Shown here: positions 1 through 64,000 of the stretch, piece by piece
How the letters are laid out: each line of letters begins with the position of its first letter
Numbering within the stretch: the stretch's first letter is position 1
Origin: a bacterium
GTDB lineage: Bacteria; Chloroflexota; Dormibacteria; Aeolococcales; Bog-877
Assembly (NCBI GenBank): GCA_021816695.1
Contig: JAKAXE010000001.1
Span: 2,769-66,768 of the forward strand
Direction of reading: 5' to 3'
Length of the DNA: 64,000 nt
Program-made: the position numbers and the translations under genes
The notes under the pieces: generated by a model
What the model saw: only the letters and a program-made list of their open reading frames with translations
The model's database searches: none
Told to the model about the DNA's origin: nothing

Positions 1-2379
1 ATGAGCGTGATCGTGGCCCGGGCCCTGCCCGACGTCCGGGATGGCCTCAAGCCGGTGCAGCGCCGGATCCTCTACGCCATGCAGGAGCAGGGGATGACCC
101 CGGGCGCCTCGCACCAGAAGTGTGCCGCCATCGTCGGCGAGGTGCTGAAGAACTACCACCCCCACGGCGACATCTCGGTCTACGACACCCTGGTCCGGCT
201 GGCCCAGCCCTGGGTGATGCGCTATCCCCTGGTCGATGGCCAGGGCAACTTCGGCTCCCCCGAGGGGGACCCGGCCGCCGCCTACCGGTACACGGAGGCG
301 CGGATGGCTCCCATCGCCGCCGAGATGGTGGCCGACATCGACAAGCAGACCGTGGACTTCGTCGACAACTACTCGGCCACCAAGCAGGAGCCCGCGGTCC
401 TGCCCTCCGCCCTGCCCAATCTCCTGGTCAACGGCGCGGCCGGGATCGCCGTGGGCATGGCGACCAGCATTCCTCCCCACAACCTCTCCGAGGTCTGCGA
501 CGGGCTGGTGCGGCTGATCGACAACCCCGAGGCCTCCACCGAGGAGCTGATGCGGCTCATCCCGGGACCCGACTTCCCCACCGGAGGCATCATCTACGGC
601 AAGGACCTCCCCCAGGTGTACGGCACCGGCCACGGCCGGGTGGTCCAGCGAGCCCGGGTCACCTTCGAGGAGTCCAAGAGCGGGCGGGAGCAGATCATCG
701 TCACCGAGCTCCCCTACCAGGTGAACCCCAGCCGGGTGCTCCAGACCATCGCCGAGCTGGTCAACGAGCGCAAGCTGGAGGGGATCGCCGACCTGCGCAA
801 CGAGACCGGGCGGCGGGAGGGCACCCGGCTGGTGATCGAGCTGAAGCGCGACGCCCGCCCCTACACCGTCCTGAACAACCTCTACAAGCACACCCAGCTG
901 CAGTCGTCGTTCACCTGCATCCTGCTGGCACTGGTGGATGGACGGCCCCAGGTGCTCTCGCTGCGCTCCCTCCTCCAGCACTACCTGGAGCACCGCCGGG
1001 AGGTGGTGGAGCGGCGCACCCAGCACGAGCTGGAGCGGGCGCGCGAGCGGGCCCACATCGTGGAGGGGCTGCGGATCTGCCTGCAGAACCTGGACGAGGT
1101 GATCCGCCTGATCCGCGCCGCCCCGGACGAGGCCACCGCCCAGCGGCAGATGGAACAGCGCTTCGGGCTGACCGACCGCCAGAGCAAGGCCGTGGTGGAC
1201 ATGCGCCTCGGCCGCCTGACCCGCCTCGAGCGGGAGCGGCTGGAGCAGGAGCACCGGGAGCTGATGGAGCGGATCGCCGAGCTGGAGGAGATCCTCTCCA
1301 GCCGGGCCAACCTGATGGCGGTGGTCCGCGCGGAGCTGCTCACCCTCCGCCGCAAGTACGGCGACGCCCGCCGGACCGAGATCAGCCACGGGGACATCGA
1401 GCTCAACGAGGAGGACCTCATCCCCCGCGAGCAGGTGGTGGTCACCCTCACCCGCCGGGGCTACATCAAGCGGACCCCGGCCACCGACTACCGCTCCCAG
1501 CGCCGCGGGGGCAAGGGCGTGGTGGGAGCCAAGCGGGTGGGGGACGAGGACTACGTGGAGTTCCTGCAGGTGGCCTCCACCCACTCCGACATGCTCTTCT
1601 TCACCAACCGCGGCCGGGTCTTCCGGCTGCGCACCCATGAGATCCCGGACGTGAGCCGCCAGGCCAAGGGGACGGCGGTGATCAACCTCCTGGAGATGGA
1701 CCAGGGGGAGCGGGTCACCTCCATGCTCTCGGTGGACGGCTACTCCGAGGAGACCTTCATGGTCATGGCCACCCTCCGGGGGCACATCAAGAAGACCCCG
1801 GCCGCGGCCTATGCGGCGGTGCGCCGCAACGGCCTGATCGCCATGAACCTCAGTGAGGGCGACGAGCTCAACTGGGTGGCCGTCAGCAACGGCAGCGACG
1901 AGATCCTGCTGGTGACCCGCCGGGGCAAGGCGCTGCGCTTCTCAGAGCGGCAGGTGCGGCCCATGGGGCGGGACACCCAGGGGGTGACCGGGGTGCGCCT
2001 CCAGGCCGGCGACCTGCTGGCCGGCATGGACCTGATCCGACCCGGAGGGCATGTGCTGGTGGTCACCGAGCGGGGTTACGGCAAGCTCACCCCGGTCGCC
2101 GACTACCCGGTCAAGAACCGGGCCATCCAGGGGGTGTACACCCTGGACCAGCACGCCATCTCCAAGGTGGGGGAGATCGTCGGGACCAGGATGGTGGAGG
2201 ACCTCTCCGAGGAGCTGATGCTGATCAGCACCAAGGGGCAGATCATCCGCATTCCCCTCGAGGGAATCAGGATCTCCGGCCGCCAGACCAGGGGGGTGAT
2301 CCTGATGCGGCTCGAGGACTCCGACCTGGTCGGCTCCATCGCCGGGGTGGCGCCGCCCGGCGACCTCGAGGAGGCGTAG
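1..2379 (+). CDS. gyrA: DNA gyrase subunit A, 5' end cut by the window edge
   Basis: 792-aa ORF with '[20 protein letters not shown]', 'YHPHGD', the active-site Tyr region '[10 protein letters not shown]', and C-terminal repeat blades. The usual ~30 N-terminal residues are missing, so the gene begins upstream of position 1. Confidence 0.97.
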
Positions 2380-2416
2380 TCGGCGGCCGCCTCCGCCCCG
2401 CGGGGCTGAGCTGCCG

Positions 2417-3031
2417 GTGAGCCAGATACTCTCCCAGCTCACCCACCTCCCACCGCTCGGGGTGTACGCCTTCGTCCTCCTCTGGCTGGCCGGGGAGTCG
2501 GTCGGCCTGCCCCTCCCGGACGAGGCGGTGCTGCTGACTCTGGGCTTCCTGGCCCACCGCGGGTCGGTGTCCCTGGTCCCCCTCATCCTGTGTGCCACCC
2601 TGGGCTCGGCGATTGGGGCGGCGGTCTCCTACCAGATCGGCTATGCCCTGGGAAGGCCGGTGGTCATCAGGATCGCCGGCCGGGTCGGGATCTCAGCGGA
2701 GCGTCTCGACCACGCGGCCATCTGGGTCCGGCGCCGGGGCGGGATCGGGGTCTTCCTCACCCGGGTGATCCCCTTCGCCCGCAACCTCGCCTCCTATGCC
2801 GCCGGGATCGCGGCTATACCTCCCCGAGTCTTCTACCCTGCCATGCTTCTGGGAGCCCTGGTGTGGTGCACCACGGTGACCTCGGTGGGGGACGCGCTGG
2901 GGAGCCACTACCAGGCGATCCTCCACCTGGGCGGACGCGGGCTCCTGATCGCCGGTGGTCTGGTCCTGGTCGGCCTCCTCGCCTACCTGGGATGGGTCGT
3001 AGCGCGCCGGCGCCGCGCCCCCGGCGGCTGA
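2417..3031 (+). CDS. DedA/VTT-domain family inner-membrane protein
   Basis: 204 aa, several TM segments. The N-terminal 'ESVGLPLPDEAVLLTLGFLA' and 'FLTRVIPFARNLASYAAG' are typical of DedA proteins. GTG start. Confidence 0.8.
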   Translation: MSQILSQLTHLPPLGVYAFVLLWLAGESVGLPLPDEAVLLTLGFLAHRGSVSLVPLILCATLGSAIGAAVSYQIGYALGRPVVIRIAGRVGISAERLDHAAIWVRRRGGIGVFLTRVIPFARNLASYAAGIAAIPPRVFYPAMLLGALVWCTTVTSVGDALGSHYQAILHLGGRGLLIAGGLVLVGLLAYLGWVVARRRRAPGG

Positions 3032-3041
3032 GGGCTCGCGC

Positions 3042-3515
3042 TCAGTCCGGGCCCTCGCGGACGGCCACGGCCCGCATCTGAGCCTCCGCCTCCAGCTCCT
3101 CCCGGATCATCACCAGGCGGCAGTGGACCCGGTTGAGCAGCTCCTGGCCGGTGCGGTCGAGGGTGAACTCACCGAATTGGGCCGGGGCGCCCAGTCCGAC
3201 GACCACCAGGTCCGCCCCCCAGCGCCGGGCCTCGTCGACGATGGCCGGGCCAGCGTCCCGGGCCTGCAGCACCTCGGTCTCCACCTTGGTCCCCAGCTTG
3301 GCCGCCAGCTCCTCCATCCGCGCCAGCACCTCCTCGGCCACAGCCAGCTCCTCACCGAGGCTCGCCGAGAGCGGCAGGTGCCGGGGCACCTCCAGGACGG
3401 TCAGCACTAGGACCTGGGCGCGGGCGGGACGGGCCAGCCGGCAGGCGGCGCGCAGGGCATCCTCATCCACCAGCACGCCCTGGACCGGCACCACGATGCG
3501 GCGCGGGCCCAGCAC
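3042..3515 (-). CDS. Universal stress protein (UspA family)
   Basis: 'IVVPVQG...', 'VLTVLEVP', 'IVDEARRWGADLVVVGLG' and 'VHCRLVMI' match the Usp fold pattern. The ORF track extends to 3710, but that extension is Arg/Pro-rich. I prefer the in-frame GTG at 3515, preceded by GGAG. The start is uncertain. Confidence 0.7.
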   Translation of the reverse strand: MLGPRRIVVPVQGVLVDEDALRAACRLARPARAQVLVLTVLEVPRHLPLSASLGEELAVAEEVLARMEELAAKLGTKVETEVLQARDAGPAIVDEARRWGADLVVVGLGAPAQFGEFTLDRTGQELLNRVHCRLVMIREELEAEAQMRAVAVREGPD

Positions 3516-3623
3516 CCCGGTGCGCTCCGACTCGGCGGCCGCCCCGGGGCGGAAGAATCTCGATGCCACGGCCCCCCATTGTGCCCGCTCGGGCCATCTG
3601 GCGGCGCGCTCAGGGGGCCGGGC

Positions 3624-3629
3624 TATACT
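3624..3629 (+). promoter_or_regulatory. Candidate -10 hexamer TATACT, 9 nt upstream of the GTG at 3639 (leaderless or near-leaderless transcript)
   Basis: A TANNNT hexamer is rare in this GC-rich DNA. There is no Shine-Dalgarno sequence between it and the start codon. Confidence 0.35.
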
Positions 3630-3638
3630 CAGCTCGTC

Positions 3639-4100
3639 GTGAAGGCGGTGATCGTGGGGTGTGGCCGGGTCGGGTCGGTGCTCGCCCGGGAGCTGGCGGC
3701 CGCGGGCCACGACGTCACGGTGGTGGACACCTCAAGGGTCTCCTTCGACCGCCTGGGCAGCCACTTTCCAGGCCGCATGGTCCTGGGCAACGGCATCGAT
3801 CAGCATGTGCTCGAGGAGGCCGGGGCCCCCGGGGCGGACTGGTTCGTCTCGGTCACCAACGGTGACAACCGCAACATCATGTCGGCCCAGATCGCCAAGG
3901 AGATCTTCAAGATCCCCCGCGTCATGACGCGGATCTACGACCCCATCCGGGAGGCCGTCTATCGGGAGATGGGGCTGTACACCTACTGCCCGACCCTGGT
4001 GGGCGCGGCGATCGCACGAACCTACTTCGAGCAGGGTCCGGAGGCGGCCGACCAGGCCCGCTCCGAGCTCACCGGATCGCTGGTGGCGAGCCTTGGCTGA
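3639..4100 (+). CDS. TrkA-N (RCK N-terminal) domain K+ transport regulatory protein
   Basis: 'KAVIVGCGRVGSVLARELAAAGHDVTVVD' is a Rossmann GxGxxG motif. It is the first of an adjacent TrkA pair, as with ceoB/ceoC-type pairs in actinobacteria. The track ORF starts at 3579; the GTG at 3639 fits the domain boundary. Confidence 0.8.
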   Translation: MKAVIVGCGRVGSVLARELAAAGHDVTVVDTSRVSFDRLGSHFPGRMVLGNGIDQHVLEEAGAPGADWFVSVTNGDNRNIMSAQIAKEIFKIPRVMTRIYDPIREAVYREMGLYTYCPTLVGAAIARTYFEQGPEAADQARSELTGSLVASLG

Positions 4101-4773
4101 CCGCCCCGCCTACGTGATCGTGATCGGCGGTGGCAAGGTGGGGTACTACCTGGCCCACCGTTTGCTGGGGGCGGGGTATGAGGTGGCCCTGATCGAGAAG
4201 GACCGCACCCGGGCGGCGTCGATCTCGGCGCAGCTGGGCAGCTGCGCCTGCCTGGTCGGCGACGGGGATGAGATGGCCTTCCTGGCCACCAGTGGGATCG
4301 AGCGCGCCGATGTGGTGGCCGCCGTGACCGGCGACGACGAGGACAACCTGGTGGCCTGCCAGCTGGCCAAGCGGCAGTTCAAGGTGCCGCACACCGTGGC
4401 CCGGGTGAACAACCCCAGCAACGTCCAGCTGTTTCAGCGGCTGGGGGTGGACGTGGCCGTCTCCGCCACCGAGTTGATCCTCAACGAGATCGACAGCGCC
4501 CTCGCCACCCACAGCGATGCCCAGCGGCTCCCGTTGGAGGGAACCCAGGCGGGGGTGGTGCGGTTATCCGTACCTCCGGGCGGGGATGGTCGGCGGGCCG
4601 CCGAGACGCCCGAGCTCCGCGAGGAGCGCCTGCTGCTTCTGCTGCGCCGGGGGAAGGAGATCCCCCTGGACTCGGTGTTGGAGGTGGGAGACCAGCTGGT
4701 CCTCTACACCAACAGGCCTCTTCCGGACCTCACCATCCAGCCACTGGCCGAGGCGGCGCGGGTCAGCGGCTGA
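4093..4773 (+). CDS. TrkA family protein (RCK N- plus C-terminal domains)
   Basis: 'VIVIGGGKVGYYLAHRLLGAGYEVALIEKD' plus a C-terminal TrkA-C-like segment. The TTG start overlaps the upstream stop; an alternative GTG lies at 4114. Confidence 0.85.
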   Translation: MADRPAYVIVIGGGKVGYYLAHRLLGAGYEVALIEKDRTRAASISAQLGSCACLVGDGDEMAFLATSGIERADVVAAVTGDDEDNLVACQLAKRQFKVPHTVARVNNPSNVQLFQRLGVDVAVSATELILNEIDSALATHSDAQRLPLEGTQAGVVRLSVPPGGDGRRAAETPELREERLLLLLRRGKEIPLDSVLEVGDQLVLYTNRPLPDLTIQPLAEAARVSG

Positions 4774-6178
4774 GGCCGCTCCGGCCGGCCTCGGCGAACA
4801 GCCGCCACATCTCCGCCACCGCCTCCATCCCCCGGAAGAGCTGGCCGAGCACCACCCGCTCGTTGGGAGCGTGGATCCGGTCGCCCGGAAGCCCGACCCC
4901 GAAGAGCACGCAGGGGAGCTGGAGCTCGCCGGCCAGGGTGGCCACGGGAGGGATGCTCCCGCCCTCCCGGATGTACGCCGGGGGCCGGCCCCAGACGGAC
5001 TCCACGGCCCGGGCTGCCAGCCGGACCGCGGGGTGGTCGGTGGGGGTGAGGACGAAGGGCCCGTCGTGGATCAGGCGGAAGTCCAGCTCCACACCCGGGG
5101 GCAGAGCGCCTCGGAGGTGCCGCTCCACCACCTCCGTGACCTGGGGGGCCAGCTGGTGGGGGACCAAGCGCGAGGATAGCTTGGCGCCGGCCCGGGCCGG
5201 GATCACGGTCTTGGCCCCTTCCCCCTGGTAGCCGCCCCAGGCGCCGCAGATCTCCAGGGTGGGCCGGACCGTGCGGCGCTCCATGGTGGTGTACCCGGCC
5301 TCGCCACCCTGGACCGCTCCCACGTCGGCGATAAAGCCGGCCTCGTCGAAGGGAACCGCGGCCAGCTGGGAGCGCTCCTCGGCGGTGAGCTCGGTGACCT
5401 GGTCGTAGAAGCCCACCACCGTGACCCGCCCCTGGCGGTCGTGGAGCCCGGCCAGGAGGTCGGCCAGGACCGCGAGCGGGTTGAGCACAGCCCCTCCGTA
5501 CACGCCCGAGTGCAGGTCGGTCTGGGCCGCCCGGACCTCGATCTCCCAATAGGCGAGCCCTCTGAGGCCAACGGTGAGCGCCGGCTGGTCCTCGGCCAGC
5601 ATCCCGGTGTCACTGACCACGCACACGTCCGCGGCCAGGTCACCGCGGTGCTCGGCCACCAGCTGGTCGAAGTGCTCCGAACCGTCCTCCTCCTCTCCCT
5701 CCACGATCATCTTGAGATTCAGGGGGAGGTGTCCGGCTGCGTCCAGGATGCCCCGGACAGCCTCGAGGTGCATGACCATGTGGCCCTTGTCGTCCGCGGT
5801 CCCCCGGCCCAGGAGCTGCCCATCCCGCTCCAGGGGCACGAAGGGAGCGGCATCCCACTCCTCCACCGGGTCGACCGGCTGGACGTCGTGGTGGCCGTAG
5901 ATCAGGACCGTGGGCAGGGCCGGGTCCTCGATCCGCTCGGCGAAGACCGCCGGGTGGCCCGCCGTCTCCCAGACCTCGGCCCGAGTCATGCCCGAGCTCA
6001 GGGCGTGATCCCGAAGGAACCGCGCCGACGCGGCCACATCCTGGGCGTGCTCCGGGTCGGTGCTGACAGAGGGTATCTCCACCCAGCGCGACAGCGTGTC
6101 CACCAGCGGCCGCTGGCGCCCGCTGAGCCGACCCTCCCGGCCCCCCTCCCCGCCGGTCACCGGCGGGCACCCCCGCAT
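4763..6178 (-). CDS. M20 family metallopeptidase (dipeptidase / ArgE-DapE-CPG2 superfamily)
   Basis: 471 aa with 'LIYGHHDVQPVDP' and 'GRGTADDKGHMVMHLEA', the metal-binding signatures of the M20 family. Confidence 0.85.
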   Translation of the reverse strand: MRGCPPVTGGEGGREGRLSGRQRPLVDTLSRWVEIPSVSTDPEHAQDVAASARFLRDHALSSGMTRAEVWETAGHPAVFAERIEDPALPTVLIYGHHDVQPVDPVEEWDAAPFVPLERDGQLLGRGTADDKGHMVMHLEAVRGILDAAGHLPLNLKMIVEGEEEDGSEHFDQLVAEHRGDLAADVCVVSDTGMLAEDQPALTVGLRGLAYWEIEVRAAQTDLHSGVYGGAVLNPLAVLADLLAGLHDRQGRVTVVGFYDQVTELTAEERSQLAAVPFDEAGFIADVGAVQGGEAGYTTMERRTVRPTLEICGAWGGYQGEGAKTVIPARAGAKLSSRLVPHQLAPQVTEVVERHLRGALPPGVELDFRLIHDGPFVLTPTDHPAVRLAARAVESVWGRPPAYIREGGSIPPVATLAGELQLPCVLFGVGLPGDRIHAPNERVVLGQLFRGMEAVAEMWRLFAEAGRSGLSR

Positions 6179-6209
6179 CCGCGGGGGTCCCGCACGGCGG
6201 CGCCGGTGA

Positions 6210-6359
6210 TCAGGCCGCCTTCCCGATCTTGAAGATCTTGGTCCCGCAGACGGGGCAGGTGCCCGTCACGGCCGGCTTGCCGTTCTTGAGGGTGGTGGGC
6301 TGGGGGTCTTTGATCTCGCGGCTGGTCTTGCACTTCATGCAGAAACCGGTGACGGCCAT
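6210..6359 (-). CDS. Small zinc-ribbon protein (DUF5679-like)
   Basis: 49 aa, 'MAVTGFCMKCKTSREIKDPQPTTLKNGKPAVTGTCPVCGTKIFKIGKAA', with CxxC...CxxC. ATG is preceded by GGAGGGG. The rest of the 353-aa track ORF upstream looks non-coding. Confidence 0.6.
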   Translation of the reverse strand: MAVTGFCMKCKTSREIKDPQPTTLKNGKPAVTGTCPVCGTKIFKIGKAA

Positions 6360-6410
6360 GTGGGTGCCCCTCCGCTGGACTGGATGCCCGAAGTCGGGCG
6401 AATGAGGCGC

Positions 6411-6416
6411 ATTGTA
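6411..6416 (-). promoter_or_regulatory. Candidate -10 hexamer TACAAT (minus strand) upstream of the DUF5679 gene
   Basis: Perfect TACAAT on the minus strand about 50 nt upstream of the ATG at 6359. The leader contains a GGAGGGG Shine-Dalgarno sequence. Confidence 0.3.
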
Positions 6417-6497
6417 TGGGTCGATCTCGCCGATCGCAAGTTGGGGCCCGGGTCGGGGGCGTGACCAGCCCCCCTGATCTGCTCTCCGAGGCCGCCG

Positions 6498-6503
6498 TAC
6501 AAT
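6498..6503 (+). promoter_or_regulatory. Candidate -10 hexamer TACAAT (plus strand) upstream of the DinB-family gene
   Basis: Perfect TACAAT about 85 nt upstream of the ATG at 6588, in a 228-bp divergent intergenic region. A GGAGGT-C-ACCTCC hairpin lies at about 6531-6543. Confidence 0.3.
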
Positions 6504-6587
6504 AGGCCCGGCCGCCCGCCGAGGGTCCAAGGAGGTCACCTCCGGCTCGGAGAGGGATGGCGAATCGCACCTTGGGGAGCTGAGCCG

Positions 6588-7082
6588 ATGGTCCGCAACT
6601 CTCTCCGCCCGGACGAGATCCTGGCGCTCCTGGCGGGCGCTCCGGCCGAGATCGCGGCCGAAACCCGGGGCTTGGCGCCGGGCGAGTCGGCGGCGGCGCC
6701 CGGGCTGGGGCAGTGGTCCCTGGTCCAAGTCCTGGCCCACCTTAGGTCCTGCGCCGATGTGTGGGGCGGGGCGATGGCGGCCATCGCCGAGGGCGAGCCA
6801 GGGCCGCTTCGTGCCGTCAATCCCCTCACCTGGGTGGAGCGAACCAACTATCGCACCCTGCCTTTCGACGTCTCGCTCCAGGCCTACACAGAGCAGCGGG
6901 GGGCTCTCCTCCCCTTGCTGCGCCGACTTCCGCCGGAGGAGTGGGAGAGGCCGGTTGTGGTCACCGGCGCGGGCCGCCCGCTCCAACGCTCGGCCCTCTT
7001 TTACGGCCGGTGGCTGGCCGGGCACGAGCGGTCCCACCGCCGCCAGATCGCCGCCACCGCAGCCGCGCTGCGGAGCGGCTAG
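6588..7082 (+). CDS. DinB-family (DinB_2-like) four-helix-bundle metalloprotein
   Basis: 164 aa. His triad pattern 'VLAHLRS...' and 'GHERSHRRQI', with size typical of DinB/YfiT-like proteins. Confidence 0.7.
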   Translation: MVRNSLRPDEILALLAGAPAEIAAETRGLAPGESAAAPGLGQWSLVQVLAHLRSCADVWGGAMAAIAEGEPGPLRAVNPLTWVERTNYRTLPFDVSLQAYTEQRGALLPLLRRLPPEEWERPVVVTGAGRPLQRSALFYGRWLAGHERSHRRQIAATAAALRSG

Positions 7083-7996
7083 CCGGCCGCGGCCTCCTTC
7101 CGCCTCAACCAGCCCAGGATGCCGGCGGCGTTGGACGCGACTCCGTTGAGAGCGTCCACCACCGGCTGGCGGCTGGGGTCCGGGGCGGGCCGGTAGGCCC
7201 GCTCCAGCAGCGCCCGCTCGATGTGGTCGAGGGAGTGCCCCTCGCTCCAAGCCTCCTCTGCCACCTGGCACCAGTGGCGCATCGTCTCCTCCGCCTCGGC
7301 GAGCACCTCCTGGGGATCGCCGGCCGGCCCGAAGTGGGTGAGCACCAACTGGGTCGGCTGGAGAGCGGCCAACTTGTGCAGGGAGGAGATGGCCAGCTCC
7401 AGATCGAAGTCGTCCGGAGGGGTCGCGGGCCGGAGAGGGCCGCCGCCGGGAACCTTCACCCCGGCGGCGTCACCCACCAGGAGCACTCCGCTGGAGTCAT
7501 CCAGGATCGCGATGTGGTGCTTGGCATGCCCTGGAGAGTGGATCAGGGTGAGCGAGCGGCCGGCCCCCAGGTCGACCTTCTCCATGTCGTCGGCGGCACG
7601 GAGGCGAGCCCCGTCGACTGCGGTCATCCGCCCGTACAGTGTCTCCAGGCGCGGCCCGTACACGTTGGCCGCCGCCGCCACCAGCCGGGTGGGGTCGGCC
7701 AGGTGGCGCACCCCCCGGGGGTGGCAGATCACCTCGGCCTTGGGGAAGTGACGGGCGACCTCCCCCACCGCCCCCCCGTGGTCCAGGTGAATGTGGGTGA
7801 GGATCACGTAGGCGAGCTGGTCGGGGCCGAGCCCGTGACGTGCCAGTGCGGCCAGGACTCGGGGAGCATCGAGCTGGGGCCCGGTCTCCACCAAGCATGG
7901 CCGCTCGGCGTCGATGAGGAAAACGGCGTTCAGCTCGGGCCACCCGCCGAGCTCGGTGTCGATCTCCAGTACCCCCGGCGCCAAAACGTGGTCCAT
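7079..7996 (-). CDS. MBL-fold metallo-hydrolase
   Basis: 'VILTHIHLDHGGAVG' is the HxHxDH motif. I chose the ATG at 7996 ('MDHVLAPGVLEID'); the track ORF extends to 8104. Confidence 0.8.
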   Translation of the reverse strand: MDHVLAPGVLEIDTELGGWPELNAVFLIDAERPCLVETGPQLDAPRVLAALARHGLGPDQLAYVILTHIHLDHGGAVGEVARHFPKAEVICHPRGVRHLADPTRLVAAAANVYGPRLETLYGRMTAVDGARLRAADDMEKVDLGAGRSLTLIHSPGHAKHHIAILDDSSGVLLVGDAAGVKVPGGGPLRPATPPDDFDLELAISSLHKLAALQPTQLVLTHFGPAGDPQEVLAEAEETMRHWCQVAEEAWSEGHSLDHIERALLERAYRPAPDPSRQPVVDALNGVASNAAGILGWLRRKEAAAG

Positions 7997-8119
7997 GGCA
8001 TCTCCCCCAACCGTCTCCGGCGGACTCTTAGGACTTCTCCCGAGTCTAGTGCTGACAGCCGGTGCCTCTAAGTTTTCGCCCAGCTTCAGCCCAGCCTGGC
8101 CCAAGCCCCTTGCGCCATC

Positions 8120-8489
8120 TTGGAGTTGATCGAAGTCGAGCCAGGAGAGGGGGCGTGTTCTTCACCGACCGGTTGCGCGAGTTGGGGCGTCGGCAGCGCG
8201 AAGCGGAGCTGGCGGCTCTCGGGCCTTCATGCGGCTAGTCGGGGCGCTGGGCCAGCCCTCTGCGGGCTCGCTCCTGCTGGACGGCAAGGACCTCTCTCAG
8301 CCCCGCCCCGGGCAGCCAGCCGATACCCTCACCCGGACCCTGGGCTCGGTCTTCCAGGACCACACCCCGATGCCCACCAACACCGCTGCGGAGAATGTCC
8401 CGGCGGCCATGGTTCCCGTCGGCGTGCCGTCGAGAGAGGCCCGTCGCCCATCCGGGGACAGCCAGAGCACCGGGAGTCAGGCGGGATGA
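8120..8489 (+). pseudogene. Decayed, frameshifted and 3'-truncated ABC-transporter ATP-binding gene
   Basis: One frame reads 'LELIEVEPGEG'. The +1 frame continues 'VARVGGSAARSGAGGSRAFMRLVGALGQPSAGSLLLDGKDLSQ...LGSVFQDHTPMPTNTAAENV...GVPSREAR'. That follows the ABC ATPase N-terminal half, but the Walker A Lys is lost (GAGGS), a frameshift is present, and there is no signature motif or Walker B. Confidence 0.5.
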
Positions 8490-9001
8490 GCGGGCTGGCC
8501 GCGCCGCCGCGTCCCCTCAGCGTCGTGGAGCCCGAAGCCCCCGCTGGCGCCCCGATCGCGAGGGCGTACCGGCTGCCCGCTGGGGTCCGGCGCATCTCGC
8601 GCTACCTCCTCACCTCTGGGGTCTCCACGGTGGTCTCCGAGGTCACCCTGATCGCCGTCCTGGCGATCCGGCTGCTCCCGGCCCCGGCGGCCGCGATGGC
8701 GGCCACCGCCACTGGCGGCATGGTCTCGTATGTCCTCAGCCGCTACTGGATATGGGCGGACGCTGACCGCCGCCGCGCCGGCCTGCAGCTGGCACTCTAC
8801 TGGGCCGTCACGGTGGCGGGGATGCTGCTGGCGGCGGCCGCCACCGACCTCGCCGCCGACCACGCCAGGGGTGCCCACCCGGCCCGGGTCGCGGAGGCGG
8901 CGGCGGCCTACCTGGCCACCTACGGACTGCTCTGGATAGCCAAGTTCCTCGTCTACCAGAGAGTCATCTTCCGCCCGGCCAACCTTCCTGATCCCGCCTG
9001 A
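8486..9001 (+). CDS. GtrA-family membrane protein
   Basis: 'RYLLTSGVSTVVSEVTLIAVL', 'GGMVSYVLSRYWIW' and a C-terminal 'LLWIAKFLVYQRVIF': a four-TM GtrA-like pattern. ATG at 8486. Confidence 0.7.
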   Translation: MSGLAAPPRPLSVVEPEAPAGAPIARAYRLPAGVRRISRYLLTSGVSTVVSEVTLIAVLAIRLLPAPAAAMAATATGGMVSYVLSRYWIWADADRRRAGLQLALYWAVTVAGMLLAAAATDLAADHARGAHPARVAEAAAAYLATYGLLWIAKFLVYQRVIFRPANLPDPA

Positions 9002-9010
9002 GCCCCTGCC

Positions 9011-9016
9011 TATACT
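9011..9016 (+). promoter_or_regulatory. Candidate -10 hexamer TATACT, 7 nt upstream of the GTG at 9024 (leaderless)
   Basis: TANNNT hexamer at leaderless spacing, with no Shine-Dalgarno sequence. Confidence 0.35.
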
Positions 9017-9023
9017 CGGCTCC

Positions 9024-9521
9024 GTGGAAGATCGCGGTCCGGAGAGCCCAGAGGAGCCGAGCCCGCAGGAGGAGAGCCTCCCGGAGTTCATGAACCCCGA
9101 GTCGGAGCACTACCAACCCTGGGCGGACAAGCAGATCTTCAACGCCTCCAAGGACAAGCGGCCGCTTCAGGAGTTCCTCCTGGAGTTCGAGCAGCGGCTG
9201 CAGGAGGCTGGCCCGGTGGGGGAGCCGGTCTGGGAGCCGGGCCGCAACCAGCGGCTGCTGGCTCGGTTCGATCCCCGGCCCGCCGAGCCCCGCCACAAGT
9301 CGCGCCGCCGCCGGCGCCCGGCGGGCCGCACGGCGGCGCCTAGCCCGGCGGCCGGACCGAATCCGGCTCGACAGTCCCGCTCCCGCCCCCCCCGCCCCGC
9401 GGGCCCGCCCGCAGGGGCCGCGAGCTCCCCGGCGGGCGGCGCACCCAGGCGGCGTCGGCGCCGGCGCCGTGGGGGAGGCGGTGGCGGCACGCCGGGAGGG
9501 ACCGCCCCGGGCGGAGGATGA
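9024..9521 (+). CDS. Hypothetical protein: acidic N-terminal half, Arg/Pro/Gly-rich basic tail
   Basis: 165 aa with strong third-position GC bias in the first ~90 codons. The tail contains RRRRR and RRRRRRR runs. No family recognised. An alternative ATG lies at 9091. Confidence 0.55.
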   Translation: MEDRGPESPEEPSPQEESLPEFMNPESEHYQPWADKQIFNASKDKRPLQEFLLEFEQRLQEAGPVGEPVWEPGRNQRLLARFDPRPAEPRHKSRRRRRPAGRTAAPSPAAGPNPARQSRSRPPRPAGPPAGAASSPAGGAPRRRRRRRRGGGGGGTPGGTAPGGG

Positions 9522-10261
9522 GGCGCCCGCAGCCCCGTGCCGTGGCCTTCGACTTCGGCAACACCCTGGTGGAAATCGGCTACCCCGCGGCTGGGTTGCG
9601 GGCGGCGGGGTTGGAGTTGCGTGAACGTCTCCAGCTGGTCCAACTCCCTCTGCCGGCCGAGGAGCTGGGGCCAGCGGTTGACGCCAGGGTGGACCACCTG
9701 ATCGCGGCCGCCCATAGGCGCCGACCCCTCCGCGAGGTGGAGATAGAGGGCATGTATACCCGGGCGCTGAGTCATGTCCTGCGCCGCCGGCTCCCGGCCG
9801 AGGCGGGGGAGATCGCCTGCGAGTTGCTCCAACCACCCTGGGCGGAGGTGGTGTCGGTGCGGCCGGGGGTGCTGCGGGCACTTTCCGGGCTGCGGGCGGA
9901 GGGCATCAAGGTGGGGCTCCTCTCCAACGCGCCCTACCCGCCGAAGGTGCTCCACGGAATCCTCCGCCGGCTACGGCTCGCGCCCCTTCTCGACGACGCC
10001 ATGTTCAGCAGCGAGTTCGGCTTCCGCAAGCCCTCTCCCGCCGCCTTCCAGCTCCTCCTCGACCGGCTGGGAATGGAGGCGGCCGACACCTGGTTCGTGG
10101 GAGACGAGTGGCGGGCCGACATCCAAGGCGCGGCCCGAGCCGGCATGCTCCCCCTGGTGGCCCCAGGGGCGCCACCAGTACCAGACCCTGCCGTGCGCCA
10201 GCTACGGTCGTTCGCGGAACTCCGCGAGCTCATCCGCTACCCCCCGGGGGTGGTTGCCTGA
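9518..10261 (+). CDS. HAD-superfamily hydrolase (subfamily IA-like)
   Basis: 'VAFDFGNTLVE', 'GLLSNAP', 'KPSPAAFQLLLDRLG' and 'WFVGDEWRADIQGA' are HAD motifs I-IV. The ATGA overlaps the upstream stop. Confidence 0.8.
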   Translation: MRRPQPRAVAFDFGNTLVEIGYPAAGLRAAGLELRERLQLVQLPLPAEELGPAVDARVDHLIAAAHRRRPLREVEIEGMYTRALSHVLRRRLPAEAGEIACELLQPPWAEVVSVRPGVLRALSGLRAEGIKVGLLSNAPYPPKVLHGILRRLRLAPLLDDAMFSSEFGFRKPSPAAFQLLLDRLGMEAADTWFVGDEWRADIQGAARAGMLPLVAPGAPPVPDPAVRQLRSFAELRELIRYPPGVVA

Positions 10262-10372
10262 CGGAGCGGGCCGCCAGATCGCGACGGACGTTTCCTAGAC
10301 GGCCCTCGGGCGCTAGTACCATCAGCGCTCCAGCGCAGGTTCGAACAGCTCCGGCGTGCTTCGCCAGACCGC

Positions 10373-10801
10373 TCAGGGGACCCGCAGGGAGCCGTCCTCG
10401 TTGAAGTCGAAGGCGCCGAAGGCAACCTCCCAGAGGTAGCCGTCCGGGTCAGTGAAGTAGCCGCTGTAGCCGCCCCAATCCGTGTCGGCCGCCGCTTTCA
10501 CAATCTGACCCCCTGCCGCTTGCGCCCGCTGGAGCAGCTCGTCCACCTGGTGGCGCTGGCGCACGTTGTGGGCGAGCGTGATGCCGGGGAACTTGGAACG
10601 GGGAACGTCCCAACCCGGCCCGACGTCCGCCGCCAGCTCGGAGTACGGGAAGAGCTCCAGCGTCACTCCTGAGGTCTGAAAGAAGACGATCCCATCCTCC
10701 GGCCTCCGGGTGGTCGGGAGCCCCAGTCCGTCCCGGTAGAAGCGGAAGGAGCGCTCCAGGTCGGAGACGCCCAGCGCGATCAGCGAGATCCGGGGTTCCA
10801 C
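10373..10801 (-). CDS. VOC / glyoxalase-bleomycin resistance family protein
   Basis: 142 aa with 'ISLIALGVSDLERSFRFYRDGLGL' and a C-terminal 'YFTDPDGYLWEV'. Confidence 0.85.
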   Translation of the reverse strand: MEPRISLIALGVSDLERSFRFYRDGLGLPTTRRPEDGIVFFQTSGVTLELFPYSELAADVGPGWDVPRSKFPGITLAHNVRQRHQVDELLQRAQAAGGQIVKAAADTDWGGYSGYFTDPDGYLWEVAFGAFDFNEDGSLRVP

Positions 10802-10807
10802 GCCGGC

Positions 10808-10813
10808 AGTGTA
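10808..10813 (-). promoter_or_regulatory. Candidate -10 hexamer TACACT (minus strand), 6 nt upstream of the GTG at 10801 (leaderless)
   Basis: TANNNT at leaderless spacing, in a 65-bp divergent intergenic region shared with proS. Confidence 0.35.
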
Positions 10814-10852
10814 GGGACCCGGGGCGGGCCGAGTTCGCGCGCCGACTGCCGG

Positions 10853-10858
10853 TAAACT
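10853..10858 (+). promoter_or_regulatory. Candidate -10 hexamer TAAACT, 8 nt upstream of the proS ATG (leaderless)
   Basis: TANNNT at leaderless spacing, with no Shine-Dalgarno sequence. Confidence 0.35.
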
Positions 10859-10866
10859 GGCGGCAA

Positions 10867-12663
10867 ATGAGGGTGAGCCAGCTCTTCGGCGCGACCCTGA
10901 GAGCGGCGCCTTCCGACGAGCTCTTCTCCCATCAGCTGCTCCTGCGCGCCGGCTACCTGCAGCAGCTGGCAGCCGGGATCTTCAGCCTTCTCCCCCTGGG
11001 GGCGCGCTCCCAGGAGCGGATCCGGCGGATCCTGCGCGAGGAGCTGGACGCCATCGGAGGACAGGAGGTCTCCATGCCCGTGGTCCAGCCGGCGGACCTC
11101 TGGCAGCGCTCGGGGCGGTGGCAGGGGGTCGACGAGACCCTGGTGCGCTTCCAGGATCGGCGCGGCCGGGAGATGGTGGTGGCCATGACCCACGAGGAGG
11201 TGGTGGCCGACCTGACGGCCAGCCAGGTCAGCTCCTACCGGGACCTGCCCCGGATCGTCTACCAGATCCAGACCAAATTCCGGGACGAGCCCCGCCCGCG
11301 GGCCGGGCTGATCCGTACCCGGGAGTTCTGGATGAAGGACTCCTACTCCCTGGACCGGGATTCGGCAGGGCTGCGCGCCGCCTACCGCAAGCACTTCCAC
11401 GCCTACTTCCGCATTGCGGCGCGGGCGGGCCTTCCGGTGGCGGCGGTGCTCAGCGACGTGGGGATGATGGGCGGCAAGGTCGCCCATGAGTTCATGTACC
11501 TCTCAGACCAGGGGGAGGACACGCTGCTGCTCTGCCCCCGCTGCGGGTACGCCGCCAACCAGGAGGTGGCGGAGCGACTGGAGAGCCCGCCCGAGGACTC
11601 CCCGGAGCTGCCCCTCGAGGAGGTGGCGACCCCAGGCTGCACCACCGTGGCCGAGGTTGCGGCCGCCCTACAGGTGGAGCTGTCCAGGGTGGCCAAGGCG
11701 GTGGGCTATGTCGCCGAGATGGAGCGTGGCGGGGAGGGACGGGTGGTCCTGGCGGTGGTCCCCGGGGACCGGGAGGTGAACCTCGCCCGCCTCCGCCAGG
11801 CCACCTCCGCGGTGGAGCTCCGGGCGGCGACTGCCGAGGAGCTGGCACAGGTGGGCGCGGTGGCCGGCTACATGTCGCCGCGGGGCCTGGACCGGGCCGC
11901 CGTCACGGTGGTGGCCGACTCCAGCCTCCGGGGCCGCCGCAACCTGGTGGCGGGCGCCAACCGGGAGGGATGGCACCTGCGCAACTTCAACCTGGCGCGG
12001 GATGGCCAGGTGGACCAGGAGCTGCCGCTGGCGGCCACCGTAGGGGGTGACCCCTGTCCCAGCTGCGGCGGGCCGCTGGACCTCCGGCGCGGCATCGAGT
12101 ACGGCAACATCTTCCAGCTCGGCACCCGGTACAGCGAGGCGCTGGGGGCCATGTACACGGATGAGGAGGGGCACCAGCGGCCGGTGGTCATGGGCTCGTA
12201 CGGCATCGGCCTGGGGCGTCTTCTGGCCTGCGTCGCCGAGGAGCACCACGACGAGCGCGGGCTGGCGCTGCCGGTCTCCATCGCACCCTTCCAGGTGGCG
12301 CTGGTGCAGGTGGGCGCCGAGCCGGCCGTCACCGAGGCGGCACAGCGCCTCTACCGCGAACTGGAGCGGGCCGGGGTCGAGACCCTCTACGACGACCGGG
12401 ACGTGAGCGCCGGGATCAAGTTCGCGGACTCCGACCTGCGCGGGATGCCCCTGCGGGTCACCGTCTCGCCGAGAACGTTGCAACGTGAGTCCGTGGAGCT
12501 GAAGCGCCGGCTCGGCGAGGCCCGGGACGTCCCCCTCGCCGGTGCCGAGAGGGCGGTGCAGGCGGAGCTGGCCGCGCTCTGGCGAGAGCTCGACGACTAT
12601 GTGAAGGAACGGATGGCGGGAGTTGAGGAGCTTGCCGAGCGAACCTTCGGCCCCGCCGGCTGA
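10867..12663 (+). CDS. proS: Prolyl-tRNA synthetase, bacterial type with editing (INS) domain
   Basis: 598 aa. N-terminus 'MRVSQLFGATLRAAPSDELFSHQLLLRAGYLQQLAAGIFSLLPLG', class II motifs ('FRDEPRPRAGLIRTREF'), and a C-terminal anticodon-binding domain. Confidence 0.97.
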   Translation: MRVSQLFGATLRAAPSDELFSHQLLLRAGYLQQLAAGIFSLLPLGARSQERIRRILREELDAIGGQEVSMPVVQPADLWQRSGRWQGVDETLVRFQDRRGREMVVAMTHEEVVADLTASQVSSYRDLPRIVYQIQTKFRDEPRPRAGLIRTREFWMKDSYSLDRDSAGLRAAYRKHFHAYFRIAARAGLPVAAVLSDVGMMGGKVAHEFMYLSDQGEDTLLLCPRCGYAANQEVAERLESPPEDSPELPLEEVATPGCTTVAEVAAALQVELSRVAKAVGYVAEMERGGEGRVVLAVVPGDREVNLARLRQATSAVELRAATAEELAQVGAVAGYMSPRGLDRAAVTVVADSSLRGRRNLVAGANREGWHLRNFNLARDGQVDQELPLAATVGGDPCPSCGGPLDLRRGIEYGNIFQLGTRYSEALGAMYTDEEGHQRPVVMGSYGIGLGRLLACVAEEHHDERGLALPVSIAPFQVALVQVGAEPAVTEAAQRLYRELERAGVETLYDDRDVSAGIKFADSDLRGMPLRVTVSPRTLQRESVELKRRLGEARDVPLAGAERAVQAELAALWRELDDYVKERMAGVEELAERTFGPAG

Positions 12664-12679
12664 GCGAAGGGAGGGCGGC

Positions 12680-13924
12680 GTGGCCACGGAGCGGAGCATC
12701 CTCCACGTCGATCTGGACGCCTTCTTCGTCTCCTGCGAGCTGCTCCGCCGACCGGAGCTGACCGGCCGCCCGGTGGTGGTGGCGGGGGGCGCCGAATTCC
12801 ACCCCGGGGAACCGCATCGTCCCGGCCGGGCGGTGGTGAGTGCCGCGTCCTACGAGGCCCGGGCGTTCGGGGTCCGCTCGGCGCTCCCCCTCTCGGTGGC
12901 GCTGCGCCAGTGTCCCCGGCTGGTGGTCCTCCCGGTGGACATCGCCCACTACGCTGCACTGTCCAAGCAGGTATTCGCTGTGTTCCGCGACTACACCCCC
13001 CTGGTGGAGCCGGGGTCTCTCGACGAGGCCTACCTGGACGTGACCGGGTCCAGGCTCCTGGCGGGCGACGGCCCCACCATCGCCACCAACATCCAGCAGA
13101 GGCTCAGCTCCGAGCTCGGTCTGCCCTGCTCCGTGGGCGTCGCCACCTGCAAGACGGTGGCCAAGGTGGCGTCCGACCTGCGCAAGCCCAGGGGGCTGGT
13201 GGTGGTCCCGCCAGGCGAGGAGGCGGAGTTCCTCGCCCCCCTGCCTCTGGAGCGGCTGCCCGGCGCCGGGCCCAAGAGCGTTGAGAGGCTGAGGCTCCTG
13301 GGCGCGCGGACGATCGGGGATCTGGCCGGGCTCGACCACAAGGCTCTGCTGGCCGCCCTCGGGTCCCAGGGGGCGCCGCTCCAGGCCCGCGCCCGGGGCC
13401 ACGACCCCAGCCCGGTGGTTCCCCCTGGCTTGCCTCGCTCGATCAGCCGGGAGCGGACTTTCGAGGTGGACCTGACCTCGGTCGACGAGGCCCAGCGGAT
13501 GGTGCGGCAGATGGCCTTCGCTGTGGCGGGCCGCCTTCGCGCCCAAGGGCTGCTGGCTGGGACCGTCATCCTCAAGATCCGCTTCCAAGACTTCCGAACC
13601 CTGACCCGCCAAACGGCCCTGGCCGCTCCCACCAGCCTGGACCTGCAGCTATCCCGGTCCGCCCGGGAGCTGCTGGAGGCGGTGTACGAGCCCGGCATCC
13701 GGCTCCTCGGCGTTGGGGCCGGGAGGCTCCAGGAGGGAGAGGAGGCCGGGCTCTTCCCGACCGACGAGTCCCGAGCGGCGCGGCTGGACCAGGCTCTGGA
13801 CCGGCTACGCTCGCAGTTCGGGGCCGAGACGATCACCCGAGGGGTCGGGGACCTGGGACGGGTTTCGGACTGGAACCGGGACCACCTCCGAGAGCTCGGC
13901 CCCCAGCCCCGGCCGGAGAGGTGA
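12680..13924 (+). CDS. dinB: DNA polymerase IV (Y-family)
   Basis: 'ILHVDLDAFFVSCE', 'SLDEAYLDVT', 'VGVATCKTVAKVASDLRKP' and 'LPLERLPGAGPKS'. The GTG at 12680 lies just after the proS stop; the track ORF's earlier start overlaps proS. Confidence 0.93.
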   Translation: MATERSILHVDLDAFFVSCELLRRPELTGRPVVVAGGAEFHPGEPHRPGRAVVSAASYEARAFGVRSALPLSVALRQCPRLVVLPVDIAHYAALSKQVFAVFRDYTPLVEPGSLDEAYLDVTGSRLLAGDGPTIATNIQQRLSSELGLPCSVGVATCKTVAKVASDLRKPRGLVVVPPGEEAEFLAPLPLERLPGAGPKSVERLRLLGARTIGDLAGLDHKALLAALGSQGAPLQARARGHDPSPVVPPGLPRSISRERTFEVDLTSVDEAQRMVRQMAFAVAGRLRAQGLLAGTVILKIRFQDFRTLTRQTALAAPTSLDLQLSRSARELLEAVYEPGIRLLGVGAGRLQEGEEAGLFPTDESRAARLDQALDRLRSQFGAETITRGVGDLGRVSDWNRDHLRELGPQPRPER

Positions 13925-14217
13925 CCCGCCTTATCATCGGGCGGTTGGATTCCAAGACCGACGTCCTGGGCTGGGAGATCGAGCGCGGGGGCCAGATGGC
14001 AATCGTGCGCGAGGACGGTGACGTGCGCTCCGACGACCCCTCGCTGGCCGAGTACCTCCGCGCCCGGCTGCTCGAGCCCGTGACGGTGCCTCGCCCCGCC
14101 CGGGACCACCCCCTGAGGCTGCTCCCGGGGGACGGCCGGTACGTGGCGGCCAGGGTCCGGTCCCTGCGGCGGGAGGACAGCGAGCTGACCGTGGTCGGCA
14201 TCGTCTGGAACCCATGA
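13921..14217 (+). CDS. Hypothetical protein (98 aa), translationally coupled between dinB and the Nudix gene
   Basis: High third-position GC. GTGA overlaps the dinB stop and ATGA overlaps the next start. No family recognised. Confidence 0.6.
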   Translation: MTRLIIGRLDSKTDVLGWEIERGGQMAIVREDGDVRSDDPSLAEYLRARLLEPVTVPRPARDHPLRLLPGDGRYVAARVRSLRREDSELTVVGIVWNP

Positions 14218-14717
14218 GGGTGGACTACCGCTTCTGCCCGGCCTGCGGATCCCGCCTCCTCCCTCGCGAGGTGGAGGGGAGGTGGCTCCCGGGCTGCCCG
14301 GCCTGTGACTTCGTGGCCTGGCCCGACCCCAAGGTGGCGGTGGCCGTGCTCGCCCACGATGGTCACGGTCAGCTCCTGCTCATCCGCCGGGGCACCCCGC
14401 CCGCCCAGGGCGAGTGGGCGCTGCCCGGAGGGTATGTGGACGCCCAGGAGACCCCCACGGAAGCCGCCCGCCGCGAGCTGCTCGAGGAGACCGGGCTGGA
14501 GCTGGAGGTGGAGCGGCTGGAGGGGGTGCACCACGTTCCGGTGGGGGACGGGGGCGGGCTCCTGGTCCTCGCCTACGTGGGCCGGCTCAGCGGAGGGAAG
14601 GGTAGGACGACCCCGGAGGCGCTGGAGCTGGCCATGGTCGACCCCGCCAGGTCACCCGAGCTGGGCTTCTCCGCCCATCGCGAGGCGCTGGCCGGCTGGC
14701 GAGCCCAAGGCGGCTGA
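14214..14717 (+). CDS. Nudix hydrolase with N-terminal zinc ribbon
   Basis: 'CPACGSRL...CPACDF' followed by the Nudix box 'GGYVDAQETPTEAARRELLEETGL'. Confidence 0.85.
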   Translation: MRVDYRFCPACGSRLLPREVEGRWLPGCPACDFVAWPDPKVAVAVLAHDGHGQLLLIRRGTPPAQGEWALPGGYVDAQETPTEAARRELLEETGLELEVERLEGVHHVPVGDGGGLLVLAYVGRLSGGKGRTTPEALELAMVDPARSPELGFSAHREALAGWRAQGG

Positions 14718-14718
14718 G

Positions 14719-15345
14719 TTGTTCTCCTTCATACGGCGCAGCTGCCTCGGGGGTTGCCTGGGCTGCCTCCTGCCCCTGCTGGTGGTGGCGGCCATCGTCC
14801 TGTATGGCGTTCACCAGATGCTGGCGGCACCAGCCTTCGCTCCCGTCCAGCCTGCCGGCCCGGCGGCGGTCCAGCTGGCGGTGGCCAGCGGGGTGGAGTC
14901 GGCTCTGGCGGCCCAGCAGCCGGTGGCATTGATCCAGCTCACCGACTCCGAGGCGACCAGCCTGCTTCAGCAGAGCCTGCCCGGGTACGTGGGCCTGGGG
15001 AGCCTCGAGGTCCACTCCGTCGGGGGGCAGATCGTGGTGAGCGGGGAGACCGCGATCCTGGGCCACACCATCGTCGTCAGCGGGCCCGTGGAGCTTAAAT
15101 CCGGAGGGGGTACGGTGGTCGCCATGTCCTTCAAGGGTCTCTCGATCGGGCAGCTCGGTCTTCCCAAGCTGATCCCGGAGCTGCTCACCCACGGTCTGAG
15201 CCCCCAGTTCAACCTCGCGCTGGTCGCTGAGGGACGTGATGTCTCCTTCGCCTGTGCCGCCGCTCCGCCGGGCCGGGTGGTGGTGGGCGTGTACTACAGC
15301 TCCTCCCATCCGCCCGCGGCCGCGTACTGCCAGGGGGCGCGCTGA
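14719..15345 (+). CDS. Membrane-anchored hypothetical protein (possibly DUF2993/LmeA-like)
   Basis: An N-terminal TM 'CLLPLLVVAAIVLYGV' is followed by beta-rich repeats 'LEVHSVGGQIVVSGE...IVVSGPVELKSGGG'. The TTG start is tentative. This frame upstream of 14719 is a shadow of the Nudix gene. Confidence 0.5.
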   Translation: MFSFIRRSCLGGCLGCLLPLLVVAAIVLYGVHQMLAAPAFAPVQPAGPAAVQLAVASGVESALAAQQPVALIQLTDSEATSLLQQSLPGYVGLGSLEVHSVGGQIVVSGETAILGHTIVVSGPVELKSGGGTVVAMSFKGLSIGQLGLPKLIPELLTHGLSPQFNLALVAEGRDVSFACAAAPPGRVVVGVYYSSSHPPAAAYCQGAR

Positions 15346-15854
15346 TGCTCCCGGAGGGAACTCACCGGCTCACCCACCTGGATGAGCGGGGCCGGGCCCG
15401 CATGGTCGATGTCGGTGACCGCCCGGTGTCCCGCCGGGAGGCGACCGCCGAGGGGATGGTGCGCATCAGCGCCGAGGCCGCCGAGGCGGTGGCAACGGGC
15501 CAGTTGACCAAGGGGGACGTACTGGCGGTGGCCCGGCTGGCCGGGATCATGGGGGCCAAGAGGACCCCGGAGCTGATCCCGCTCTGCCACCCGGTGGCGC
15601 TTCGGCATGTGGATGTGGAGGCGGAGCTCGATCGTGATGCGCCGGCCATCCGGCTCCGGGCCCGGGCCCGCTGCGAGGACGCCACCGGGGTGGAAATGGA
15701 GGCTCTCACCGCTGTCGCCGTGGCCGCGCTCACCGTGATCGACATGCTGAAGAGCGTGGATCCGTGGGCGCGGGTGGACGGGGTGCAGCTGGTGGCCAAG
15801 AGCGGGGGGCGGTCCGGGGCGGTGACCAGGCCGGAGGATGCCAACGCCGGCTGA
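15345..15854 (+). CDS. moaC: Cyclic pyranopterin monophosphate synthase
   Basis: 'LTHLDERGRARMVDVGDRPVSRREATAEG', 'KGDVLAVARLAGIMGAKRTPELIPLCHP' and 'VEMEALTAVAVAALTVIDM'. Confidence 0.93.
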   Translation: MLPEGTHRLTHLDERGRARMVDVGDRPVSRREATAEGMVRISAEAAEAVATGQLTKGDVLAVARLAGIMGAKRTPELIPLCHPVALRHVDVEAELDRDAPAIRLRARARCEDATGVEMEALTAVAVAALTVIDMLKSVDPWARVDGVQLVAKSGGRSGAVTRPEDANAG

Positions 15855-17619
15855 CCCTCCCCGGGACGACCGTGAGCTGCGCGAGCTGCTCTTCCTGCAA
15901 CAGCTGGCGCTGGCCGCCGCCTCCACCATGTCCCGCGACCGCCTCCTGGAGCTGGTGATCGGCCAGACCACCGGCGCGATGGATGCCGACGTCTGCGCCC
16001 TGTACCTGCAGGACGAGGCTCGCGGCGGGCTGGTCCTCACCGCCACCAACGGGCTGAACCAAGCCGCGCTGGGACGGGTCGTGATGCCCCTGGGAGAGGG
16101 GATAACTGGGGCTGTGGCCGCCTCGCGGCAGCCACTGGCCGTCCCCGAGGTGGCCCGGGACCCGCGCTTCAAGTGGGTGGAGGGAGTGGATGAGGCGCGC
16201 TTCACCTCCATGCTCTCGGTCCCCATCGAGGCGGGGCCTCGGATGGTGGGGGTCCTGAACGTGCAGACGGTGGCGCGGCGGGAGTTCCGACCCGAGGAGG
16301 TCGCCTTCCTTTCGGCGATCGCCGGGGCGATCGCCGGCGTCCTGGAGCGCAGCGAGCTCCAGCGCCGCCTCGAGGAGCAGCTGGAGGAGGTCCGCCTGGC
16401 CCAGGTCACCCACGAGCGGTTCACCGAGCTGGTGCTCACCGGAGCGGGGCTGGCCCGGATCGTGGATGCCATCTCGGGGCTGGCGGGCGGCGCGGTGGGC
16501 GTCTACGACCCCCTGGGGTTCCGGCTGGAGCATGGTCTGGGGCGGGGGCCGGGCCCCCGCCGGCTCCAGCTTCCGGCGCAGCTGACGGCCGGGGCCGAGG
16601 GACCGGTGGCGGTCCATCACGGCAGGCCACCGCAGCAGCTGACCCTTACCCCGGTCCGGGCCGGCTCCGAGCTGGTTGCGGTCCTCGCCCTGGAGGGCGA
16701 CCTCGGCGGCTCCGCCTCCCGGCGGCGCGCCCTGGAGCAGGGCGCCACGGTCGTGGCCCTGGAACTCCTCAAGGAGCGGGCCGCCGCCGAGGTGGAGCGG
16801 CGGCTGCGAGGCGACCTGATCGAGGGGCTGGTCACCGCCGGGGGGGACCCCGAGGAGGCGAGGCGGCTGGCCCAGAGGGCCGAGAGGCTGGGCTTTCGGA
16901 TTCCGGCCCAGGCCTGGTTGCTGCTCCTGGAGCCGGATGACGAGCGCTCCGCCACCGCCCTCCAGTCGGGACCCCTCCAGGAGCGCCTCTCCCGCGACCT
17001 CGTCGAGTTCTGCCGCCCCCGCTACCCCGGGGCGGTGGTGGCCTCCCGGGGGGCCGCCACCCTGGTGCTGGTTCCGGCGGAGGCCCCGAGCCGTGATCCG
17101 GGGCGCCCCCCGCTCCCGGAAGTGGAGGAGCTGGGGCGAGGAATCTCGCAGCTGGTGGGCGGTCTGGACCGCCGGCTCAGCGTCTCGGTGGGGATCGGCA
17201 ACCTGAGTGCTGGGGCGGACGAGCTACCTCGCGCCTACGAGGAGGCCCGGCAGGCGTTGCGGCTGTCGCGCCGAGGCGGGCGGGGCCGGCTGGTGACCTC
17301 CTACCGCTCGCTGGGGGCGCTGCGCCTTCTGCTGGAGGTGCGCGACCCGGCGGCGGTGGACCGCTTCGTGGGCGAGACCTTGGGGCCACTTCTGGAGTAC
17401 TCACGGAGGCGGGGGACCCCGCTGCTGGCCACCCTGGAGGCGCTGGCCGGGGAGGGCTGGAACCAGCGGGCCGCAGCGCGCCGGCTCAAGGTGCACATCA
17501 ACACCTTGACCTACCGGGTGCAGCGCCTCGAGGCGCTGCTCCAGCTCTCCCTGGACGACCCGGAGACCCGGGTGGTCCTGCAGGTGGCACTGCAGGCCCG
17601 CACCCTCGGCCGCGCCTGA
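15838..17619 (+). CDS. GAF-domain plus PucR/CdaR-family helix-turn-helix transcriptional regulator
   Basis: N-terminal GAF ('MLSVPIEAGPRMVGVLNVQT') and a C-terminal PucR HTH ('NQRAAARRLKVHINTLTYRVQRLEALL'). Overlaps the end of moaC. Confidence 0.85.
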   Translation: MPTPADPPRDDRELRELLFLQQLALAAASTMSRDRLLELVIGQTTGAMDADVCALYLQDEARGGLVLTATNGLNQAALGRVVMPLGEGITGAVAASRQPLAVPEVARDPRFKWVEGVDEARFTSMLSVPIEAGPRMVGVLNVQTVARREFRPEEVAFLSAIAGAIAGVLERSELQRRLEEQLEEVRLAQVTHERFTELVLTGAGLARIVDAISGLAGGAVGVYDPLGFRLEHGLGRGPGPRRLQLPAQLTAGAEGPVAVHHGRPPQQLTLTPVRAGSELVAVLALEGDLGGSASRRRALEQGATVVALELLKERAAAEVERRLRGDLIEGLVTAGGDPEEARRLAQRAERLGFRIPAQAWLLLLEPDDERSATALQSGPLQERLSRDLVEFCRPRYPGAVVASRGAATLVLVPAEAPSRDPGRPPLPEVEELGRGISQLVGGLDRRLSVSVGIGNLSAGADELPRAYEEARQALRLSRRGGRGRLVTSYRSLGALRLLLEVRDPAAVDRFVGETLGPLLEYSRRRGTPLLATLEALAGEGWNQRAAARRLKVHINTLTYRVQRLEALLQLSLDDPETRVVLQVALQARTLGRA

Positions 17620-17699
17620 CCGGGGGGGCGGACGGGCCGGGTCTGCGAACATGAGGGCGTGGTAGCCCAGTTGCCGCGACGCCATGATGGTGCGGGGGT

Positions 17700-18392
17700 A
17701 TGCCTCCGGTCGGGCCCCAGGGGTTGGGGGCACTGCCGGTGACGGCCGCCGGCCCAGGGGAGCCTGAGCCAGCCCCACCTGACACTGCGGACCCGCGCCG
17801 GACCTATCGCCGCCTGGAGGATGCCAGGACTCTCAGGGCGCTGGCCCATCCTCTCCGCATTGCCCTCCTGGAGGCCCTGGCGGTGGAAGGCCCGCTGACC
17901 GCCACCGAGGTGTCCGAGCTGGTGGGGGAGAGCCCCACCACCTGCTCCTTCCACCTCCGCCAGCTGGCGCGCTTCGGTTTCATCGAGGAGGGGGAGCGCG
18001 GACCGGGGCGGCGCCGACCCTGGCGCATGGTCGCCCGAGCCAACACCGTCCCCCGAGTGGGCGAGGACGCGGCGGCCACGGTCGAGGCGGAGGTGCTGGG
18101 GAGCATCTTCCGCCGCCGGCTGATCGAGCACCTGGAGCTGTGGGAGGCGACGGGGTCCACCTATCCGGAGGAATGGCAGGCGGCGGCCGAGACCAATCAG
18201 TTCCTCCTCTTCGCGACCCTGGAAGAGGTAGAGGAGCTCAAGGGCCGGCTGCATGCCCTGCTGGGGGAATTCCTGCCCCGCCTCGACCCCGCAAAGCGTC
18301 CCGGAGGCACGGTCCCGGTGGAGCTCATAACGTTCATGTTCCCGGTCCGCCTCCCCCAGGCAGAGGACCGAGGGAAAATGCGCCGCAAGTAG
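17700..18392 (+). CDS. ArsR-family winged-helix transcriptional regulator with C-terminal extension
   Basis: 'LRALAHPLRIALLEALAVEGPLTATEVSELVGESPTTCSFHLRQLARFGFIEE'. The exact start is uncertain. Confidence 0.75.
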   Translation: MPPVGPQGLGALPVTAAGPGEPEPAPPDTADPRRTYRRLEDARTLRALAHPLRIALLEALAVEGPLTATEVSELVGESPTTCSFHLRQLARFGFIEEGERGPGRRRPWRMVARANTVPRVGEDAAATVEAEVLGSIFRRRLIEHLELWEATGSTYPEEWQAAAETNQFLLFATLEEVEELKGRLHALLGEFLPRLDPAKRPGGTVPVELITFMFPVRLPQAEDRGKMRRK

Positions 18393-18573
18393 GGGGCTTA
18401 GGGCCAGCCGCCACTCCGCAGCTCATTGTGCTCTATCGCACATGCGTTCCTCAGCTCCGGCTGGGGCTGCGCAGCACCGGCTGGCTGGGACGCCGCCGGG
18501 CCCGTGGCCGCCGCTCGCATATCTCGGGTTGGGCAGGCTCCAGGTGGCCGGTCCGGTACGGCGTCCGCAGCCG

Positions 18574-18595
18574 CTGAGCGGCCCCCGCCGCTCAG
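18574..18595. terminator. Perfect 9-bp stem / 4-nt loop hairpin (CTGAGCGGC-CCCC-GCCGCTCAG) between convergent genes
   Basis: Read directly from the sequence. It overlaps the stop codon of the minus-strand gene ending at 18592. No U-tract follows, so terminator function is only suggested. Confidence 0.3.
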
Positions 18596-19635
18596 TCGGG
18601 CTCGAGGATCCCCGCCCCCTCGCCCTGGTAGTCGGGGAAGCGGTGCTGGAGCTCCCTCGCCAGGAGTCCCCCCTCCCCGAGCGAGGCGAGGTATTCCGGC
18701 GTGAGCGAGCCGCCGGAGAAGCTCCGGCAGAGGAGGAGGTCAAGGGCCGTACGGCGGGAGAACATCCCGCAGGACGCCACCCCCACCACCTCACACGATC
18801 CCAACCGGGCCACCCAGTAGCTGCTCCCGGGATGTACGGGAATGCCCCGGCGCACCGCGAGCGCACCGGCTTCAAGAAGCGCTCGCCACGGGCGGTCCAG
18901 AGGGTCGATCGAGGCCACGCCGGCCACCAGCAGGAGGTCGGCGGTGGCCACCATGGAACTCATCACCTCCCGGTCCACCGCGCCGCGATCGGGAAGGTAC
19001 CTGACCTCGCGCACCGATCCCTGCAGCCACTCCACCTTGAGCCGGAGCGCCTCCTCGAACCGGGCCCGGCGGGTCTGGCTGAGCCCCTCCAGCACCAGGG
19101 CGCTCACCCGGCGGGGCAGGAAGGGGTGGACGTCCACCACCCCGCCGGTCCCCGCCCGGGCCTCGGCCTCCTCCAGCGCCTCCGACGGGATGCCCAGCCC
19201 GGTCACCTTGACCCCGGCCACCGAGCGCCCCGACTCCACCGGCATCCCGTCGGGGAGGGTGAAGACGGTGACCCCCTCCAGCGCGTTGAGGGCCAGCAGG
19301 CGCTCCGAGGCCACGTGGACCAGTCCCCGCCAGCGCGCCCGGCAGGTCACCTGGGACTCGACCGGCCGACCGGCCAGCAACCCCTCCCCGGCCACCCGCG
19401 CCACCAGCCGCGCCGCCGCCGAGTCCTCATCCACGTCCCCCGGCTCCAGGAACACCAGGTGGAGCTCGCCCGGCGCGGCCGCCTCCAGGAGCAGGTCGTC
19501 GGCGCGCTCCAGCCGGTGGCCCTTGGCCAGCAACCGGGTTCCGTCCCCGGCTCTCAGGTCCTGGCAGAGCATCCCTCCCAGCCAGCGCTCAGGAGAGCCC
19601 CGCCAGCCGTCCGCCGGAATGGACTCAGCCCGCAT
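18592..19635 (-). CDS. Molybdopterin-binding (MoCF_BD-like) accessory protein, last gene of the Mo-hydroxylase operon
   Basis: 347 aa. The C-terminal 'ADLLLVAGVASIDPLD...GIPVHPGSSYWVARLG...VVGVASCG' resembles MoeA/CinA-type molybdopterin-binding domains. Its start overlaps the MocA stop. Confidence 0.55.
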   Translation of the reverse strand: MRAESIPADGWRGSPERWLGGMLCQDLRAGDGTRLLAKGHRLERADDLLLEAAAPGELHLVFLEPGDVDEDSAAARLVARVAGEGLLAGRPVESQVTCRARWRGLVHVASERLLALNALEGVTVFTLPDGMPVESGRSVAGVKVTGLGIPSEALEEAEARAGTGGVVDVHPFLPRRVSALVLEGLSQTRRARFEEALRLKVEWLQGSVREVRYLPDRGAVDREVMSSMVATADLLLVAGVASIDPLDRPWRALLEAGALAVRRGIPVHPGSSYWVARLGSCEVVGVASCGMFSRRTALDLLLCRSFSGGSLTPEYLASLGEGGLLARELQHRFPDYQGEGAGILEPD

Positions 19636-20269
19636 TGCCCGTTGGGGTCCGGATCCCGGCGAGATCGGCGGCGACCAGTGCCTGGTAGTCCTCCTCGGTG
19701 TCGCAGTCCACCGGCCGCCAGCTGGAGGGCAGGTCGACCCACCTCAGCTCCTCGCCCAGCCCGGCCAGGATCGGCCCAGCTCCCCGGTCTCCCCGGAGCC
19801 GTTCCACCAGGGGCCAGGTGGCCGGGCCCAGCGCCACCGGGTGGCCGGGGGAGGCGCGATCCCCCCCGTACGCCACGCTCCAGGCTGCGGAGCCGCCCTG
19901 GGCCACCGCTTCCAGCACCGCGGCCACCGCCTCCGGCCGGAGGCCGACCTGGTCGGCCAGCCCCACCAGGACCGCCTCGGGCTGATGGCGCGCAGCCGCG
20001 CGCAGCCCCACCCGGAGCGAGTACGACTGACCCCGGGCGGCCTCCGGGCTCGCCACCCACTCCGCCGCGGGCAGCCGGCCCGCTTTGGACCTAAGCTCCT
20101 CGGGGTCCCTGGCGACGACGAGGAGCGGCTCCGCGCCCCCCTCATGGGCGGCCCAGAGGGCATTTGCCAGTAGGGTCCTCCCCCCCAGCTCCAGCAGCGG
20201 CTTGGGCCGGCCCATGCGAGAGCTGGCGCCGGCCGCCAGCACCATGAAGGGCTGGCTCACAGGCTTCAT
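19625..20269 (-). CDS. MobA-like NTP transferase (probably molybdenum cofactor cytidylyltransferase, MocA type)
   Basis: 'FMVLAAGASSRMGRPKPLLELGGRTLL' is the nucleotidyl-transferase signature. ATGA overlaps the XdhC stop. The track ORF's 5' extension is rejected. Confidence 0.8.
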   Translation of the reverse strand: MKPVSQPFMVLAAGASSRMGRPKPLLELGGRTLLANALWAAHEGGAEPLLVVARDPEELRSKAGRLPAAEWVASPEAARGQSYSLRVGLRAAARHQPEAVLVGLADQVGLRPEAVAAVLEAVAQGGSAAWSVAYGGDRASPGHPVALGPATWPLVERLRGDRGAGPILAGLGEELRWVDLPSSWRPVDCDTEEDYQALVAADLAGIRTPTGNAG

Positions 20270-21327
20270 CCGGTCTGGAGGGGCAGCCCGCTGCGCCCGT
20301 AGCGGACGGCCACGGCTTCGGCCAGGATGGCCAGCGCCTGCTCGGCCGGGGTGGCGCCCCCCAAATCCAGCCCGACCGGACCGTGGATGCGAGGGAGGGA
20401 CTGCGGGTCTGCCCCCAACTCGATGAGCCGTTGCCGCCTCGCCTCCTGGGTCTTCCGGCTGCCGATGGCCCCGATGTACCCGACCCCGCTCCGCAGCAGG
20501 GCCAGCAGGGTGGGGTCGTCGAACTTGGGATCGTGGGTCAGGCAGACCGCCGCGTCCCGGGACCCGAGCCGGAGCCGGGCCAGGGCGTTTTGGGGCCACT
20601 CCTGCATCAGCTCGTCCGCGCTGGGGAAGCGTTCGCGGGTCAGAAACCTCTCTCGGGGGTCCACCACCAGCACCCGGTACCCCACCTCCTGGGCCAGCCG
20701 GCAGAGGGAGGATCCGGTGTCCACGGCGCCCACGATCACCATCTCCGGGGCGGTGCCCAGAGGTTCCAGCAGGATCTCGGTCCCCAGGACCACTTCGACC
20801 CCCGCGCGACCACTGCGCAGGTGCGGGGAGGCCGCCGCGGTGAGAGCCGCCAGCTCGGCTGGTCCGCCAGCCCCCACCAGCCGCCCGCCGGCAAGGAGCA
20901 CCCTGCGACCCACCTCAGGGCCGGCGATCCAGGTGCAGAGCACGGCGTCCGCCCCGCTCTGCGCCGCCTCCTTGAGCTCGGCCACCAGGGGGTCCTCGGA
21001 GTCCCAGCGGAGACGCTCCACGAAGATGTCCACCTCCCCCCCGCAGGCCAGCCCCACCGTCCAGCCCAGCTCGTCCGCGATCCCGTAGTGGAGGACCCGG
21101 GGCGTTTCCCCGGAGAGGGTCCGGAGCCCCTGCTCCACAACCTCCGCCTCCAGGCAACCCCCGCTGACCGATCCCGCCATCCTCCCGTCCGGGGCGATCG
21201 CCAGCCGGGCCCCGGGAGGACGAGGAGTCGAGCCCCAGGTGCGCACCACGGTAGCCACCGCCACCTCGGGGTACTGGGAGGCCCAGTCGTCCAGGGTCGG
21301 TATGAGTTCAAGCAAGGCTCGGCCCAT
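20266..21327 (-). CDS. XdhC/CoxF-family molybdoenzyme maturation protein
   Basis: 'ATVVRTWGSTPRPPGARLAIAPDGRMAGSVSGGCLEAEVV' plus the Rossmann half 'MVIVGAVDTGSSLCRLA'. Confidence 0.88.
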   Translation of the reverse strand: MGRALLELIPTLDDWASQYPEVAVATVVRTWGSTPRPPGARLAIAPDGRMAGSVSGGCLEAEVVEQGLRTLSGETPRVLHYGIADELGWTVGLACGGEVDIFVERLRWDSEDPLVAELKEAAQSGADAVLCTWIAGPEVGRRVLLAGGRLVGAGGPAELAALTAAASPHLRSGRAGVEVVLGTEILLEPLGTAPEMVIVGAVDTGSSLCRLAQEVGYRVLVVDPRERFLTRERFPSADELMQEWPQNALARLRLGSRDAAVCLTHDPKFDDPTLLALLRSGVGYIGAIGSRKTQEARRQRLIELGADPQSLPRIHGPVGLDLGGATPAEQALAILAEAVAVRYGRSGLPLQTG

Positions 21328-22483
21328 CCCTCCGGGCCCGGCGCCGCCGCCCGCTCTCGTCGAGCCGGAGGACCCGGCTCAGCTCCAGCAGGCTGGCGTA
21401 GTTGTGGACCGGCTGGAGGCGGTCCACGTGGGGAAGCGCCGCCCGCATCCCCGCCGCCTCGGGACGGAAGTCGGGATCGCCCATCCGCGGGTTGCACCAG
21501 ATGAAGAGGCGGCTGCCCCGCCGCAGCCGAGCGGCCGCCTCCGCCAGCCTGGAGACGTCCCCGGTCTCCCAGCCGTCGCTGAGCAGGATGGTCACCGGCC
21601 CGCGGCTGAGCGCCCGCCCGCCCCATCTGGTGAGCAGTTCGTGGAGGCAGTCACCGATGCGCGTCCCCCCAGACCAGTCTGGGACGGCGGCGCCCACCGC
21701 TCTCAGCGCCGCGGCAGGATCCGCCTGCCGGAGCTCCCGGGTGACCCGGGTGAGGCGGGTGCCGAAGAGAAAGGCCTCAGCGCCCGGGGAGGTCCTCTCC
21801 AGAGCGTGCAGGAAGCGCACCATCAGCCGAGCGTAGCGCTCCATCGACCCACTGACGTCGCAGATCAGCAGCAGCTGCACCGGCCGCTCCCCCCGGCGCC
21901 GGCGGCGCAGCCGCAGCGGTTCACCCCCGGAGCGCAGCGCCGCGGCGCTGGTGCGGCGCCAATCGAGCTGTCGGCCCCGGCGGGCGGGGCGGTAGCGCCG
22001 GGAACGGCGCAGCGCCGGCCGCGCAGCCAGCTCGGCCACGGCCCGTTCCAGGTCGGCCAGCTCCTCGCTGGTGCAGGCGGCGAAGTCCAGCCGGCGCAGT
22101 CGCTCCTCCAGGCTGGCGATCCCCCGCGGCTGCCCCTCGGACCACGGCCCGGTCGCGTCGGAGGCCGCACCCGGGGCCTCAGCGCGCACGCTCACCTGGG
22201 CCACCGGGCGGGCCAGCCGCGAGGGCTCCGGGCGCGGACCACCCAGCTCCTCCCGGAAGGCGCGGTCGAAGACGGCCAGGTCCCCGCGCTGGTGGCACCA
22301 GCAGCAGCGCAGTGCCAGTCGGAGCCGGGCCCGGTCCTCCACGCCCACCAGGGCCGCGGCTCTGAGCCCCAGCAGCAGCTCGGAGGTGCCCACCGGCAGC
22401 CCCTCGCGCCGAAGCCGCCGGGCCAGCCCGACCAGGGTGGGCACGAGCCCTGCCGTCTCCGCCCTGACCTCAGCCCCCGACAC
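21308..22483 (-). CDS. VWA-domain protein, CoxE-like
   Basis: 'LLLICDVSGSMERYARLMVRFLHAL' is a MIDAS-type DxSxS motif. Positioned directly after a MoxR-type ATPase. Confidence 0.85.
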   Translation of the reverse strand: MSGAEVRAETAGLVPTLVGLARRLRREGLPVGTSELLLGLRAAALVGVEDRARLRLALRCCWCHQRGDLAVFDRAFREELGGPRPEPSRLARPVAQVSVRAEAPGAASDATGPWSEGQPRGIASLEERLRRLDFAACTSEELADLERAVAELAARPALRRSRRYRPARRGRQLDWRRTSAAALRSGGEPLRLRRRRRGERPVQLLLICDVSGSMERYARLMVRFLHALERTSPGAEAFLFGTRLTRVTRELRQADPAAALRAVGAAVPDWSGGTRIGDCLHELLTRWGGRALSRGPVTILLSDGWETGDVSRLAEAAARLRRGSRLFIWCNPRMGDPDFRPEAAGMRAALPHVDRLQPVHNYASLLELSRVLRLDESGRRRRARRDGPSLA

Positions 22484-23399
22484 CGGCCTCGGCCAGGAGT
22501 TCGGGAAGCCTGGCTCCGGACACCGCCGCCAGGTCCTCCTGGTACTTGAGCAGGCTGCCCAGGGTGGCGGCCACCAGCTCGGGGTCCAGCCGGTTGCGCT
22601 CCAGCGCCATCAGGGCGGCGGCCCAGTCGAGGGTCTCGGCCACCCCGGGCAGCTTGTAGAGCTGCAGGGAGCGCAACTGCTGCACGAAGGCCACCACCTG
22701 GCGGGCCAGCTGGGCGGGGACCTCGGGAAGGCGCAGGCGCACGATCGCCAGCTCCTCGGTGAACCCCGGGTAGTCGATCCAGTGGTAGAGGCAGCGCCGT
22801 TTCAGGGCGTCGTGGAGTTCGCGGGTCCGGTTGGAGGTGAGGAGCACCAGTGGGGGACTCGCGCAGCTGAGGGTGCCGCGCTCGGGGATGGTCACCTGCC
22901 AGTCGGAGAGCATCTCCAGGAGGAAGGCCTCGAACTCGTCGTCGCTGCGGTCGACCTCATCGATGAGCAGCACCCGGCGCTGCCCGTCCGCCGGCGCCAG
23001 GGCCTCCAGGAGGGGCCGGCGGATGAGAAAGCGGTCGGAGTAGAGGTCGAGGTCCGGCCCTTCCCCCTCATGCTGCCGGATCGCCAGCAGCTGGCGGGCG
23101 TGGTTCCATTCGTACAGCGCCTGGCTCACGTCGATGCCCTCATAGCACTGCAGCCGCACCAGCTGGGCGCCCAGCACCCTGGAGAGCGCCTTGGCCAGCT
23201 CGGTCTTCCCCACCCCCGCCTCTCCCTCGAGGAGTACCGGTCGCTCCAGCTTGAGCCCCAGGTAGGCGACGGTGGCCAGGGCTGGATCGGCGAGGTAGCT
23301 GGCGGCGGCCAGCCGGGAGCGCATCTCCTCGACCGAGTCGAGGCCCTCAGCTCCCGGCCAGCCGAACTCCTCCGGCGCCCCTTCCGCGCCCCGACCCAC
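22470..23399 (-). CDS. MoxR-class AAA+ ATPase, CoxD-like
   Basis: Walker A 'GEAGVGKTELAKAL' and Walker B 'VLLIDEVDR'. 309 aa. Confidence 0.9.
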   Translation of the reverse strand: MGRGAEGAPEEFGWPGAEGLDSVEEMRSRLAAASYLADPALATVAYLGLKLERPVLLEGEAGVGKTELAKALSRVLGAQLVRLQCYEGIDVSQALYEWNHARQLLAIRQHEGEGPDLDLYSDRFLIRRPLLEALAPADGQRRVLLIDEVDRSDDEFEAFLLEMLSDWQVTIPERGTLSCASPPLVLLTSNRTRELHDALKRRCLYHWIDYPGFTEELAIVRLRLPEVPAQLARQVVAFVQQLRSLQLYKLPGVAETLDWAAALMALERNRLDPELVAATLGSLLKYQEDLAAVSGARLPELLAEAGVGG

Positions 23400-23414
23400 C
23401 AGCCTTGACCGACC

Positions 23415-24221
23415 TCAGGCCGCCTGTTCCAGGGCCCTGCGGGTGAGGACCTGGGCGAGATGCCGCCGGTAGTCCGCCGAGGCCCGCGCGTCGCTGGGGG
23501 GCTCCAGGCCGTCCGCGGCGGCGCCGGCCGCCTCCGTGAAGGAGGCCCCGGCCTGCAGGCGGCTCTCCACCGCGGCCGCTCTCACCGCGGTCGGGCCGAC
23601 GTGCGTCAGCCCCACGCGCCACCCGGAGTCCAGCTTCTGCACGGCCGCCCCGACGATGGCCCAGTCGTAAAGCCGGCGGCGGAACTTGATGTACCGGTGC
23701 GGTCCCGGGGCCATGGGGAAGACCACCTCGCAGACCAGCTCGTCATCGGCGAGCGCGGTGGTGAAGAGGTGCTGAAAGAAGTCCCGGGCGGCCACGCGGC
23801 GCCGGTCCGTGACGATGGTGGCGTCGAGCATGACCGCCAGCGTGGGGTAGTCTCCCGCGGCATCGGCGTGGGCGAAGACTCCACCCAGGGTGCCCCGGGC
23901 CCGGATCTGCGGGTCGCCCACCTGGGCGGCCATCTCCGCCAGCAGGGGGAGGTGGCGCTGCACCAGCTCGGAGCGGACCAGGGTGGAGTGCCTGGTCATG
24001 GCACCCACGCGCAGGAGGTCGCCCTCGGGGTGGACGTAGTCGAGCTCGCGAACCCCATTGACGTCGACCAGATGGGAGGGCTGGGAGAGCCGGAGCCGCA
24101 GGAGGGGGATCAGGCTCTGCCCCCCGGCGATGACCTTGGCCTCCGGACCGGCCTCGCGGAGCTGGGCCACCGCCTCCTTCACCGAGCCTGCCTTCGAGTA
24201 CTGGAATGCTGCTGGAATCAC
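23415..24221 (-). CDS. Molybdenum hydroxylase FAD-binding medium subunit (CoxM / xanthine dehydrogenase family)
   Basis: 'KVIAGGQSLIPLLRLRL', 268 aa. ATGA overlaps the large-subunit stop. Confidence 0.92.
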   Translation of the reverse strand: MIPAAFQYSKAGSVKEAVAQLREAGPEAKVIAGGQSLIPLLRLRLSQPSHLVDVNGVRELDYVHPEGDLLRVGAMTRHSTLVRSELVQRHLPLLAEMAAQVGDPQIRARGTLGGVFAHADAAGDYPTLAVMLDATIVTDRRRVAARDFFQHLFTTALADDELVCEVVFPMAPGPHRYIKFRRRLYDWAIVGAAVQKLDSGWRVGLTHVGPTAVRAAAVESRLQAGASFTEAAGAAADGLEPPSDARASADYRRHLAQVLTRRALEQAA

Positions 24222-26563
24222 CGCCCTGCCTCCTGCATCAGCCGCCAGAGCCGGTCCGGGCTGGCGGGCATGTCCACATGGTGGATCCCCAGCGGCCGCA
24301 GGGCCTCGCAGACGGCGTTGATCACCGCTGCCGAGGCCGCGATCGTCCCCGCCTCCCCGATCCCCTTCACGCCCAGGGCGTTGGTGGGGCTGGGAGTCAC
24401 GGTCCGGTCGAGCTTGGGGGTGGGGAGCTCGTTCATGGTGGGGACCAGGTAGTCCAGCATGGTCCCGGTCACCAGCTGCCCGGACTCGCCGTCGTAGACC
24501 ACCTCCTCGAAGAGCGCCTGGGCGATGCTCTGGGCGATGCCGCCCTGGACCTGACCCTCGACGATCATCGGGTTGATGACGTTGCCGCAGTCATCCACCC
24601 CGGTGTAGCTGAGGATCTCCACCGCCCCGGTCTCGCGATCCACCTCCACGACGCAGACGTGGGCCCCGAACGGCCAGACGAAGTTGGGGGGGTCGAAGTG
24701 GCTCACCGCCTCCAGCCCCTGCTCCATCCCCGCCGGGAGATTGCCGCCGTAGCTGGCCAGGGCCACCTCCTGGATCGTCTTCTTGGCCTGGGGGTTGCCC
24801 CGGACGGTGAAGGCGCCGGCGGTGAACTCCAGGTCGTCCGGCGAGGCCTCCAGAAGGTGCGCCGCCAGCTTCCTCGCCTTGGCGAGGATCTCCTGGGAGG
24901 CGGTGTAGAGGGCCATCCCCCCCACCGACAGGCTGCGGCTGCCGTAGGTGCCGTAGCCGAACGCCGGGCCCTCGGCGGTGTCCCCGTGACGCAGGTCGAC
25001 CGCCTCCAGCGGGACCCCCAGGGTCTCGGCCACCAGCTGCGAGAAGGTGGTGTCATGCCCCTGCCCGTGGGCGTGGGTCCCGACGTACGCGGCCACCGAG
25101 CCGGAGGGCAGGAAGCGGATCTGGGCGGACTCCACCAGGGCGATCCCCCCGGTGGCGCCGGCGGTGGCGGCGCTGGGGCCGAAGCCGCAGATCTCCACCC
25201 AGGTCGAGAGCCCGATGCCGACCAGCTTGCCCTCCGCTCGGGCCGCCGCCTGGCGCTGCCGCCAGCCCTGGTAGTCGGAGAGCTCCAGGGCTCGGTCGAG
25301 GGTGCCGTCGTAGTTGCCGGAGTCGTAGGTGAGGCCGAAGTTGTTCACGAAGGGGAACTCGCGGGCGAAGTTCTTGCGCCGGAGCTCGGCGGGGTCCATT
25401 CCCAGCTCGTCGGCCATCCGGTCCACCATCCGCTCGCAGAGATGGGTGCCCTCGGGCCGGCCCGCCCCGCGGTAGGGGTCGGTGGGCACCTTGTTGGTGA
25501 GCACCCCTACGGTGCGGGCGGAGATCGCCTCCCAGCGGTACACCCCTCCCGCCATGAGGCAGGCGCAGGCCTGGAAGGCCCCGAAGGTCCCGTGGTAGGC
25601 GCCGAGGTCCAGCACCTGGGTCAGGCGCAGCCCCAAAAGGGTCCCATCCCGGAGGGCCGCCGCCTCCGCGGTGAACACCTGGCCCCGGCCGTGGATGGTG
25701 GTCATGACGCTCTCGGTCCTCGTCTCGATCCAGCGCACCGGGCGGCCCAGGAGCTTGGAGGCGGCCGGCACCAGGTAGTCCTCGGGGTAGGGGCTGATCT
25801 TGCTGCCGAAGCCGCCGCCCACGTCTGGGGAGACCACCCTGACACGGCTCTCCGGGATCCCCATGGCCCCGGAGACGAAGAGGCGGATGAAGTGGGGGTT
25901 CTGGCTGCTGAGCCAGAGGCTGAGGTCCTCGGAGTAGGGGGAGTAGCTCGCCATCACCCCCCGGGTCTCCATGGCCGTGGGGGCCAGCCGCTGCTGGATG
26001 ATGCGCTCCTTCACCACTACCTCGGCCCGGCTGAAGGCGGCGTCGATGTCGCCCCCCGCGTAGGTCATGTCCCAGCCGATGTTGTCCGGACCGTCGGTGT
26101 GGACCAGGGGGCTGCCCGGATTCATCGCCCCCTCCGGGTCCACCACCGCCGGCAGGGGCTCGTAGGTGACATGGACAAGGTCGGCGGCGTCCGCGGCCAG
26201 GTAGCGGTCGTTGGCCACCACCACCGCCACCGGCTCCCCCTGGAAGCAGACCTCGCGCTCGGCGATCGGGAAGCGCTCCGGCACGTACTTCTTCTCCGGG
26301 GCGAAGGCCGGGGTGACCGGCATGCTCCCGCTGAGGACCTTGTGGAAGTCGGCGGCGGTGAGCACCGCCAGCACCCCCGGGAGTGCCCGGGCCGCCGCGG
26401 TGTCGATGCCGAGGATGAGGGCGTGGGGGTGGGGGCTGCGCACCACCGCCAGGTGGGTCAGCCCGGGCAGGGTGTGGTCCTCGATGAAGCGCCCATGGCC
26501 GGTGATCAGCCGCGGGTCCTCGCGGCGCTGGACCCGGGCTCCGATCAGCTGAGTGACCGCCAT
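24218..26563 (-). CDS. Molybdopterin-binding large subunit of a CoxL-family (form-II-like) molybdenum hydroxylase
   Basis: 781 aa aldehyde oxidase / xanthine dehydrogenase architecture. The active-site loop reads 'PYRGAGR', not the CO-dehydrogenase form I 'AYRCSFR'. Confidence 0.93.
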   Translation of the reverse strand: MAVTQLIGARVQRREDPRLITGHGRFIEDHTLPGLTHLAVVRSPHPHALILGIDTAAARALPGVLAVLTAADFHKVLSGSMPVTPAFAPEKKYVPERFPIAEREVCFQGEPVAVVVANDRYLAADAADLVHVTYEPLPAVVDPEGAMNPGSPLVHTDGPDNIGWDMTYAGGDIDAAFSRAEVVVKERIIQQRLAPTAMETRGVMASYSPYSEDLSLWLSSQNPHFIRLFVSGAMGIPESRVRVVSPDVGGGFGSKISPYPEDYLVPAASKLLGRPVRWIETRTESVMTTIHGRGQVFTAEAAALRDGTLLGLRLTQVLDLGAYHGTFGAFQACACLMAGGVYRWEAISARTVGVLTNKVPTDPYRGAGRPEGTHLCERMVDRMADELGMDPAELRRKNFAREFPFVNNFGLTYDSGNYDGTLDRALELSDYQGWRQRQAAARAEGKLVGIGLSTWVEICGFGPSAATAGATGGIALVESAQIRFLPSGSVAAYVGTHAHGQGHDTTFSQLVAETLGVPLEAVDLRHGDTAEGPAFGYGTYGSRSLSVGGMALYTASQEILAKARKLAAHLLEASPDDLEFTAGAFTVRGNPQAKKTIQEVALASYGGNLPAGMEQGLEAVSHFDPPNFVWPFGAHVCVVEVDRETGAVEILSYTGVDDCGNVINPMIVEGQVQGGIAQSIAQALFEEVVYDGESGQLVTGTMLDYLVPTMNELPTPKLDRTVTPSPTNALGVKGIGEAGTIAASAAVINAVCEALRPLGIHHVDMPASPDRLWRLMQEAGR

Positions 26564-26567
26564 CTCC

Positions 26568-27062
26568 CTACCCTCCGATCGGGGCCGCAGCCCCCTCGCG
26601 CATCGCCAGGGCCGCCGCCTTCACCGCCTTGCGGATGTTGACGTAGCCGGTGCACCGGCAGAGATTGCCCTCCAGCCCCCTCCCGATCTCCTCGTCCGAG
26701 GGGTCGTGGTTCTCGGCCAGGAGCGCGGCGGCCGCCATGATGAACCCGGGGGTGCAGTAGCCGCACTGAAGTCCGTGGTTCTCCCAGAAGGCGGTCTGGA
26801 GCGGGTGGAGCCCTCCCTCCGGGGCCAGCCCCTCGATGGTGGTGATCTCGGCACCGTCCGCCTGCAGCGCCAGCATGTTGCAGGACTTGACCGCGGCCCC
26901 GTCCAGGAGCACGGTGCAGGCACCGCACTGGCTGGTGTCGCAGCCCACGTGGGTGCCGGTCAGCCCGCACGTCTCCCGCAGATAGTGCACCAGGAGGAGG
27001 CGGGGCTCGACCTCGTCGCTGCGCGCCTCCCCGTTCACCGTGACCCGCAGAGTCTGTCCCAT
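26568..27062 (-). CDS. [2Fe-2S]-binding small subunit (CoxS / xanthine dehydrogenase family)
   Basis: '[16 protein letters not shown]' and 'CGYCTPGF', 164 aa from the ATG at 27062, preceded by GGAGGG. The track ORF's 5' extension is rejected. Confidence 0.93.
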
Positions 27063-27760
27063 GAGAACCCTCCGTGCGACGGGTGCCGAACTGGCCAGCC
27101 CAGTGGGAGCACCTGGTGAAAATCCAGACCCCGTGGGCCTCCGGCAGCTTGCCGGTCGAAGTATGGTCCACCGCGATCGGCTTGGCAACTGGTCCCCCCG
27201 TGCGCTCGCCGGGAGGACCCTCCAATTTGGGCCAGCGCCCATGTGTACGCCGGTTTCGGCGCGAGGCGCTCGCCATCCCCCGGGGTCGGCTCACCGCGGG
27301 GGATTCTCCAACCTCCGTGACCCAGCCCGGCCGGAGATGGGCACCGGAGCGCTCGCCCCCGGGAGCGCATCGGCCGACGGGCTCGACGGGCGGTGTGGTG
27401 GCCGCCATCCCCAGGGGCCCGCGGTGGAGCCGTTTGGACCAAATGCCGGGATATCCCCCGGGCCAGTCTCGTGCCCCTGCGGGGCGCGGCGGCCGCCGTA
27501 CCCGAGCCTCCCTCCAGGAGCTAGGTGCTGGACATCCACCCCGGCACGGGCCATCATCGACCCCGCCAGCCACGCCGAGGAGCCCTTGTGGGATCTCACC
27601 GCCCCGTCCGAACACCTCCCCATCCCCAGCGAACGCACGGTCAGGACACCGGTGCGCTGGGCGAGAACACCCCGGGCCGTCGGCCCCAGGTCCCGACCGC
27701 CACTGGCAGCGGCCGGCCCGGCAGGGGGCGGGGAGCAGTACCGTCGCGGCCCGGCACCTG

Positions 27761-29275
27761 ATGGCAAGCCCGGCTTCACAGCGGCCGGCCGAGGGGGATT
27801 CCGAGCTTTCCACGCAGGCTGGGCGCAACCGGCGCCGCGGATGCCGCCGTGGATGCTGCGGCTGCCTTGTTGGGGTGGGCACCGCCGTGCTGGTGGTGGT
27901 GCTGCTCCTGGCCGCCTACGCCATCATCCCCAACTCCTATCCGGCCTACCCGAACAGCGCCAGGGCGGCGCTGGCGCGGGTGGCCCGCTCCTCCACCCCA
28001 GAGCTCCCTTGGCTGCACAGCAATGGCAAGGAGATCCTGGACAGCGCGGGCGACCAGGTGCTGCTGCGGGGGATGAACGTCACCGGGCTGCTCCAGGCCA
28101 AGGACATGCGCCCGGGACCGGTTCCCACCACGGAGGACTTCAGGGAGATGGCCGCGGATGGCTTCGACGTCGTCCGCATCCCCATCAGCTGGTCGCTACT
28201 CGAGCCCCGGCCCGGAAGGTTCTCGACATCGTACCTGGACCTCCTGAAGAGGGTGGTGGGGGAGGCCGCCAACCAAGGTATCTATTCGGTGATCGACTTC
28301 CACAACATCGATTGGAGCATCTACTACGGCGGCGACGGGGCCCCCAGCTGGCTCACGGCCGGATTCCTTCCCCGCAGCTTCCCGGCAGGCAGCCCCTGGA
28401 ACCGCCACCTGGCCCCTGGGGTCCTGGCGAGCTATGGCATCTTCTGGGCGGATCTGGGCGGCTGGCAGGAGGACGCGATCCAGGCCTGGACCGTGGTGGC
28501 CCGGGCCTTCAGCCACGACTCAGCGGTGGCCGCCTTCGACGTCTGGAACGAGCCCCACCCCTTCCCCATCCCCCCGGGGGTGTTCGAGGCCAAGTTCCTG
28601 CTCCCCTTCGAGGCCAGCCTGATCTCAGCGATGGCCCGGGTGGCTCCCCTCCAGATGTACATGGAGGAGCAGACCCTGGACTTCGGCCTCCCCACCTACG
28701 TGGGCCGGCTGCCCTATCCCAACCAGATCTTCTCCAGCCACGTCTTCGCCACCCTGCTCGAGCCTCCCTGGCAGTCTCCCGTCCCCCAGTACGGCGCCCC
28801 GCTAAAGCTGCTCGAGAGCCAGGCCAGGACCGCCGGAGCCGCCCCCTGGGTGGGTGAGGTGGGTGGCCCTCCCGGGGCGTCCGGCAACGCCTGGATCGCC
28901 CGGGAGATGAACGAGCTGGACTCCTACCGGTTGGGCTGGGCCTACTGGGACTGGAACGAGGGTGGAAGCTGGGCCTTCGTGAAACACCAAAGCCGCCTCA
29001 GGCTGGTGGCACGTGCCTACCCCAGGGCGACCCCCGGGAGGCTGACCTCCCTGGCCTACGACCCCTCCAGCGGGGAGCTGGTGGTGGGGATGACGGGGCC
29101 GACCGGCGGCCGCCCGCTGGTGGTCGAGGTGCCGCACTTCCTCACCCACTTCTCCATCAGCAGCTCTTTGGCAGGCCCCCCGCCGGCCTATCACTTCGAC
29201 CTGGCGACCCACCTCCTGACCATCGACCTGCCGGCGGTCACCGGGTCCTTCGCCGTTCGGGTCCACTTCAGCTGA
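27761..29275 (+). CDS. Membrane-anchored glycoside hydrolase family 5 (cellulase-like)
   Basis: TM 'LVGVGTAVLVVVLLLAAYAI', then 'DGFDVVRIPISWSLLEP', 'YSVIDFHN' and the catalytic 'FDVWNEPHP'. The ATG at 27761 is chosen. The 229 codons upstream in the same frame look non-coding. Confidence 0.8.
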   Translation: MASPASQRPAEGDSELSTQAGRNRRRGCRRGCCGCLVGVGTAVLVVVLLLAAYAIIPNSYPAYPNSARAALARVARSSTPELPWLHSNGKEILDSAGDQVLLRGMNVTGLLQAKDMRPGPVPTTEDFREMAADGFDVVRIPISWSLLEPRPGRFSTSYLDLLKRVVGEAANQGIYSVIDFHNIDWSIYYGGDGAPSWLTAGFLPRSFPAGSPWNRHLAPGVLASYGIFWADLGGWQEDAIQAWTVVARAFSHDSAVAAFDVWNEPHPFPIPPGVFEAKFLLPFEASLISAMARVAPLQMYMEEQTLDFGLPTYVGRLPYPNQIFSSHVFATLLEPPWQSPVPQYGAPLKLLESQARTAGAAPWVGEVGGPPGASGNAWIAREMNELDSYRLGWAYWDWNEGGSWAFVKHQSRLRLVARAYPRATPGRLTSLAYDPSSGELVVGMTGPTGGRPLVVEVPHFLTHFSISSSLAGPPPAYHFDLATHLLTIDLPAVTGSFAVRVHFS

Positions 29276-29299
29276 CTCCGGTTGCGGACGGCCCGCTGC

Positions 29300-30646
29300 T
29301 CAGGCCCGGGTCTCCGGCATCGGCCCGGGGGGCGCGCTGGGACCGCTGACTGATGGACGCATCAGCCTCCTCGTCCGGGCGAGGCCCCAGCGGTCCAGGT
29401 CGTCGGGGAGGTCCCCGGACGTCGCCAAGCCCGCCAGCTCTGAGAGCTGCCTTGCCCGCACACCCCGCCGCTCCACCCCGGGCCTGGCCAGGAGGCAGTC
29501 CGGGTCGTTGGTCCACCACCTGCCATTGGTGAAGGCCCGCGCCCGACTCACGACCTGCGCCGACCTGCCGGACGGCTGGCTCAGGTCCCCACTCGGTGGC
29601 TCCCAGCCGGGGGCGGTGTCCGGCCCGACCCGGACCGCGTCCGCCAGCCCCACGGTCGGCAGGAGGGGGGCGCCGCAGGCCACGAGCCGCGCCCCGCTGC
29701 CGATGGCGCGTCGGATCGAGGCCATCGCCATCCGGTAGGGGCCGATCCCGGAGCCGGGACCCTCGAGGGCTCCGGCGTAGAGGAAGTCCAGCTTGAAGTA
29801 GGAGACGCCGAGCTCCGCGAGACCCTGGAGCCGGCCGCTCAGGTGCGCCAGGGCCGCCTCCCGGCGGAGGTCCAGAGCCAGGATCCGTCCCTTCCAATTG
29901 CGTCCCGCGTCGAGGTCGGTCCGGTACCAGTCGGGATGTCGGCGGGCGGTCTCGCTGTCCTCCGCGGCCACGAAGGGAGCCACCCACACTCCCAGTTCGA
30001 GGCCGTCCGCCGAAAGCGCTCGGGCCAGTTCCCGGAGATCGCCAAACCGTTCCCGATCCGGCCACCAGTCCCCGGTTGCCGCCTGCCATCCGTCGTCCAC
30101 CTGGAAGACCGAGATGGGCAGCTGCCTCTGCCTGGCGGACCGAGCCGCCCGGATGACCGCGGCCGCCGTGACCCGGTCCCCGAGGCAGTACCAAGAGCAC
30201 CAGACGGGCGGCAGTGACTTCCGAGTGGCCCGCCCCGCTCCGGGGAAGGACTCGGCCCAACTCCCCAGTGATTCATCCACCCCCGCGCCCCTCTCGCCCG
30301 GCCAAATCCGCACCTGCCCGTCGGCGCTGACCTCCAGACGATCCTCGAGGAGCCGGGCGCGAATCGAGGGGACCAGGTCAGGCCCCTCGGCGGCGAAGAT
30401 CAGGATCGGCTCATCGCCGCCGCGCGCCACCGCCAACAGCCCCTCCCCCTGGAAGCCCTCCCCGGGCGCGGGGCAGCCCGGGCGGTAGTTCATCACCTGG
30501 GTGGTGGGGTCCTGGGGGCGGGCGGACCGCGAACCGGCTCGATAGAGCGCGGCGGGGCTCCAGGACTGCCAGCCGAACTCGTACACCTGGGCGCTGCCGG
30601 GATCGCAATCCAAGACCGCGACCGGTTGGAACTCCCGGTCGGTCAC
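29300..30646 (-). CDS. Alpha-galactosidase-like glycoside hydrolase (GH36/GH27 clan)
   Basis: 'PVWCSWYCLG', 'VFQVDDGWQ', 'LGVWVAPF' and 'YFKLDFLYAG' are the TIM-barrel signatures of the melibiase clan. Confidence 0.75.
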   Translation of the reverse strand: MTDREFQPVAVLDCDPGSAQVYEFGWQSWSPAALYRAGSRSARPQDPTTQVMNYRPGCPAPGEGFQGEGLLAVARGGDEPILIFAAEGPDLVPSIRARLLEDRLEVSADGQVRIWPGERGAGVDESLGSWAESFPGAGRATRKSLPPVWCSWYCLGDRVTAAAVIRAARSARQRQLPISVFQVDDGWQAATGDWWPDRERFGDLRELARALSADGLELGVWVAPFVAAEDSETARRHPDWYRTDLDAGRNWKGRILALDLRREAALAHLSGRLQGLAELGVSYFKLDFLYAGALEGPGSGIGPYRMAMASIRRAIGSGARLVACGAPLLPTVGLADAVRVGPDTAPGWEPPSGDLSQPSGRSAQVVSRARAFTNGRWWTNDPDCLLARPGVERRGVRARQLSELAGLATSGDLPDDLDRWGLARTRRLMRPSVSGPSAPPGPMPETRA

Positions 30647-30657
30647 CGCTGCCCCTG

Positions 30658-31356
30658 TCAGCGCTGGACGAGGGGAAGGACCTCGGTGAGGCTGGTGATC
30701 GACTCCCCCTCCCAGAGCCGGTCCGGGTCGTACCGCATGTGCTCCAGCGCCAGGTGATTGCCGTACAGGATCCGCCGGGCGGACAGCCCCACCGCCTCCG
30801 CCCCGGTCAGCTCCTGGCTGCCCCCGTCACCCACGTAGAGGCAGTCCTCCGCCTCCAGCCCCAGAAGGGAGAGCGCCTTGCGATAGAGCTCGGGGTCCGG
30901 CTTCCGGCGTCCCTCCACCCAGGAGAAGAGCGGCGACTGGACTGGCCGGCCCCAGCTCAGCTCGGGCCAGAGCCGCGGGGTCTCGGCGGAGCAGTCGGTG
31001 ATGAGTCCCACCGAGACCCCGCGATCCCGCAGGCTGGCCAGCAGGGACGGCACCTCCGGGCGCGGGCGGCTCAAGACCTCGCGAAACTGGGAGATCCTGA
31101 GCTGCGCGGCCCGGTCCAGGGCCTGCTCCGATGGCTCGTGGCCCACCTTGCGGCAGAGGGTCCTGAGCATCGGGGCCACGTCGCCGAGCCGCCCGGTGGC
31201 GCGCTCGGTGTAGGTCGTCTCCATCAACTCCAGGAAGGGCTCGAGGGGGGCCTCCAGCGCCTCTCCGAGCTCCCGCGCCCGGAAATCGGCCTCCTGCGCA
31301 GTCCAGCCGTCTATGAGCGTGCCGTAGAGATCGAAGATGACTCCCCGGTACGGCAC
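30658..31356 (-). CDS. HAD-superfamily hydrolase
   Basis: 'GVIFDLYGTLIDG', 'GLITDCS' and 'LYVGDGGSQELTGA'. Confidence 0.8.
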   Translation of the reverse strand: MPYRGVIFDLYGTLIDGWTAQEADFRARELGEALEAPLEPFLELMETTYTERATGRLGDVAPMLRTLCRKVGHEPSEQALDRAAQLRISQFREVLSRPRPEVPSLLASLRDRGVSVGLITDCSAETPRLWPELSWGRPVQSPLFSWVEGRRKPDPELYRKALSLLGLEAEDCLYVGDGGSQELTGAEAVGLSARRILYGNHLALEHMRYDPDRLWEGESITSLTEVLPLVQR

Positions 31357-31365
31357 GGCTCCAGT

Positions 31366-31929
31366 CTACCGGGGAGTGCCGGGGCCTCCCCGGTGACCCA
31401 GTTCGGTGCTGGCTGACGGCAGCCCCGCGACCATCTCCAGAGCGTGGGGGAGGGCCGGCCAGACCGCCTCCAGACTCTCCTGGGCGGCCTTGAGCGCGCC
31501 GGGGAGGGCGAGGATCAAGGTGGGGCCGAGGACGACGGCCACCTGGCGGGAGAGCATCGCGTGGGGGGTGTGCAGGGCTCCCTCGCGGCGCATCGCCTCC
31601 GCCATTCCCGGCACCTGGTACTCCCCCGCCCTCAGGACCGCCTCAGGGGTGCGGTCCCGGGGATGCAGCCCGGTGCCGCCGGTGCAGAGGATGAGCGCCG
31701 GAGCCTTCTCCAGGACCACCCGACGCAGCCAGCCCTCGATCTCCACCGGCTCATCCGGGAGCAGGTGCCGGAGCACCACCTCGCCCGGCAGCTCCTGGAC
31801 CCGGCTGGCGAGGAAGTCCCCGCTCCGGTCCTCCCGCAGCCCCTGCGACCCCAGGTCGCTCACGGTGAGAACGGCGACCCGCCATCGGCCCTGGACCCGC
31901 GGGGGCTCGCAGCGGTCGGGGTTGCTCAT
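31366..31929 (-). CDS. MogA/MoaB-family molybdenum cofactor biosynthesis protein
   Basis: 'VAVLTVSDLGSQGLREDRSGD' and 'LILCTGGTGLHPRDRTPEA'. ATGA overlaps the upstream stop. Confidence 0.85.
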   Translation of the reverse strand: MSNPDRCEPPRVQGRWRVAVLTVSDLGSQGLREDRSGDFLASRVQELPGEVVLRHLLPDEPVEIEGWLRRVVLEKAPALILCTGGTGLHPRDRTPEAVLRAGEYQVPGMAEAMRREGALHTPHAMLSRQVAVVLGPTLILALPGALKAAQESLEAVWPALPHALEMVAGLPSASTELGHRGGPGTPR

Positions 31930-32480
31930 CCGGGCACCTCACCGCCCATCACCGCCAGCATGCGCGACAGCCGGGCGGCGTCCAGGCTCAGGTGGGAAAA
32001 CTCCTGGAAGCGGGAACGGAGGTTGGCGTACTGACCGGCCAGGGCGGGGTCCTCCTCCGACCCCGCGGCCGCCCACTCCTCCAGGTAGTGCACCGCGACG
32101 ACCCCTGCCTGGAGGCTCTCCTTGAGGCAGCCGAAGCACGGTCGCATGGTGGTATAGAGGGTCGCCCCCAGGGTGGGCTGCCCGAAGCGGGCCGCCGCCA
32201 GCAGCGCGTTCTGCTCGGCGTGCACGCAGATGCAGAGATCGTAGGCCCGCCCGGGGGCGAACTCGGGCTCGTCCCGGTGGAGGCAGCGGTAGCACCCACC
32301 CTCCGAGCAGTTGGGCATCCCGATGGGGGTGCCGTTGTACCCGGTGCTCAGCACCCGGTCATCCCGGACCACCACCGCCCCCACCCGCCTCCCCAGGCAG
32401 TCAGCGCGGGCTCTGGCCGCCAGGGCCAGGAGGGCGAAGTACTCCTGCTTGTCAGGACGGTCTCGGGGGTCCCAGGTCAT
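31926..32480 (-). CDS. Deoxycytidylate (dCMP) deaminase / ComEB-family zinc deaminase
   Basis: 'CVHAEQNALL' (HAE) and 'RPCFGCLKE' (PCxxC). Confidence 0.88.
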   Translation of the reverse strand: MTWDPRDRPDKQEYFALLALAARARADCLGRRVGAVVVRDDRVLSTGYNGTPIGMPNCSEGGCYRCLHRDEPEFAPGRAYDLCICVHAEQNALLAAARFGQPTLGATLYTTMRPCFGCLKESLQAGVVAVHYLEEWAAAGSEEDPALAGQYANLRSRFQEFSHLSLDAARLSRMLAVMGGEVPG

Positions 32481-32545
32481 CTCAGAGTCCGCCGGCTGGA
32501 GCAGCTCTCAAGGGCAGGCCGCCACAGCACGGTCGGATCCCACTC

Positions 32546-33103
32546 TCAACCGAGCTCGGCGAGGAGCTGGTCGGTGGAGACCACCCGGCAGAACTCCTCG
32601 TGCAGGGAGGCCGCGGTGCGCTGGGCCACCTCCTCGGCGGAGACCGTCGCCCCATCGGGGGTGCGGCGGTCGAAGGCGCGGGTGGCATCGAGCACCAGGT
32701 CTGCCTCGTACCCCAGGTCGCCGGCCATCCGGGCGGTGGTCTCGCAGCAGTGGTCGGTGGCGATACCGCAGATGGCCAGACGGGATATCCGCCGCTCCTG
32801 CAGCCAGCGGTCCAGGTCCGGTCGGCCGTAGAAGGCGGAGTGCACCTTCTTGGTCACCAGGAGGTCGGGGTCCCCGGCCACCTTGAGCCGGTTTCCCTCG
32901 GTTCCCGCGGCCAGCGGGGAGCCCTCCTCGTCGGAGTCGTGGCGGACGAAGATCACCGGGAGCGCCAGCCTTCTCCAGGCGCCCAGCAGACGGTCGATGT
33001 TCCGCTCCATCTCCGGGTTTCCCGGGCGGCCCCAGCTGGGGTCGTCAAACCCCGCCTGGACATCGATGACGAGAAGGGCCCGGCCGGCCCCTGGGGCCTC
33101 CAC
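32546..33103 (-). CDS. Isochorismatase-family cysteine hydrolase
   Basis: 'ALLVIDVQAGF' and the catalytic 'LAICGIATDHCC'. The GTG at 33103 lies 5 nt after the pckA stop and is preceded by GGGAGG. The track start at 33163 would overlap pckA by 56 nt. Confidence 0.85.
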   Translation of the reverse strand: MEAPGAGRALLVIDVQAGFDDPSWGRPGNPEMERNIDRLLGAWRRLALPVIFVRHDSDEEGSPLAAGTEGNRLKVAGDPDLLVTKKVHSAFYGRPDLDRWLQERRISRLAICGIATDHCCETTARMAGDLGYEADLVLDATRAFDRRTPDGATVSAEEVAQRTAASLHEEFCRVVSTDQLLAELG

Positions 33104-33107
33104 CCGA

Positions 33108-34667
33108 CTACCTCCCGACCACCCCGGCGATGAGCTCCGGGTCCAGCCCGGGGAATCCGTCAAGGTACTCCCGCCGCTCCTGGCGCAGCCGCTCGACTAT
33201 CGCCTGGTACTCATGCAGCCGGCCCTGGCGCTGGTAGAGCCGCCGGGGCTGGAGCAGCTCCTCGTCGTCGATGCCGGGCACGGAGCTGGCCAACTCGTAG
33301 CCGAAGTCGGGGTCGGTCTCCCAGGTGATGGTGCCCTCGGCGATCGCCTTGACCACCGCGGAGGAGTGGGGGATGCGCACCTTCTTGGCTCCGGGCTGGC
33401 CCGCGTCCCCTCCCACCGAGCCGGTGTTGAGGAGGTAGACCTGGAAGCCGCCGCTGGCGTGGAGCTCCTTGAAGCGGTTCCCCTGCTGGGCGTGCAGGAG
33501 GGGGAAGAAGGGGTTGGTTCCCGGTACCCGCAGCGCCCGGCCGGCCTCCGCGGCCCCCCCGGCGGCGGTCCCCTTGGTCTCCCCGAGCATGAAGTAGCCG
33601 GCGGCCTGCTCCAGGGGCAGGCGGGCCACCGCCGGGATGATCCCGTCGTTGCGGTTGAGGATCAGCAGGCTGCTCACCGGAGGCGCCGTGCGCGCGTCCT
33701 GGGACCAGCCCAGGGCAGACATGGGGAAGACCGCCCGGCCGTTCTGGGTGTAGCTCTCGTCGAAGAAGTCCACCGGCCCCCCGACCTCCTTCTGGGAGAC
33801 GTTCTCCAGGTAGGCCACCGGGGAGGTGACGGCACCGTAGATGGTGGGCTCGTCCTCCTGGGAGAGGGCGTAGGTCTTGGCGAAGCAGCCGTTCTCGGTG
33901 CCGTAGACCCTGCCGTCGGGCATCAGGGCCACGAAATCGTCCTGCACCGGCTTGCTGTCGTTCTGGCGGGTGAAGGTGGTGGTGGTCTTCCCCGTACCCG
34001 AGAGCCCCACGATCAGCAGGGTGCGCTCCCCCCCCGTGGTGGGGATCACCTTGCAGCCCGCGTGGAGAGCCAGCCCGCCGCGCTCGTAGACCAGCCGGTT
34101 CCACATGCGCAAGAGCCCCTTCTTGGACTCCCCGAAGTAGTCCGAGTTCAGGACCCGGGTGAGACCGCTCTCCAGCTCCACGGCGATGAGCCGGTTCTGG
34201 GGGTAGCCCTCCGCCTCCAGCGCCGGGGTGTACACCAGGGTGAACCAGGGCTCGAAGTCGGCCCCGGACTCACCATCCTTGAAGAGGAGATGGTCCTGCA
34301 TCCCGGCGATGTTGGCGTAGGCCTGGTCCATCACCAACCGGGCCGGGCAGCGGAACTGCTCGTCGTTGCCGATGTAGCCGTCGATCACCAGCACCTCGCG
34401 GTCGCGCAGGTAGCTCTCCTGCAGCTCGCTGACCCGCTCCCACTCCGCCCGGGTGATGGTCTTGCTGGAGGTGACCGAGGGATCGTCGGAGACGATGTAG
34501 GTGGACTCGGTGCTCCGGGCCAGCACCTTGGTCTGGACGTTGTAGTTGTCGTAGGCGGTGAGCCGGGCGGTGGGCATGGCCGCCGTCAGCCGGCGCAGCT
34601 CCGCCTGGGGGGGGTTGTAGGTCACCTTCCTCGCCGTGGGGATGTACCGACTGGCAAGCTGGCTCAT
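33108..34667 (-). CDS. pckA: Phosphoenolpyruvate carboxykinase (ATP)
   Basis: Kinase-1a 'GLSGTGKTTTT'. 519 aa from the ATG at 34667 ('MSQLASRYIPTARKVTYNPP'). The track ORF's 5' extension is rejected. Confidence 0.93.
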   Translation of the reverse strand: MSQLASRYIPTARKVTYNPPQAELRRLTAAMPTARLTAYDNYNVQTKVLARSTESTYIVSDDPSVTSSKTITRAEWERVSELQESYLRDREVLVIDGYIGNDEQFRCPARLVMDQAYANIAGMQDHLLFKDGESGADFEPWFTLVYTPALEAEGYPQNRLIAVELESGLTRVLNSDYFGESKKGLLRMWNRLVYERGGLALHAGCKVIPTTGGERTLLIVGLSGTGKTTTTFTRQNDSKPVQDDFVALMPDGRVYGTENGCFAKTYALSQEDEPTIYGAVTSPVAYLENVSQKEVGGPVDFFDESYTQNGRAVFPMSALGWSQDARTAPPVSSLLILNRNDGIIPAVARLPLEQAAGYFMLGETKGTAAGGAAEAGRALRVPGTNPFFPLLHAQQGNRFKELHASGGFQVYLLNTGSVGGDAGQPGAKKVRIPHSSAVVKAIAEGTITWETDPDFGYELASSVPGIDDEELLQPRRLYQRQGRLHEYQAIVERLRQERREYLDGFPGLDPELIAGVVGR

Positions 34668-34815
34668 GAGCGCCTTCGCCTCCTCATCTCCGCTCGAACT
34701 CTCGGCCGGCAGGTTACCGCAGCCGAAGGGTGGCCCGGGTTTCCAGATCGGGGACCGCTCTCCCCGGCCCCAGGCGCCGTGTACGATGCTGCCACGCAGG
34801 ACCCAGGAGGTGCAG

Positions 34816-35310
34816 ATGGCGCGATCGTCCGCGGATGGAGTGGGTGCCACGGTGGGGGCGGTCATGACCCGGGCGGTGATCACCACCAGCCCCGACGCCA
34901 CCATCGAGGAGGTGGCGGAGATCCTCAGCCGTCATCACATCACCGGCATGCCGGTGGTGGACGACCACCAGCGGGTAGCCGGGGTGGTCAGCGAGATGGA
35001 CGTGGTCACCAAGTCCGGTCGGCTGGTCAAGGACATCATGACCGCCGAACCGGCCACCGTGGGGGAGGAACTCCCGCTTCATGAGGTGGCCGACCTCCTG
35101 ATGGGCCGCCGGATCCGGCGGCTCCCGGTGGTCCGTCACGGCAAGCTTGTGGGTCTCATCTCCCGCACCGACCTGGTCCTCTTCTTTGCCCGGCATCAGT
35201 GGGCCTGCTCCGCCTGCGGTGCCACTCAGCGCGGCCTCCAGCCGCCGGCGGCCTGCCCGGCCTGTGGGCGAGGGGAGTTCACCCTGGAGACCGCCCCGCA
35301 CGGCATGTGA
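34816..35310 (+). CDS. CBS-pair domain protein with C-terminal zinc ribbon
   Basis: Two CBS motifs ('HHITGMPVVDD', 'RRIRRLPVVRHGKLVGLISRTD'), then 'CSACG...CPACG'. AGGAGG sits 5 nt upstream of the ATG at 34816. Confidence 0.85.
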   Translation: MARSSADGVGATVGAVMTRAVITTSPDATIEEVAEILSRHHITGMPVVDDHQRVAGVVSEMDVVTKSGRLVKDIMTAEPATVGEELPLHEVADLLMGRRIRRLPVVRHGKLVGLISRTDLVLFFARHQWACSACGATQRGLQPPAACPACGRGEFTLETAPHGM

Positions 35311-35314
35311 CCGC

Positions 35315-36337
35315 TCAGGGCTGGGAGCGGTGCAGCAGCTTGCGCAGATCGTGGACCGCGTCCACCCAGCGGATGGTTCCGCTTTGGGAGCGCATCACCA
35401 CTGAATGAGTCGTCACCTTGTCGCCGGCGAAGCGCACGCCGCCCAGCATCTCCCCGTCGGTGATTCCGGTGGCCGCGAAGAAGATGTTCTCGCCCCCCGC
35501 CAGCTCGGCGGCTGAGAAGACATGGGTCTCGTCGTACCCCTCGGCCCGCACCAGGTGGCGCTCCTCGTCGTTGCGGGGCCAGAGCCGGCACTGCATGTCC
35601 CCGTCGATGCAGCGCACGGCGCAGGCGGTGAGCACCGCCTCTGTGGCCCCTCCCACCCCCATCAAGACGTCGATCCCGGTGCGCTCCGGTAGGGCGGCCA
35701 TGATCCCCGCCGCCACGTCGCCGTCGCTGATCAGCATCACCCGCGCCCCCGCCGCCCGGACCTCGGCCAGGAGGCCCTCGTGGCGGGGCCGGTCCAGCAC
35801 CACCACGGTGAGGTCCTCCAGGTGGCGTTCCTCCGCCTCGGCCACCCGGGCCAGGTTGTCCGCCACCGACAGGCGGAGGTCGATGGCCCCCTTGGCGCGG
35901 GGGCCGACCACCAGCTTCTCCATGTAGAAGCAGTGGGTGCGAAGCAGCGTGTCGCGCTCGGACAGGGCCACGGTGGCGATCCCCCCCGGCAGTCCGCGGG
36001 CCACCAGGCGGGTCCCGTCGATGGGGTCCACGGCCACGTCGACCAGGGGTGGGTTGCCATTGCCCACCTCCTCCCCAATGTAGAGCATGGGGGCTTCGTC
36101 CTTCTCCCCCTCGCCGATCTTCACCACCCCGGCCATGTCGACGTAGGCGAGGCTGCGGCGCATCGACTCCACCGCGGCCCGGTCCGCGGCGATCTTGTCG
36201 TCGCGGCCCATGAAACGGGCGGCCGACATCGCCGCCCCCTCGGTCACCCTGACCAGGTCCATGGCCAGGTTGCGGTCGGTGGGGCTGCCCGGGTCGGTGG
36301 TCAGGATGTGGATGGCGCTCAGGGGATCTTTTGCCAC
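35315..36337 (-). CDS. glpX: Class II fructose-1,6-bisphosphatase
   Basis: 'DRNLAMDLVRVTEGAAMSAARFMGRDDK', 'IGEGEKDEAPMLYIGE' and 'VDPIDGT'. GTG start. Confidence 0.93.
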   Translation of the reverse strand: MAKDPLSAIHILTTDPGSPTDRNLAMDLVRVTEGAAMSAARFMGRDDKIAADRAAVESMRRSLAYVDMAGVVKIGEGEKDEAPMLYIGEEVGNGNPPLVDVAVDPIDGTRLVARGLPGGIATVALSERDTLLRTHCFYMEKLVVGPRAKGAIDLRLSVADNLARVAEAEERHLEDLTVVVLDRPRHEGLLAEVRAAGARVMLISDGDVAAGIMAALPERTGIDVLMGVGGATEAVLTACAVRCIDGDMQCRLWPRNDEERHLVRAEGYDETHVFSAAELAGGENIFFAATGITDGEMLGGVRFAGDKVTTHSVVMRSQSGTIRWVDAVHDLRKLLHRSQP

Positions 36338-36346
36338 GGCGCGGCC

Positions 36347-36352
36347 AGGATA
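36347..36352 (-). promoter_or_regulatory. Candidate -10 hexamer TATCCT (minus strand), 9 nt upstream of the glpX GTG
   Basis: TANNNT at leaderless or near-leaderless spacing. Confidence 0.3.
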
Positions 36353-36392
36353 GCGGCTGGGGGGCGCCGGGGGGTGATGCGATCATGGGGGG

Positions 36393-36707
36393 ATGAGAGA
36401 GCTGCCTACCCCCACCCGGTTTGCCTACGACGAGAAGGCAAGGGCGCTGGTGGTCGAGTGGCGGGACGGCGGGCGACAGCGGATCGCCTTCGCCGAACTG
36501 CGGCGGGCCTGCCCCTGTGCCTCCTGCCGCGGCGAGCTGGGTGCTCCCGGACGCTTCGAGACGGATCCCGAGCTCCACCCTGGAGAGGACGAGCTCGCCG
36601 ACATCGCCCTGGTCGGCAACTACGGGCTCAAGGTGGTCTGGGCGGACGGGCACGACACCGGCATCTACCGCTTCGAGCAGTTGCGCGAGCTGGGACAGCT
36701 CAGCTAG
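36393..36707 (+). CDS. DUF971 (gamma-butyrobetaine hydroxylase-like N-terminal) domain protein
   Basis: 104 aa with 'FAELRRACPCASCRGE' and 'YGLKVVWADGHDTGIYRFEQLR'. Confidence 0.75.
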   Translation: MRELPTPTRFAYDEKARALVVEWRDGGRQRIAFAELRRACPCASCRGELGAPGRFETDPELHPGEDELADIALVGNYGLKVVWADGHDTGIYRFEQLRELGQLS

Positions 36708-37095
36708 GGCCTGGGGCAGCCCTCCCGGCGGCCGCCAGCAGCGCCCGCAGCCGCGCGGCCACGATGGTGGGCTTGAAGGGCTTGATCACCACCTCCCGGG
36801 CGCCGGCCGCCCGGGCCATCTCCTCCCCCCTGGGGTCCCGCTGCTCCGGCATCAGGACCACTCCGGCGGGAGGCTCGGAGCCGGAGGCCAGCAGCCTGCG
36901 GCAGAGATCCCGGCCGTCCTCCTCCAGGGTGACGTCGCAGAGCAGCAGGTCGACGCCCCCCGCGCGGCACAGCGCCTCCGCTTCGGCCGCCGACCGCACC
37001 CAGGTCACGAGGTGGCCCTCCTGGGTGAGCTTGAACTCCAGGATGCGGCCGATCATCGGCTCGTCCTCCGCCAGCACGATACGGGCCGGGTCCAC
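36700..37095 (-). CDS. Stand-alone response-regulator receiver domain protein
   Basis: 131 aa with 'RIVLAEDEPMIGRIL' and the phospho-acceptor context 'DLLLCDVTL', plus '...VVIKPFKP'. No output domain, and no histidine kinase in the window. Confidence 0.85.
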   Translation of the reverse strand: MDPARIVLAEDEPMIGRILEFKLTQEGHLVTWVRSAAEAEALCRAGGVDLLLCDVTLEEDGRDLCRRLLASGSEPPAGVVLMPEQRDPRGEEMARAAGAREVVIKPFKPTIVAARLRALLAAAGRAAPGPS

Positions 37096-37101
37096 ATGTC
37101 G

Positions 37102-37107
37102 AGTTTA
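37102..37107 (-). promoter_or_regulatory. Candidate -10 hexamer TAAACT (minus strand), 6 nt upstream of the response-regulator GTG (leaderless)
   Basis: TANNNT at leaderless spacing. Confidence 0.35.
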
Positions 37108-37212
37108 GGTGGCGGTGGCTGTGCACTTTCGGGGCACCAATTTCGGTCACCGGTGCCACCATAGGGGGCGGCGAAACAACCCGGCTGCCGGGAGCGTTGC
37201 AGGGGGTGAGGG

Positions 37213-40200
37213 GTGCGGGGAGGCTCACCCCTGCCCACCCCGGACGCACTCCAAGCAGCCCTCTACCGGATGCCCCCCATGCCCCGTGGCCGTCACCGCC
37301 TCATGAGCCACCCCCGCCGGAGCCCTCTGGCCCCGGTGTCGAGGCTCGGCCCGGCGATCGCGCAGGCTGCACCGGGCATCGATCCCGTGATGATCGCGGC
37401 GATCGGGGTGCTGGCCGTCCTGGGGGTGATGAACCTGGTCGCGGTGGGGGACTCCTCCCTCGCCCTCCACCAGAGCGTGGCGGTGGTTCTGGGGCTTCTG
37501 GTGATGCTCTGGGCCTGGCGCACCCCGGGCCGCTGGTGGCCCTGGCTGGGGAGGCTGGCCTACGCCGGCTCCGTCCTCCTGCTTCTGGGCGTAGCCGCCC
37601 ACGGGGTGGAGGCGTACGGGGCCAAGCGCTGGCTGGACATCGGCTCCTTCGTCCTGCAGCCGTCGGAGCTCGCGGAGCTGGGCCTGGCGCTGGTCCTGGC
37701 CGAGGTGATGTCACGGCGGGAATGGCGCGAGCGCAGCCGGGTGGGGGTGGCCCTCCTGCTCACGATGATCCCCGTGGGCCTGACCCTCCTCGAGCCTGAC
37801 CTCAGCACCTCGGCTCTCCTCGTCCTGATCGCATTGGCCGCCCTGGTCCTGGGCCGGGTGCGCTGGCGGGTGTTGGGGGGGCTCGGGGCTCTGGGGTTGG
37901 TCCTTCTGCCAGTGGGGCTGCACTTCCTGCGGCCCTACCAGCTGGCCCGGCTGCACAGCTTCCTCTCGGGGGCGGGCGGCTCAGGCGGGGGCTTCACGCT
38001 GGAGCAGGCGCACATCGCCATCGCCTCCGGGGGACTGCTGGGGATCGGACACTCCACGATCGCCCAGCTGCTGGCCTCCTATCTCCCGGCCAGGGAGACG
38101 GACCTCGCGTTTGCCAGCCTGATCGAGCAGTACGGGCTGGTGGCCGGGGCGGTGGCCCTCTGCGCTGCCGCGCTGCTCACCTGGCGACTGGCGTCCGCGG
38201 CGGCTTCGGCCCGAACTCCCCAGGTGGCCCTCATGGCGGGGATCATGGCGGTCCTAGTTGGCGGGGAGGTGGTTCTCTCGGCGGGCGGGAACCTGGGCGT
38301 TCTGCCCCTGGCCGGCGTCCCGATCCCCTTCCTGGCCTACGGCGGCACTGTGACGGTGGCCCACCTGGCCGCCTTCGGGGTGATCCTCGGCGGGCGTGTG
38401 GACACGGAGCGCCGCCGCCTCTGGCGGCTTCCCCCCCGCCTCCGCCAGCGCCCCCGGCTGGCCCGGACCCTGGCCATCTGCCTGGCGGCGAGCCTCCTGC
38501 TCCTAGCAGGGGTGGCCTATCACTTCCAGCAGTCCGACGGCAGCCAGGCCCGGCAGGCGGCCCTCACCGAGGTGACCCGCTGGATACCCCTCACCCCAGA
38601 GCGGGGACTGATCGAGGATCGCCACGGCACCGTACTGGCGGCCGACCCGGCCGCCGACCAGGTGGTGGCCGTACCGCAGCTGGTGCCGCAGGAACGATGG
38701 TCCCAGCTGGCGGCCCTGCTGGGGCAGCCGCTTCCCCAACTTCGACGGGAGATGGCCGAGCCCACCGAGGGCGGCTGGGTGGTGACCCTGGCCGCCCAGC
38801 TGCCCACCGTTCGCGCCCTGATGCTCCAGGCCGCCTCCGTCCCCGGGGTGATCGTCGAACCCGCGCTGGGGAGGGTCTACCCCTACGGCGCCGTGCTCGG
38901 CCCCATCCTCGGCTACACCGGGGTGGAGACCCCCCAGCAGGTCAAGCAGCTGGGTCTTCTCCCTTATGGGGCCCAGCTGGGCCAGGCGGGGCTGGAGGCC
39001 GAGTACGACTCCGTGCTGCGGGGGACGTATGGGTGGCAGGGGATCCTGGTCAACGCCCTGGGGGTCCCCGTCGGCTGGGGTCGGACCATCCCCCCGGTGA
39101 ATGGCAGGACGCTGGTCACCTCACTGGACCTTCCGCTGCAGGAGCTGGCGACCCAGCTACTGCAGAAGTCGATCTCGGGTGCCTACCCTGGCTCCCAGCG
39201 GGGGGACGAGGGGGCGGTGGTGGTGCTCGACCCGCGGAACGGCCAGGTGCTGGCGATGGCCAGCTGGCCGGCCTACAACGACCAGATCTTCGAGGCGCCC
39301 CGGGACTCCGCCGCCATCGAGCAGCTCCTCAGCGCGCCCGGGAGCCCGCTCCTGGAGCACGCCACCCAGACGGCGATGCCGCCGGGCTCCAACTTCAAGC
39401 TGGTGGTCTCCTCCGCCGACGTCTATCACGGGGCCATCCCGCCCTCCGAGGTGATCCCCACCGGCTACACCTTCACCTACGACGGGCACACCTTCGACAA
39501 CTGGGAGACCCTGCCGCCCCAGGACCTGCCGGAGGCCATCGCCTGGTCCAACGACGTCTACTTCTACAAGCTGGCGGTGGCTCTGGGAGCCCAGAACCTC
39601 ATCGGCACCGCCCAGACCATGGGGGTTGGCCAGAACACCGGGATCGACCTTCCCGGCGAGAGCCCGGGATACCTCGGAACCCCCAGCTCGGTGGCCAGCC
39701 TGGGCGAAACCTGGTACCCCGGCTCCACCGTGATCCTGGGGATCGGGCAGGGCTACGTGACCGCGACCCCCATCCAGGACGCGGTCTGGACCGCCGAGGT
39801 GGGGACCGGATCCAAGATCACCCCCCGGTTGGGGATGGCCCTGGAGACCGACTCCTCCCTCACCCCGCTCCGCGCTCCGGCGCCTCAGCCCCTGCCCTGG
39901 GCTGCGGAGCTGGGGCCGGTGCGCCAGGGGCTCCGGCTGGCGGTCACCCAGGGGACGGCTGACATGCTCGACCCCCTGAACGTGGACGCCGGGGGGAAGA
40001 CTGGGACCGCCCAGGACCCCACCGCCCCCAACGGCGGGCCAGACGCCTGGTTCACCGCCATGGCCCCGATGTCCTCGCCGCAGGTGGTGGCGAGCATGCT
40101 GGTGCGGGGTGGTGGGCAGGGTTACTACACCGACCAGCCCGCGGTCGCCCAGCTTCTCAAGTACTACTTCGCCAACCAGGCGGCGATCACCTCCACCACC

Positions 40201-40332
40201 CCCGGGCCCATCGCGGGCCCCACTGCCACCACCCCGGCGGCCCCGCCCTCACCGCCTGGGCACCCGGCGCTGGCGGTGGCTCCCGGGGCCGACCAAGCGG
40301 CCCGGCTCCGGGCGGCCGCCGGCCACCTGTGA
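37213..40332 (+). CDS. Fusion protein: SEDS glycosyltransferase (RodA/FtsW family) + class B penicillin-binding protein (PBP2-like transpeptidase)
   Basis: A single uninterrupted 1039-aa ORF. The SEDS half has 'LQPSELAEL', 'PARETDLAFASL' and 'GVLPLAGVPIPFLAYGGT'. A linker TM 'LAICLAASLLLLAGVAY' follows. The PBP pedestal has 'ERGLIEDRHGTVLA', and the transpeptidase motifs are SxxK 'GSNFKLV', SxN 'WSNDVY' and KTG 'GGKTGTAQ'. The start is uncertain (GTG 37213, ATG 37270 or ATG 37303). Confidence 0.9.
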   Translation: MRGGSPLPTPDALQAALYRMPPMPRGRHRLMSHPRRSPLAPVSRLGPAIAQAAPGIDPVMIAAIGVLAVLGVMNLVAVGDSSLALHQSVAVVLGLLVMLWAWRTPGRWWPWLGRLAYAGSVLLLLGVAAHGVEAYGAKRWLDIGSFVLQPSELAELGLALVLAEVMSRREWRERSRVGVALLLTMIPVGLTLLEPDLSTSALLVLIALAALVLGRVRWRVLGGLGALGLVLLPVGLHFLRPYQLARLHSFLSGAGGSGGGFTLEQAHIAIASGGLLGIGHSTIAQLLASYLPARETDLAFASLIEQYGLVAGAVALCAAALLTWRLASAAASARTPQVALMAGIMAVLVGGEVVLSAGGNLGVLPLAGVPIPFLAYGGTVTVAHLAAFGVILGGRVDTERRRLWRLPPRLRQRPRLARTLAICLAASLLLLAGVAYHFQQSDGSQARQAALTEVTRWIPLTPERGLIEDRHGTVLAADPAADQVVAVPQLVPQERWSQLAALLGQPLPQLRREMAEPTEGGWVVTLAAQLPTVRALMLQAASVPGVIVEPALGRVYPYGAVLGPILGYTGVETPQQVKQLGLLPYGAQLGQAGLEAEYDSVLRGTYGWQGILVNALGVPVGWGRTIPPVNGRTLVTSLDLPLQELATQLLQKSISGAYPGSQRGDEGAVVVLDPRNGQVLAMASWPAYNDQIFEAPRDSAAIEQLLSAPGSPLLEHATQTAMPPGSNFKLVVSSADVYHGAIPPSEVIPTGYTFTYDGHTFDNWETLPPQDLPEAIAWSNDVYFYKLAVALGAQNLIGTAQTMGVGQNTGIDLPGESPGYLGTPSSVASLGETWYPGSTVILGIGQGYVTATPIQDAVWTAEVGTGSKITPRLGMALETDSSLTPLRAPAPQPLPWAAELGPVRQGLRLAVTQGTADMLDPLNVDAGGKTGTAQDPTAPNGGPDAWFTAMAPMSSPQVVASMLVRGGGQGYYTDQPAVAQLLKYYFANQAAITSTTPGPIAGPTATTPAAPPSPPGHPALAVAPGADQAARLRAAAGHL

Positions 40333-40342
40333 GCCGTGAGCG

Positions 40343-41368
40343 TCAGGCCTGGGGCGGGGCCCCCTTGAAGGCGGCCAGGACCCGGGGGGTGGAGAGCGCC
40401 TTGGCTGCCCCCTCGGCAACGCAGGTGAGCGGTCGCTCCGCCAGGGTCACAGAGAATCCCAGGGCATCCTCCAGGTGGCGCTGGAACCCCTCCAGCAGTG
40501 ACCCGCCGCCGAAGGCCAGCACCCCACCCTGCATGATGTCGCCCACCGCCTGGGGTGGCAGCCGGTCCAGGACCTCGGCCAGCGCCTCCACGATCCCGTC
40601 CACGGTGGGGCGGATGGCCAGCGCCGCCTCGTCCGGATCCAGGGTCTGCATGCGCGGCTTGCCGGTGAAGACGTCACGTCCCTCGACCACGATGGGGTTG
40701 GGAACGGAGTCCACCTTGCGCAGCCGGATCTTGATGTCCTCCGCGGTCAGCTCGCCGACGATGAGGTGGTGCTCTTGCCGGAGGTACTGGTTGAGGGCGG
40801 CGGTCATCTCGTCCCCCGCCACCCGGCAGGAGCTGGCGGCCAGGATGCCCCCGAAGCAGATGGCGGTGACCTCGGCGGTACCCCCGCCCACATCCACCAC
40901 CATGTGCGCCCTTGCCTCCAGCGGGTCGATGCCGCAGCCGATCGCTCCCGCCACCGGCTCGGGGATGAGGTCGGCGTGCCCGATCCCCGCCTCCTCCAGC
41001 GCCTCCACCAGGGCCTGCCTCTCCAGCCCGGTCGCCCCGGCGGGGACCCCGCAGATCGCCCGGGGGCGGAAGCGCTCCCAGGGGCGGCGCGTCACCTGGT
41101 GGATCACCACGTTGATGAATCCCTTGGCGGACTGCAGGTCGGTCACCACCCCGTCCCGGATCGGCCGCACCGTGGCCATGCCCACCGGCGTCCGCCCGGT
41201 GAGCTCGCGGGCCTGGCGCCCGACGAGGATGGGGCGGCGGTTGCCGTCCGCCCCCAGGGTCACCAGCATCACCGAGGGCTCGTTGAGCAGGATGGTGCCG
41301 TCGCGGCGGCAGACCACGGTGTTGGCGGTCCCCAGGTCGATGCCCAACTCTGCCGACAGCAAGCCCAT
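40343..41368 (-). CDS. mreB: Rod-shape-determining actin homologue MreB
   Basis: 'LGIDLGTANTVVC', 'VVDVGGGTAEVTA' and 'AFGGGSLLEG'. The ATG at 41368 is chosen; the track ORF extends to 41437. Confidence 0.93.
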   Translation of the reverse strand: MGLLSAELGIDLGTANTVVCRRDGTILLNEPSVMLVTLGADGNRRPILVGRQARELTGRTPVGMATVRPIRDGVVTDLQSAKGFINVVIHQVTRRPWERFRPRAICGVPAGATGLERQALVEALEEAGIGHADLIPEPVAGAIGCGIDPLEARAHMVVDVGGGTAEVTAICFGGILAASSCRVAGDEMTAALNQYLRQEHHLIVGELTAEDIKIRLRKVDSVPNPIVVEGRDVFTGKPRMQTLDPDEAALAIRPTVDGIVEALAEVLDRLPPQAVGDIMQGGVLAFGGGSLLEGFQRHLEDALGFSVTLAERPLTCVAEGAAKALSTPRVLAAFKGAPPQA

Positions 41369-41439
41369 CCCCGTCACCCGCCTACCGGAACCTGAACGCA
41401 ACCCCGCCCCAAGCCTACCCCTCCCCGTCAGCAGCAACG

Positions 41440-42891
41440 ATGCCTGAACTGATCTCGTTTCGGGACGGGTCGAGAATCTCGCTCGCGGGCAGCCCCGAGG
41501 AGTTGGCCGGAGGCTCCCTGATGGCGGGCGGCAGGAGTTGCGAGCTGAGGCACCGCCGGCTCAGCTCCACCCCGCAGGCGCAGGAGCTGGTGGAGCGGCT
41601 GCGGGTGGCGGCGAGCGTCCCTGGCGCCCTGACCCTGCCTCCCGAGGCCGCGGCGGCCGAGGGCTCACAGGTGGTCTGCGCCTTCCGGGCCCGGCGGGGA
41701 GCGGACCTGCGTTCTGTTCTCCGGTTGGTGCCGCTCACCCTGGAGCAGGCCGCCCTCCTCGGCGACGGGCTGCTGGCTGCGCTGGCCGCCCTCCACCGCC
41801 GGGGGGTGGTCCAGGACCGTCTTGATCCGGAGCGGCTCCTCCTCGGCCAGGACGGCCGCCTCCGCTTGCTGGAGCCGGGGCTGTGGGCCCCGCTCGAAGC
41901 CCATCCCCCCGGCCGCGACCTCGAGCGTGCCGGGCGGCTCCTGGAGCGGATCCTGGGGTCGGTGACCGGGGCCGCCCGCAGAGACGGGTCGGACCTCTCC
42001 CAGCTTCGCTCCGTGGCCGAGGGACTCGGCACCGCCGAGGGGGCGGCCGCGGCCGGACTCTCACTCGCCGCCTGGCGGTCGGCCCTGCCGCTGGATCCCC
42101 GCCGACGCCAACGGGTGCGGAGCCAGCTCGGTGCCCTTGGTGCCAGACTGCCCCAGTCGCTCCCCGCGACCCCTCGCTCGTCGTCGGCCCCGTCGGAACT
42201 GGGAGACGGGAAGCCATCGGCCCCGGAGCTTCCCGTCGGCGCCGCGGCGATGCCCCTGGGCTCAGCCCCAAGCGGCCGGCCCCCGGCTCCCCTCCCGCCG
42301 TTCGCGGCCCCGGCGGGTCGGGCGCCGCGGAGATCCCGCACCCTGGCCGCACTGGGTGCCGCGGTGGTCCTGGTCTCGTTAGGGGTGCTGGCGGCGCATT
42401 TGGGCGGCCACCCGGCCTCCTCGGCCCCTGCGCCCCGCGCCCCCGCCTCCACGCCGGCGCCGTCCGTCTCCAGCTCACCGTCCGCGGGCCCGTCGCCCAC
42501 GGCGACGCCGCCTCCCACGGCCGCTCCGCCGGGGGAGATACCTCTCCTCGGGCCGCCCTCTGTCCCCCCGGTCCGGCAGGTAGCCCTGACCGCCTCGTGC
42601 CCCCCAGGAGGGGGCCCCTGCCAGTTCAACGTCACCGCCCAGCTCGGTGCCCACCCCTCCGACTCGGTGCGCTGGGAGCTGGACGAGGTCAACCGGTGCA
42701 CGGGGGACGTGGCCACCGTAGCCAGCGGGGTGGTGAGCGCCCCCGCCTTCTACACCTACGTCGAGGCCCAGCCCACGGTCACCGTGCCGGCCAGCGGTGC
42801 GGTGGCGATGATCGCCCTGGCAGGGGCGGGTGGGCTGGCGGCCTCACCCCCGCTGAGCCTGGGCCCGGCCCCGGCCAGCTGCCCCGGCTGA
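41440..42891 (+). CDS. Single-pass membrane protein with a degenerate (catalytically dead) Ser/Thr-kinase-like cytoplasmic domain, Pro-rich linkers and a Cys-containing extracytoplasmic domain
   Basis: 'LHRRGVVQDRLDPERLLLGQDGRLRLLEPGL' aligns with the kinase 'LH..GIVHRDLKPENILL...G.LKL.DFGL', but HRD is replaced by QDR and DFG by EPG. No Gly-rich loop or VAIK Lys is recognisable. TM 'LAALGAAVVLVSLGVLAAHL'. Confidence 0.55.
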   Translation: MPELISFRDGSRISLAGSPEELAGGSLMAGGRSCELRHRRLSSTPQAQELVERLRVAASVPGALTLPPEAAAAEGSQVVCAFRARRGADLRSVLRLVPLTLEQAALLGDGLLAALAALHRRGVVQDRLDPERLLLGQDGRLRLLEPGLWAPLEAHPPGRDLERAGRLLERILGSVTGAARRDGSDLSQLRSVAEGLGTAEGAAAAGLSLAAWRSALPLDPRRRQRVRSQLGALGARLPQSLPATPRSSSAPSELGDGKPSAPELPVGAAAMPLGSAPSGRPPAPLPPFAAPAGRAPRRSRTLAALGAAVVLVSLGVLAAHLGGHPASSAPAPRAPASTPAPSVSSSPSAGPSPTATPPPTAAPPGEIPLLGPPSVPPVRQVALTASCPPGGGPCQFNVTAQLGAHPSDSVRWELDEVNRCTGDVATVASGVVSAPAFYTYVEAQPTVTVPASGAVAMIALAGAGGLAASPPLSLGPAPASCPG

Positions 42892-42973
42892 TCCGCGATC
42901 GCCCGTCACAGACCGGAATCGGCCCTGCTACGAAGGGCTCGGATCTCCCGGTCCGCGGCCAGAATCTGGCCCC

Positions 42974-44161
42974 GTGGAAGGGAAACCCAGGATCTGGAGG
43001 TCGCTGGCTGCCCTGCTGGCGGCCGGGGCGATGGCGGTCCTCGCGGTATCGGCTGCCCCGGGCAGCGGGGCGCGGGCGGCCACCCCCACCTCATCACGGG
43101 TCACCTCGCTCAAGGAGATGGTCGCCCAGGCCCGGGCCCAGGAGCAATCCCTGCTGGCCGAGGTGCAGACGCTGCGGGGGCGCCTGGCCCGGGAAGGGAC
43201 CGAGATCGGACGGGCTCGGTCCCAACTGGCGGCCCTCGTGGCTGCCGAGTACACCGGGAGCTCAGGGGGGATCCTCGCCGTCATCGGCAGTTCCTCCCTG
43301 AACAGCGCTCTGGACTCCCAGATCGTGCTCTCCCGGCTGACCCAGGGGGAGCAGGCGGAGATCGCTCGGCTCCGGGTGGAGATGCGCCTGCAGCAGACGG
43401 ACGAGGCGACCCTGGTCGCCCGTCAGGCCCAGGCCCGTGTGACCGAGGCCCGTCTGACGGCGGAGGAGATCGCCGCCGCCTACCTGGCGGCCAACCCCCC
43501 CGAGCCTCCGGCCAGCGTCCAGTCCAACCGCCAGCCCTCGCCCGCTCCCACGGCGGCGGGCCGGCCGAGTGCCCCGGCGACCCCTGCCCCACCTTCCTCG
43601 CCGACTCCGGCCCCGCCTCCCGCGCCGACGCCCACCCCCGCACCCAATCCCGGGCCGGCGCCCGGCCCCTTTTCCACCACCACCAACCTGACCCTGCCCA
43701 GCGGGATCACCCTCCAGCAGATCCAGGAGTTCCTCCAGGGCACCCCGCTGGAGGCGGACTCGAGCTTCTTCCTGCAGGCCGAGGCCACCAACCACGTGTC
43801 GGCCATCTACCTGGTGGCGGACGCGGTCCTGGAGACCGGCTTCGGCACCTCGCAGCTGTACCTGCAGAAGCACAACCTCTTCGGCTTCGATGCCTACGAC
43901 GCCAACCCCTTCGGCGATGGGGCCACCTTTCCCTCGGACCAGGCCTGCATCTCGTTCGTCTCCTGGTACGTCTTCGTCTACTACCTCACACCCCCGGGAT
44001 CCCAGGTCCCCAACTACCCCGGGCAGCCGGGGACCGTGGCCACCGGGAAGTACTACAACGGCCCGACCCCCGCCGGGATGAACGTCGATTACGCCTCTGA
44101 TCCGCTCTGGGCCAAGAAGATCGCTGCGATCGGAGACGCGCTCCAACAGATGCCCACCTGA
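42974..44161 (+). CDS. Secreted coiled-coil + GH73 glucosaminidase-domain peptidoglycan hydrolase
   Basis: Signal peptide 'LAALLAAGAMAVLAVSAAPG', a coiled coil of about 140 aa, a Pro-rich linker, then 'AIYLVADAVLETGFGTSQLYLQKHNLFGF' and 'YASDPLWAKKI'. Confidence 0.75.
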   Translation: MEGKPRIWRSLAALLAAGAMAVLAVSAAPGSGARAATPTSSRVTSLKEMVAQARAQEQSLLAEVQTLRGRLAREGTEIGRARSQLAALVAAEYTGSSGGILAVIGSSSLNSALDSQIVLSRLTQGEQAEIARLRVEMRLQQTDEATLVARQAQARVTEARLTAEEIAAAYLAANPPEPPASVQSNRQPSPAPTAAGRPSAPATPAPPSSPTPAPPPAPTPTPAPNPGPAPGPFSTTTNLTLPSGITLQQIQEFLQGTPLEADSSFFLQAEATNHVSAIYLVADAVLETGFGTSQLYLQKHNLFGFDAYDANPFGDGATFPSDQACISFVSWYVFVYYLTPPGSQVPNYPGQPGTVATGKYYNGPTPAGMNVDYASDPLWAKKIAAIGDALQQMPT

Positions 44162-44205
44162 GGGACAGCCAGCAGGAGCCGGCGCGCCGATCCGGCTAGC
44201 ACCGA

Positions 44206-44211
44206 TACGCT
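44206..44211 (+). promoter_or_regulatory. Candidate -10 hexamer TACGCT, 6 nt upstream of the GTG at 44218 (leaderless)
   Basis: TANNNT at leaderless spacing. Confidence 0.3.
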
Positions 44212-44217
44212 CAGCCG

Positions 44218-46002
44218 GTGAGCGCCCCCTCGACTCCCCCTCTCCGCTCCCTCTTCTGCCTCTCGGACGGCCGGGGAGCGGCACTGCTGGACGGGTGGGG
44301 AAGGTGCTGGTTCTGGAGCCCCCCCGGCTTCGACGGCCCGCTCCGGCTGGCGCGCCTGCTCGACCCGAAGGGAGTCTCTGTGGGCATCCGCCCCCGCCTC
44401 AGCGGAGCCCCCGAGAGCCGCTGGCTGGCACCGGGCCGGGTGATGGTGGCCAGGTGGGGGGATAGGGCTCGGCTCGAGGTGGCGGTGGCCGGGGGCGGGT
44501 CGGGAGGGCCGGCCCTGCGCTGGCATCTCTCCGGCGAACCCGGCCTGGAGGCGGTGCTGGAGCTCCAGGACCCCTCGGCCGGCTCCGGCTGGCGCCCAGC
44601 GCCGTACGGGGCGTTCCTGCCCCCCGGCCCCTGGCCCTCCGGACCCGGCGGGCCGCTCCGTCTCGACATCGACCCGGCCGGACCCGTCCCGGGGTCACCG
44701 GTGCCGGTGCCCGAGGAGGGTCTCAGCGCCACCCTGCGCCTGGGCCCGGATCCGGGACCGCTGCCGGAGGACCCCGTTCGCTCCCTCCTCGCGGAGGTGG
44801 CCGGATGGCAGCGGTCCGTGCTCCCCTCCACCTCCGCTCGGCTGGCGCTGGCTCCCACCTGGGCGCGCCGGGCGGTGGAGGGCTCCCTGGAGCAGCTGCA
44901 CGCCCTGCAGCATCGGGAGAGCGGCCTGCTGGTGGCCGCTCCGGTCACCTCCATTCCCCAGTGGCCGGGCAGCCCGCGGGCCTGGGACTACCGCTACGCC
45001 TGGCTGCGTGACAACGCCGACGCCGGGGCGGCCCTTGCGCTGGGAGGTGATCTGGAGGGAGCGCGCCACCTGGCCCGGGGGCTGGCGGGGCTGCTGCGCC
45101 AGGGAACTCAGCCGGTGCGGCGGCTGGACGGCGGTCCCCTTCCTCCTGAGCGATCACTGCCCCACCTGCGCGGGTATCTCGGAGCGGTGGTGAGGGTGGG
45201 CAATGGGGCGGCCCAGCAGGCCCAGGTGGACACCCTCGGCGAGGTGTGCCGCTTCGCCCACCTGCTGGAGGGCGCGGGCGGATGCCCCGAGGAGCTGCTG
45301 GAGCAGATCCCCCACCTGGCGGACGCAGCGGCGGTCGGTTGGCGCCAGCCGGACCACGGCATCTGGGAGGTGCGCGGCCGGAGGCGCCACTACCTGCACA
45401 GCAAGATTCTGGCCTGGGTGGCACTGGACCGGGCCCTGGACCTGGCCCAAAAGGGTCGCATCGAGGCTGCGGGCGCCACCCGCTGGGCGGCTGCCCGCAA
45501 GGAGCTGGAGCAGGCCGTGGCGGGACGCGGCACGGGGCCCGCGGGCGAGCTGACCATGGCCTTCGGCGAGGGCTCAGCCGACTCCGCCACCCTGGCCGCC
45601 TACCTGGTCGGGTACCCCCTCCCGGAGGGGAGCCGCCGGGCGGGCACACTGGACTTTGTCCTCGGCCAGCTGGGAGCCTTTCCCCTGGTCGCCCGCCACC
45701 GGCCGGAGCGGGACGGAATCCCCTATCCCTGCCTGCCCTTCATCTTTCCCTCCTTCTGGGCGGCGGCGGCCGAGGCGGCCTGCGGCCGGAGGGAGGCTGC
45801 CGTGGCCCGCTTCCGCTCCCTGGTGCGCCTCGCCGGCCCCTCCGGCCAGCTCTCCGAGGTGGCCGACCCGGCAACTCGGCGGATGCTCGGGAATTATCCC
45901 CAGGTCCAGAGTCACGCCGCCCTGGTGGAATCCGCCCTGGTCGTCTGGGGGGCCGCGGCGGATCCTCGCCTTTCCGCAGGGAGGCGCCATCGAATGGGGT
46001 GA
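44218..46002 (+). CDS. Glycoside hydrolase family 15 (glucoamylase / glucodextranase / trehalase-like)
   Basis: 'WDYRYAWLRDNADAGAAL' and 'HGIWEVRGRRRHYLHSKILAWVALDRA' are typical of the GH15 (alpha/alpha)6 barrel. Confidence 0.85.
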   Translation: MSAPSTPPLRSLFCLSDGRGAALLDGWGRCWFWSPPGFDGPLRLARLLDPKGVSVGIRPRLSGAPESRWLAPGRVMVARWGDRARLEVAVAGGGSGGPALRWHLSGEPGLEAVLELQDPSAGSGWRPAPYGAFLPPGPWPSGPGGPLRLDIDPAGPVPGSPVPVPEEGLSATLRLGPDPGPLPEDPVRSLLAEVAGWQRSVLPSTSARLALAPTWARRAVEGSLEQLHALQHRESGLLVAAPVTSIPQWPGSPRAWDYRYAWLRDNADAGAALALGGDLEGARHLARGLAGLLRQGTQPVRRLDGGPLPPERSLPHLRGYLGAVVRVGNGAAQQAQVDTLGEVCRFAHLLEGAGGCPEELLEQIPHLADAAAVGWRQPDHGIWEVRGRRRHYLHSKILAWVALDRALDLAQKGRIEAAGATRWAAARKELEQAVAGRGTGPAGELTMAFGEGSADSATLAAYLVGYPLPEGSRRAGTLDFVLGQLGAFPLVARHRPERDGIPYPCLPFIFPSFWAAAAEAACGRREAAVARFRSLVRLAGPSGQLSEVADPATRRMLGNYPQVQSHAALVESALVVWGAAADPRLSAGRRHRMG

Positions 46003-46014
46003 CCGCCGGGAGCT

Positions 46015-46020
46015 TAGACT
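46015..46020 (+). promoter_or_regulatory. Candidate -10 hexamer TAGACT, 18 nt upstream of tRNA-Glu
   Basis: TANNNT in the 36-bp gap between the GH15 stop and the tRNA 5' end. Confidence 0.3.
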
Positions 46021-46038
46021 AGCCATCGAGCGACCGCT

Positions 46039-46115
46039 GCCCCGTTCGTCTAGTGGCCCAGGACACCGCCCTCTCAAGGCGGAGATCAGCGGTTCGAATC
46101 CGCTACGGGGTACCA
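46039..46115 (+). tRNA. tRNA-Glu (anticodon CUC), CCA encoded
   Basis: Cloverleaf folded by hand. Acceptor GCCCCGT/ACGGGGT (G1:U72 wobble), D arm GTCT-AGTGGCCCA-GGAC, anticodon arm CCGCC-CTCTCAA-GGCGG, T arm AGCGG-TTCGAAT-CCGCT, discriminator A, then CCA. Closely resembles the E. coli tRNA-Glu body. Confidence 0.93.
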
Positions 46116-46137
46116 GCTCCCCAGAGGGCAGCAGCAG

Positions 46138-46668
46138 ATGGCAGACGTCCCACGTCCCCTCGGCGCCGTCCCCGTGGCCGCCCACGGGCACCAGATCGCC
46201 GCCGGCCGTCGCACCGTGCTGCCGGCAGAGAGCCAGGAGGCGGAGCGGGAGCTGGAGCGGACACTGGCAGCAGGCCCGCCCGGTAACCTCCCGGCACTGA
46301 AGGCGGTGTGCGCTCAGCACCCCGAGTTTCTGGACGGGTGGGCCCGGCTGGGCCAGGCTGTGTACCTTGCCGGAGACCCGGTCCTGGGATACGCCTGCGC
46401 CCGGGCCGGGTACCACCGGGGGCTGGACCGGCTCCGCCGGAACGGATGGGGCGGCAGTGGGGAGGTCAGGTGGGAGGACGAGACCAACCGCGGCTTCCTC
46501 CGCTCCCTCCACCTGCTGATGGTCTGCGCCGCCGCCCTGGGGGAGGCGGAGGAGAGGGAGCGTTGCCGCTCCTTCCTCCTCGACCTGGACCCCCTGGACG
46601 GTATCGGGGTGGGCCGGTCGCCCGAGCTCGCGAACGGGCAGCTGGTGACCTCCGACCGCCTCCCCTGA
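46138..46668 (+). CDS. DUF3151-like protein
   Basis: 176 aa. 'HPEFLDGWARLGQ', 'GYACARAGYHRGLDRLRRNGW' and 'NRGFLRSLHLLMVCAAALGEAEERERCRSFLLDLDP' match my memory of the actinobacterial DUF3151 family. Confidence 0.6.
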   Translation: MADVPRPLGAVPVAAHGHQIAAGRRTVLPAESQEAERELERTLAAGPPGNLPALKAVCAQHPEFLDGWARLGQAVYLAGDPVLGYACARAGYHRGLDRLRRNGWGGSGEVRWEDETNRGFLRSLHLLMVCAAALGEAEERERCRSFLLDLDPLDGIGVGRSPELANGQLVTSDRLP

Positions 46669-46684
46669 AGGGACCGGCCCCCAG

Positions 46685-47776
46685 GTGCCCCCGGACCCGG
46701 GCCGAGACCGTGGCCTGGCCCCCCTCTGGTCCCGGCTGAGGGAGGGGCCGGTCTGGGTCCTGGTGCGCGCCCGCCCCGGGCTGGGGCGGCTCACCGAGGC
46801 GCTGGCCCTGGTGGCGCTGCTGGGCGCCGCCGGCTCCCCGACCCGACTCCTCACCTCCCCTGAGGCGGCGGCCTATGCCCGACGCATGGCGCGGGGCCCG
46901 GTCTCCGAGTTCACCCTGGAGGGCGGTCCGGACCCACAGCAGGCGTTGATCGACTCCCGTGACCTCCAGCGGCTCCTCTCCTCACTTGGCCGCGCCCGCC
47001 CGGCCGCCCTGGTGGTGCATGGTTACCCGCTGCTCCTTCCCCTCCTGCGCCGGGCCTTCCCGGGTCAGCTGGTGGCGATGGCCAACCTCCACGACCTGAG
47101 CAGCCCCGGGCACACGCCCGGGGCCCGGCTTCTCGCGGCCCAGCTGCACTCCGCAGCCGACCTGGTTCTGGTGGGCGAGCTCCGTCGCGGGGTGAGGCTT
47201 GAGCGGATAGGCCCCACCTTGATCCTGCGGCTGCCGACGCTGGTGCGGCCCGAGCTGCTCGCGGCCCCAGCCACCTCGTCCGGGCCACCGGTGGCGGTGC
47301 TCGGCGGGGGGAGCCGCGGCGATCACCGGCTGGAGGAGTCCAACCGCCAGATCCTCGACCGGTTGGAGGCCGCCGTGGTCGCGGGGGAGCTCCCGCGCTG
47401 CCTGGTGTTCCCCGGGGACGATGTCGACCCCGGGCGGCACCCCCACCTGCAGGCCGGCTCGGACCGCGCCGGGTATGCCCGCCACCTGCTCTCCGCCAGC
47501 CTGGTCGTCGCCCGGGCGGGGCGCAGCTCCATGGCCGAACTCCTGGCCCTCGGGCGTCGGGGGGTGGTGATCCCAGCTCGCTCGGACACCCTGAGGGGGC
47601 TGGAGCAGCTGGCCAACGCCACGCGAGCCGCGGCGCTCTCGCCGGCCATCCGTGTCCTTGAGCTCGGCGAGCTGGGTGACCTGGGGTCGGCGCTCGACGA
47701 GGTCCGGCGCGCCCAGCCGCGGAGCTGGTGCCCCGGGAACGACTACCTCCTGGAGCGGCTCACCGGAATCGGCTGA
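46685..47776 (+). CDS. GT-B fold glycosyltransferase (MurG / GT28-C-terminal-like)
   Basis: The C-terminal 'LLSASLVVARAGRSSMAELLALGRRGVVIPARSD...EQLANA' resembles the MurG-type nucleotide-sugar binding half. The N-terminal half is divergent. Confidence 0.55.
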   Translation: MPPDPGRDRGLAPLWSRLREGPVWVLVRARPGLGRLTEALALVALLGAAGSPTRLLTSPEAAAYARRMARGPVSEFTLEGGPDPQQALIDSRDLQRLLSSLGRARPAALVVHGYPLLLPLLRRAFPGQLVAMANLHDLSSPGHTPGARLLAAQLHSAADLVLVGELRRGVRLERIGPTLILRLPTLVRPELLAAPATSSGPPVAVLGGGSRGDHRLEESNRQILDRLEAAVVAGELPRCLVFPGDDVDPGRHPHLQAGSDRAGYARHLLSASLVVARAGRSSMAELLALGRRGVVIPARSDTLRGLEQLANATRAAALSPAIRVLELGELGDLGSALDEVRRAQPRSWCPGNDYLLERLTGIG

Positions 47777-47782
47777 GCGACC

Positions 47783-48625
47783 TCAGCGCGGCTCGGGCAT
47801 GGGCACCCGCCCGCCGCGGGGCGGCTCGCCCTTGAAGCCGGCGGCGGTCCGGTGCCCCCCGCCACCGTACCGGGCGGCGATCTCACTCACGTCCATGCCT
47901 TCGGGGGTGGAGCGGAGCGACCAGCGCGCCACCTCGCCGGCCCCCTGCCACCAGACCGCGGCGAAAGGCTGCCCCTGGGCGAGCCGGTCCCCCAGTTCGC
48001 TCTGCAGCACCGGGCTGTTGACCGTCGGTACCTTCACCCCAGCGATCTCCACCGGGCTGGCGTGGGCCGCCACCCGCTCCACGGTGCGCTTCTGGTAGGC
48101 CAGAAGTGCCCGGCCTTCGGCCCGCAGCTTCCCCACGTCCAGCTGGTCCCAGGTTTGGAAGTCGAAATCTCGGGCCCTCAGCGCCGCCGAGACCTCCTCG
48201 GACTCGGGCAGCTCGTTGCGCCAGAGGTCCCGGTCCTGAACGTAGCGGAGCAGCTCGGGAACGGGTTCCCGGTGGAAGTGTTCCCACGCCATGACGGCGC
48301 CGCTGCGCTGCATGTCGAAGTGACAGAAGGGGAGGTCTCCGAGCTCCGACTGAGCGGAGACGTGGTGGTCGAGGACGGTCAGCTCCGCCGCCCGACCCGC
48401 CAGGGCGATGGTCGTCTCCCGGTCGTACGCGAAGTCACAGATCAGGACCCGCCGCCCGTCCACCGCCGGAGGCGGCTCCCCGTGGCTGACCCCGCGGTAG
48501 TCCGCGCCGTCCCCCATCGCCTTCCAGGCGGCGAAGGCGGCGCCGAACCCGTCGGGGCAGTCACCGTGGAAGAGGACCAGGGGACGCCCTGGCAGCTGGG
48601 CGAGCGGGGAGGGGGAGTCAGTCAC
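47783..48625 (-). CDS. DHH/DHHA1-family phosphoesterase
   Basis: 'LVLFHGDCPDGFGAA', 'LTVLDHHVS' (DHH) and the C-terminal 'YGGGGHRTAAGF' (DHHA1 GGGH). GTG start. Confidence 0.75.
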   Translation of the reverse strand: MTDSPSPLAQLPGRPLVLFHGDCPDGFGAAFAAWKAMGDGADYRGVSHGEPPPAVDGRRVLICDFAYDRETTIALAGRAAELTVLDHHVSAQSELGDLPFCHFDMQRSGAVMAWEHFHREPVPELLRYVQDRDLWRNELPESEEVSAALRARDFDFQTWDQLDVGKLRAEGRALLAYQKRTVERVAAHASPVEIAGVKVPTVNSPVLQSELGDRLAQGQPFAAVWWQGAGEVARWSLRSTPEGMDVSEIAARYGGGGHRTAAGFKGEPPRGGRVPMPEPR

Positions 48626-48628
48626 CGG

Positions 48629-49777
48629 CTAACCGTAGATGAAACCTTCGACTCCCTGCAGGGTGTAGATCTCGCGCTGGTCCGCCAGCCCGTAGCCGTA
48701 GAAGTTGTCCTCCTCGACGACGAAGGTGGTGGGCCCGAGGACCGCGACCACCCAGGCGACGTGGCCGTAGTAGTAGTCGTAGATCCCCCCGGGATCGAAG
48801 ACCACCATGGAGTCCACTCGGGGGGTGGAGCCCACCTGGTAGGGGGTGCCCATGGAGTAGTCCTCCTGGATCCACTGGTCCGCGTTGCCCCGCGGCTGCC
48901 AGGGCACGTTGGTCTGCCCGGCCACGAACCAGGTGCACTGACCCCATGGGTACCCGTCGGGATAGGCCGGGGCCGGGGCCGGGAAGGTCTTGAGGATGGT
49001 TCCCTCCTCGGCGCTGGCGGGTCCGCCATAGGAGTTGATCGCCGCCTCCTCCGCCTGGAGCGTCTGGATCTGGGAGGCGATCTGCTGGATCTGGGAGGCG
49101 ATCTGCCCGGCCTGCCCGGACAGCGAGCTGGCCTGGTTCTGGAAGCTCAGCTCCTGGGCCTGGAGCTGGTTGGCGGCCGCCTGGAACGACGCCACCAGGG
49201 CGGTGACCCGCTGCTGCTGGGCCTGCTGTCCCGCCTGGAGCGTCCGTAGCTGGGCCTCCTCGCTGGTGAGCTCCTGGGTGAGAGAGCTGAACTGCTGGCC
49301 CACGGTCTGGAGCTGGAGCGTGGTGTCGAAGAACTGGGTCACCCCCGAGCTGTCGGCGATGGCCGTCGATAGGTTGTTGGCGTTGCCGTGCTGGTACATC
49401 TCCCGGACCAGCTGGGCCAGCTGGTTGCGGTCCAGGACGATCTGGGCCTGGGTCTGCCCGATCCGGTCGTTGGTCTCGGCCAGGGCGGCGTTCGCCTGGG
49501 CCAGTTCGGCCTGCCCCTGGGCGAGCTTCGCCTGGGCGGTGGCCACCTGCTGCTGGGTGGACGCGGCCTGTTGGGCTGCCGAGGAGGCCTCTCCCTGGAT
49601 GCCCGCCAGCTGGCTTCGGAGAGCGCTCTCCTGGGCCTGCAGCTGGGCGATCTCGGCCCCGAGGTTGCTGGCTCCGGCCGGCCTGGCCACGATCGCCGCC
49701 GCACCCAGCACCAGCGTGCCGAACAGACCCAGTTGGGCGGTCAGGCGCAGCAGCCGCGATTTCAGTGGTCGAGACAT
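48629..49777 (-). CDS. Secreted Gln-rich coiled-coil + CHAP-domain peptidoglycan hydrolase (PcsB/RipC-like architecture)
   Basis: Signal/TM 'LGLFGTLVLGAAAIVA', about 230 aa of Q/A-rich heptads, then CHAP with 'YPWGQCTWFVAG' (Cys) and 'YGHVAWVVAV' (His). The ATG at 49777 is preferred; the track start TTG at 49795 is possible. Confidence 0.8.
   Translation of the reverse strand: MSRPLKSRLLRLTAQLGLFGTLVLGAAAIVARPAGASNLGAEIAQLQAQESALRSQLAGIQGEASSAAQQAASTQQQVATAQAKLAQGQAELAQANAALAETNDRIGQTQAQIVLDRNQLAQLVREMYQHGNANNLSTAIADSSGVTQFFDTTLQLQTVGQQFSSLTQELTSEEAQLRTLQAGQQAQQQRVTALVASFQAAANQLQAQELSFQNQASSLSGQAGQIASQIQQIASQIQTLQAEEAAINSYGGPASAEEGTILKTFPAPAPAYPDGYPWGQCTWFVAGQTNVPWQPRGNADQWIQEDYSMGTPYQVGSTPRVDSMVVFDPGGIYDYYYGHVAWVVAVLGPTTFVVEEDNFYGYGLADQREIYTLQGVEGFIYG
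49064..49105. repeat. Perfect 21-bp tandem duplication (2 x CTGGATCTGGGAGGCGATCTG) inside the coiled-coil region of the CHAP hydrolase gene
   Basis: Read directly from the sequence. It encodes QIASQIQ-QIASQIQ, an in-frame duplication of exactly one heptad. Confidence 0.9.
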
Positions 49778-49803
49778 GGGGAGGGACGAGAGCAAGTTTG
49801 TCT

Positions 49804-49831
49804 CGCCGCGATCCTAACAGCGATCGCGGCG
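49804..49831. repeat. Perfect 10-bp inverted repeat CGCCGCGATC-N8-GATCGCGGCG just upstream of the CHAP hydrolase gene
   Basis: Read directly from the sequence. It lies 27-54 nt upstream of the ATG at 49777, so it is either an operator-like palindrome or a 5'-UTR hairpin. Confidence 0.85.
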
Positions 49832-50346
49832 GGCCGCAAGAGCGGTGACGTGCCGGCGACGGGATTCCGGTAGAACGTCAGCTCCCGTCGCCGCGGGCGA
49901 CGGCTTCAGCCGAGCCTCTTGTCGGCCCCAGTTGGCGCCGGCAGCCGGAGGAGATCGGGAGGCGGCCCACCGGCCGGCCCGGGCCGGCTGCGAGCCAGCA
50001 GCCGGAGCCAGGTCGGCGCCCCTCTGCCCCGGCTCGGAGCCGGGGGCGCCGCCATCCACCTGGTGCTGACGACGCGCAATCTCCACCTGCCCGGCCAGCG
50101 CCTCGTGACCCACATCTCGGTGCGCTCGACCGAAGATGCCGGCGCTGCCCAGGCAGCCGTGGATTCATTCCGGGGACGGGAGAGCCACCAGACCGCGAGC
50201 CGGGCCAGCAGCGGGAGCGCGGCCACCAGCACGGCACCCGCCGCCCGGGGACGAGCTCTCCGGCTCTCGACCAGTTCGGCCCGAATCGGGCGCCGGGAGG
50301 ATGGGTCCACCCGGGCGACGATAGCAGCGCCGCGGCTCTCTTCGTG

Positions 50347-50352
50347 TAGGCT
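50347..50352 (+). promoter_or_regulatory. Candidate -10 hexamer TAGGCT, 7 nt upstream of the ATG at 50360 (leaderless)
   Basis: TANNNT at leaderless spacing. Confidence 0.35.
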
Positions 50353-50359
50353 GCTGGCG

Positions 50360-51298
50360 ATGCAGTCCGCCCCGCCCGAGGTCCGGCTGCGGCCCCTGCG
50401 GGTCACTGAGCTGCTGGACACCGTTTTCACCCTCTACCGCCGCAACTTCCTCCTCTTCCTGGCGGTGATCGCGGTGGTGCAGGTGCCCTACCAGGTGGTC
50501 AGCTTCCTGGTCACCACGCTCGTCGGCCCGGCGGGCGCGCCCAAGCTCACCGCCGGGCAGCGGCTGACCTCGGCTCAGCTGCACAGCGAGATCCACTTCC
50601 TGCTCGGGACCGGAGTGGTGCTGGTGGTCTTGCTGGTGCTGACCGCCGCAGTGGTGGTGCCCCTCCAGACCGCCGCGTTCACCAAGGCGGTGGCCGATCG
50701 CTTCCTGGGGCGGGTCGCCAGCCCCACCGCGTGCTACCGCTTCGCGGTCCGGCGCTGGGCTCAGCTGGTGCTTCTCGGGCTGATCATCCTGGGGCTGGTA
50801 CTGGGAGCCGCGCTGGTGGTCATCCTCGTGGTCGTCGTCCTGGCCGCGGTCCTCAAGGCGGTGGGAGTGCTCCTCTCGGTGCTTGTCGCACTGGCGGCGC
50901 TGGTGGGCGGAATCATCGCCTACGCCCGACTCTCGATCGCCACACCGGCGCTGGTGCTGGAGTCGCTGTCTCCCGGCGCCGCGATCCGGCGCAGCTGGGG
51001 GCTAACCTCTCAGAACGTGGGCCGCGCCTTCGGGGTGATCATCTCCCTGGTCATCGTCGAGGCTCTGATCGGGATAGTGCTCGGGACCCTGGTGGGGGTT
51101 CTCTCGGTCCCCTTCGGGATCAGCAGCCCGCTGGGGCTGGCGGTCCGGGACGTGGGCCAGCTGGTGGTGTCGCTGCTGGAGGCACCCATCCTCGCCACCG
51201 GCCTGACCCTCTTCTATTTCGACCTCCGGGTGCGCAAGGAGGCCTTCGACCTCGAGCTTCTGGCCCGCCAGGTGCTGGAGGGCAGTTCGGAGGGATGA
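50360..51298 (+). CDS. Polytopic membrane protein, first gene of the MoxR/DUF58 locus
   Basis: 312 aa from the ATG at 50360 ('MQSAPPEVRLRPLRVTELLDTVFTLYRRNFLLFLAVIAVVQ'), with 6 or more TM segments. The 147 codons upstream in the same frame are left uncalled. Confidence 0.65.
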   Translation: MQSAPPEVRLRPLRVTELLDTVFTLYRRNFLLFLAVIAVVQVPYQVVSFLVTTLVGPAGAPKLTAGQRLTSAQLHSEIHFLLGTGVVLVVLLVLTAAVVVPLQTAAFTKAVADRFLGRVASPTACYRFAVRRWAQLVLLGLIILGLVLGAALVVILVVVVLAAVLKAVGVLLSVLVALAALVGGIIAYARLSIATPALVLESLSPGAAIRRSWGLTSQNVGRAFGVIISLVIVEALIGIVLGTLVGVLSVPFGISSPLGLAVRDVGQLVVSLLEAPILATGLTLFYFDLRVRKEAFDLELLARQVLEGSSEG

Positions 51299-51326
51299 GC
51301 GCCGGGCGGCACCGAGGTGGCCCCAG

Positions 51327-51956
51327 GTGAGCCCCCTGGCCCGGATCGCCGGCCAGCCTTCCCCGGTCCGGGTGCGGACCCAGCTGGCACGGCTGTACCG
51401 CGAACCCCAGCTGAGTGGGCTCACCACCCGTCATAGCAGCCGCAGCTCCCTGCTTGACCAGTTGGGCCAGGCACTTCTCCACCTCCTGGGCGCGATCTTC
51501 CGGGCCGGAGGCGCCCGTCTCTGGATCGCTCTCGGAGCCCTCCTGCTGGCCGGGCTGGCCGTGGCGACCATCCTGGTACTGCGCCGGCCGCGGAGGGAGC
51601 TGGCGCCCACCCCGCAGGTCACGCTGCCCGAGTTCTCTGGCCAGCGCCAATCTCCAGAGAGCCTCTTCCAGCTGAGCGAACAGCTGGCGCGGGAGGGCAG
51701 ACCGCGAGAGGCGGTGCGGGCCGCCTTCCAGGGGGTGGTCGCGGCCGGGACGGCGTCACCGGCCCTCCATTTCGAGCCCAGCTGGACCAACTCCGAGCTG
51801 CTCCGGGCAGTTGCCCACCAATCCGGGCTTGAGGAGAGCCTCCTGCCGCTCGTCTCCGACTTCGATCGGGTCGTGTACGGCGGCCAGCCGGTCGATCCCG
51901 CCGGCTGCCGGGAGTTCACCCGCTCCTGCCGGCACACGGCGCGGATGCTGGCGTGA
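51327..51956 (+). CDS. DUF4129-like protein (N-terminal TM, C-terminal helical domain)
   Basis: TM 'LWIALGALLLAGLAVATILVL' and a C-terminal 'EPSWTNSELLRAVA...VSDFDRVVYGGQP', resembling the DUF4129 signature. Its position upstream of DUF4350 and MoxR also fits. Confidence 0.55.
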   Translation: MSPLARIAGQPSPVRVRTQLARLYREPQLSGLTTRHSSRSSLLDQLGQALLHLLGAIFRAGGARLWIALGALLLAGLAVATILVLRRPRRELAPTPQVTLPEFSGQRQSPESLFQLSEQLAREGRPREAVRAAFQGVVAAGTASPALHFEPSWTNSELLRAVAHQSGLEESLLPLVSDFDRVVYGGQPVDPAGCREFTRSCRHTARMLA

Positions 51957-53083
51957 GCCGGCTTCCCCTCCGCCCCTACCTGTTGGTCCTGGCGCTGGTG
52001 GTGCTGGGGGGCGTGGCCGCCGTGGCGCTGGCGCCCGCGCCGGCCCCCGACAACGCCAACCCCAGCAGCTGGTCCACCGGGACGGGGGGGAGCTGGGCGG
52101 TGTACCACCTCTCCATGAGCCTGGGCGCCCGGCCGGAGCGGGTCACCGGATCCGATCTCCCCGCTGCCCTGCGGGCGGGAGCGACCCTGGTCGAGTACCA
52201 GCCCACCGTGACCTTCTCCCGCTCGGCCGCGCGCGCCATCGTGACCTTCGTCCGGTCGGGAGGGCGGTTGGTCCTGGCTGGCGGCGCGACCGCGGTGGTG
52301 AGACCCCTGCTCTCCCGGCTGGGGCTGGATGCGACCGGCCAGCTGCCCGCGCGGGTCCTGAGGGAGCGCCTTCCCCTCGGGGGAACCACCCCGCTGCTGG
52401 TTGAGATGGGAACCGGGCCGGGGTATGCCGCATCCACCCCGGCCGCGCTGCCCCTCCTTGGCGGAGCGCCACGCCCTGGTGCCGAGGTGGTCCTCCTGGG
52501 GGAGGGGGAGGCGATCGTGCTGGACTCCGGCTACCCGCTCTCCAACCTCGGCCTGAGGCGGGCCCAGGACGGCCTCTTTGCCGCCAGAGCCCTGGGTCTG
52601 GCGGGTGGCAGGACCGTTCTCTTCGACGAGATCCACCACGGCTACCAGCTGGGGGACGGTACCGCGGCCCTGCTCTGGGGCACCACCCTGGGTGCGTCCG
52701 GCGTGGTGCTGGCCGCGCTCTGCCTCCTGTTCCTGGCGTCCGCGGGGCGGCGGCTGGGCCGTCCGCTGCCCACGGCCCAGCTCCTGGCCCGTCGCGGGAC
52801 CGAGGACCACCTGGAGGCGGTGGCCAACCTGTACTCCCGGACCGGAGAGCGCCGGGCGATCGCCGAGCGTTACCGCTTCGAGCTGGCGGCCGCCATCGCC
52901 GCCGCCCCCAGCTCCTCAGGAGACATGGGGCCGGACGGCCGCATCCCTGCTCGGGAGCTGCTCAAGGCTCTGGAGGATGCCTCCCGGGAGGGGATGGACG
53001 GCCCCACACTGGTGGGACTGGCAGAGAGGGCGACGCGGGCGGCCCGGGAGCTCGCCGGCTTCGGCCCGGTGAGAGGGAGCTGA
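51953..53083 (+). CDS. DUF4350-like protein
   Basis: N-terminal TM 'YLLVLALVVLGGVAAVAL', a periplasmic domain, a second TM 'ASGVVLAALCLLFLA', and a C-terminal cytoplasmic helix. Conserved position immediately before the MoxR ATPase. Confidence 0.55.
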   Translation: MSRLPLRPYLLVLALVVLGGVAAVALAPAPAPDNANPSSWSTGTGGSWAVYHLSMSLGARPERVTGSDLPAALRAGATLVEYQPTVTFSRSAARAIVTFVRSGGRLVLAGGATAVVRPLLSRLGLDATGQLPARVLRERLPLGGTTPLLVEMGTGPGYAASTPAALPLLGGAPRPGAEVVLLGEGEAIVLDSGYPLSNLGLRRAQDGLFAARALGLAGGRTVLFDEIHHGYQLGDGTAALLWGTTLGASGVVLAALCLLFLASAGRRLGRPLPTAQLLARRGTEDHLEAVANLYSRTGERRAIAERYRFELAAAIAAAPSSSGDMGPDGRIPARELLKALEDASREGMDGPTLVGLAERATRAARELAGFGPVRGS

Positions 53084-53084
53084 G

Positions 53085-54038
53085 ATGACCAGAACGGCGG
53101 AGGTCTTCGCGGAGGTGGAGCGGGCGGCCGCGGACGTATTGGTGGGCTCCATGGATCCGCTGCGCATCAGCCTTCTGACCATGGTGGTGGGTGGGCACGT
53201 GCTCCTGGAGGGCCTTCCGGGCACGGCCAAGACCCTGATGGCACGGACCCTGGCCCGTCTCACCGGCGCCAACTTCGGCCGGGTCCAGTTCACCCCCGAC
53301 CTGCTGCCTGCCGACATCGTCGGGAGCGTGGTGTACGACCAGCGGTCGGCCCGCTTCGAGGTCCGACCCGGACCGGTGTTCACCGACGTCCTCCTCGCGG
53401 ACGAGATCAACCGCAGCCCGGCCAAGACCCAGGCGGCCCTCCTCGAGGCCATGGAGGAGCGCCAGGTGACTCTGGACGGCCGATCCCACCCGCTGGGCGA
53501 TCGCTTCATGGTGCTGGCCACCCAGAACCCCATCGAGCTGGAGGGCACCTTCCCCCTCCCGGAGGCCGAGCTAGATCGCTTCATGGTCAAGGTGGCGGTG
53601 CCCTCGCTGGGGGTCGAGGGGGAGCTGGAGCTGGCCCGCCGGGTCGATCAGGGCTTTGACGCCAACCGGTTGGCCGAGATCCTCACCTCACCGCCCCCGG
53701 CCGGGCCGGAGGTGCTCGTGGAGCTCCGCCGCGAGGTGGCCGGGGTCACCTGCTCTGAGGAGGTCCGGTCCTACATCAGCTCCATCGTGGCGGCCTCCCG
53801 GGAGGCGCCCGAACTCGCCTTCGGGGCCAGCTCGCGGGCCACGGTGGCTCTGGTCCGGCTGGGCAAGGCCCGGGCCGCCGCCGCGGGCCGCGAGTTCGTC
53901 ACCCCCGAGGATGTCAAGGAGCTCTGCATGCCGGTCCTCCGCCACCGGCTCCAGCTCCGGCCCGAGGCCGAGATGCAGGGGCTGGACGAGGCCGCGGCCG
54001 TGGGGAGGGTTCTGGCCCGGGTGGCCGTCCCCCGCTGA
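53085..54038 (+). CDS. MoxR-family AAA+ ATPase
   Basis: Walker A 'LEGLPGTAKTLMARTLA', then 'RVQFTPDLLPADIVGS', Walker B 'VLLADEINRSPAKTQAALLEAMEE' and 'ATQNPIELEGTFPLPEAELDRF'. Confidence 0.93.
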   Translation: MTRTAEVFAEVERAAADVLVGSMDPLRISLLTMVVGGHVLLEGLPGTAKTLMARTLARLTGANFGRVQFTPDLLPADIVGSVVYDQRSARFEVRPGPVFTDVLLADEINRSPAKTQAALLEAMEERQVTLDGRSHPLGDRFMVLATQNPIELEGTFPLPEAELDRFMVKVAVPSLGVEGELELARRVDQGFDANRLAEILTSPPPAGPEVLVELRREVAGVTCSEEVRSYISSIVAASREAPELAFGASSRATVALVRLGKARAAAAGREFVTPEDVKELCMPVLRHRLQLRPEAEMQGLDEAAAVGRVLARVAVPR

Positions 54039-54040
54039 GC

Positions 54041-55339
54041 GTGACGTCACGCGCCTTCTGGTTGGGGCTGATCGGGGTGGGCCTGCTGCTGGCCGGCACC
54101 GCGCTCTGGCCCCTCACCGTCCTGGGGGGAGCCTGGCTGGTGGTACTGGCGGCGGCGGCGCTCCTGGACTCGTTGATGGCGCCCCGCCGCTGGGCGGTCG
54201 ACCGGCGGCTGGCGCCCGCCCTGTCCCTGGCCGCGCCCAACCCGGTCGAGCTGCGCATCCGCTGCGAGAGTCGCCGCCCCGTGAGTGTCCGGTGCCGGGA
54301 CGAGACCGAGCCGGACCTTGCGGCCCGGCCGCAGCTGCTGGAGCTGCTGGTTCCGGGTGGTGGGGAGGGGGTTGCGCGCTACAGCTGCCTACCGCGCCGG
54401 AGGGGAGCCATGCAATTCGGACGGGTGGTGCTGAGGGCGCCAGGGCCCCTCAATCTGTGGCGCCGCCAGTGCGCTGTGTCGCTCTCCACGGAGGTCTTGG
54501 TCCTGCCGGCGCTGCACGCGGTGGGGAGGTGGGAGGGGCGGGCGCGCCGCTCGGGGTCCGAGCCCCTGGGGAGCCGGGGCTGGCACCGCTACGGCGAGGG
54601 GACCGAGTTCGCCGCCATTCGCGACTACGTGGTCGGGGATGACCCCCGACGGGTGAACTGGCGCGCCACCGCCCGGCTGGGGCGCCCGATGACCAGCCAG
54701 TACGAGCCCGAGCGGTCGCGCCCCATCTGGCTGGTCCTCGACTGCGGGCGCCTCATGGCGGCCGGCGACGGCGATCTGAACAAGCTGGATGTGGCCCTCT
54801 CCTCGGCCCTCCTGCTGGCCTGGGTGGCCCTGTCCAGGGGCGACCGGGTGGGAGCGCTCGCCGTGGCCTCAGCCCCCTACCCGGTCGTCCCGCCTCGAGC
54901 CGGTCGGGCCCACTACCGCCGTCTCCAGGAGGGGCTGTCCCGGCTCCGCCCCGAGCTGGTGGACCCCGACTGGGGCCTCGCTGCGCTGGAGCTGCGTCGG
55001 CGGCAGGGGCCCCGCGCCCTGATCGTGAGCTTCACCGACCTTTCGGACCCTGACATGGCCTCGCGGCTGGCGTCCGCGGTGGGCCGGCTGCGGCCCCGTC
55101 ACCTTCCCCTCGTGGTGACCCAGAGGGACCCGGTCCTGGACCGCGAGCGAACCCAGCTACCCGAGGGAGCCCGCGCGGTGTACCGGAGGGCGGCCGCCCT
55201 CCGGTTGGTGGAGGAGCGGCAGCTGGCGCTGGACCGGCTGGTGGCCCTGCGGGTCGCCACGGTTGACAGCGGCGCAGACGGGTTGGGCCCGGCGCTCATC
55301 GACCGCTACCTGGACCTCAAGGCCAGGGGGGCGATCTGA
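54041..55339 (+). CDS. DUF58 (VWA-like) protein
   Basis: Two N-terminal TM segments, then 'EFAAIRDYVVGDDPRRVNWRATARLGRPMTSQYEPE' and 'IWLVLDCGRLM'. Confidence 0.88.
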   Translation: MTSRAFWLGLIGVGLLLAGTALWPLTVLGGAWLVVLAAAALLDSLMAPRRWAVDRRLAPALSLAAPNPVELRIRCESRRPVSVRCRDETEPDLAARPQLLELLVPGGGEGVARYSCLPRRRGAMQFGRVVLRAPGPLNLWRRQCAVSLSTEVLVLPALHAVGRWEGRARRSGSEPLGSRGWHRYGEGTEFAAIRDYVVGDDPRRVNWRATARLGRPMTSQYEPERSRPIWLVLDCGRLMAAGDGDLNKLDVALSSALLLAWVALSRGDRVGALAVASAPYPVVPPRAGRAHYRRLQEGLSRLRPELVDPDWGLAALELRRRQGPRALIVSFTDLSDPDMASRLASAVGRLRPRHLPLVVTQRDPVLDRERTQLPEGARAVYRRAAALRLVEERQLALDRLVALRVATVDSGADGLGPALIDRYLDLKARGAI

Positions 55340-55340
55340 C

Positions 55341-56222
55341 CTAGCCCGCGACCGCCACCGGCTGCATCTGCTCCAGCCGGGTGATCACCTCCCGGGTGAT
55401 CTGGGACGGGGTGGAGGCACCGGAGGTCACCCCGACCCGTCGCACACCCTGGAACCACTCCGGGCGCAGGTCGTCGGCGGTGTCGACCAGGTACGCCGGC
55501 CGGTTGGCCAGCTCCCTCACCACCTGCACGAGCCGCTGGGTGTTGCTGCTCCGGGCACTCCCAACCACCACCACCAGGTCGCAGGACGCCGCCTGCTCCA
55601 CCGCCGCCTGCTGCCGCTCCTGGGTGGCGAGGCAGATCTCGTTGTGAACCTCGATCTCCGGGAACCGCTGCCGCAAACGGTCGATGATGGCGCTGGTGTC
55701 CCACATCGAGAGGGTGGTCTGGGTGGTGACGGCCAGGGGGCCGGGAGCCGGCTCCAGCTGGTCGACGTCCTCCACGCTCTCCACCAGGTGGATCTGATCC
55801 GGGGCTTCGCCCAGAACCCCCTCGGGCTCCGGGTGCCCCCGGCGACCGATGTACACCACGGTGTACCCCTTCCGGCAGAGGTCCCGGACCAGCTCGTGGG
55901 TCCGGATCACGTCAGTGCAGGTCGCGTCCACCACGTTGAGCCCCTTGGCCAGCGCCCGCTCCCGCACCGCCGGGGAGACGCCGTGGGCGGTGAGGACCAC
56001 CGTTCCGCTCTCGACGAGATCCAGCGCCTCCAGCCGCGAGCGGGCGTCCACCAGCCGCACCCCGAGGTCGGCGAACTCGCGAGTCACGTGCTCGTTGTGC
56101 ACCAGATGACCCAACATGGCCACCGGCTCGCCGGGATGGGCCTCCGCCGTCTGGCGCAGGGCCCGGATCGCCTCCACCACGCCGTGGCAGTAGCCCCGGG
56201 GCCTGATCTTGACCACCTCCAC
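55341..56222 (-). CDS. ispH: 4-hydroxy-3-methylbut-2-enyl diphosphate reductase
   Basis: 'RPRGYCHGVVEAI', 'LGHLVHNEHV', 'VVDATCTDV' and 'VVVVGSARSSNTQRL'. Confidence 0.95.
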   Translation of the reverse strand: MEVVKIRPRGYCHGVVEAIRALRQTAEAHPGEPVAMLGHLVHNEHVTREFADLGVRLVDARSRLEALDLVESGTVVLTAHGVSPAVRERALAKGLNVVDATCTDVIRTHELVRDLCRKGYTVVYIGRRGHPEPEGVLGEAPDQIHLVESVEDVDQLEPAPGPLAVTTQTTLSMWDTSAIIDRLRQRFPEIEVHNEICLATQERQQAAVEQAASCDLVVVVGSARSSNTQRLVQVVRELANRPAYLVDTADDLRPEWFQGVRRVGVTSGASTPSQITREVITRLEQMQPVAVAG

Positions 56223-56231
56223 GGCTCAAGC

Positions 56232-57218
56232 CTAGCAGTTGCCCGAGATTGCCCTGCCGGGAGCCGGACGCCGCCCGGCCAGCAGGAGCCATGAATAGAG
56301 AGCGAGCCCGGTCCCGGCGCCCACCGCCAGCTTGGCGGGGTCGGGGAGCGTCGAGGGCGTGACGAATCCCTCTATCAGGCCGGCGATCACCAAAAGGCAC
56401 GCTGCTCCCAGGGCGAGCTCCACCGCCGGCCGGGCCGCTCGCGCCAGCGCCTCCTCCCGGCTGCGCAGGCCCGGGCGGAGCACCGCGTCTCCGAGGCGGA
56501 GCCCGGCCCCAGCGGCGGTGCAGATGACGGTGAGTTCGATGACTCCGTGGGGGACGATGAGGGACCAGAACTGGAGGTCGAGGCCGGCGGAGTGGCTGGC
56601 GCTGGCCAGGACCCCGAGCTGGAAGCCGTTGGCCAGCAGGAGGGCGACGGTGGGCACCCCGAGGAGCAACCCCAGGACACAGGCCAGCGCCGCCACCCGG
56701 ATGTTGTTCTGGATGATGAACGCCGAGAGCTGAGAGCCAAGCTGCCCGCCAACGGCCGCGGGGTTGCCCAGATGGTGGACGGCCAGGCTGGCCCGATAGC
56801 CGGCGGGGAGCAGGCCGGTGAGGTCGGGTCGCAGCCCCACCGCGGCCCATCCCGCCACCACGCCCGACACCAGGCATCCCGCCGCCACCGCCACATACCC
56901 GCCGAGGTCACGGAACAGCCGTGGCAGCCCCACGGCGAAGAAGACGGGGAGCTGCCGGAGGCCGCCTCGAGGCTGGCGGTAGAGCACCGGCTGGGCGGTC
57001 GCCAGCAGCCGTTCCAGCTCGGACACCAGCTCGGAGTCCGGGTAGTCCCGCCGGGCCAGCGCCAGGTCAGAGCTGAGCCGCTGAACCAGGGATGAGAGCC
57101 GGTCCACCTCCGCCGCCGACCGACCCCCAAGGCGCCTCGACCCCAGCTTCCGTGCAAGCCCGATCAGCTCTTCCCAGCGCGGGGCCTCCCGGCGGCGGAA
57201 CTCCTCCTGGCTGATCAT
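56232..57218 (-). CDS. SpoIIM-like (stage II sporulation protein M / DUF95) membrane protein
   Basis: 'FIIQNNIRVAALACVLGLLLGVPTVALLLANGFQLGV' and 'LIVPHGVIELTVICTAAGAGLRLG'. The ATG at 57218 is chosen; the long 5' extension of the track ORF is rejected. Confidence 0.7.
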   Translation of the reverse strand: MISQEEFRRREAPRWEELIGLARKLGSRRLGGRSAAEVDRLSSLVQRLSSDLALARRDYPDSELVSELERLLATAQPVLYRQPRGGLRQLPVFFAVGLPRLFRDLGGYVAVAAGCLVSGVVAGWAAVGLRPDLTGLLPAGYRASLAVHHLGNPAAVGGQLGSQLSAFIIQNNIRVAALACVLGLLLGVPTVALLLANGFQLGVLASASHSAGLDLQFWSLIVPHGVIELTVICTAAGAGLRLGDAVLRPGLRSREEALARAARPAVELALGAACLLVIAGLIEGFVTPSTLPDPAKLAVGAGTGLALYSWLLLAGRRPAPGRAISGNC

Positions 57219-57260
57219 CGGCCCGACCGCTCCCGCCCAGCGATACCATGCCCGCCAGCT

Positions 57261-58070
57261 GTGCTGCAAGGGTTCGAGTACCGCACCCCGGAGAGCATCA
57301 CCGTCTCCCAGCCGGTGGCCGGGATCGGCTCGCGCGGGCTGGCGGCGGTGGTGGACACCGTGGTCATCCTGCTGATCATCCTCGCCTTTCTGGCCGGCGC
57401 GATCGCGGTGTCCGGCTACACCCTGAGCGCCGCGCCGGCGGGCGGTGCCCTGATCATCCTGGTGGTCGTGGCCTCGGTGGTCCCGGTGGCTTACTACGTT
57501 CTCTGGGAGGTGGCGACCCGGGGCCGTTCTCTGGGCAAGCTGATCTTCAGCCTCCGGGTGGTGGACCGCTCGGGGGTCCCTCTCAGCCCCGCCGACTCGC
57601 TGGTGCGCAACCTGGTCCGGATCCTGGACTTCCTCCCCTTCCTGTACGGGATCGGCGTCTTGGCGATGTTCGCCGGCTCCCGTCCCCGGCGGCTCGGCGA
57701 CCTCGCGGCCGGTACCCTCGTGGTCCACGACCGCGGCCTGCGCCATCTGGAGCGCGGCTTCTACGCCAGACCCAGCCCTCGGCTGCGCCGCAGCGATCCC
57801 GGTCCGCCGATTCCCGGGGCGGAATCCTGCGGACGGCGCGAGTTCGGCCTGATCGAGGATCTGCTGGCCCGCCCGGAGCTTTCCCCGCGGCGCCGCCAGG
57901 AGGTATCCCTGGAGCTGGTCCGGCTGCTGGAGCGGCGGCCCGGGGTGGTCTGGCCAGTGCCTCTGGACCGGGATCCCCTCGACCTGCTGGAGAGGCTCTA
58001 CCTCCAGATCCGGCAGCGGCTCATCGACCCCGCCCCAGCTGGGGAGCCCGCTCGACCCGTCGAACCCTGA
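57261..58070 (+). CDS. RDD-family membrane protein
   Basis: 'GIGSRGLAAVVDTVVILLI' and 'WEVATRGRSLGKLIFSLRVVDRSG'. Divergent from the SpoIIM-like gene. GTG start. Confidence 0.8.
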   Translation: MLQGFEYRTPESITVSQPVAGIGSRGLAAVVDTVVILLIILAFLAGAIAVSGYTLSAAPAGGALIILVVVASVVPVAYYVLWEVATRGRSLGKLIFSLRVVDRSGVPLSPADSLVRNLVRILDFLPFLYGIGVLAMFAGSRPRRLGDLAAGTLVVHDRGLRHLERGFYARPSPRLRRSDPGPPIPGAESCGRREFGLIEDLLARPELSPRRRQEVSLELVRLLERRPGVVWPVPLDRDPLDLLERLYLQIRQRLIDPAPAGEPARPVEP

Positions 58071-58344
58071 GCTCGCGCTCTCTGGGCTCGCGGCGGCGAG
58101 CGGGGGGTGGTGGGTCGCTGGGCTCCTTGAGGTTGCGCCGCACCGTTACCGGGCGCCGGGACGCCTCCACCACGGCCTCCAGGAAGGCCCATACCCGGTA
58201 GGCTCCGTAGCCGGCCAGCAGTAGCAGGGTCACCCCAGCCACCAGGTTGAGCAGGCCCGCCAGCGGCGGGAGCACCACCGCCAGCGCCGCGCAAGCTCCC
58301 ACCAACGCCAGACCGGACTTGAGTCTTCGCAGAGCCACGCCCAT
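58021..58344 (-). CDS. Small two-TM membrane protein (hypothetical)
   Basis: 107 aa with an ATG start. TM segments 'LALVGACAALAVVLPPLAGLL' and 'VAGVTLLLLAGYGAY', then a basic tail. The 3' end overlaps the convergent RDD gene by 50 nt. Coding status is moderate. Confidence 0.4.
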   Translation of the reverse strand: MGVALRRLKSGLALVGACAALAVVLPPLAGLLNLVAGVTLLLLAGYGAYRVWAFLEAVVEASRRPVTVRRNLKEPSDPPPPARRREPRERELRVRRVERAPQLGRGR

Positions 58345-58377
58345 TGAGTCCGCTCAGGAGGGGGTCGGCGTCCGGGC

Positions 58378-58383
58378 TACCAT
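58378..58383 (+). promoter_or_regulatory. Candidate -10 hexamer TACCAT, 6 nt upstream of the GTG at 58390 (leaderless)
   Basis: TANNNT at leaderless spacing. Confidence 0.3.
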
Positions 58384-58389
58384 CTGGAG

Positions 58390-58992
58390 GTGCCTTTCTC
58401 CGCCCCCCGCCCCGATGGCGGTCTGGGGCCCCACCCCCACCGCAGCTGGCTGCATCTGCTGCCCCACGACCCGGGCCAGCGGCCGGTGCGGTCCGCGGAC
58501 GGTCTGGTCCGGCAGATCCTGGTGGAGGAGGGGCTCGCAGTTCCGGGGCCGGAGGGTTCGCTCCTACCAGGGCCAGAGTTCGCGGGTGCGCTGGGAGCTC
58601 GGTCCGGCGGCCTTCCCATGGCCGGCATGCCGCCCCGCGGGGAGGTTCGGGTGGAGTCGGGGGTGCTGCGCTTCTACCCCGATCCCGGGCCCGACGGTTT
58701 CGACTCCATGCCCCTGCGCTCCTACCGGGCGCCCTGCCCCGAATGCGGAAGTGAACTGGACCTCTTCTCGCTCCGCTTCCCCCACCCTGACCCCCACACC
58801 GCGACCTGCCCGGCCTGCGGCGCCGCCGTCTCCTTGCTGGCGGTCGAGTTCACCCCGGAGCTTCCCCGCGCCTGGATGGAGATCACCTTCGGCGACCTGG
58901 ACCACCGGCCCAGCCTCCGGCCGCACCCGGTGTTCTCGCGGCTGGAGCGGGCCCTGGGGTTTCGGCTGCGCGAGGTCCACGTCAGCCTCTGA
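58390..58992 (+). CDS. Hypothetical protein with CPxCG...CPxCG zinc ribbon
   Basis: 200 aa with good third-position GC bias. Contains 'APCPECGSELD...ATCPACGAAV'. No family recognised. Confidence 0.5.
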   Translation: MPFSAPRPDGGLGPHPHRSWLHLLPHDPGQRPVRSADGLVRQILVEEGLAVPGPEGSLLPGPEFAGALGARSGGLPMAGMPPRGEVRVESGVLRFYPDPGPDGFDSMPLRSYRAPCPECGSELDLFSLRFPHPDPHTATCPACGAAVSLLAVEFTPELPRAWMEITFGDLDHRPSLRPHPVFSRLERALGFRLREVHVSL

Positions 58993-58999
58993 GGCTGGC

Positions 59000-59896
59000 T
59001 CACAGCTCTCCCACGGAGAGGCGCCTCACCGCACGGCTCCAGCGCCGAGCCGCGGCCTCGGCGCTGGACTCATAGTGGGTGGCCACATTGAGCGCCCCCG
59101 GGACCCGGAGCATGAGGTAGAGGCTGGCGAGGGCGTACAGCATCCCGGCCAGCCCGCCCCCCCGGGTGAACGCCAGCTGGACCGCCACCCGCAGGACCAG
59201 GAGCTGGCCGAACTGCATGAACAGCGACACCACCAGGAGCCTGGCCCATTGCCGCGCGAAGCCCCGGGTCTCCGGCAGCACCGTGCAGTAGGCGGCCAGC
59301 GGGGCGGCGGCGCACAGGACGGCCAGCAGGGTGTAGCGCACCACGTAGCTCAGGGCCAGGATCACGACCGCCACCACCAGGGCTGCGGCGAAGAGCAGGA
59401 GGAAGAGGTTCTCGCCCGCCGACTGCACCCCCTGCGGGCTGAGGGGAGAGCTCCAGGGGAGGGCGCTCAGGGAAAGCTGGACGCCGCCGACCACCACCGC
59501 ACAGAGGGCGTTGTTTAGATCGATCAGCTGCTGCAGGAGGGGCAGGCTTCCCGTGGCCAGCGCCACTGCCACCAGACACCGGGGAAGCACTTGCTGAAGC
59601 TGGTGACGGACGGCTCCCAGGTCCGCCACGGTGCGCAGTGAGCTGTACAGCAGGACGCCCAGCAGCAGAGCCGCGCCCGCGGCCGCCAGCAGGTGGTTGA
59701 GCGTGGCCAGGCCCGGTGTCCCGGTGAAGGGTGACTGGGTCCTCCCCCCGGCAGCGTCGTAGGTGCCGAAGAGGTAGGTCTTGAGGGCCGCGTCCAGCGC
59801 TCCCCGGGCGCTGCTCACGAATTCGGAGAGGATCCCATCGAAGAGCCCGGCCAGGGCCCCCAGAGGGTTGATGCCGAACTGGGGAGTTCCCGGCAT
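59000..59896 (-). CDS. Polytopic membrane protein, TrbL/VirB6-like (type IV secretion channel component candidate)
   Basis: 298 aa with about 6 TM segments, and no similarity I can see to transporters. Size, topology and position after a pilin-like gene and near a VirB4-like ATPase fit actinobacterial TrbL/VirB6-type proteins. The assignment is by context and not by motif. Confidence 0.45.
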   Translation of the reverse strand: MPGTPQFGINPLGALAGLFDGILSEFVSSARGALDAALKTYLFGTYDAAGGRTQSPFTGTPGLATLNHLLAAAGAALLLGVLLYSSLRTVADLGAVRHQLQQVLPRCLVAVALATGSLPLLQQLIDLNNALCAVVVGGVQLSLSALPWSSPLSPQGVQSAGENLFLLLFAAALVVAVVILALSYVVRYTLLAVLCAAAPLAAYCTVLPETRGFARQWARLLVVSLFMQFGQLLVLRVAVQLAFTRGGGLAGMLYALASLYLMLRVPGALNVATHYESSAEAAARRWSRAVRRLSVGEL

Positions 59897-59908
59897 CAGG
59901 GCACTCGG

Positions 59909-60148
59909 TCAGCCCAGCCCATGAGGCACCGCGGAGAGCAGGACGTGGGTCAGGACCCCGGCCAACTCCACCCCCAGGGTTCCGACGGCGATCCTCCCGA
60001 GCCAGCGCTGGGCCTCCAGAGCGCTGTGGGGGCTGGGAGCGACCACCCGCCAGATGAACGCGCAGACGAAGGCCAAGGTGCCCAGGCTGGCGATCAGCTC
60101 CTGCCCCAGGAGAACCCAGGAATTGAGTAGCGAGACCAGTTGGGCCAT
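59909..60148 (-). CDS. Small two-TM protein, TrbC/VirB2 pilin-like candidate
   Basis: 79 aa from the ATG at 60148, preceded by GGAGGA. Two hydrophobic helices separated by a short polar loop, directly upstream of the TrbL-like gene. Confidence 0.4.
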   Translation of the reverse strand: MAQLVSLLNSWVLLGQELIASLGTLAFVCAFIWRVVAPSPHSALEAQRWLGRIAVGTLGVELAGVLTHVLLSAVPHGLG

Positions 60149-60211
60149 GGGGGTCCTCCGCACTTGCCTTTGAACCCCACATAGGTCCGCCGGAGCCCCG
60201 GCCCTGGCCCC

Positions 60212-60682
60212 TCAGCCGGCGTCCGCCTCCCAGGCCGGCTCGCCCGAGCTGAGGACCACGGTGACCGGGCCGTCGTTCACCGACTCGACCTCCATATGGG
60301 CCCCAAACTGCCCCTCGGCCACCCCCGCCACCCCCAACCGGCTCAGCTCCTCCCCGAACGTGCGACAGAGTTGGATGGCCGCGGCCGGGGCGGCCGCCCC
60401 CAGGAAGGACGGCCGGTGGCCCCGCCCGGTGGCGGCATAGAGTGTGAACTGGCTCACCACCAGTGCCTGGCCACCTGCCTCCAGCAGGGAGCGGTTCATC
60501 CTCCCCTGGTCGTCAGGGAAGACCCGGAGCGTGGCGATGCGGCCGGCCAGATGGCGGGCGACTTGCTCATCGTCCCCGGGCCCGATTCCCAGGTACACCA
60601 GGAGCCCGGGGCCGGTGGCCCCTACCTCCTCCCCCTGCACCCTGACCGCTGCCCGCTGGACCCGCTGGACCACTGCCCTCAA
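60212..60682 (-). CDS. dtd: D-aminoacyl-tRNA deacylase
   Basis: '(L)RAVVQRVQRAAV', 'GLLVYLGIGPGD', 'VSQFTLYA' and 'GHRPSF'. The TTG start aligns with Met1 of E. coli Dtd and lies 2 nt after the upstream stop. Confidence 0.9.
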   Translation of the reverse strand: MRAVVQRVQRAAVRVQGEEVGATGPGLLVYLGIGPGDDEQVARHLAGRIATLRVFPDDQGRMNRSLLEAGGQALVVSQFTLYAATGRGHRPSFLGAAAPAAAIQLCRTFGEELSRLGVAGVAEGQFGAHMEVESVNDGPVTVVLSSGEPAWEADAG

Positions 60683-60684
60683 GG

Positions 60685-61281
60685 TCAGCCGATCGCCTGC
60701 AGGCCGCGGTAGATCCTCATCGCCTCCGCCTCCGCCTCCAGGAAGCTGCCCGCCGCGGCCCGCATCCCCTGGAGGGCGAACCCCCACTGTCCCGTGGGGG
60801 TGTCCGGGCCGGGAAGGGTTCGGCCCCGGTAGCGCGGGGGATAGAAGGTGATGGTCGCCTGGGGCAGCCGCTTGAAGATCGGTCCCGCGACCATCAGCTC
60901 GTCGATGGTGCGCGGCCCACTCACCCTCCCCTCGATGAACTCCAGCCGCCGCTGCTTGCGGATGGGGTTGTCCAGGTCGTCGATGAGCACCCTTCCCCCC
61001 CGCTCCTCGGTCATCCGCAAGAGCCCGAAGCAGACCGCCAGGGCGTCGGTCTCGTCACCCTCCACCTTCACGAAGCCCGCACCCAGGATGGGGTCAGGGG
61101 TCTCCCGCCGCAGGTGGCGCAGGTATTCGGACTGGAAGAGGCCGCGGGATGTATCCGTGGCCAGCCACATCTCCCCTTCACGCCAGCTTCGCGTGGCCGC
61201 GAAAAGCCGAACCGCCTCCTCCCAGGCGGCGACGGTGGCACGTCCGGAATTGAGCAGTCGGTAGCGCACCACCCGACCCAT
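60685..61281 (-). CDS. Hypothetical soluble protein (198 aa) between the VirB4-like ATPase gene and dtd
   Basis: ATG start 9 nt after the VirB4-like stop. Balanced amino-acid composition, no TM segment, no family recognised. Confidence 0.55.
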   Translation of the reverse strand: MGRVVRYRLLNSGRATVAAWEEAVRLFAATRSWREGEMWLATDTSRGLFQSEYLRHLRRETPDPILGAGFVKVEGDETDALAVCFGLLRMTEERGGRVLIDDLDNPIRKQRRLEFIEGRVSGPRTIDELMVAGPIFKRLPQATITFYPPRYRGRTLPGPDTPTGQWGFALQGMRAAAGSFLEAEAEAMRIYRGLQAIG

Positions 61282-61290
61282 GGGGCGATT

Positions 61291-63195
61291 CTATCCTCGG
61301 TCGCCACTCGCCCCCACTCCGGGTGGCTGCACCCTGACCCTGGCCTGGGTGGCCCCGGCCAGCATCAGGAACTCGCCCCGGCTGCACCGCTGCAGCCATT
61401 CGCAGTCCTCGTCACTTAGGTCGAAGCCCGACTTGAGGCGCTGGAGCCCGGGCCCGGTCGTCGACCCCACCAGCAGGGTCGCCGAGTTGCCGGCGACCAG
61501 CTCGCCGAAGTCCTCGACGGCAAGGTCGCGGGGCGCCTGGGTCAGGAGCAGCAGGGAGCCGGAATACTTGCGCAGTCGCCGGGCCATCTGCCCCATCAGC
61601 TCGGCCAGTTGGGGCTGGGTGGCGAGCAGACCGGCCTCGTCGATGATGACCTGCTTGGGAGCGGGGTCGCGTTGCGCCCAGGCCCAGAGCCATTGCGAGA
61701 CCAGCAGGGCGGCGCCCGCCCGCCAGCGCGCGGGGAGATCGCGCAGCCCCACCCCGAGGGCGCGGGTCACCTCCGGGCCCCGGCCGGGCCGGCTGAAGAG
61801 CATTCCCCCCTGCCCCTCGACCCACGGCCGCAGCCGGGCCGCCAGGCTACGGCCGTGGGGGTCCCCCGCCATCGCGGGCAGCAGGTCGGCCAGCACCGGT
61901 GCCGAGCCGCCAGCGCCCAGCCGAGCAGCTGCACATGCCTCCAGGAAGGCGCCCACCTCCGAGGGGGAGAGGGGGCCAGCCAGCAGCTCCACCAGCTCCC
62001 GGGCGGCGAGTTCGCCCTCCCCGGGCGTTGCGGTCTCGAAGACGTTGAAGCCGAGCCCGCCGCCGCGGGCCAGGTCGAGGTACGTGCCTCCCACGGCCTC
62101 ACACCACTCCCGGTGCTCGTTCTCCGGGTCAACCACGACGGTGAGCGCCCCAGCCCGCGCCTGGGAGATACCGACCACCCGCGCCAGGTAGGACTTGCCG
62201 GCGCCCGAGGCGGCGATCACGCAGCAGTTGGAATTGGGGGCGGCGGCCGAGGCGGCCAGCTTCAGCCCCACCGGGCCCTGAGTGCGCAGGTGACGACCGA
62301 TCCGGCAGCTCCCCGGGCCCAGCTCCCCCGGCCCGTCCAGCCAGGGCCAGAAGGTTGCCAACTCCGGGGTGGTGAGCAGTCGGATGAAGGCTCGCCGGGG
62401 TCTCCCACATCCCCTCGCCTCCAGCAGGGCCGGACCCTCGTCCAGCCAGGCCGGCGCCAGCTGGGCCCGCATCCCCAGCGCCCGGCGTCGCAGCCGGGCC
62501 GTGGCCGCCCGCACCTCCCCGACCGGGCCGCCTCCGACCGCCATCGAGACCGCCACCTCGAACGCCCGCCCCTCTCCCCGGGCCAGAACCTCGCGGAGGT
62601 GGGTGGCGGCCGCCCTCTCGACCACCAGCGCCGGGTCGGGCATCCCCCAGTCCGCCTCCAGCTCGCGGGCTGCCAGCTCCCGCAGCCGGTGGCGGAGTCG
62701 CCGGTCGGCGCTGCCGGTGGTCACCGGAGAGATGCTTACGGTGAGGTCAAGGTCCTGTGGCTCGCCCACCAGCTGCCACAGCCAGCCGGCTTCGACCGGC
62801 ACCCGTGGCAGGGTGGTGAGCCGGAGGCACTCCACCCACCACCCCGCCCACCCGATGCCCGTGGCCCGCTCCCGGATTGGCCCCTGAATGAGAGGAGGGA
62901 GGGTGCTCGAGGCGCGCACCTCGGCCCCGCAGAGCCTCTCCAGCTGAGCTGTCGTCTGGGCCGCGCGGTCGGCGCTGGCAGATCGCAGCCAGACCGACCG
63001 ACGGCGCCGGCCGTCCGCCTGCCGTGATGTAACGGTGAGGCGGACCGGAGCATCGAGCTGGTCTAACCATGCCTCGAACCCAGCCAGCAGCTGGGCTCGG
63101 GGAGCCGGACGGGCGTCGAGGATGTCCGGGCCGGCGATCTCTATGAGCCACTCCGCCTCAGCGGACTTCGCGCCGGCTATCCGGCATCCGTCCAA
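61291..63195 (-). CDS. VirB4/TraC/TrsE-like conjugation-type ATPase (AAA_10/DUF87-like)
   Basis: 634 aa. The N-terminal domain follows the VirB4 pattern ('WLIEIAGPDILDARPAPRAQLLAGFEAWLDQLDAPVRLTV'). Walker A 'CCVIAASGAGKSYLARVV', Walker B 'KQVIIDEAGLL', then 'RRLRKYSGSLLLLTQAPRDL'. Confidence 0.75.
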   Translation of the reverse strand: MDGCRIAGAKSAEAEWLIEIAGPDILDARPAPRAQLLAGFEAWLDQLDAPVRLTVTSRQADGRRRRSVWLRSASADRAAQTTAQLERLCGAEVRASSTLPPLIQGPIRERATGIGWAGWWVECLRLTTLPRVPVEAGWLWQLVGEPQDLDLTVSISPVTTGSADRRLRHRLRELAARELEADWGMPDPALVVERAAATHLREVLARGEGRAFEVAVSMAVGGGPVGEVRAATARLRRRALGMRAQLAPAWLDEGPALLEARGCGRPRRAFIRLLTTPELATFWPWLDGPGELGPGSCRIGRHLRTQGPVGLKLAASAAAPNSNCCVIAASGAGKSYLARVVGISQARAGALTVVVDPENEHREWCEAVGGTYLDLARGGGLGFNVFETATPGEGELAARELVELLAGPLSPSEVGAFLEACAAARLGAGGSAPVLADLLPAMAGDPHGRSLAARLRPWVEGQGGMLFSRPGRGPEVTRALGVGLRDLPARWRAGAALLVSQWLWAWAQRDPAPKQVIIDEAGLLATQPQLAELMGQMARRLRKYSGSLLLLTQAPRDLAVEDFGELVAGNSATLLVGSTTGPGLQRLKSGFDLSDEDCEWLQRCSRGEFLMLAGATQARVRVQPPGVGASGDRG

Positions 63196-63434
63196 GACGA
63201 CCGCTCGCCCCGGCCGGCGAGGGAGCGGAGCCAGTAGGCGCCGAGCCGCTCGAGCCAGCCCAGGGCCGAGAGCTCCAGCAGCCTGGCCCAGGCCAGGAGC
63301 GAGCCCGGCCCCAGCACCAGCCCGGCTAGGAGCACCCTGGGCCCCAGGGGGAGCGGGGCTCGCAGCGCGGCTGCCCCTCCCGCCAGGACGAGGCCTAGAA
63401 GGGCCAGCCGGGCTGGTGGCAGCCCGAGCGCCAT
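63177..63434 (-). CDS. Small two-TM protein, PrgI/VirB3-like candidate
   Basis: 85 aa from the ATG at 63434, preceded by GAGGAG; the track start GTG at 63470 is also possible. Hydrophobic hairpin 'LALLGLVLAGGAAAL...VLLAGLVLGPGSLLAW'. The 3' end overlaps the VirB4-like start, the classic VirB3-VirB4 arrangement. Confidence 0.4.
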   Translation of the reverse strand: MALGLPPARLALLGLVLAGGAAALRAPLPLGPRVLLAGLVLGPGSLLAWARLLELSALGWLERLGAYWLRSLAGRGERSSWTDAG

Positions 63435-63586
63435 CGCCTCCTCACGCCCGCCGTCCGGAGCCAGGATCACGTCTCACCAGGCTGGACCGGCCGCGGCCCC
63501 GCCGTGACGCCCGCACTCCCGAGACACCCGCAGCTGAACACCTCCATCCCCGTCCACCAACGTCCGCCGCCCGGCGGAGGGTGGGC

Positions 63587-64000
63587 TCAGGGACGGTGGA
63601 GCTCGAAGGTGAAGCCCACCGTCTGGGAGGGCAGGCGGGGCGCCTTGGTGACCCGCACCGTGACCCGCTCAGCCCGCGGGAGCGCCAGCACCGCCTCCGC
63701 GATGGCTCCCGCGAGCGCCTCCAGAAGGTTGAACTCCGACCCCTGAACCACCCTCCGGACGGCCGCCTCCACCAGGGAGTAGCTGAGGGTGTCTTCCAAG
63801 CGGTCACTGGCCACGGCGACCGACAGGTCCGCCTCCACCTCCACATCCACCTCCACGTGCGACCCCAGCTCGCGCTCGGCGGGGTGCGCCCCGTGCCGAC
63901 CGAAGTAGCGAAGCCCCCGGAGGACCAGCCGCTCGCGACCCCGACGGTCGGAGCTCAGGGAGCCGTCCCTGTAGGGGAGTCCACCGCCTCGATGGACTCG
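63587..64000 (-). CDS. folB: Dihydroneopterin aldolase; 5' boundary unresolved (frame stays open to the window edge)
   Basis: 'RLVLRGLRYFGRHGAHPAERELGSHVEVDVEVEADLS...SDRLEDTLSYSLV...FNLLEALAGAIAEAVL...VTVRVTKP'. The homologous part starts near 63930. There is no ATG/GTG/TTG upstream of 63856 in frame, so the start is either a CTG-type codon or the reading frame continues beyond the window. Confidence 0.85.
   Translation of the reverse strand, partial: RVHRGGGLPYRDGSLSSDRRGRERLVLRGLRYFGRHGAHPAERELGSHVEVDVEVEADLSVAVASDRLEDTLSYSLVEAAVRRVVQGSEFNLLEALAGAIAEAVLALPRAERVTVRVTKAPRLPSQTVGFTFELHRP

What the first reader, a model, noticed from the sequence alone, without database searches (positions are those of the whole stretch)
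59000..63470. Compact type-IV-secretion-like gene set embedded in a housekeeping gene string (folB ... dtd), with no relaxase, coupling protein or integrase
All genes are on the minus strand and tightly packed, in this order:
- folB, then a gap of 116-152 nt depending on the chosen start of the next gene
- PrgI/VirB3-like two-TM protein (63177-63434), whose 3' end overlaps the next gene
- VirB4-like ATPase (61291-63195; Walker A ASGAGKS, Walker B VIIDEAG)
- orphan 198-aa protein, 9 nt further on
- dtd, 2 nt further on
- pilin-like two-TM protein with its own GGAGGA Shine-Dalgarno sequence
- a ~6-TM TrbL/VirB6-like protein

This is the minimal membrane and ATPase core of a Gram-positive-type T4SS. 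The window shows no VirD4/TcpA coupling ATPase, relaxase, integrase, att repeat or compositional discontinuity, and an essential-type housekeeping gene (dtd) sits inside the string. folB is also not followed by folK as it commonly is.

That pattern argues against a recent conjugative element. It suggests either an old domesticated T4SS-derived machine (secretion, DNA uptake or release, or cell-cell transfer) or a decayed element fixed in an operon.
Basis: partly seen in the sequence, partly recalled or inferred. Interest (0 to 1): 0.7.

Follow-up and report, generated by a model that had tools for sequence, protein, structure and literature searches.

The report
Domesticated minimal type-IV secretion-like machine
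A stripped-down relative of the bacterial DNA-conjugation machine, with no mobile-element genes nearby, is a conserved chromosomal feature of the uncultured soil phylum Dormibacterota, set among housekeeping genes, so the cells have probably re-purposed it for their own use.

Summary
On the minus strand of a ~72% GC Dormibacterota chromosome lie folB, a PrgI/VirB3-like 2-TM protein, a VirB4 ATPase, a 198-aa protein, dtd, a 79-aa 2-TM hairpin protein and a TrbL/VirB6-like polytopic protein.

The same order and spacing recur in all 30 species-level genomes of this clade that have enough downstream sequence. VirB4 identity across them falls to 37%. All genes are under purifying selection (dN/dS 0.03-0.28). 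No coupling ATPase, relaxase, recombinase, att repeat or compositional shift was found in the window. None was found within 10 kb of VirB4 in about 55 Dormibacterota loci.

It is therefore neither a recent ICE nor a decayed one. It is a vertically inherited, domesticated minimal T4SS-type apparatus.

New points:
- The "orphan" is a lineage-restricted VirB4 partner. It is confidently modelled and has no fold match. It also follows VirB4 in a second, deeply divergent Dormibacterota lineage.
- The co-directional string continues past the window end to membrane-anchored CHAP and SLT hydrolases.
- VirB4 forms its own lineage, apart from the Patescibacteria clade.

The closest precedents are the relaxase-less chromosomal T4SS of Patescibacteria and the archaeal Ced/Ted DNA importers. 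The substrate is unknown. Pilin identity of the 79-aa protein is unproven.

The parts
63177..63470 (-). PrgI/VirB3-like small membrane protein (97 aa from GTG 63470; 85 aa if ATG 63434). Its 3' end overlaps virB4 by 19 nt.
   Evidence: Two hydrophobic segments. A profile of 15 family members matches a Pfam-PrgI protein of an actinobacterial-type ICE with 96% probability, E 4.4e-9. Weak direct PF12666 hits in relatives: 2.5e-4 and 0.021. Found immediately upstream of VirB4 in 57 loci. dN/dS 0.12-0.28.
61291..63195 (-). VirB4-family ATPase, 634 aa. Walker A ASGAGKS (328-335), Walker B VIIDEAG (516-522), and lineage-specific DE(A/L)GLL and ARR(I/L)RKY motifs.
   Evidence: Pfam AAA_10 and P-loop_TraG above their cut-offs. 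PDB profile hits to VirB4 4AG5 (1.9e-28) and TrwK (3.8e-8). 22-sequence alignment with invariant P-loop residues. Motif table. dN/dS about 0.2.
60685..61281 (-). Conserved 198-aa cytoplasmic partner of VirB4 ('orph198'). Motifs GDETDA, DNPIxKxR, ITFYPP, FLEAEAEAMRIYR.
   Evidence: 226 homologs, all from Dormibacterota-type sources, none with a Pfam domain. Only 60 representatives among 1.84 billion proteins. AF2 model pLDDT 88, pTM 0.83. No fold match at E < 0.001 in PDB or BFVD. Follows VirB4 in both divergent lineages. dN/dS 0.05-0.12.
60212..60682 (-). dtd (D-aminoacyl-tRNA deacylase, 156 aa, TTG start), 2 nt after the previous stop.
   Evidence: Tyr_Deacylase 1.7e-48. TIGR00256 scores 140.5 bits against a cut-off of 101.5. 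Start codon read directly from the sequence. Same position in all 30 informative group A/B loci.
59909..60148 (-). 79-aa two-helix membrane hairpin ('sm79'), candidate VirB2/CedA1-like subunit, with its own GGAGGA Shine-Dalgarno sequence.
   Evidence: Shine-Dalgarno read directly. TM segments at 12-30 and 53-71. AF2 model has helices 2-36 and 40-73, pLDDT 82. Always 79 aa and at least 72% identical in 26 clusters. dN/dS 0.03-0.06. Sits directly upstream of TrbL, as T4SS_pilin does in ICE loci L087 and L089. Profile similarity to a pilin is co-linear but not significant (E 0.0055, probability 6.6%).
59000..59896 (-). TrbL/VirB6-like polytopic membrane protein (298 aa, about 5-6 TM), 12 nt after sm79.
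   Evidence: Pfam TrbL_4 2.4e-9, 37.4 bits against a cut-off of 27. Precomputed TrbL_3/TrbL_4 hits on orthologs. Aligns with TrbL_3 proteins of ICE loci, sharing invariant P, R, W and Q residues. dN/dS about 0.09.
63587..63958 (-). folB (dihydroneopterin aldolase), upstream neighbour in the same co-directional string. The start codon is uncertain.
   Evidence: Pfam FolB 1.7e-18. A conserved N-terminal extension is in frame without a canonical start codon. Same position in group A/B loci.
63955..64000 (-). 3' end of the ortholog of a conserved 145-aa unknown protein ('unkC'). The string continues beyond the window.
   Evidence: Reading of 63955-64000. Relatives L001, L006 and L004 show ...CHAP, SLT, M20 peptidase, MR_MLE epimerase, unkA, unkB, unkC, folB upstream on the same strand.
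58390..58992 (+). Conserved zinc-ribbon protein convergent with TrbL. Its relation to the system is unknown.
   Evidence: Weak zinc-ribbon Pfam hits. Conserved at this position in group A/B loci only.

Best explanation
This is a chromosomal, vertically inherited ('domesticated') minimal T4SS-type translocation apparatus of the monoderm (MPF-FATA-like) kind. It belongs to Candidatus Dormibacterota.

Shown here:
- A catalytically intact VirB4 ATPase is encoded together with a PrgI/VirB3-like membrane anchor and a TrbL/VirB6-like polytopic protein.
- Two further partners accompany them: an extremely conserved 79-aa membrane hairpin and a lineage-specific 198-aa cytoplasmic partner.
- The genes keep a fixed order across many species and are all under purifying selection.
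- No coupling protein, relaxase or integrase lies nearby.

Inferred mechanism:
- The VirB4 hexamer docks on the cytoplasmic face of the membrane through the PrgI-like protein.
- The TrbL-like protein forms the membrane channel.
- VirB4 uses ATP to extract the 79-aa hairpin subunits from the membrane into a short conduit or pilus, or to push a substrate through the channel.
- The membrane-anchored CHAP and SLT hydrolases, encoded about 5.5 kb upstream in the same gene string, open the cell wall locally.
- The 198-aa protein acts on the cytoplasmic side of VirB4, as an adaptor, regulator or substrate receptor. It stands where conjugative systems have a coupling protein.

Because the locus has no DNA-processing genes, the machine is unlikely to export its own element. 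My best guess is cell-to-cell transfer or import of chromosomal DNA, as in the archaeal Ced/Ted systems. Secretion of a protein or contact-dependent factor, as proposed for Patescibacteria, is the near rival.

For dtd and folB, the most economical reading is that they are housekeeping genes that became interleaved and are probably co-transcribed with the system.
For: - Family assignments.
- Organism and vertical inheritance: VirB4 homologs at 41-89% identity are all from Dormibacterota, then identity drops to 34% or less. The order UbiA/UroD/CHAP/SLT/M20/MR_MLE/unkA/unkB/unkC/FolB/PrgI-like/VirB4/orph198/Dtd/sm79/TrbL is the same in 33 species-level loci. All 30 loci with downstream sequence have VirB4>orph198>dtd>sm79>TrbL at near-constant spacing.
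- A second lineage with VirB4 27-34% identical, including Ca. Dormiibacter and Ca. Nephthysia, keeps PrgI-like>VirB4>orph198 in ordinary chromosomal surroundings. It shares the DE(A/L)GLL and ARRIRKY motifs.
- Purifying selection: dN/dS is 0.03-0.06 for sm79, about 0.09 for TrbL, 0.05-0.12 for orph198, about 0.2 for VirB4 and 0.12-0.28 for PrgI-like. For comparison, ispH gives 0.05-0.11 and dtd 0.15-0.24.
- No mobile-element signature. The T4CP-like protein, Replic_Relax relaxase and recombinase of related ICEs have no homolog in any Dormibacterota locus, but do in a Dehalococcoidia locus. The best plasmid-borne relative is 28% identical.
- The nearest non-Dormibacterota relatives are true ICE T4SSs with the order pilin>TrbL>PrgI>VirB4 plus a relaxase. 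That shows what was lost and rearranged.
- Precedents for relaxase-less chromosomal T4SS derivatives: PMC12102498 (Patescibacteria) and PMC9905601 (Ced/Ted: VirB4-like + VirB6-like + unprocessed 2-TM pilin + a second 2-TM protein).
Against: - The substrate and direction of transport are not addressed by any result here.
- sm79 has no significant similarity to VirB2 or T4SS_pilin. Its helical-hairpin model matches nothing specific.
- In the second lineage no TrbL, sm79, CHAP or SLT lies within 10 kb of VirB4. No sm79 homolog below 72% identity was found anywhere. So the PrgI-like/VirB4/orph198 trio may work without this channel, or may do something else.
- The whole 20-kb region is syntenic in this clade, housekeeping genes included. 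Adjacency alone therefore does not prove co-function of CHAP/SLT, dtd or folB with the T4SS genes.
- The CHAP protein has a paralog elsewhere in the window. The SLT domain shows only generic similarity to ICE VirB1-like enzymes.
- A coupling protein or relaxase could be encoded elsewhere in the genome. Whole genomes could not be scanned.
- No VirB8-like component was identified.
- No expression data exist, and the promoter and terminator scans were empty.
Confidence: 0.6

Rival explanations
1. The apparatus is the same, but it secretes proteins or mediates contact-dependent interaction with other cells, as proposed for the essential relaxase-less T4SS of epibiotic Patescibacteria. It does not move DNA.
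For: The Patescibacteria system has the same general make-up and the same lack of a relaxase (PMC12102498). T4CP-less protein-secreting T4SSs exist (Ptl, Brucella VirB; cited in PMC12102498). The complete Dormibacterota chromosomes seen here are small, 2.4-2.5 Mb.
Against: No candidate effector, adhesin or toxin gene sits in the conserved locus. The Dormibacterota VirB4 does not group with the Patescibacteria clade. No TrsD/TraC-like partner is present. From my own knowledge, not tested here: Dormibacterota are described as free-living soil oligotrophs.
Confidence: 0.22
2. The genes do not form one machine. The conserved unit is PrgI-like + VirB4 + orph198, a membrane-tethered ATPase module with a non-secretion role. 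TrbL and sm79 are neighbours only because gene order in this clade is frozen.
For: The deeply divergent second lineage keeps only the trio, with intact Walker motifs, and has no TrbL or sm79 within 10 kb. No divergent sm79 was detected anywhere. Flanking housekeeping genes are just as syntenic.
Against: sm79>TrbL reproduces the pilin>TrbL pair of related ICE T4SS loci. The two genes are 12 nt apart and are among the most constrained genes in the locus. VirB4 and PrgI are known only as T4SS components (family knowledge). TrbL could lie elsewhere in second-lineage genomes; this could not be tested.
Confidence: 0.13
3. The locus is a decaying remnant of an ancient integrative conjugative element, retained by chance or by read-through transcription with dtd.
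For: It lacks a relaxase, T4CP and integrase. VirB4 and the PrgI-like protein evolve faster than their neighbours: 44% and 35% identity between L006 and L004, against 77% for IspH.
Against: All genes are intact in 30 of 30 informative loci. dN/dS is 0.03-0.28. Catalytic motifs are invariant. Conservation spans species whose VirB4 is only 37-44% identical.
Confidence: 0.03
4. The locus is part of a recent or active ICE or plasmid-derived island whose remaining genes lie just outside the window.
For: None beyond the presence of T4SS-family genes. One second-lineage genome has a tyrosine integrase next to the PrgI-like gene (L045).
Against: In six independent relatives the sequence beyond the window end holds unkC/B/A, MR_MLE, M20, SLT, CHAP, UroD and UbiA. 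Composition is flat. There are no att repeats and no nearby tRNA. The location is identical in 33 species.
Confidence: 0.02

Closest known systems
Chromosomal, relaxase-less T4SS of Patescibacteria/CPR (Quinonero-Coronel et al. 2025, PMC12102498; essential for epibiotic growth of Southlakia according to their ref. 37)
   Same: It is chromosomal, widespread within a phylum and derived from monoderm-type T4SS. It has VirB4 + PrgI/VirB3 + VirB6-like + a small VirB2-like candidate. There is no relaxase at the locus, and housekeeping genes are neighbours. Dormibacterota are a sister lineage of CPR in the phylogeny that paper cites.
   Different: VirB4 is a separate lineage. In a rough NJ tree, CPR groups with the Chloroflexota-type and actinobacterial ICE-type proteins (90/100), while the Dormibacterota-type proteins form their own split (65/100). 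There is no TrsD/TraC-like protein. Instead there is a lineage-specific 198-aa partner with no fold match. dtd is interleaved. The host phylum is described as free-living rather than epibiotic (my own knowledge, not tested here).
Archaeal Ced/Ted DNA-import systems (Beltran et al. 2023, PMC9905601)
   Same: They have the same parts list: a VirB4-like ATPase, a 6-7-TM VirB6-like channel, an unprocessed 2-TM pilin and a second 2-TM protein. They are encoded on the chromosome and lack a relaxase ('domesticated' T4SS). Ted loci often carry MinD/ParA ATPases. Here the PrgI-like protein is fused to a ParA/MinD-like domain in sister clades.
   Different: These systems are bacterial and of the MPF-FATA sequence type. 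No sequence relationship to CedA, CedA1 or CedB was tested. No Ups-like aggregation pili or DNA-damage link is known. The pilin nature of sm79 is unproven. orph198 has no Ced counterpart.
MPF-FATA-type conjugative T4SS of actinobacterial ICEs (loci L087 Actinomadura, L089 metagenome)
   Same: They are the closest non-Dormibacterota VirB4 relatives (29-34% identity). The PrgI, TrbL_3/4 and VirB4 families are shared, and a small 2-TM gene sits directly upstream of TrbL.
   Different: Those loci carry a Replic_Relax relaxase, a T4CP-like ATPase, a serine recombinase, a methylase and an SLT/NlpC hydrolase. Their gene order is pilin>TrbL>PrgI>VirB4. Here none of the mobility genes is present. The order is PrgI>VirB4>orph198>dtd>sm79>TrbL, and the position in the chromosome is fixed.
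T4CP-less T4SSs of diderm bacteria: Helicobacter ComB DNA uptake (my own knowledge), Bordetella Ptl and Brucella VirB (mentioned in PMC12102498)
   Same: They show that VirB4-based machines without a coupling protein or relaxase can import DNA or secrete proteins.
   Different: Those are diderm MPF-T systems with VirB7/9/10 outer-membrane cores. None of that is present here.

Membership tests
VirB4 / TraC / CagE ATPase family | P-loop NTPase domain of the AAA_10 / P-loop_TraG type with Walker A and B motifs | tested here: met
   AAA_10 35.5 bits (cut-off 27.5) and P-loop_TraG 33.8 bits (cut-off 25.8). GAGKS and DE are invariant in 22 sequences.
VirB4 / TraC / CagE ATPase family | Closer to VirB4 than to HerA, FtsK or T4CP | tested here: met
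   The only PDB profile hits at E <= 0.001 are VirB4 4AG5 (1.9e-28), TrwK/VirB4 (3.8e-8) and a designed P-loop protein. DUF87/HerA is below its Pfam cut-off. NCBIfam best hits are all VirB4/TraC models.
VirB4 / TraC / CagE ATPase family | Reaches the curated NCBIfam equivalog or subfamily score | tested here: not met
   Scores are 52.8-62.1 bits against cut-offs of 325-643 bits. It is a very divergent member. It also has DEAGLL where many relatives have DEAW.
PrgI / VirB3 family | Small 2-TM protein encoded directly upstream of VirB4 with PrgI sequence profile | tested here: met
   hhalign gives 96% probability, E 4.4e-9 against a PF12666-annotated protein. Direct Pfam hits in relatives are below the cut-off, at 2.5e-4 and 0.021. 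The window protein alone gives no hit.
TrbL / VirB6 family | Polytopic membrane protein matching a TrbL/VirB6 profile | tested here: met
   PF19597 TrbL_4 37.4 bits against a cut-off of 27. TrbL_3 is on record for orthologs. The classical PF04610 scores only 0.069. No match to solved structures by sequence.
VirB2 / TrbC / T4SS_pilin family | Sequence or structural match to conjugative pilins | tested here: inconclusive
   No Pfam hit. hhalign against two T4SS_pilin proteins gives E 0.54 and E 0.0055 (probability 6.6%), the latter co-linear over 68 columns. The helical-hairpin model matches nothing specific. Support comes only from size, topology and position upstream of TrbL. It has no signal peptide, like CedA1.
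Conjugative T4SS / ICE (CONJScan-type definition) | Relaxase | tested here: not met
   None among the window's large ORFs. No Replic_Relax homolog in any Dormibacterota locus. A genome-wide search was not possible.
Conjugative T4SS / ICE (CONJScan-type definition) | Type IV coupling protein (VirD4/TcpA) | tested here: not met
   There is no second AAA_10/TraG/FtsK-like ATPase in the window or within 10 kb of VirB4 in about 55 loci. A genome-wide search was not possible.
Conjugative T4SS / ICE (CONJScan-type definition) | Integrase, att repeats, strain-variable location | tested here: not met
   The location is identical in 33 species-level genomes.
Monoderm (MPF-FATA) T4SS core | VirB1-like cell-wall hydrolase (SLT + CHAP) | tested here: inconclusive
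   Adjacent membrane-anchored CHAP and SLT genes lie about 5.5 kb upstream in the same string in relatives. The similarity to ICE hydrolases is generic, and a CHAP paralog exists elsewhere in the window.
Monoderm (MPF-FATA) T4SS core | VirB8-like (PrgL/TcpC) component | not tested
   The three conserved unknown proteins upstream of folB (unkA, unkB, unkC) have no Pfam hit.
Patescibacteria-clade T4SS | VirB4 inside the monophyletic Patescibacteria clade | tested here: not met
   NJ with 100 bootstraps: CPR 100, CPR + Chloroflexota-type 90, Dormibacterota-type separate at 65. This is a rough method; a maximum-likelihood tree is needed.
Patescibacteria-clade T4SS | TrsD/TraC-like protein next to VirB4 | tested here: not met
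   No such gene is present. orph198 has no similarity to the TraC-like protein of a CPR locus (E 0.23).
Ced/Ted-type domesticated DNA importer | Chromosomal VirB4-like + VirB6-like + 2-TM subunits without a relaxase | tested here: met
   Composition and chromosomal fixation are shown. This establishes resemblance in architecture only.
Ced/Ted-type domesticated DNA importer | DNA import activity; pilus made of the 2-TM subunit | not testable with these tools
   Needs genetics, microscopy or structural work.

The most novel reading that the evidence does not exclude
Dormibacterota carry a third, independent domestication of the conjugation machine, after archaeal Ced/Ted and Patescibacteria. It would be a vertically inherited, relaxase-less T4SS whose VirB4 works with a lineage-restricted cytoplasmic protein that has no fold match, in place of a coupling protein. 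Free-living soil cells would use it to exchange or import chromosomal DNA, with the extremely conserved 79-aa hairpin forming an unprocessed conjugative-type pilus.
Probability: 0.25. Interest if true: 0.8.

Novelty: new variant of a known kind. Interest (0 to 1): 0.58.

Why it matters
Domesticated, relaxase-less T4SS derivatives are so far documented in hyperthermophilic archaea (Ced/Ted) and in epibiotic Patescibacteria.

Finding one fixed in the chromosome of a free-living, globally abundant but uncultured soil phylum would extend the phenomenon. That phylum is a sister lineage of Patescibacteria.

It also bears on an open question stated in PMC12102498: was the CPR T4SS acquired horizontally, or did it predate the lineage? 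The rough tree here argues for separate origins.

The 198-aa VirB4 partner and the 79-aa hairpin protein are also concrete, highly constrained targets for structural work on how a VirB4 machine operates without a coupling protein.

Tried and rejected
- **orph198 fold search:** Foldseek against PDB and BFVD gave no match at E < 0.001.
- **orph198 profile search:** the search of 1.84 billion representatives found only the same narrow family. The longer hits (P0265 and others) are frameshifted read-throughs, not real fusions. One of them does run into dtd, which shows adjacency in another lineage.
- **orph198 against candidate relatives:** against the CPR TraC-like protein there is nothing. Against VirB4 there is only a 2%-probability alignment onto the P-loop region.
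- **sm79:** comparison with T4SS_pilin proteins was not significant. The fold search was uninformative for a helical hairpin.
- **TrbL:** the profile against PDB sequences gave nothing.
- **SLT protein:** comparison with ICE hydrolases and with the PDB showed only generic catalytic-motif similarity.
- **Defence-system reading:** PADLOC gave only a generic ATPase hit (mad8, 1.7e-9) on VirB4 and nothing on the partners. Rejected.
- **Promoter and terminator scan:** empty.
- **Direct repeats:** only imperfect chance matches.
- **Literature:** no paper in the searched library links Dormibacterota with VirB4 or a T4SS.
- **Not done:** a whole-genome search for T4CP or a relaxase, and a search for TrbL elsewhere in second-lineage genomes.

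Full report
**1. What is in the window**

The region lies in a ~72% GC chromosome with flat composition. On the minus strand, tightly packed, are seven genes.
- folB: 63587 to at least 63856 (Pfam FolB 1.7e-18).
- A 2-TM protein: 63177-63470.
- A 634-aa ATPase: 61291-63195.
- A 198-aa protein: 60685-61281.
- dtd: 60212-60682.
- A 79-aa 2-TM protein: 59909-60148.
- A 298-aa polytopic protein: 59000-59896.

- The 2-TM gene overlaps the ATPase gene by 19 nt.
- The 198-aa gene starts 9 nt after the ATPase stop.
- dtd starts at TTG 60682, 2 nt after the preceding TGA.
- The 79-aa gene has GGAGGA 7 nt before its ATG.
- The polytopic gene follows 12 nt later.

The rest of the window is core chromosome: GyrA, ProRS, DinB, MreB, a RodA-PBP2 fusion, PEPCK, a CoxL-type dehydrogenase, MoxR/DUF58 and IspH. 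It has no coupling ATPase, relaxase or integrase. It has one distant tRNA and no att-like repeats.

**2. Family assignments**

*The ATPase.* It passes the Pfam cut-offs for AAA_10 and P-loop_TraG. It is below the cut-off for DUF87/HerA. Its NCBIfam hits are all VirB4/TraC models, far below their equivalog scores. A profile of 22 orthologs hits only VirB4 structures in the PDB, namely 4AG5 at 1.9e-28 and TrwK at 3.8e-8. It is therefore a divergent but genuine VirB4 with invariant Walker A and B residues.

*The polytopic protein.* It passes the Pfam TrbL_4 cut-off. It aligns with TrbL_3 proteins of ICE loci.

*The first small protein.* It gives no Pfam hit on its own. A family profile matches a PF12666 (PrgI) protein with 96% probability, E 4.4e-9. 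Relatives give weak direct PrgI hits. The conserved acidic-x-x-ALGL motif lies upstream of ATG 63434, so GTG 63470 is the likelier start.

*The 79-aa protein.* It is modelled as two long helices. It sits directly upstream of TrbL, exactly as T4SS_pilin does in related ICE loci. Its similarity to those pilins is not significant, and fold search is uninformative for a hairpin. Calling it a pilin remains an inference.

**3. Organism and conservation**

All close VirB4 homologs (41-89% identity) come from Candidatus Dormibacterota MAGs. Identity then drops to 34% or less, in Actinobacteria, Chloroflexota and Patescibacteria.

A scan of one genome per species returned 79 loci. In 33 of them, which I call group A/B (VirB4 37-89% identical to the window), tblastn and HMM surveys show the same co-directional order: UroD, CHAP, SLT, M20 peptidase, MR_MLE epimerase, three unknown proteins, FolB, PrgI-like, VirB4, the 198-aa protein, Dtd, the 79-aa protein, TrbL. 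This run is followed by a convergent zinc-ribbon gene and, further on, IspH. All 30 loci with sequence downstream of VirB4 have the four following genes at near-constant spacing.

The sequence beyond window position 64000, read in close relatives, therefore holds housekeeping-type genes and two adjacent membrane-anchored cell-wall hydrolases (CHAP, then SLT). It does not hold VirD4, a relaxase or an integrase.

Pairwise dN/dS against six close relatives is 0.03-0.06 for the 79-aa gene, about 0.09 for TrbL, 0.05-0.12 for the 198-aa gene, about 0.2 for VirB4 and 0.12-0.28 for the PrgI-like gene. ispH gives 0.05-0.11 and dtd 0.15-0.24. The set is intact, constrained and vertically inherited. It is neither a recent insertion nor a decaying one.

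**4. The 'orphan' is a partner of VirB4**

The 198-aa protein has 226 homologs. Nearly all are about 198 aa and none has a Pfam domain. All come from Dormibacterota-type sources; a few carry obviously wrong MAG labels. A profile search of 1.84 billion representatives finds only 60 members or fragments.

It has strongly conserved motifs: GDETDA, DNPIxKxR, ITFYPP and FLEAEAEAMRIYR. The AlphaFold model is confident (pLDDT 88, pTM 0.83). It has no match at E < 0.001 in the PDB or BFVD.

It also follows VirB4 in a second, deeply divergent set of about 22 loci, which I call group C. VirB4 there is 27-34% identical to the window's, and the group includes Ca. Dormiibacter inghamiae and Ca. Nephthysia bennettiae. 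The arrangement is PrgI-like > VirB4 > 198-aa protein > alpha/beta hydrolase, among ordinary chromosomal genes. dtd lies 1.8-3.3 kb downstream of VirB4 in three of these loci and about 9.7 kb downstream in a fourth.

Groups A/B and C share DE(A/L)GLL and ARRIRKY motifs, which Chloroflexota- and CPR-type VirB4 lack. The PrgI-like/VirB4/198-aa trio is thus the oldest unit. In group C no TrbL, 79-aa protein, CHAP or SLT lies within 10 kb. No 79-aa homolog below 72% identity was found anywhere. This is the main fact that the single-machine model does not yet explain.

**5. Relatives outside the phylum**

The nearest non-Dormibacterota VirB4 proteins sit in true conjugative elements. The Actinomadura locus L087 and the metagenome locus L089 have T4SS_pilin > TrbL_3 > PrgI > VirB4. 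They also carry a Replic_Relax relaxase, a large T4CP-like ATPase, an SLT/NlpC hydrolase, a methylase and a serine recombinase. Using those mobility proteins as queries gives hits in a Dehalococcoidia locus but none in any Dormibacterota locus or in the window. The best plasmid-borne relative of the window VirB4 is 28% identical.

A Patescibacteria locus shows TraC-like > VirB4 next to dnaN and dnaA, as described in PMC12102498.

In a rough NJ analysis (521 columns, 100 bootstraps), support was as follows.

| Grouping | Bootstrap support |
|---|---|
| Group A/B | 100 |
| All Dormibacterota-type proteins as one split | 65 |
| CPR clade | 100 |
| CPR + Chloroflexota-type | 90 |
| CPR + Chloroflexota-type + actinobacterial ICE type | 90 |

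The Dormibacterota system is therefore not a member of the Patescibacteria clade. It looks like a separate lineage and probably a separate domestication. Distances are saturated at these divergences, so a maximum-likelihood analysis is needed.

**6. Mechanism**

*Shown:* the parts, their families, their fixed order, their constraint, and the local absence of DNA-processing and mobility genes.

*Inferred from established knowledge of T4SS:*
- VirB4 hexamers dock at the membrane through VirB3/PrgI.
- VirB6/TrbL forms the inner-membrane channel.
- VirB4 drives extraction of small hairpin subunits or substrate passage.
- SLT/CHAP enzymes of the PrgK/TraG type open the wall in monoderms.

*My proposal:* the Dormibacterota proteins work this way, and the 198-aa protein acts on the cytoplasmic face of VirB4 as an adaptor, regulator or substrate receptor.

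*Substrate:* the parts list equals that of the archaeal Ced system, which has a VirB4-like ATPase, a 6-7-TM channel, an unprocessed 2-TM pilin and a second 2-TM protein, is chromosomal and has no relaxase (PMC9905601). I therefore rank DNA import or exchange first. Protein or contact-dependent secretion, as in Patescibacteria (PMC12102498), is a close second. Nothing computed here discriminates between them.

*Housekeeping genes:* dtd and folB are bona fide housekeeping genes by score. The simplest reading is that they share transcription with the system and do not take part in it. The neighbourhood is nevertheless rich in D-amino-acid and murein-peptide functions (Dtd, L-Ala-D/L-Glu epimerase family, M20 peptidase, CHAP, SLT). 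That may or may not be meaningful, because the whole region is syntenic.

**7. Novelty and verdict**

No paper in the searched library links Dormibacterota with VirB4 or a T4SS. The phylum is mentioned only as a sister lineage in the Patescibacteria study.

The kind of system is known: a domesticated, relaxase-less T4SS derivative. This instance differs in four ways.
- It has its own VirB4 lineage.
- It has a lineage-specific VirB4 partner with no fold match.
- Its gene order is rearranged, with dtd inside.
- Its host phylum is described as free-living.

I rate it a new variant of a known kind, of moderate-to-good interest.

Noticed in passing
window 63856-64000 (minus strand); L006/L010/L011/L013 around 9253-9352: The conserved N-terminal residues of folB (RERLVLRGLRYFGRHG...) are in frame upstream of the first canonical start (GTG 63856). 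There is no ATG, GTG or TTG in that frame up to the window end. Relatives L013 and L011 have ATG or GTG where the window has CGG. A CTG overlaps the TGA of the upstream gene (cTGA). Either initiation is non-canonical or coupled, or FolB is N-terminally truncated in this clade.
   Followed up: partly
L004:9144-10004, L014-L017, L020, L022, L023, L027, L030, L036, L037, L041; L039:8722-9987: In sister clades the PrgI-like protein carries a C-terminal domain of about 190 aa resembling ParA/MinD (CpaE/TadZ-type) ATPases. Its Walker A is degenerate in most (RPGVGCT) but intact in L039 (KGGVGRTT). The window clade has lost this domain. Ted loci of archaea are also reported to associate with MinD/ParA genes.
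   Followed up: partly
window 61291-63195 and all Dormibacterota-type VirB4: After Walker B the sequence reads DE(A/L)GLL rather than the DEAW seen in the Chloroflexota- and CPR-type relatives, and it is followed by ARR(I/L)RKY(Q/H/S)G. Both divergent Dormibacterota lineages share these motifs.
   Followed up: partly
window 60685-61281 versus 61291-63195: The profile of the 198-aa partner aligns weakly (E 0.02, probability 2%) with the P-loop region of VirB4: strand, then GDETDA in place of GxGKS, then helix, then strand DxDNPI against DPENEH. It could be chance, or a trace of descent from a degenerate NTPase domain.
   Followed up: no
window 37210-40332 (+): A single 1040-aa ORF combines FtsW/RodA/SpoVE, the PBP dimerisation domain and transpeptidase domains, that is, a RodA-PBP2 fusion. 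It lies next to mreB (40343-41560, minus strand).
   Followed up: no
window 48632-49813 (-); also L014, L015, L016, L023 about 9-11 kb downstream of VirB4: A second CHAP-domain protein is 42% identical to the CHAP protein that lies upstream of the T4SS-like genes in relatives. CHAP hydrolases are therefore a small paralog family in these genomes, which weakens a T4SS-specific reading of the upstream CHAP gene.
   Followed up: partly
L045:7515-8678 (-): In Ca. Dormiibacter inghamiae a tyrosine integrase (Phage_integrase 8e-28) lies directly upstream of the PrgI-like gene. No other locus of either lineage shows a homolog.
   Followed up: partly
L053:2030-6374: Upstream of VirB4 there is a run of genes: a ParA/CpaE-like protein with KGGTGRTT, a 436-aa protein and two 4-TM proteins. 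By size and topology it looks like a Tad/Flp-pilus cluster. This was not verified with profiles.
   Followed up: no
record titles of L016, L020, L035, L040, L051, L061; names: Several MAGs that carry the Dormibacterota-specific genes are labelled Micrarchaeaceae archaeon, Nanopelagicaceae, Acidiferrales, Solibacter, Thermoplasmata or Verrucomicrobiae. L061, labelled Gammaproteobacteria, has a Patescibacteria-type VirB4 (60-75% identical to CPR proteins). These are probably taxonomic mislabels in the source records.
   Followed up: no
window 58390-58992 (+) and 58021-58344 (-): A zinc-ribbon protein convergent with TrbL and a 107-aa single-TM protein are conserved at this position throughout group A/B. 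They are absent near VirB4 in group C. Their function is unknown.
   Followed up: partly
P0265, P0268, P0273: Frameshifted gene calls in another orph198 lineage begin with MLYQLSYLGD, the typical spurious translation of a tRNA gene. In those genomes a tRNA gene seems to lie just upstream of the 198-aa gene, and in P0265 dtd follows directly.
   Followed up: no
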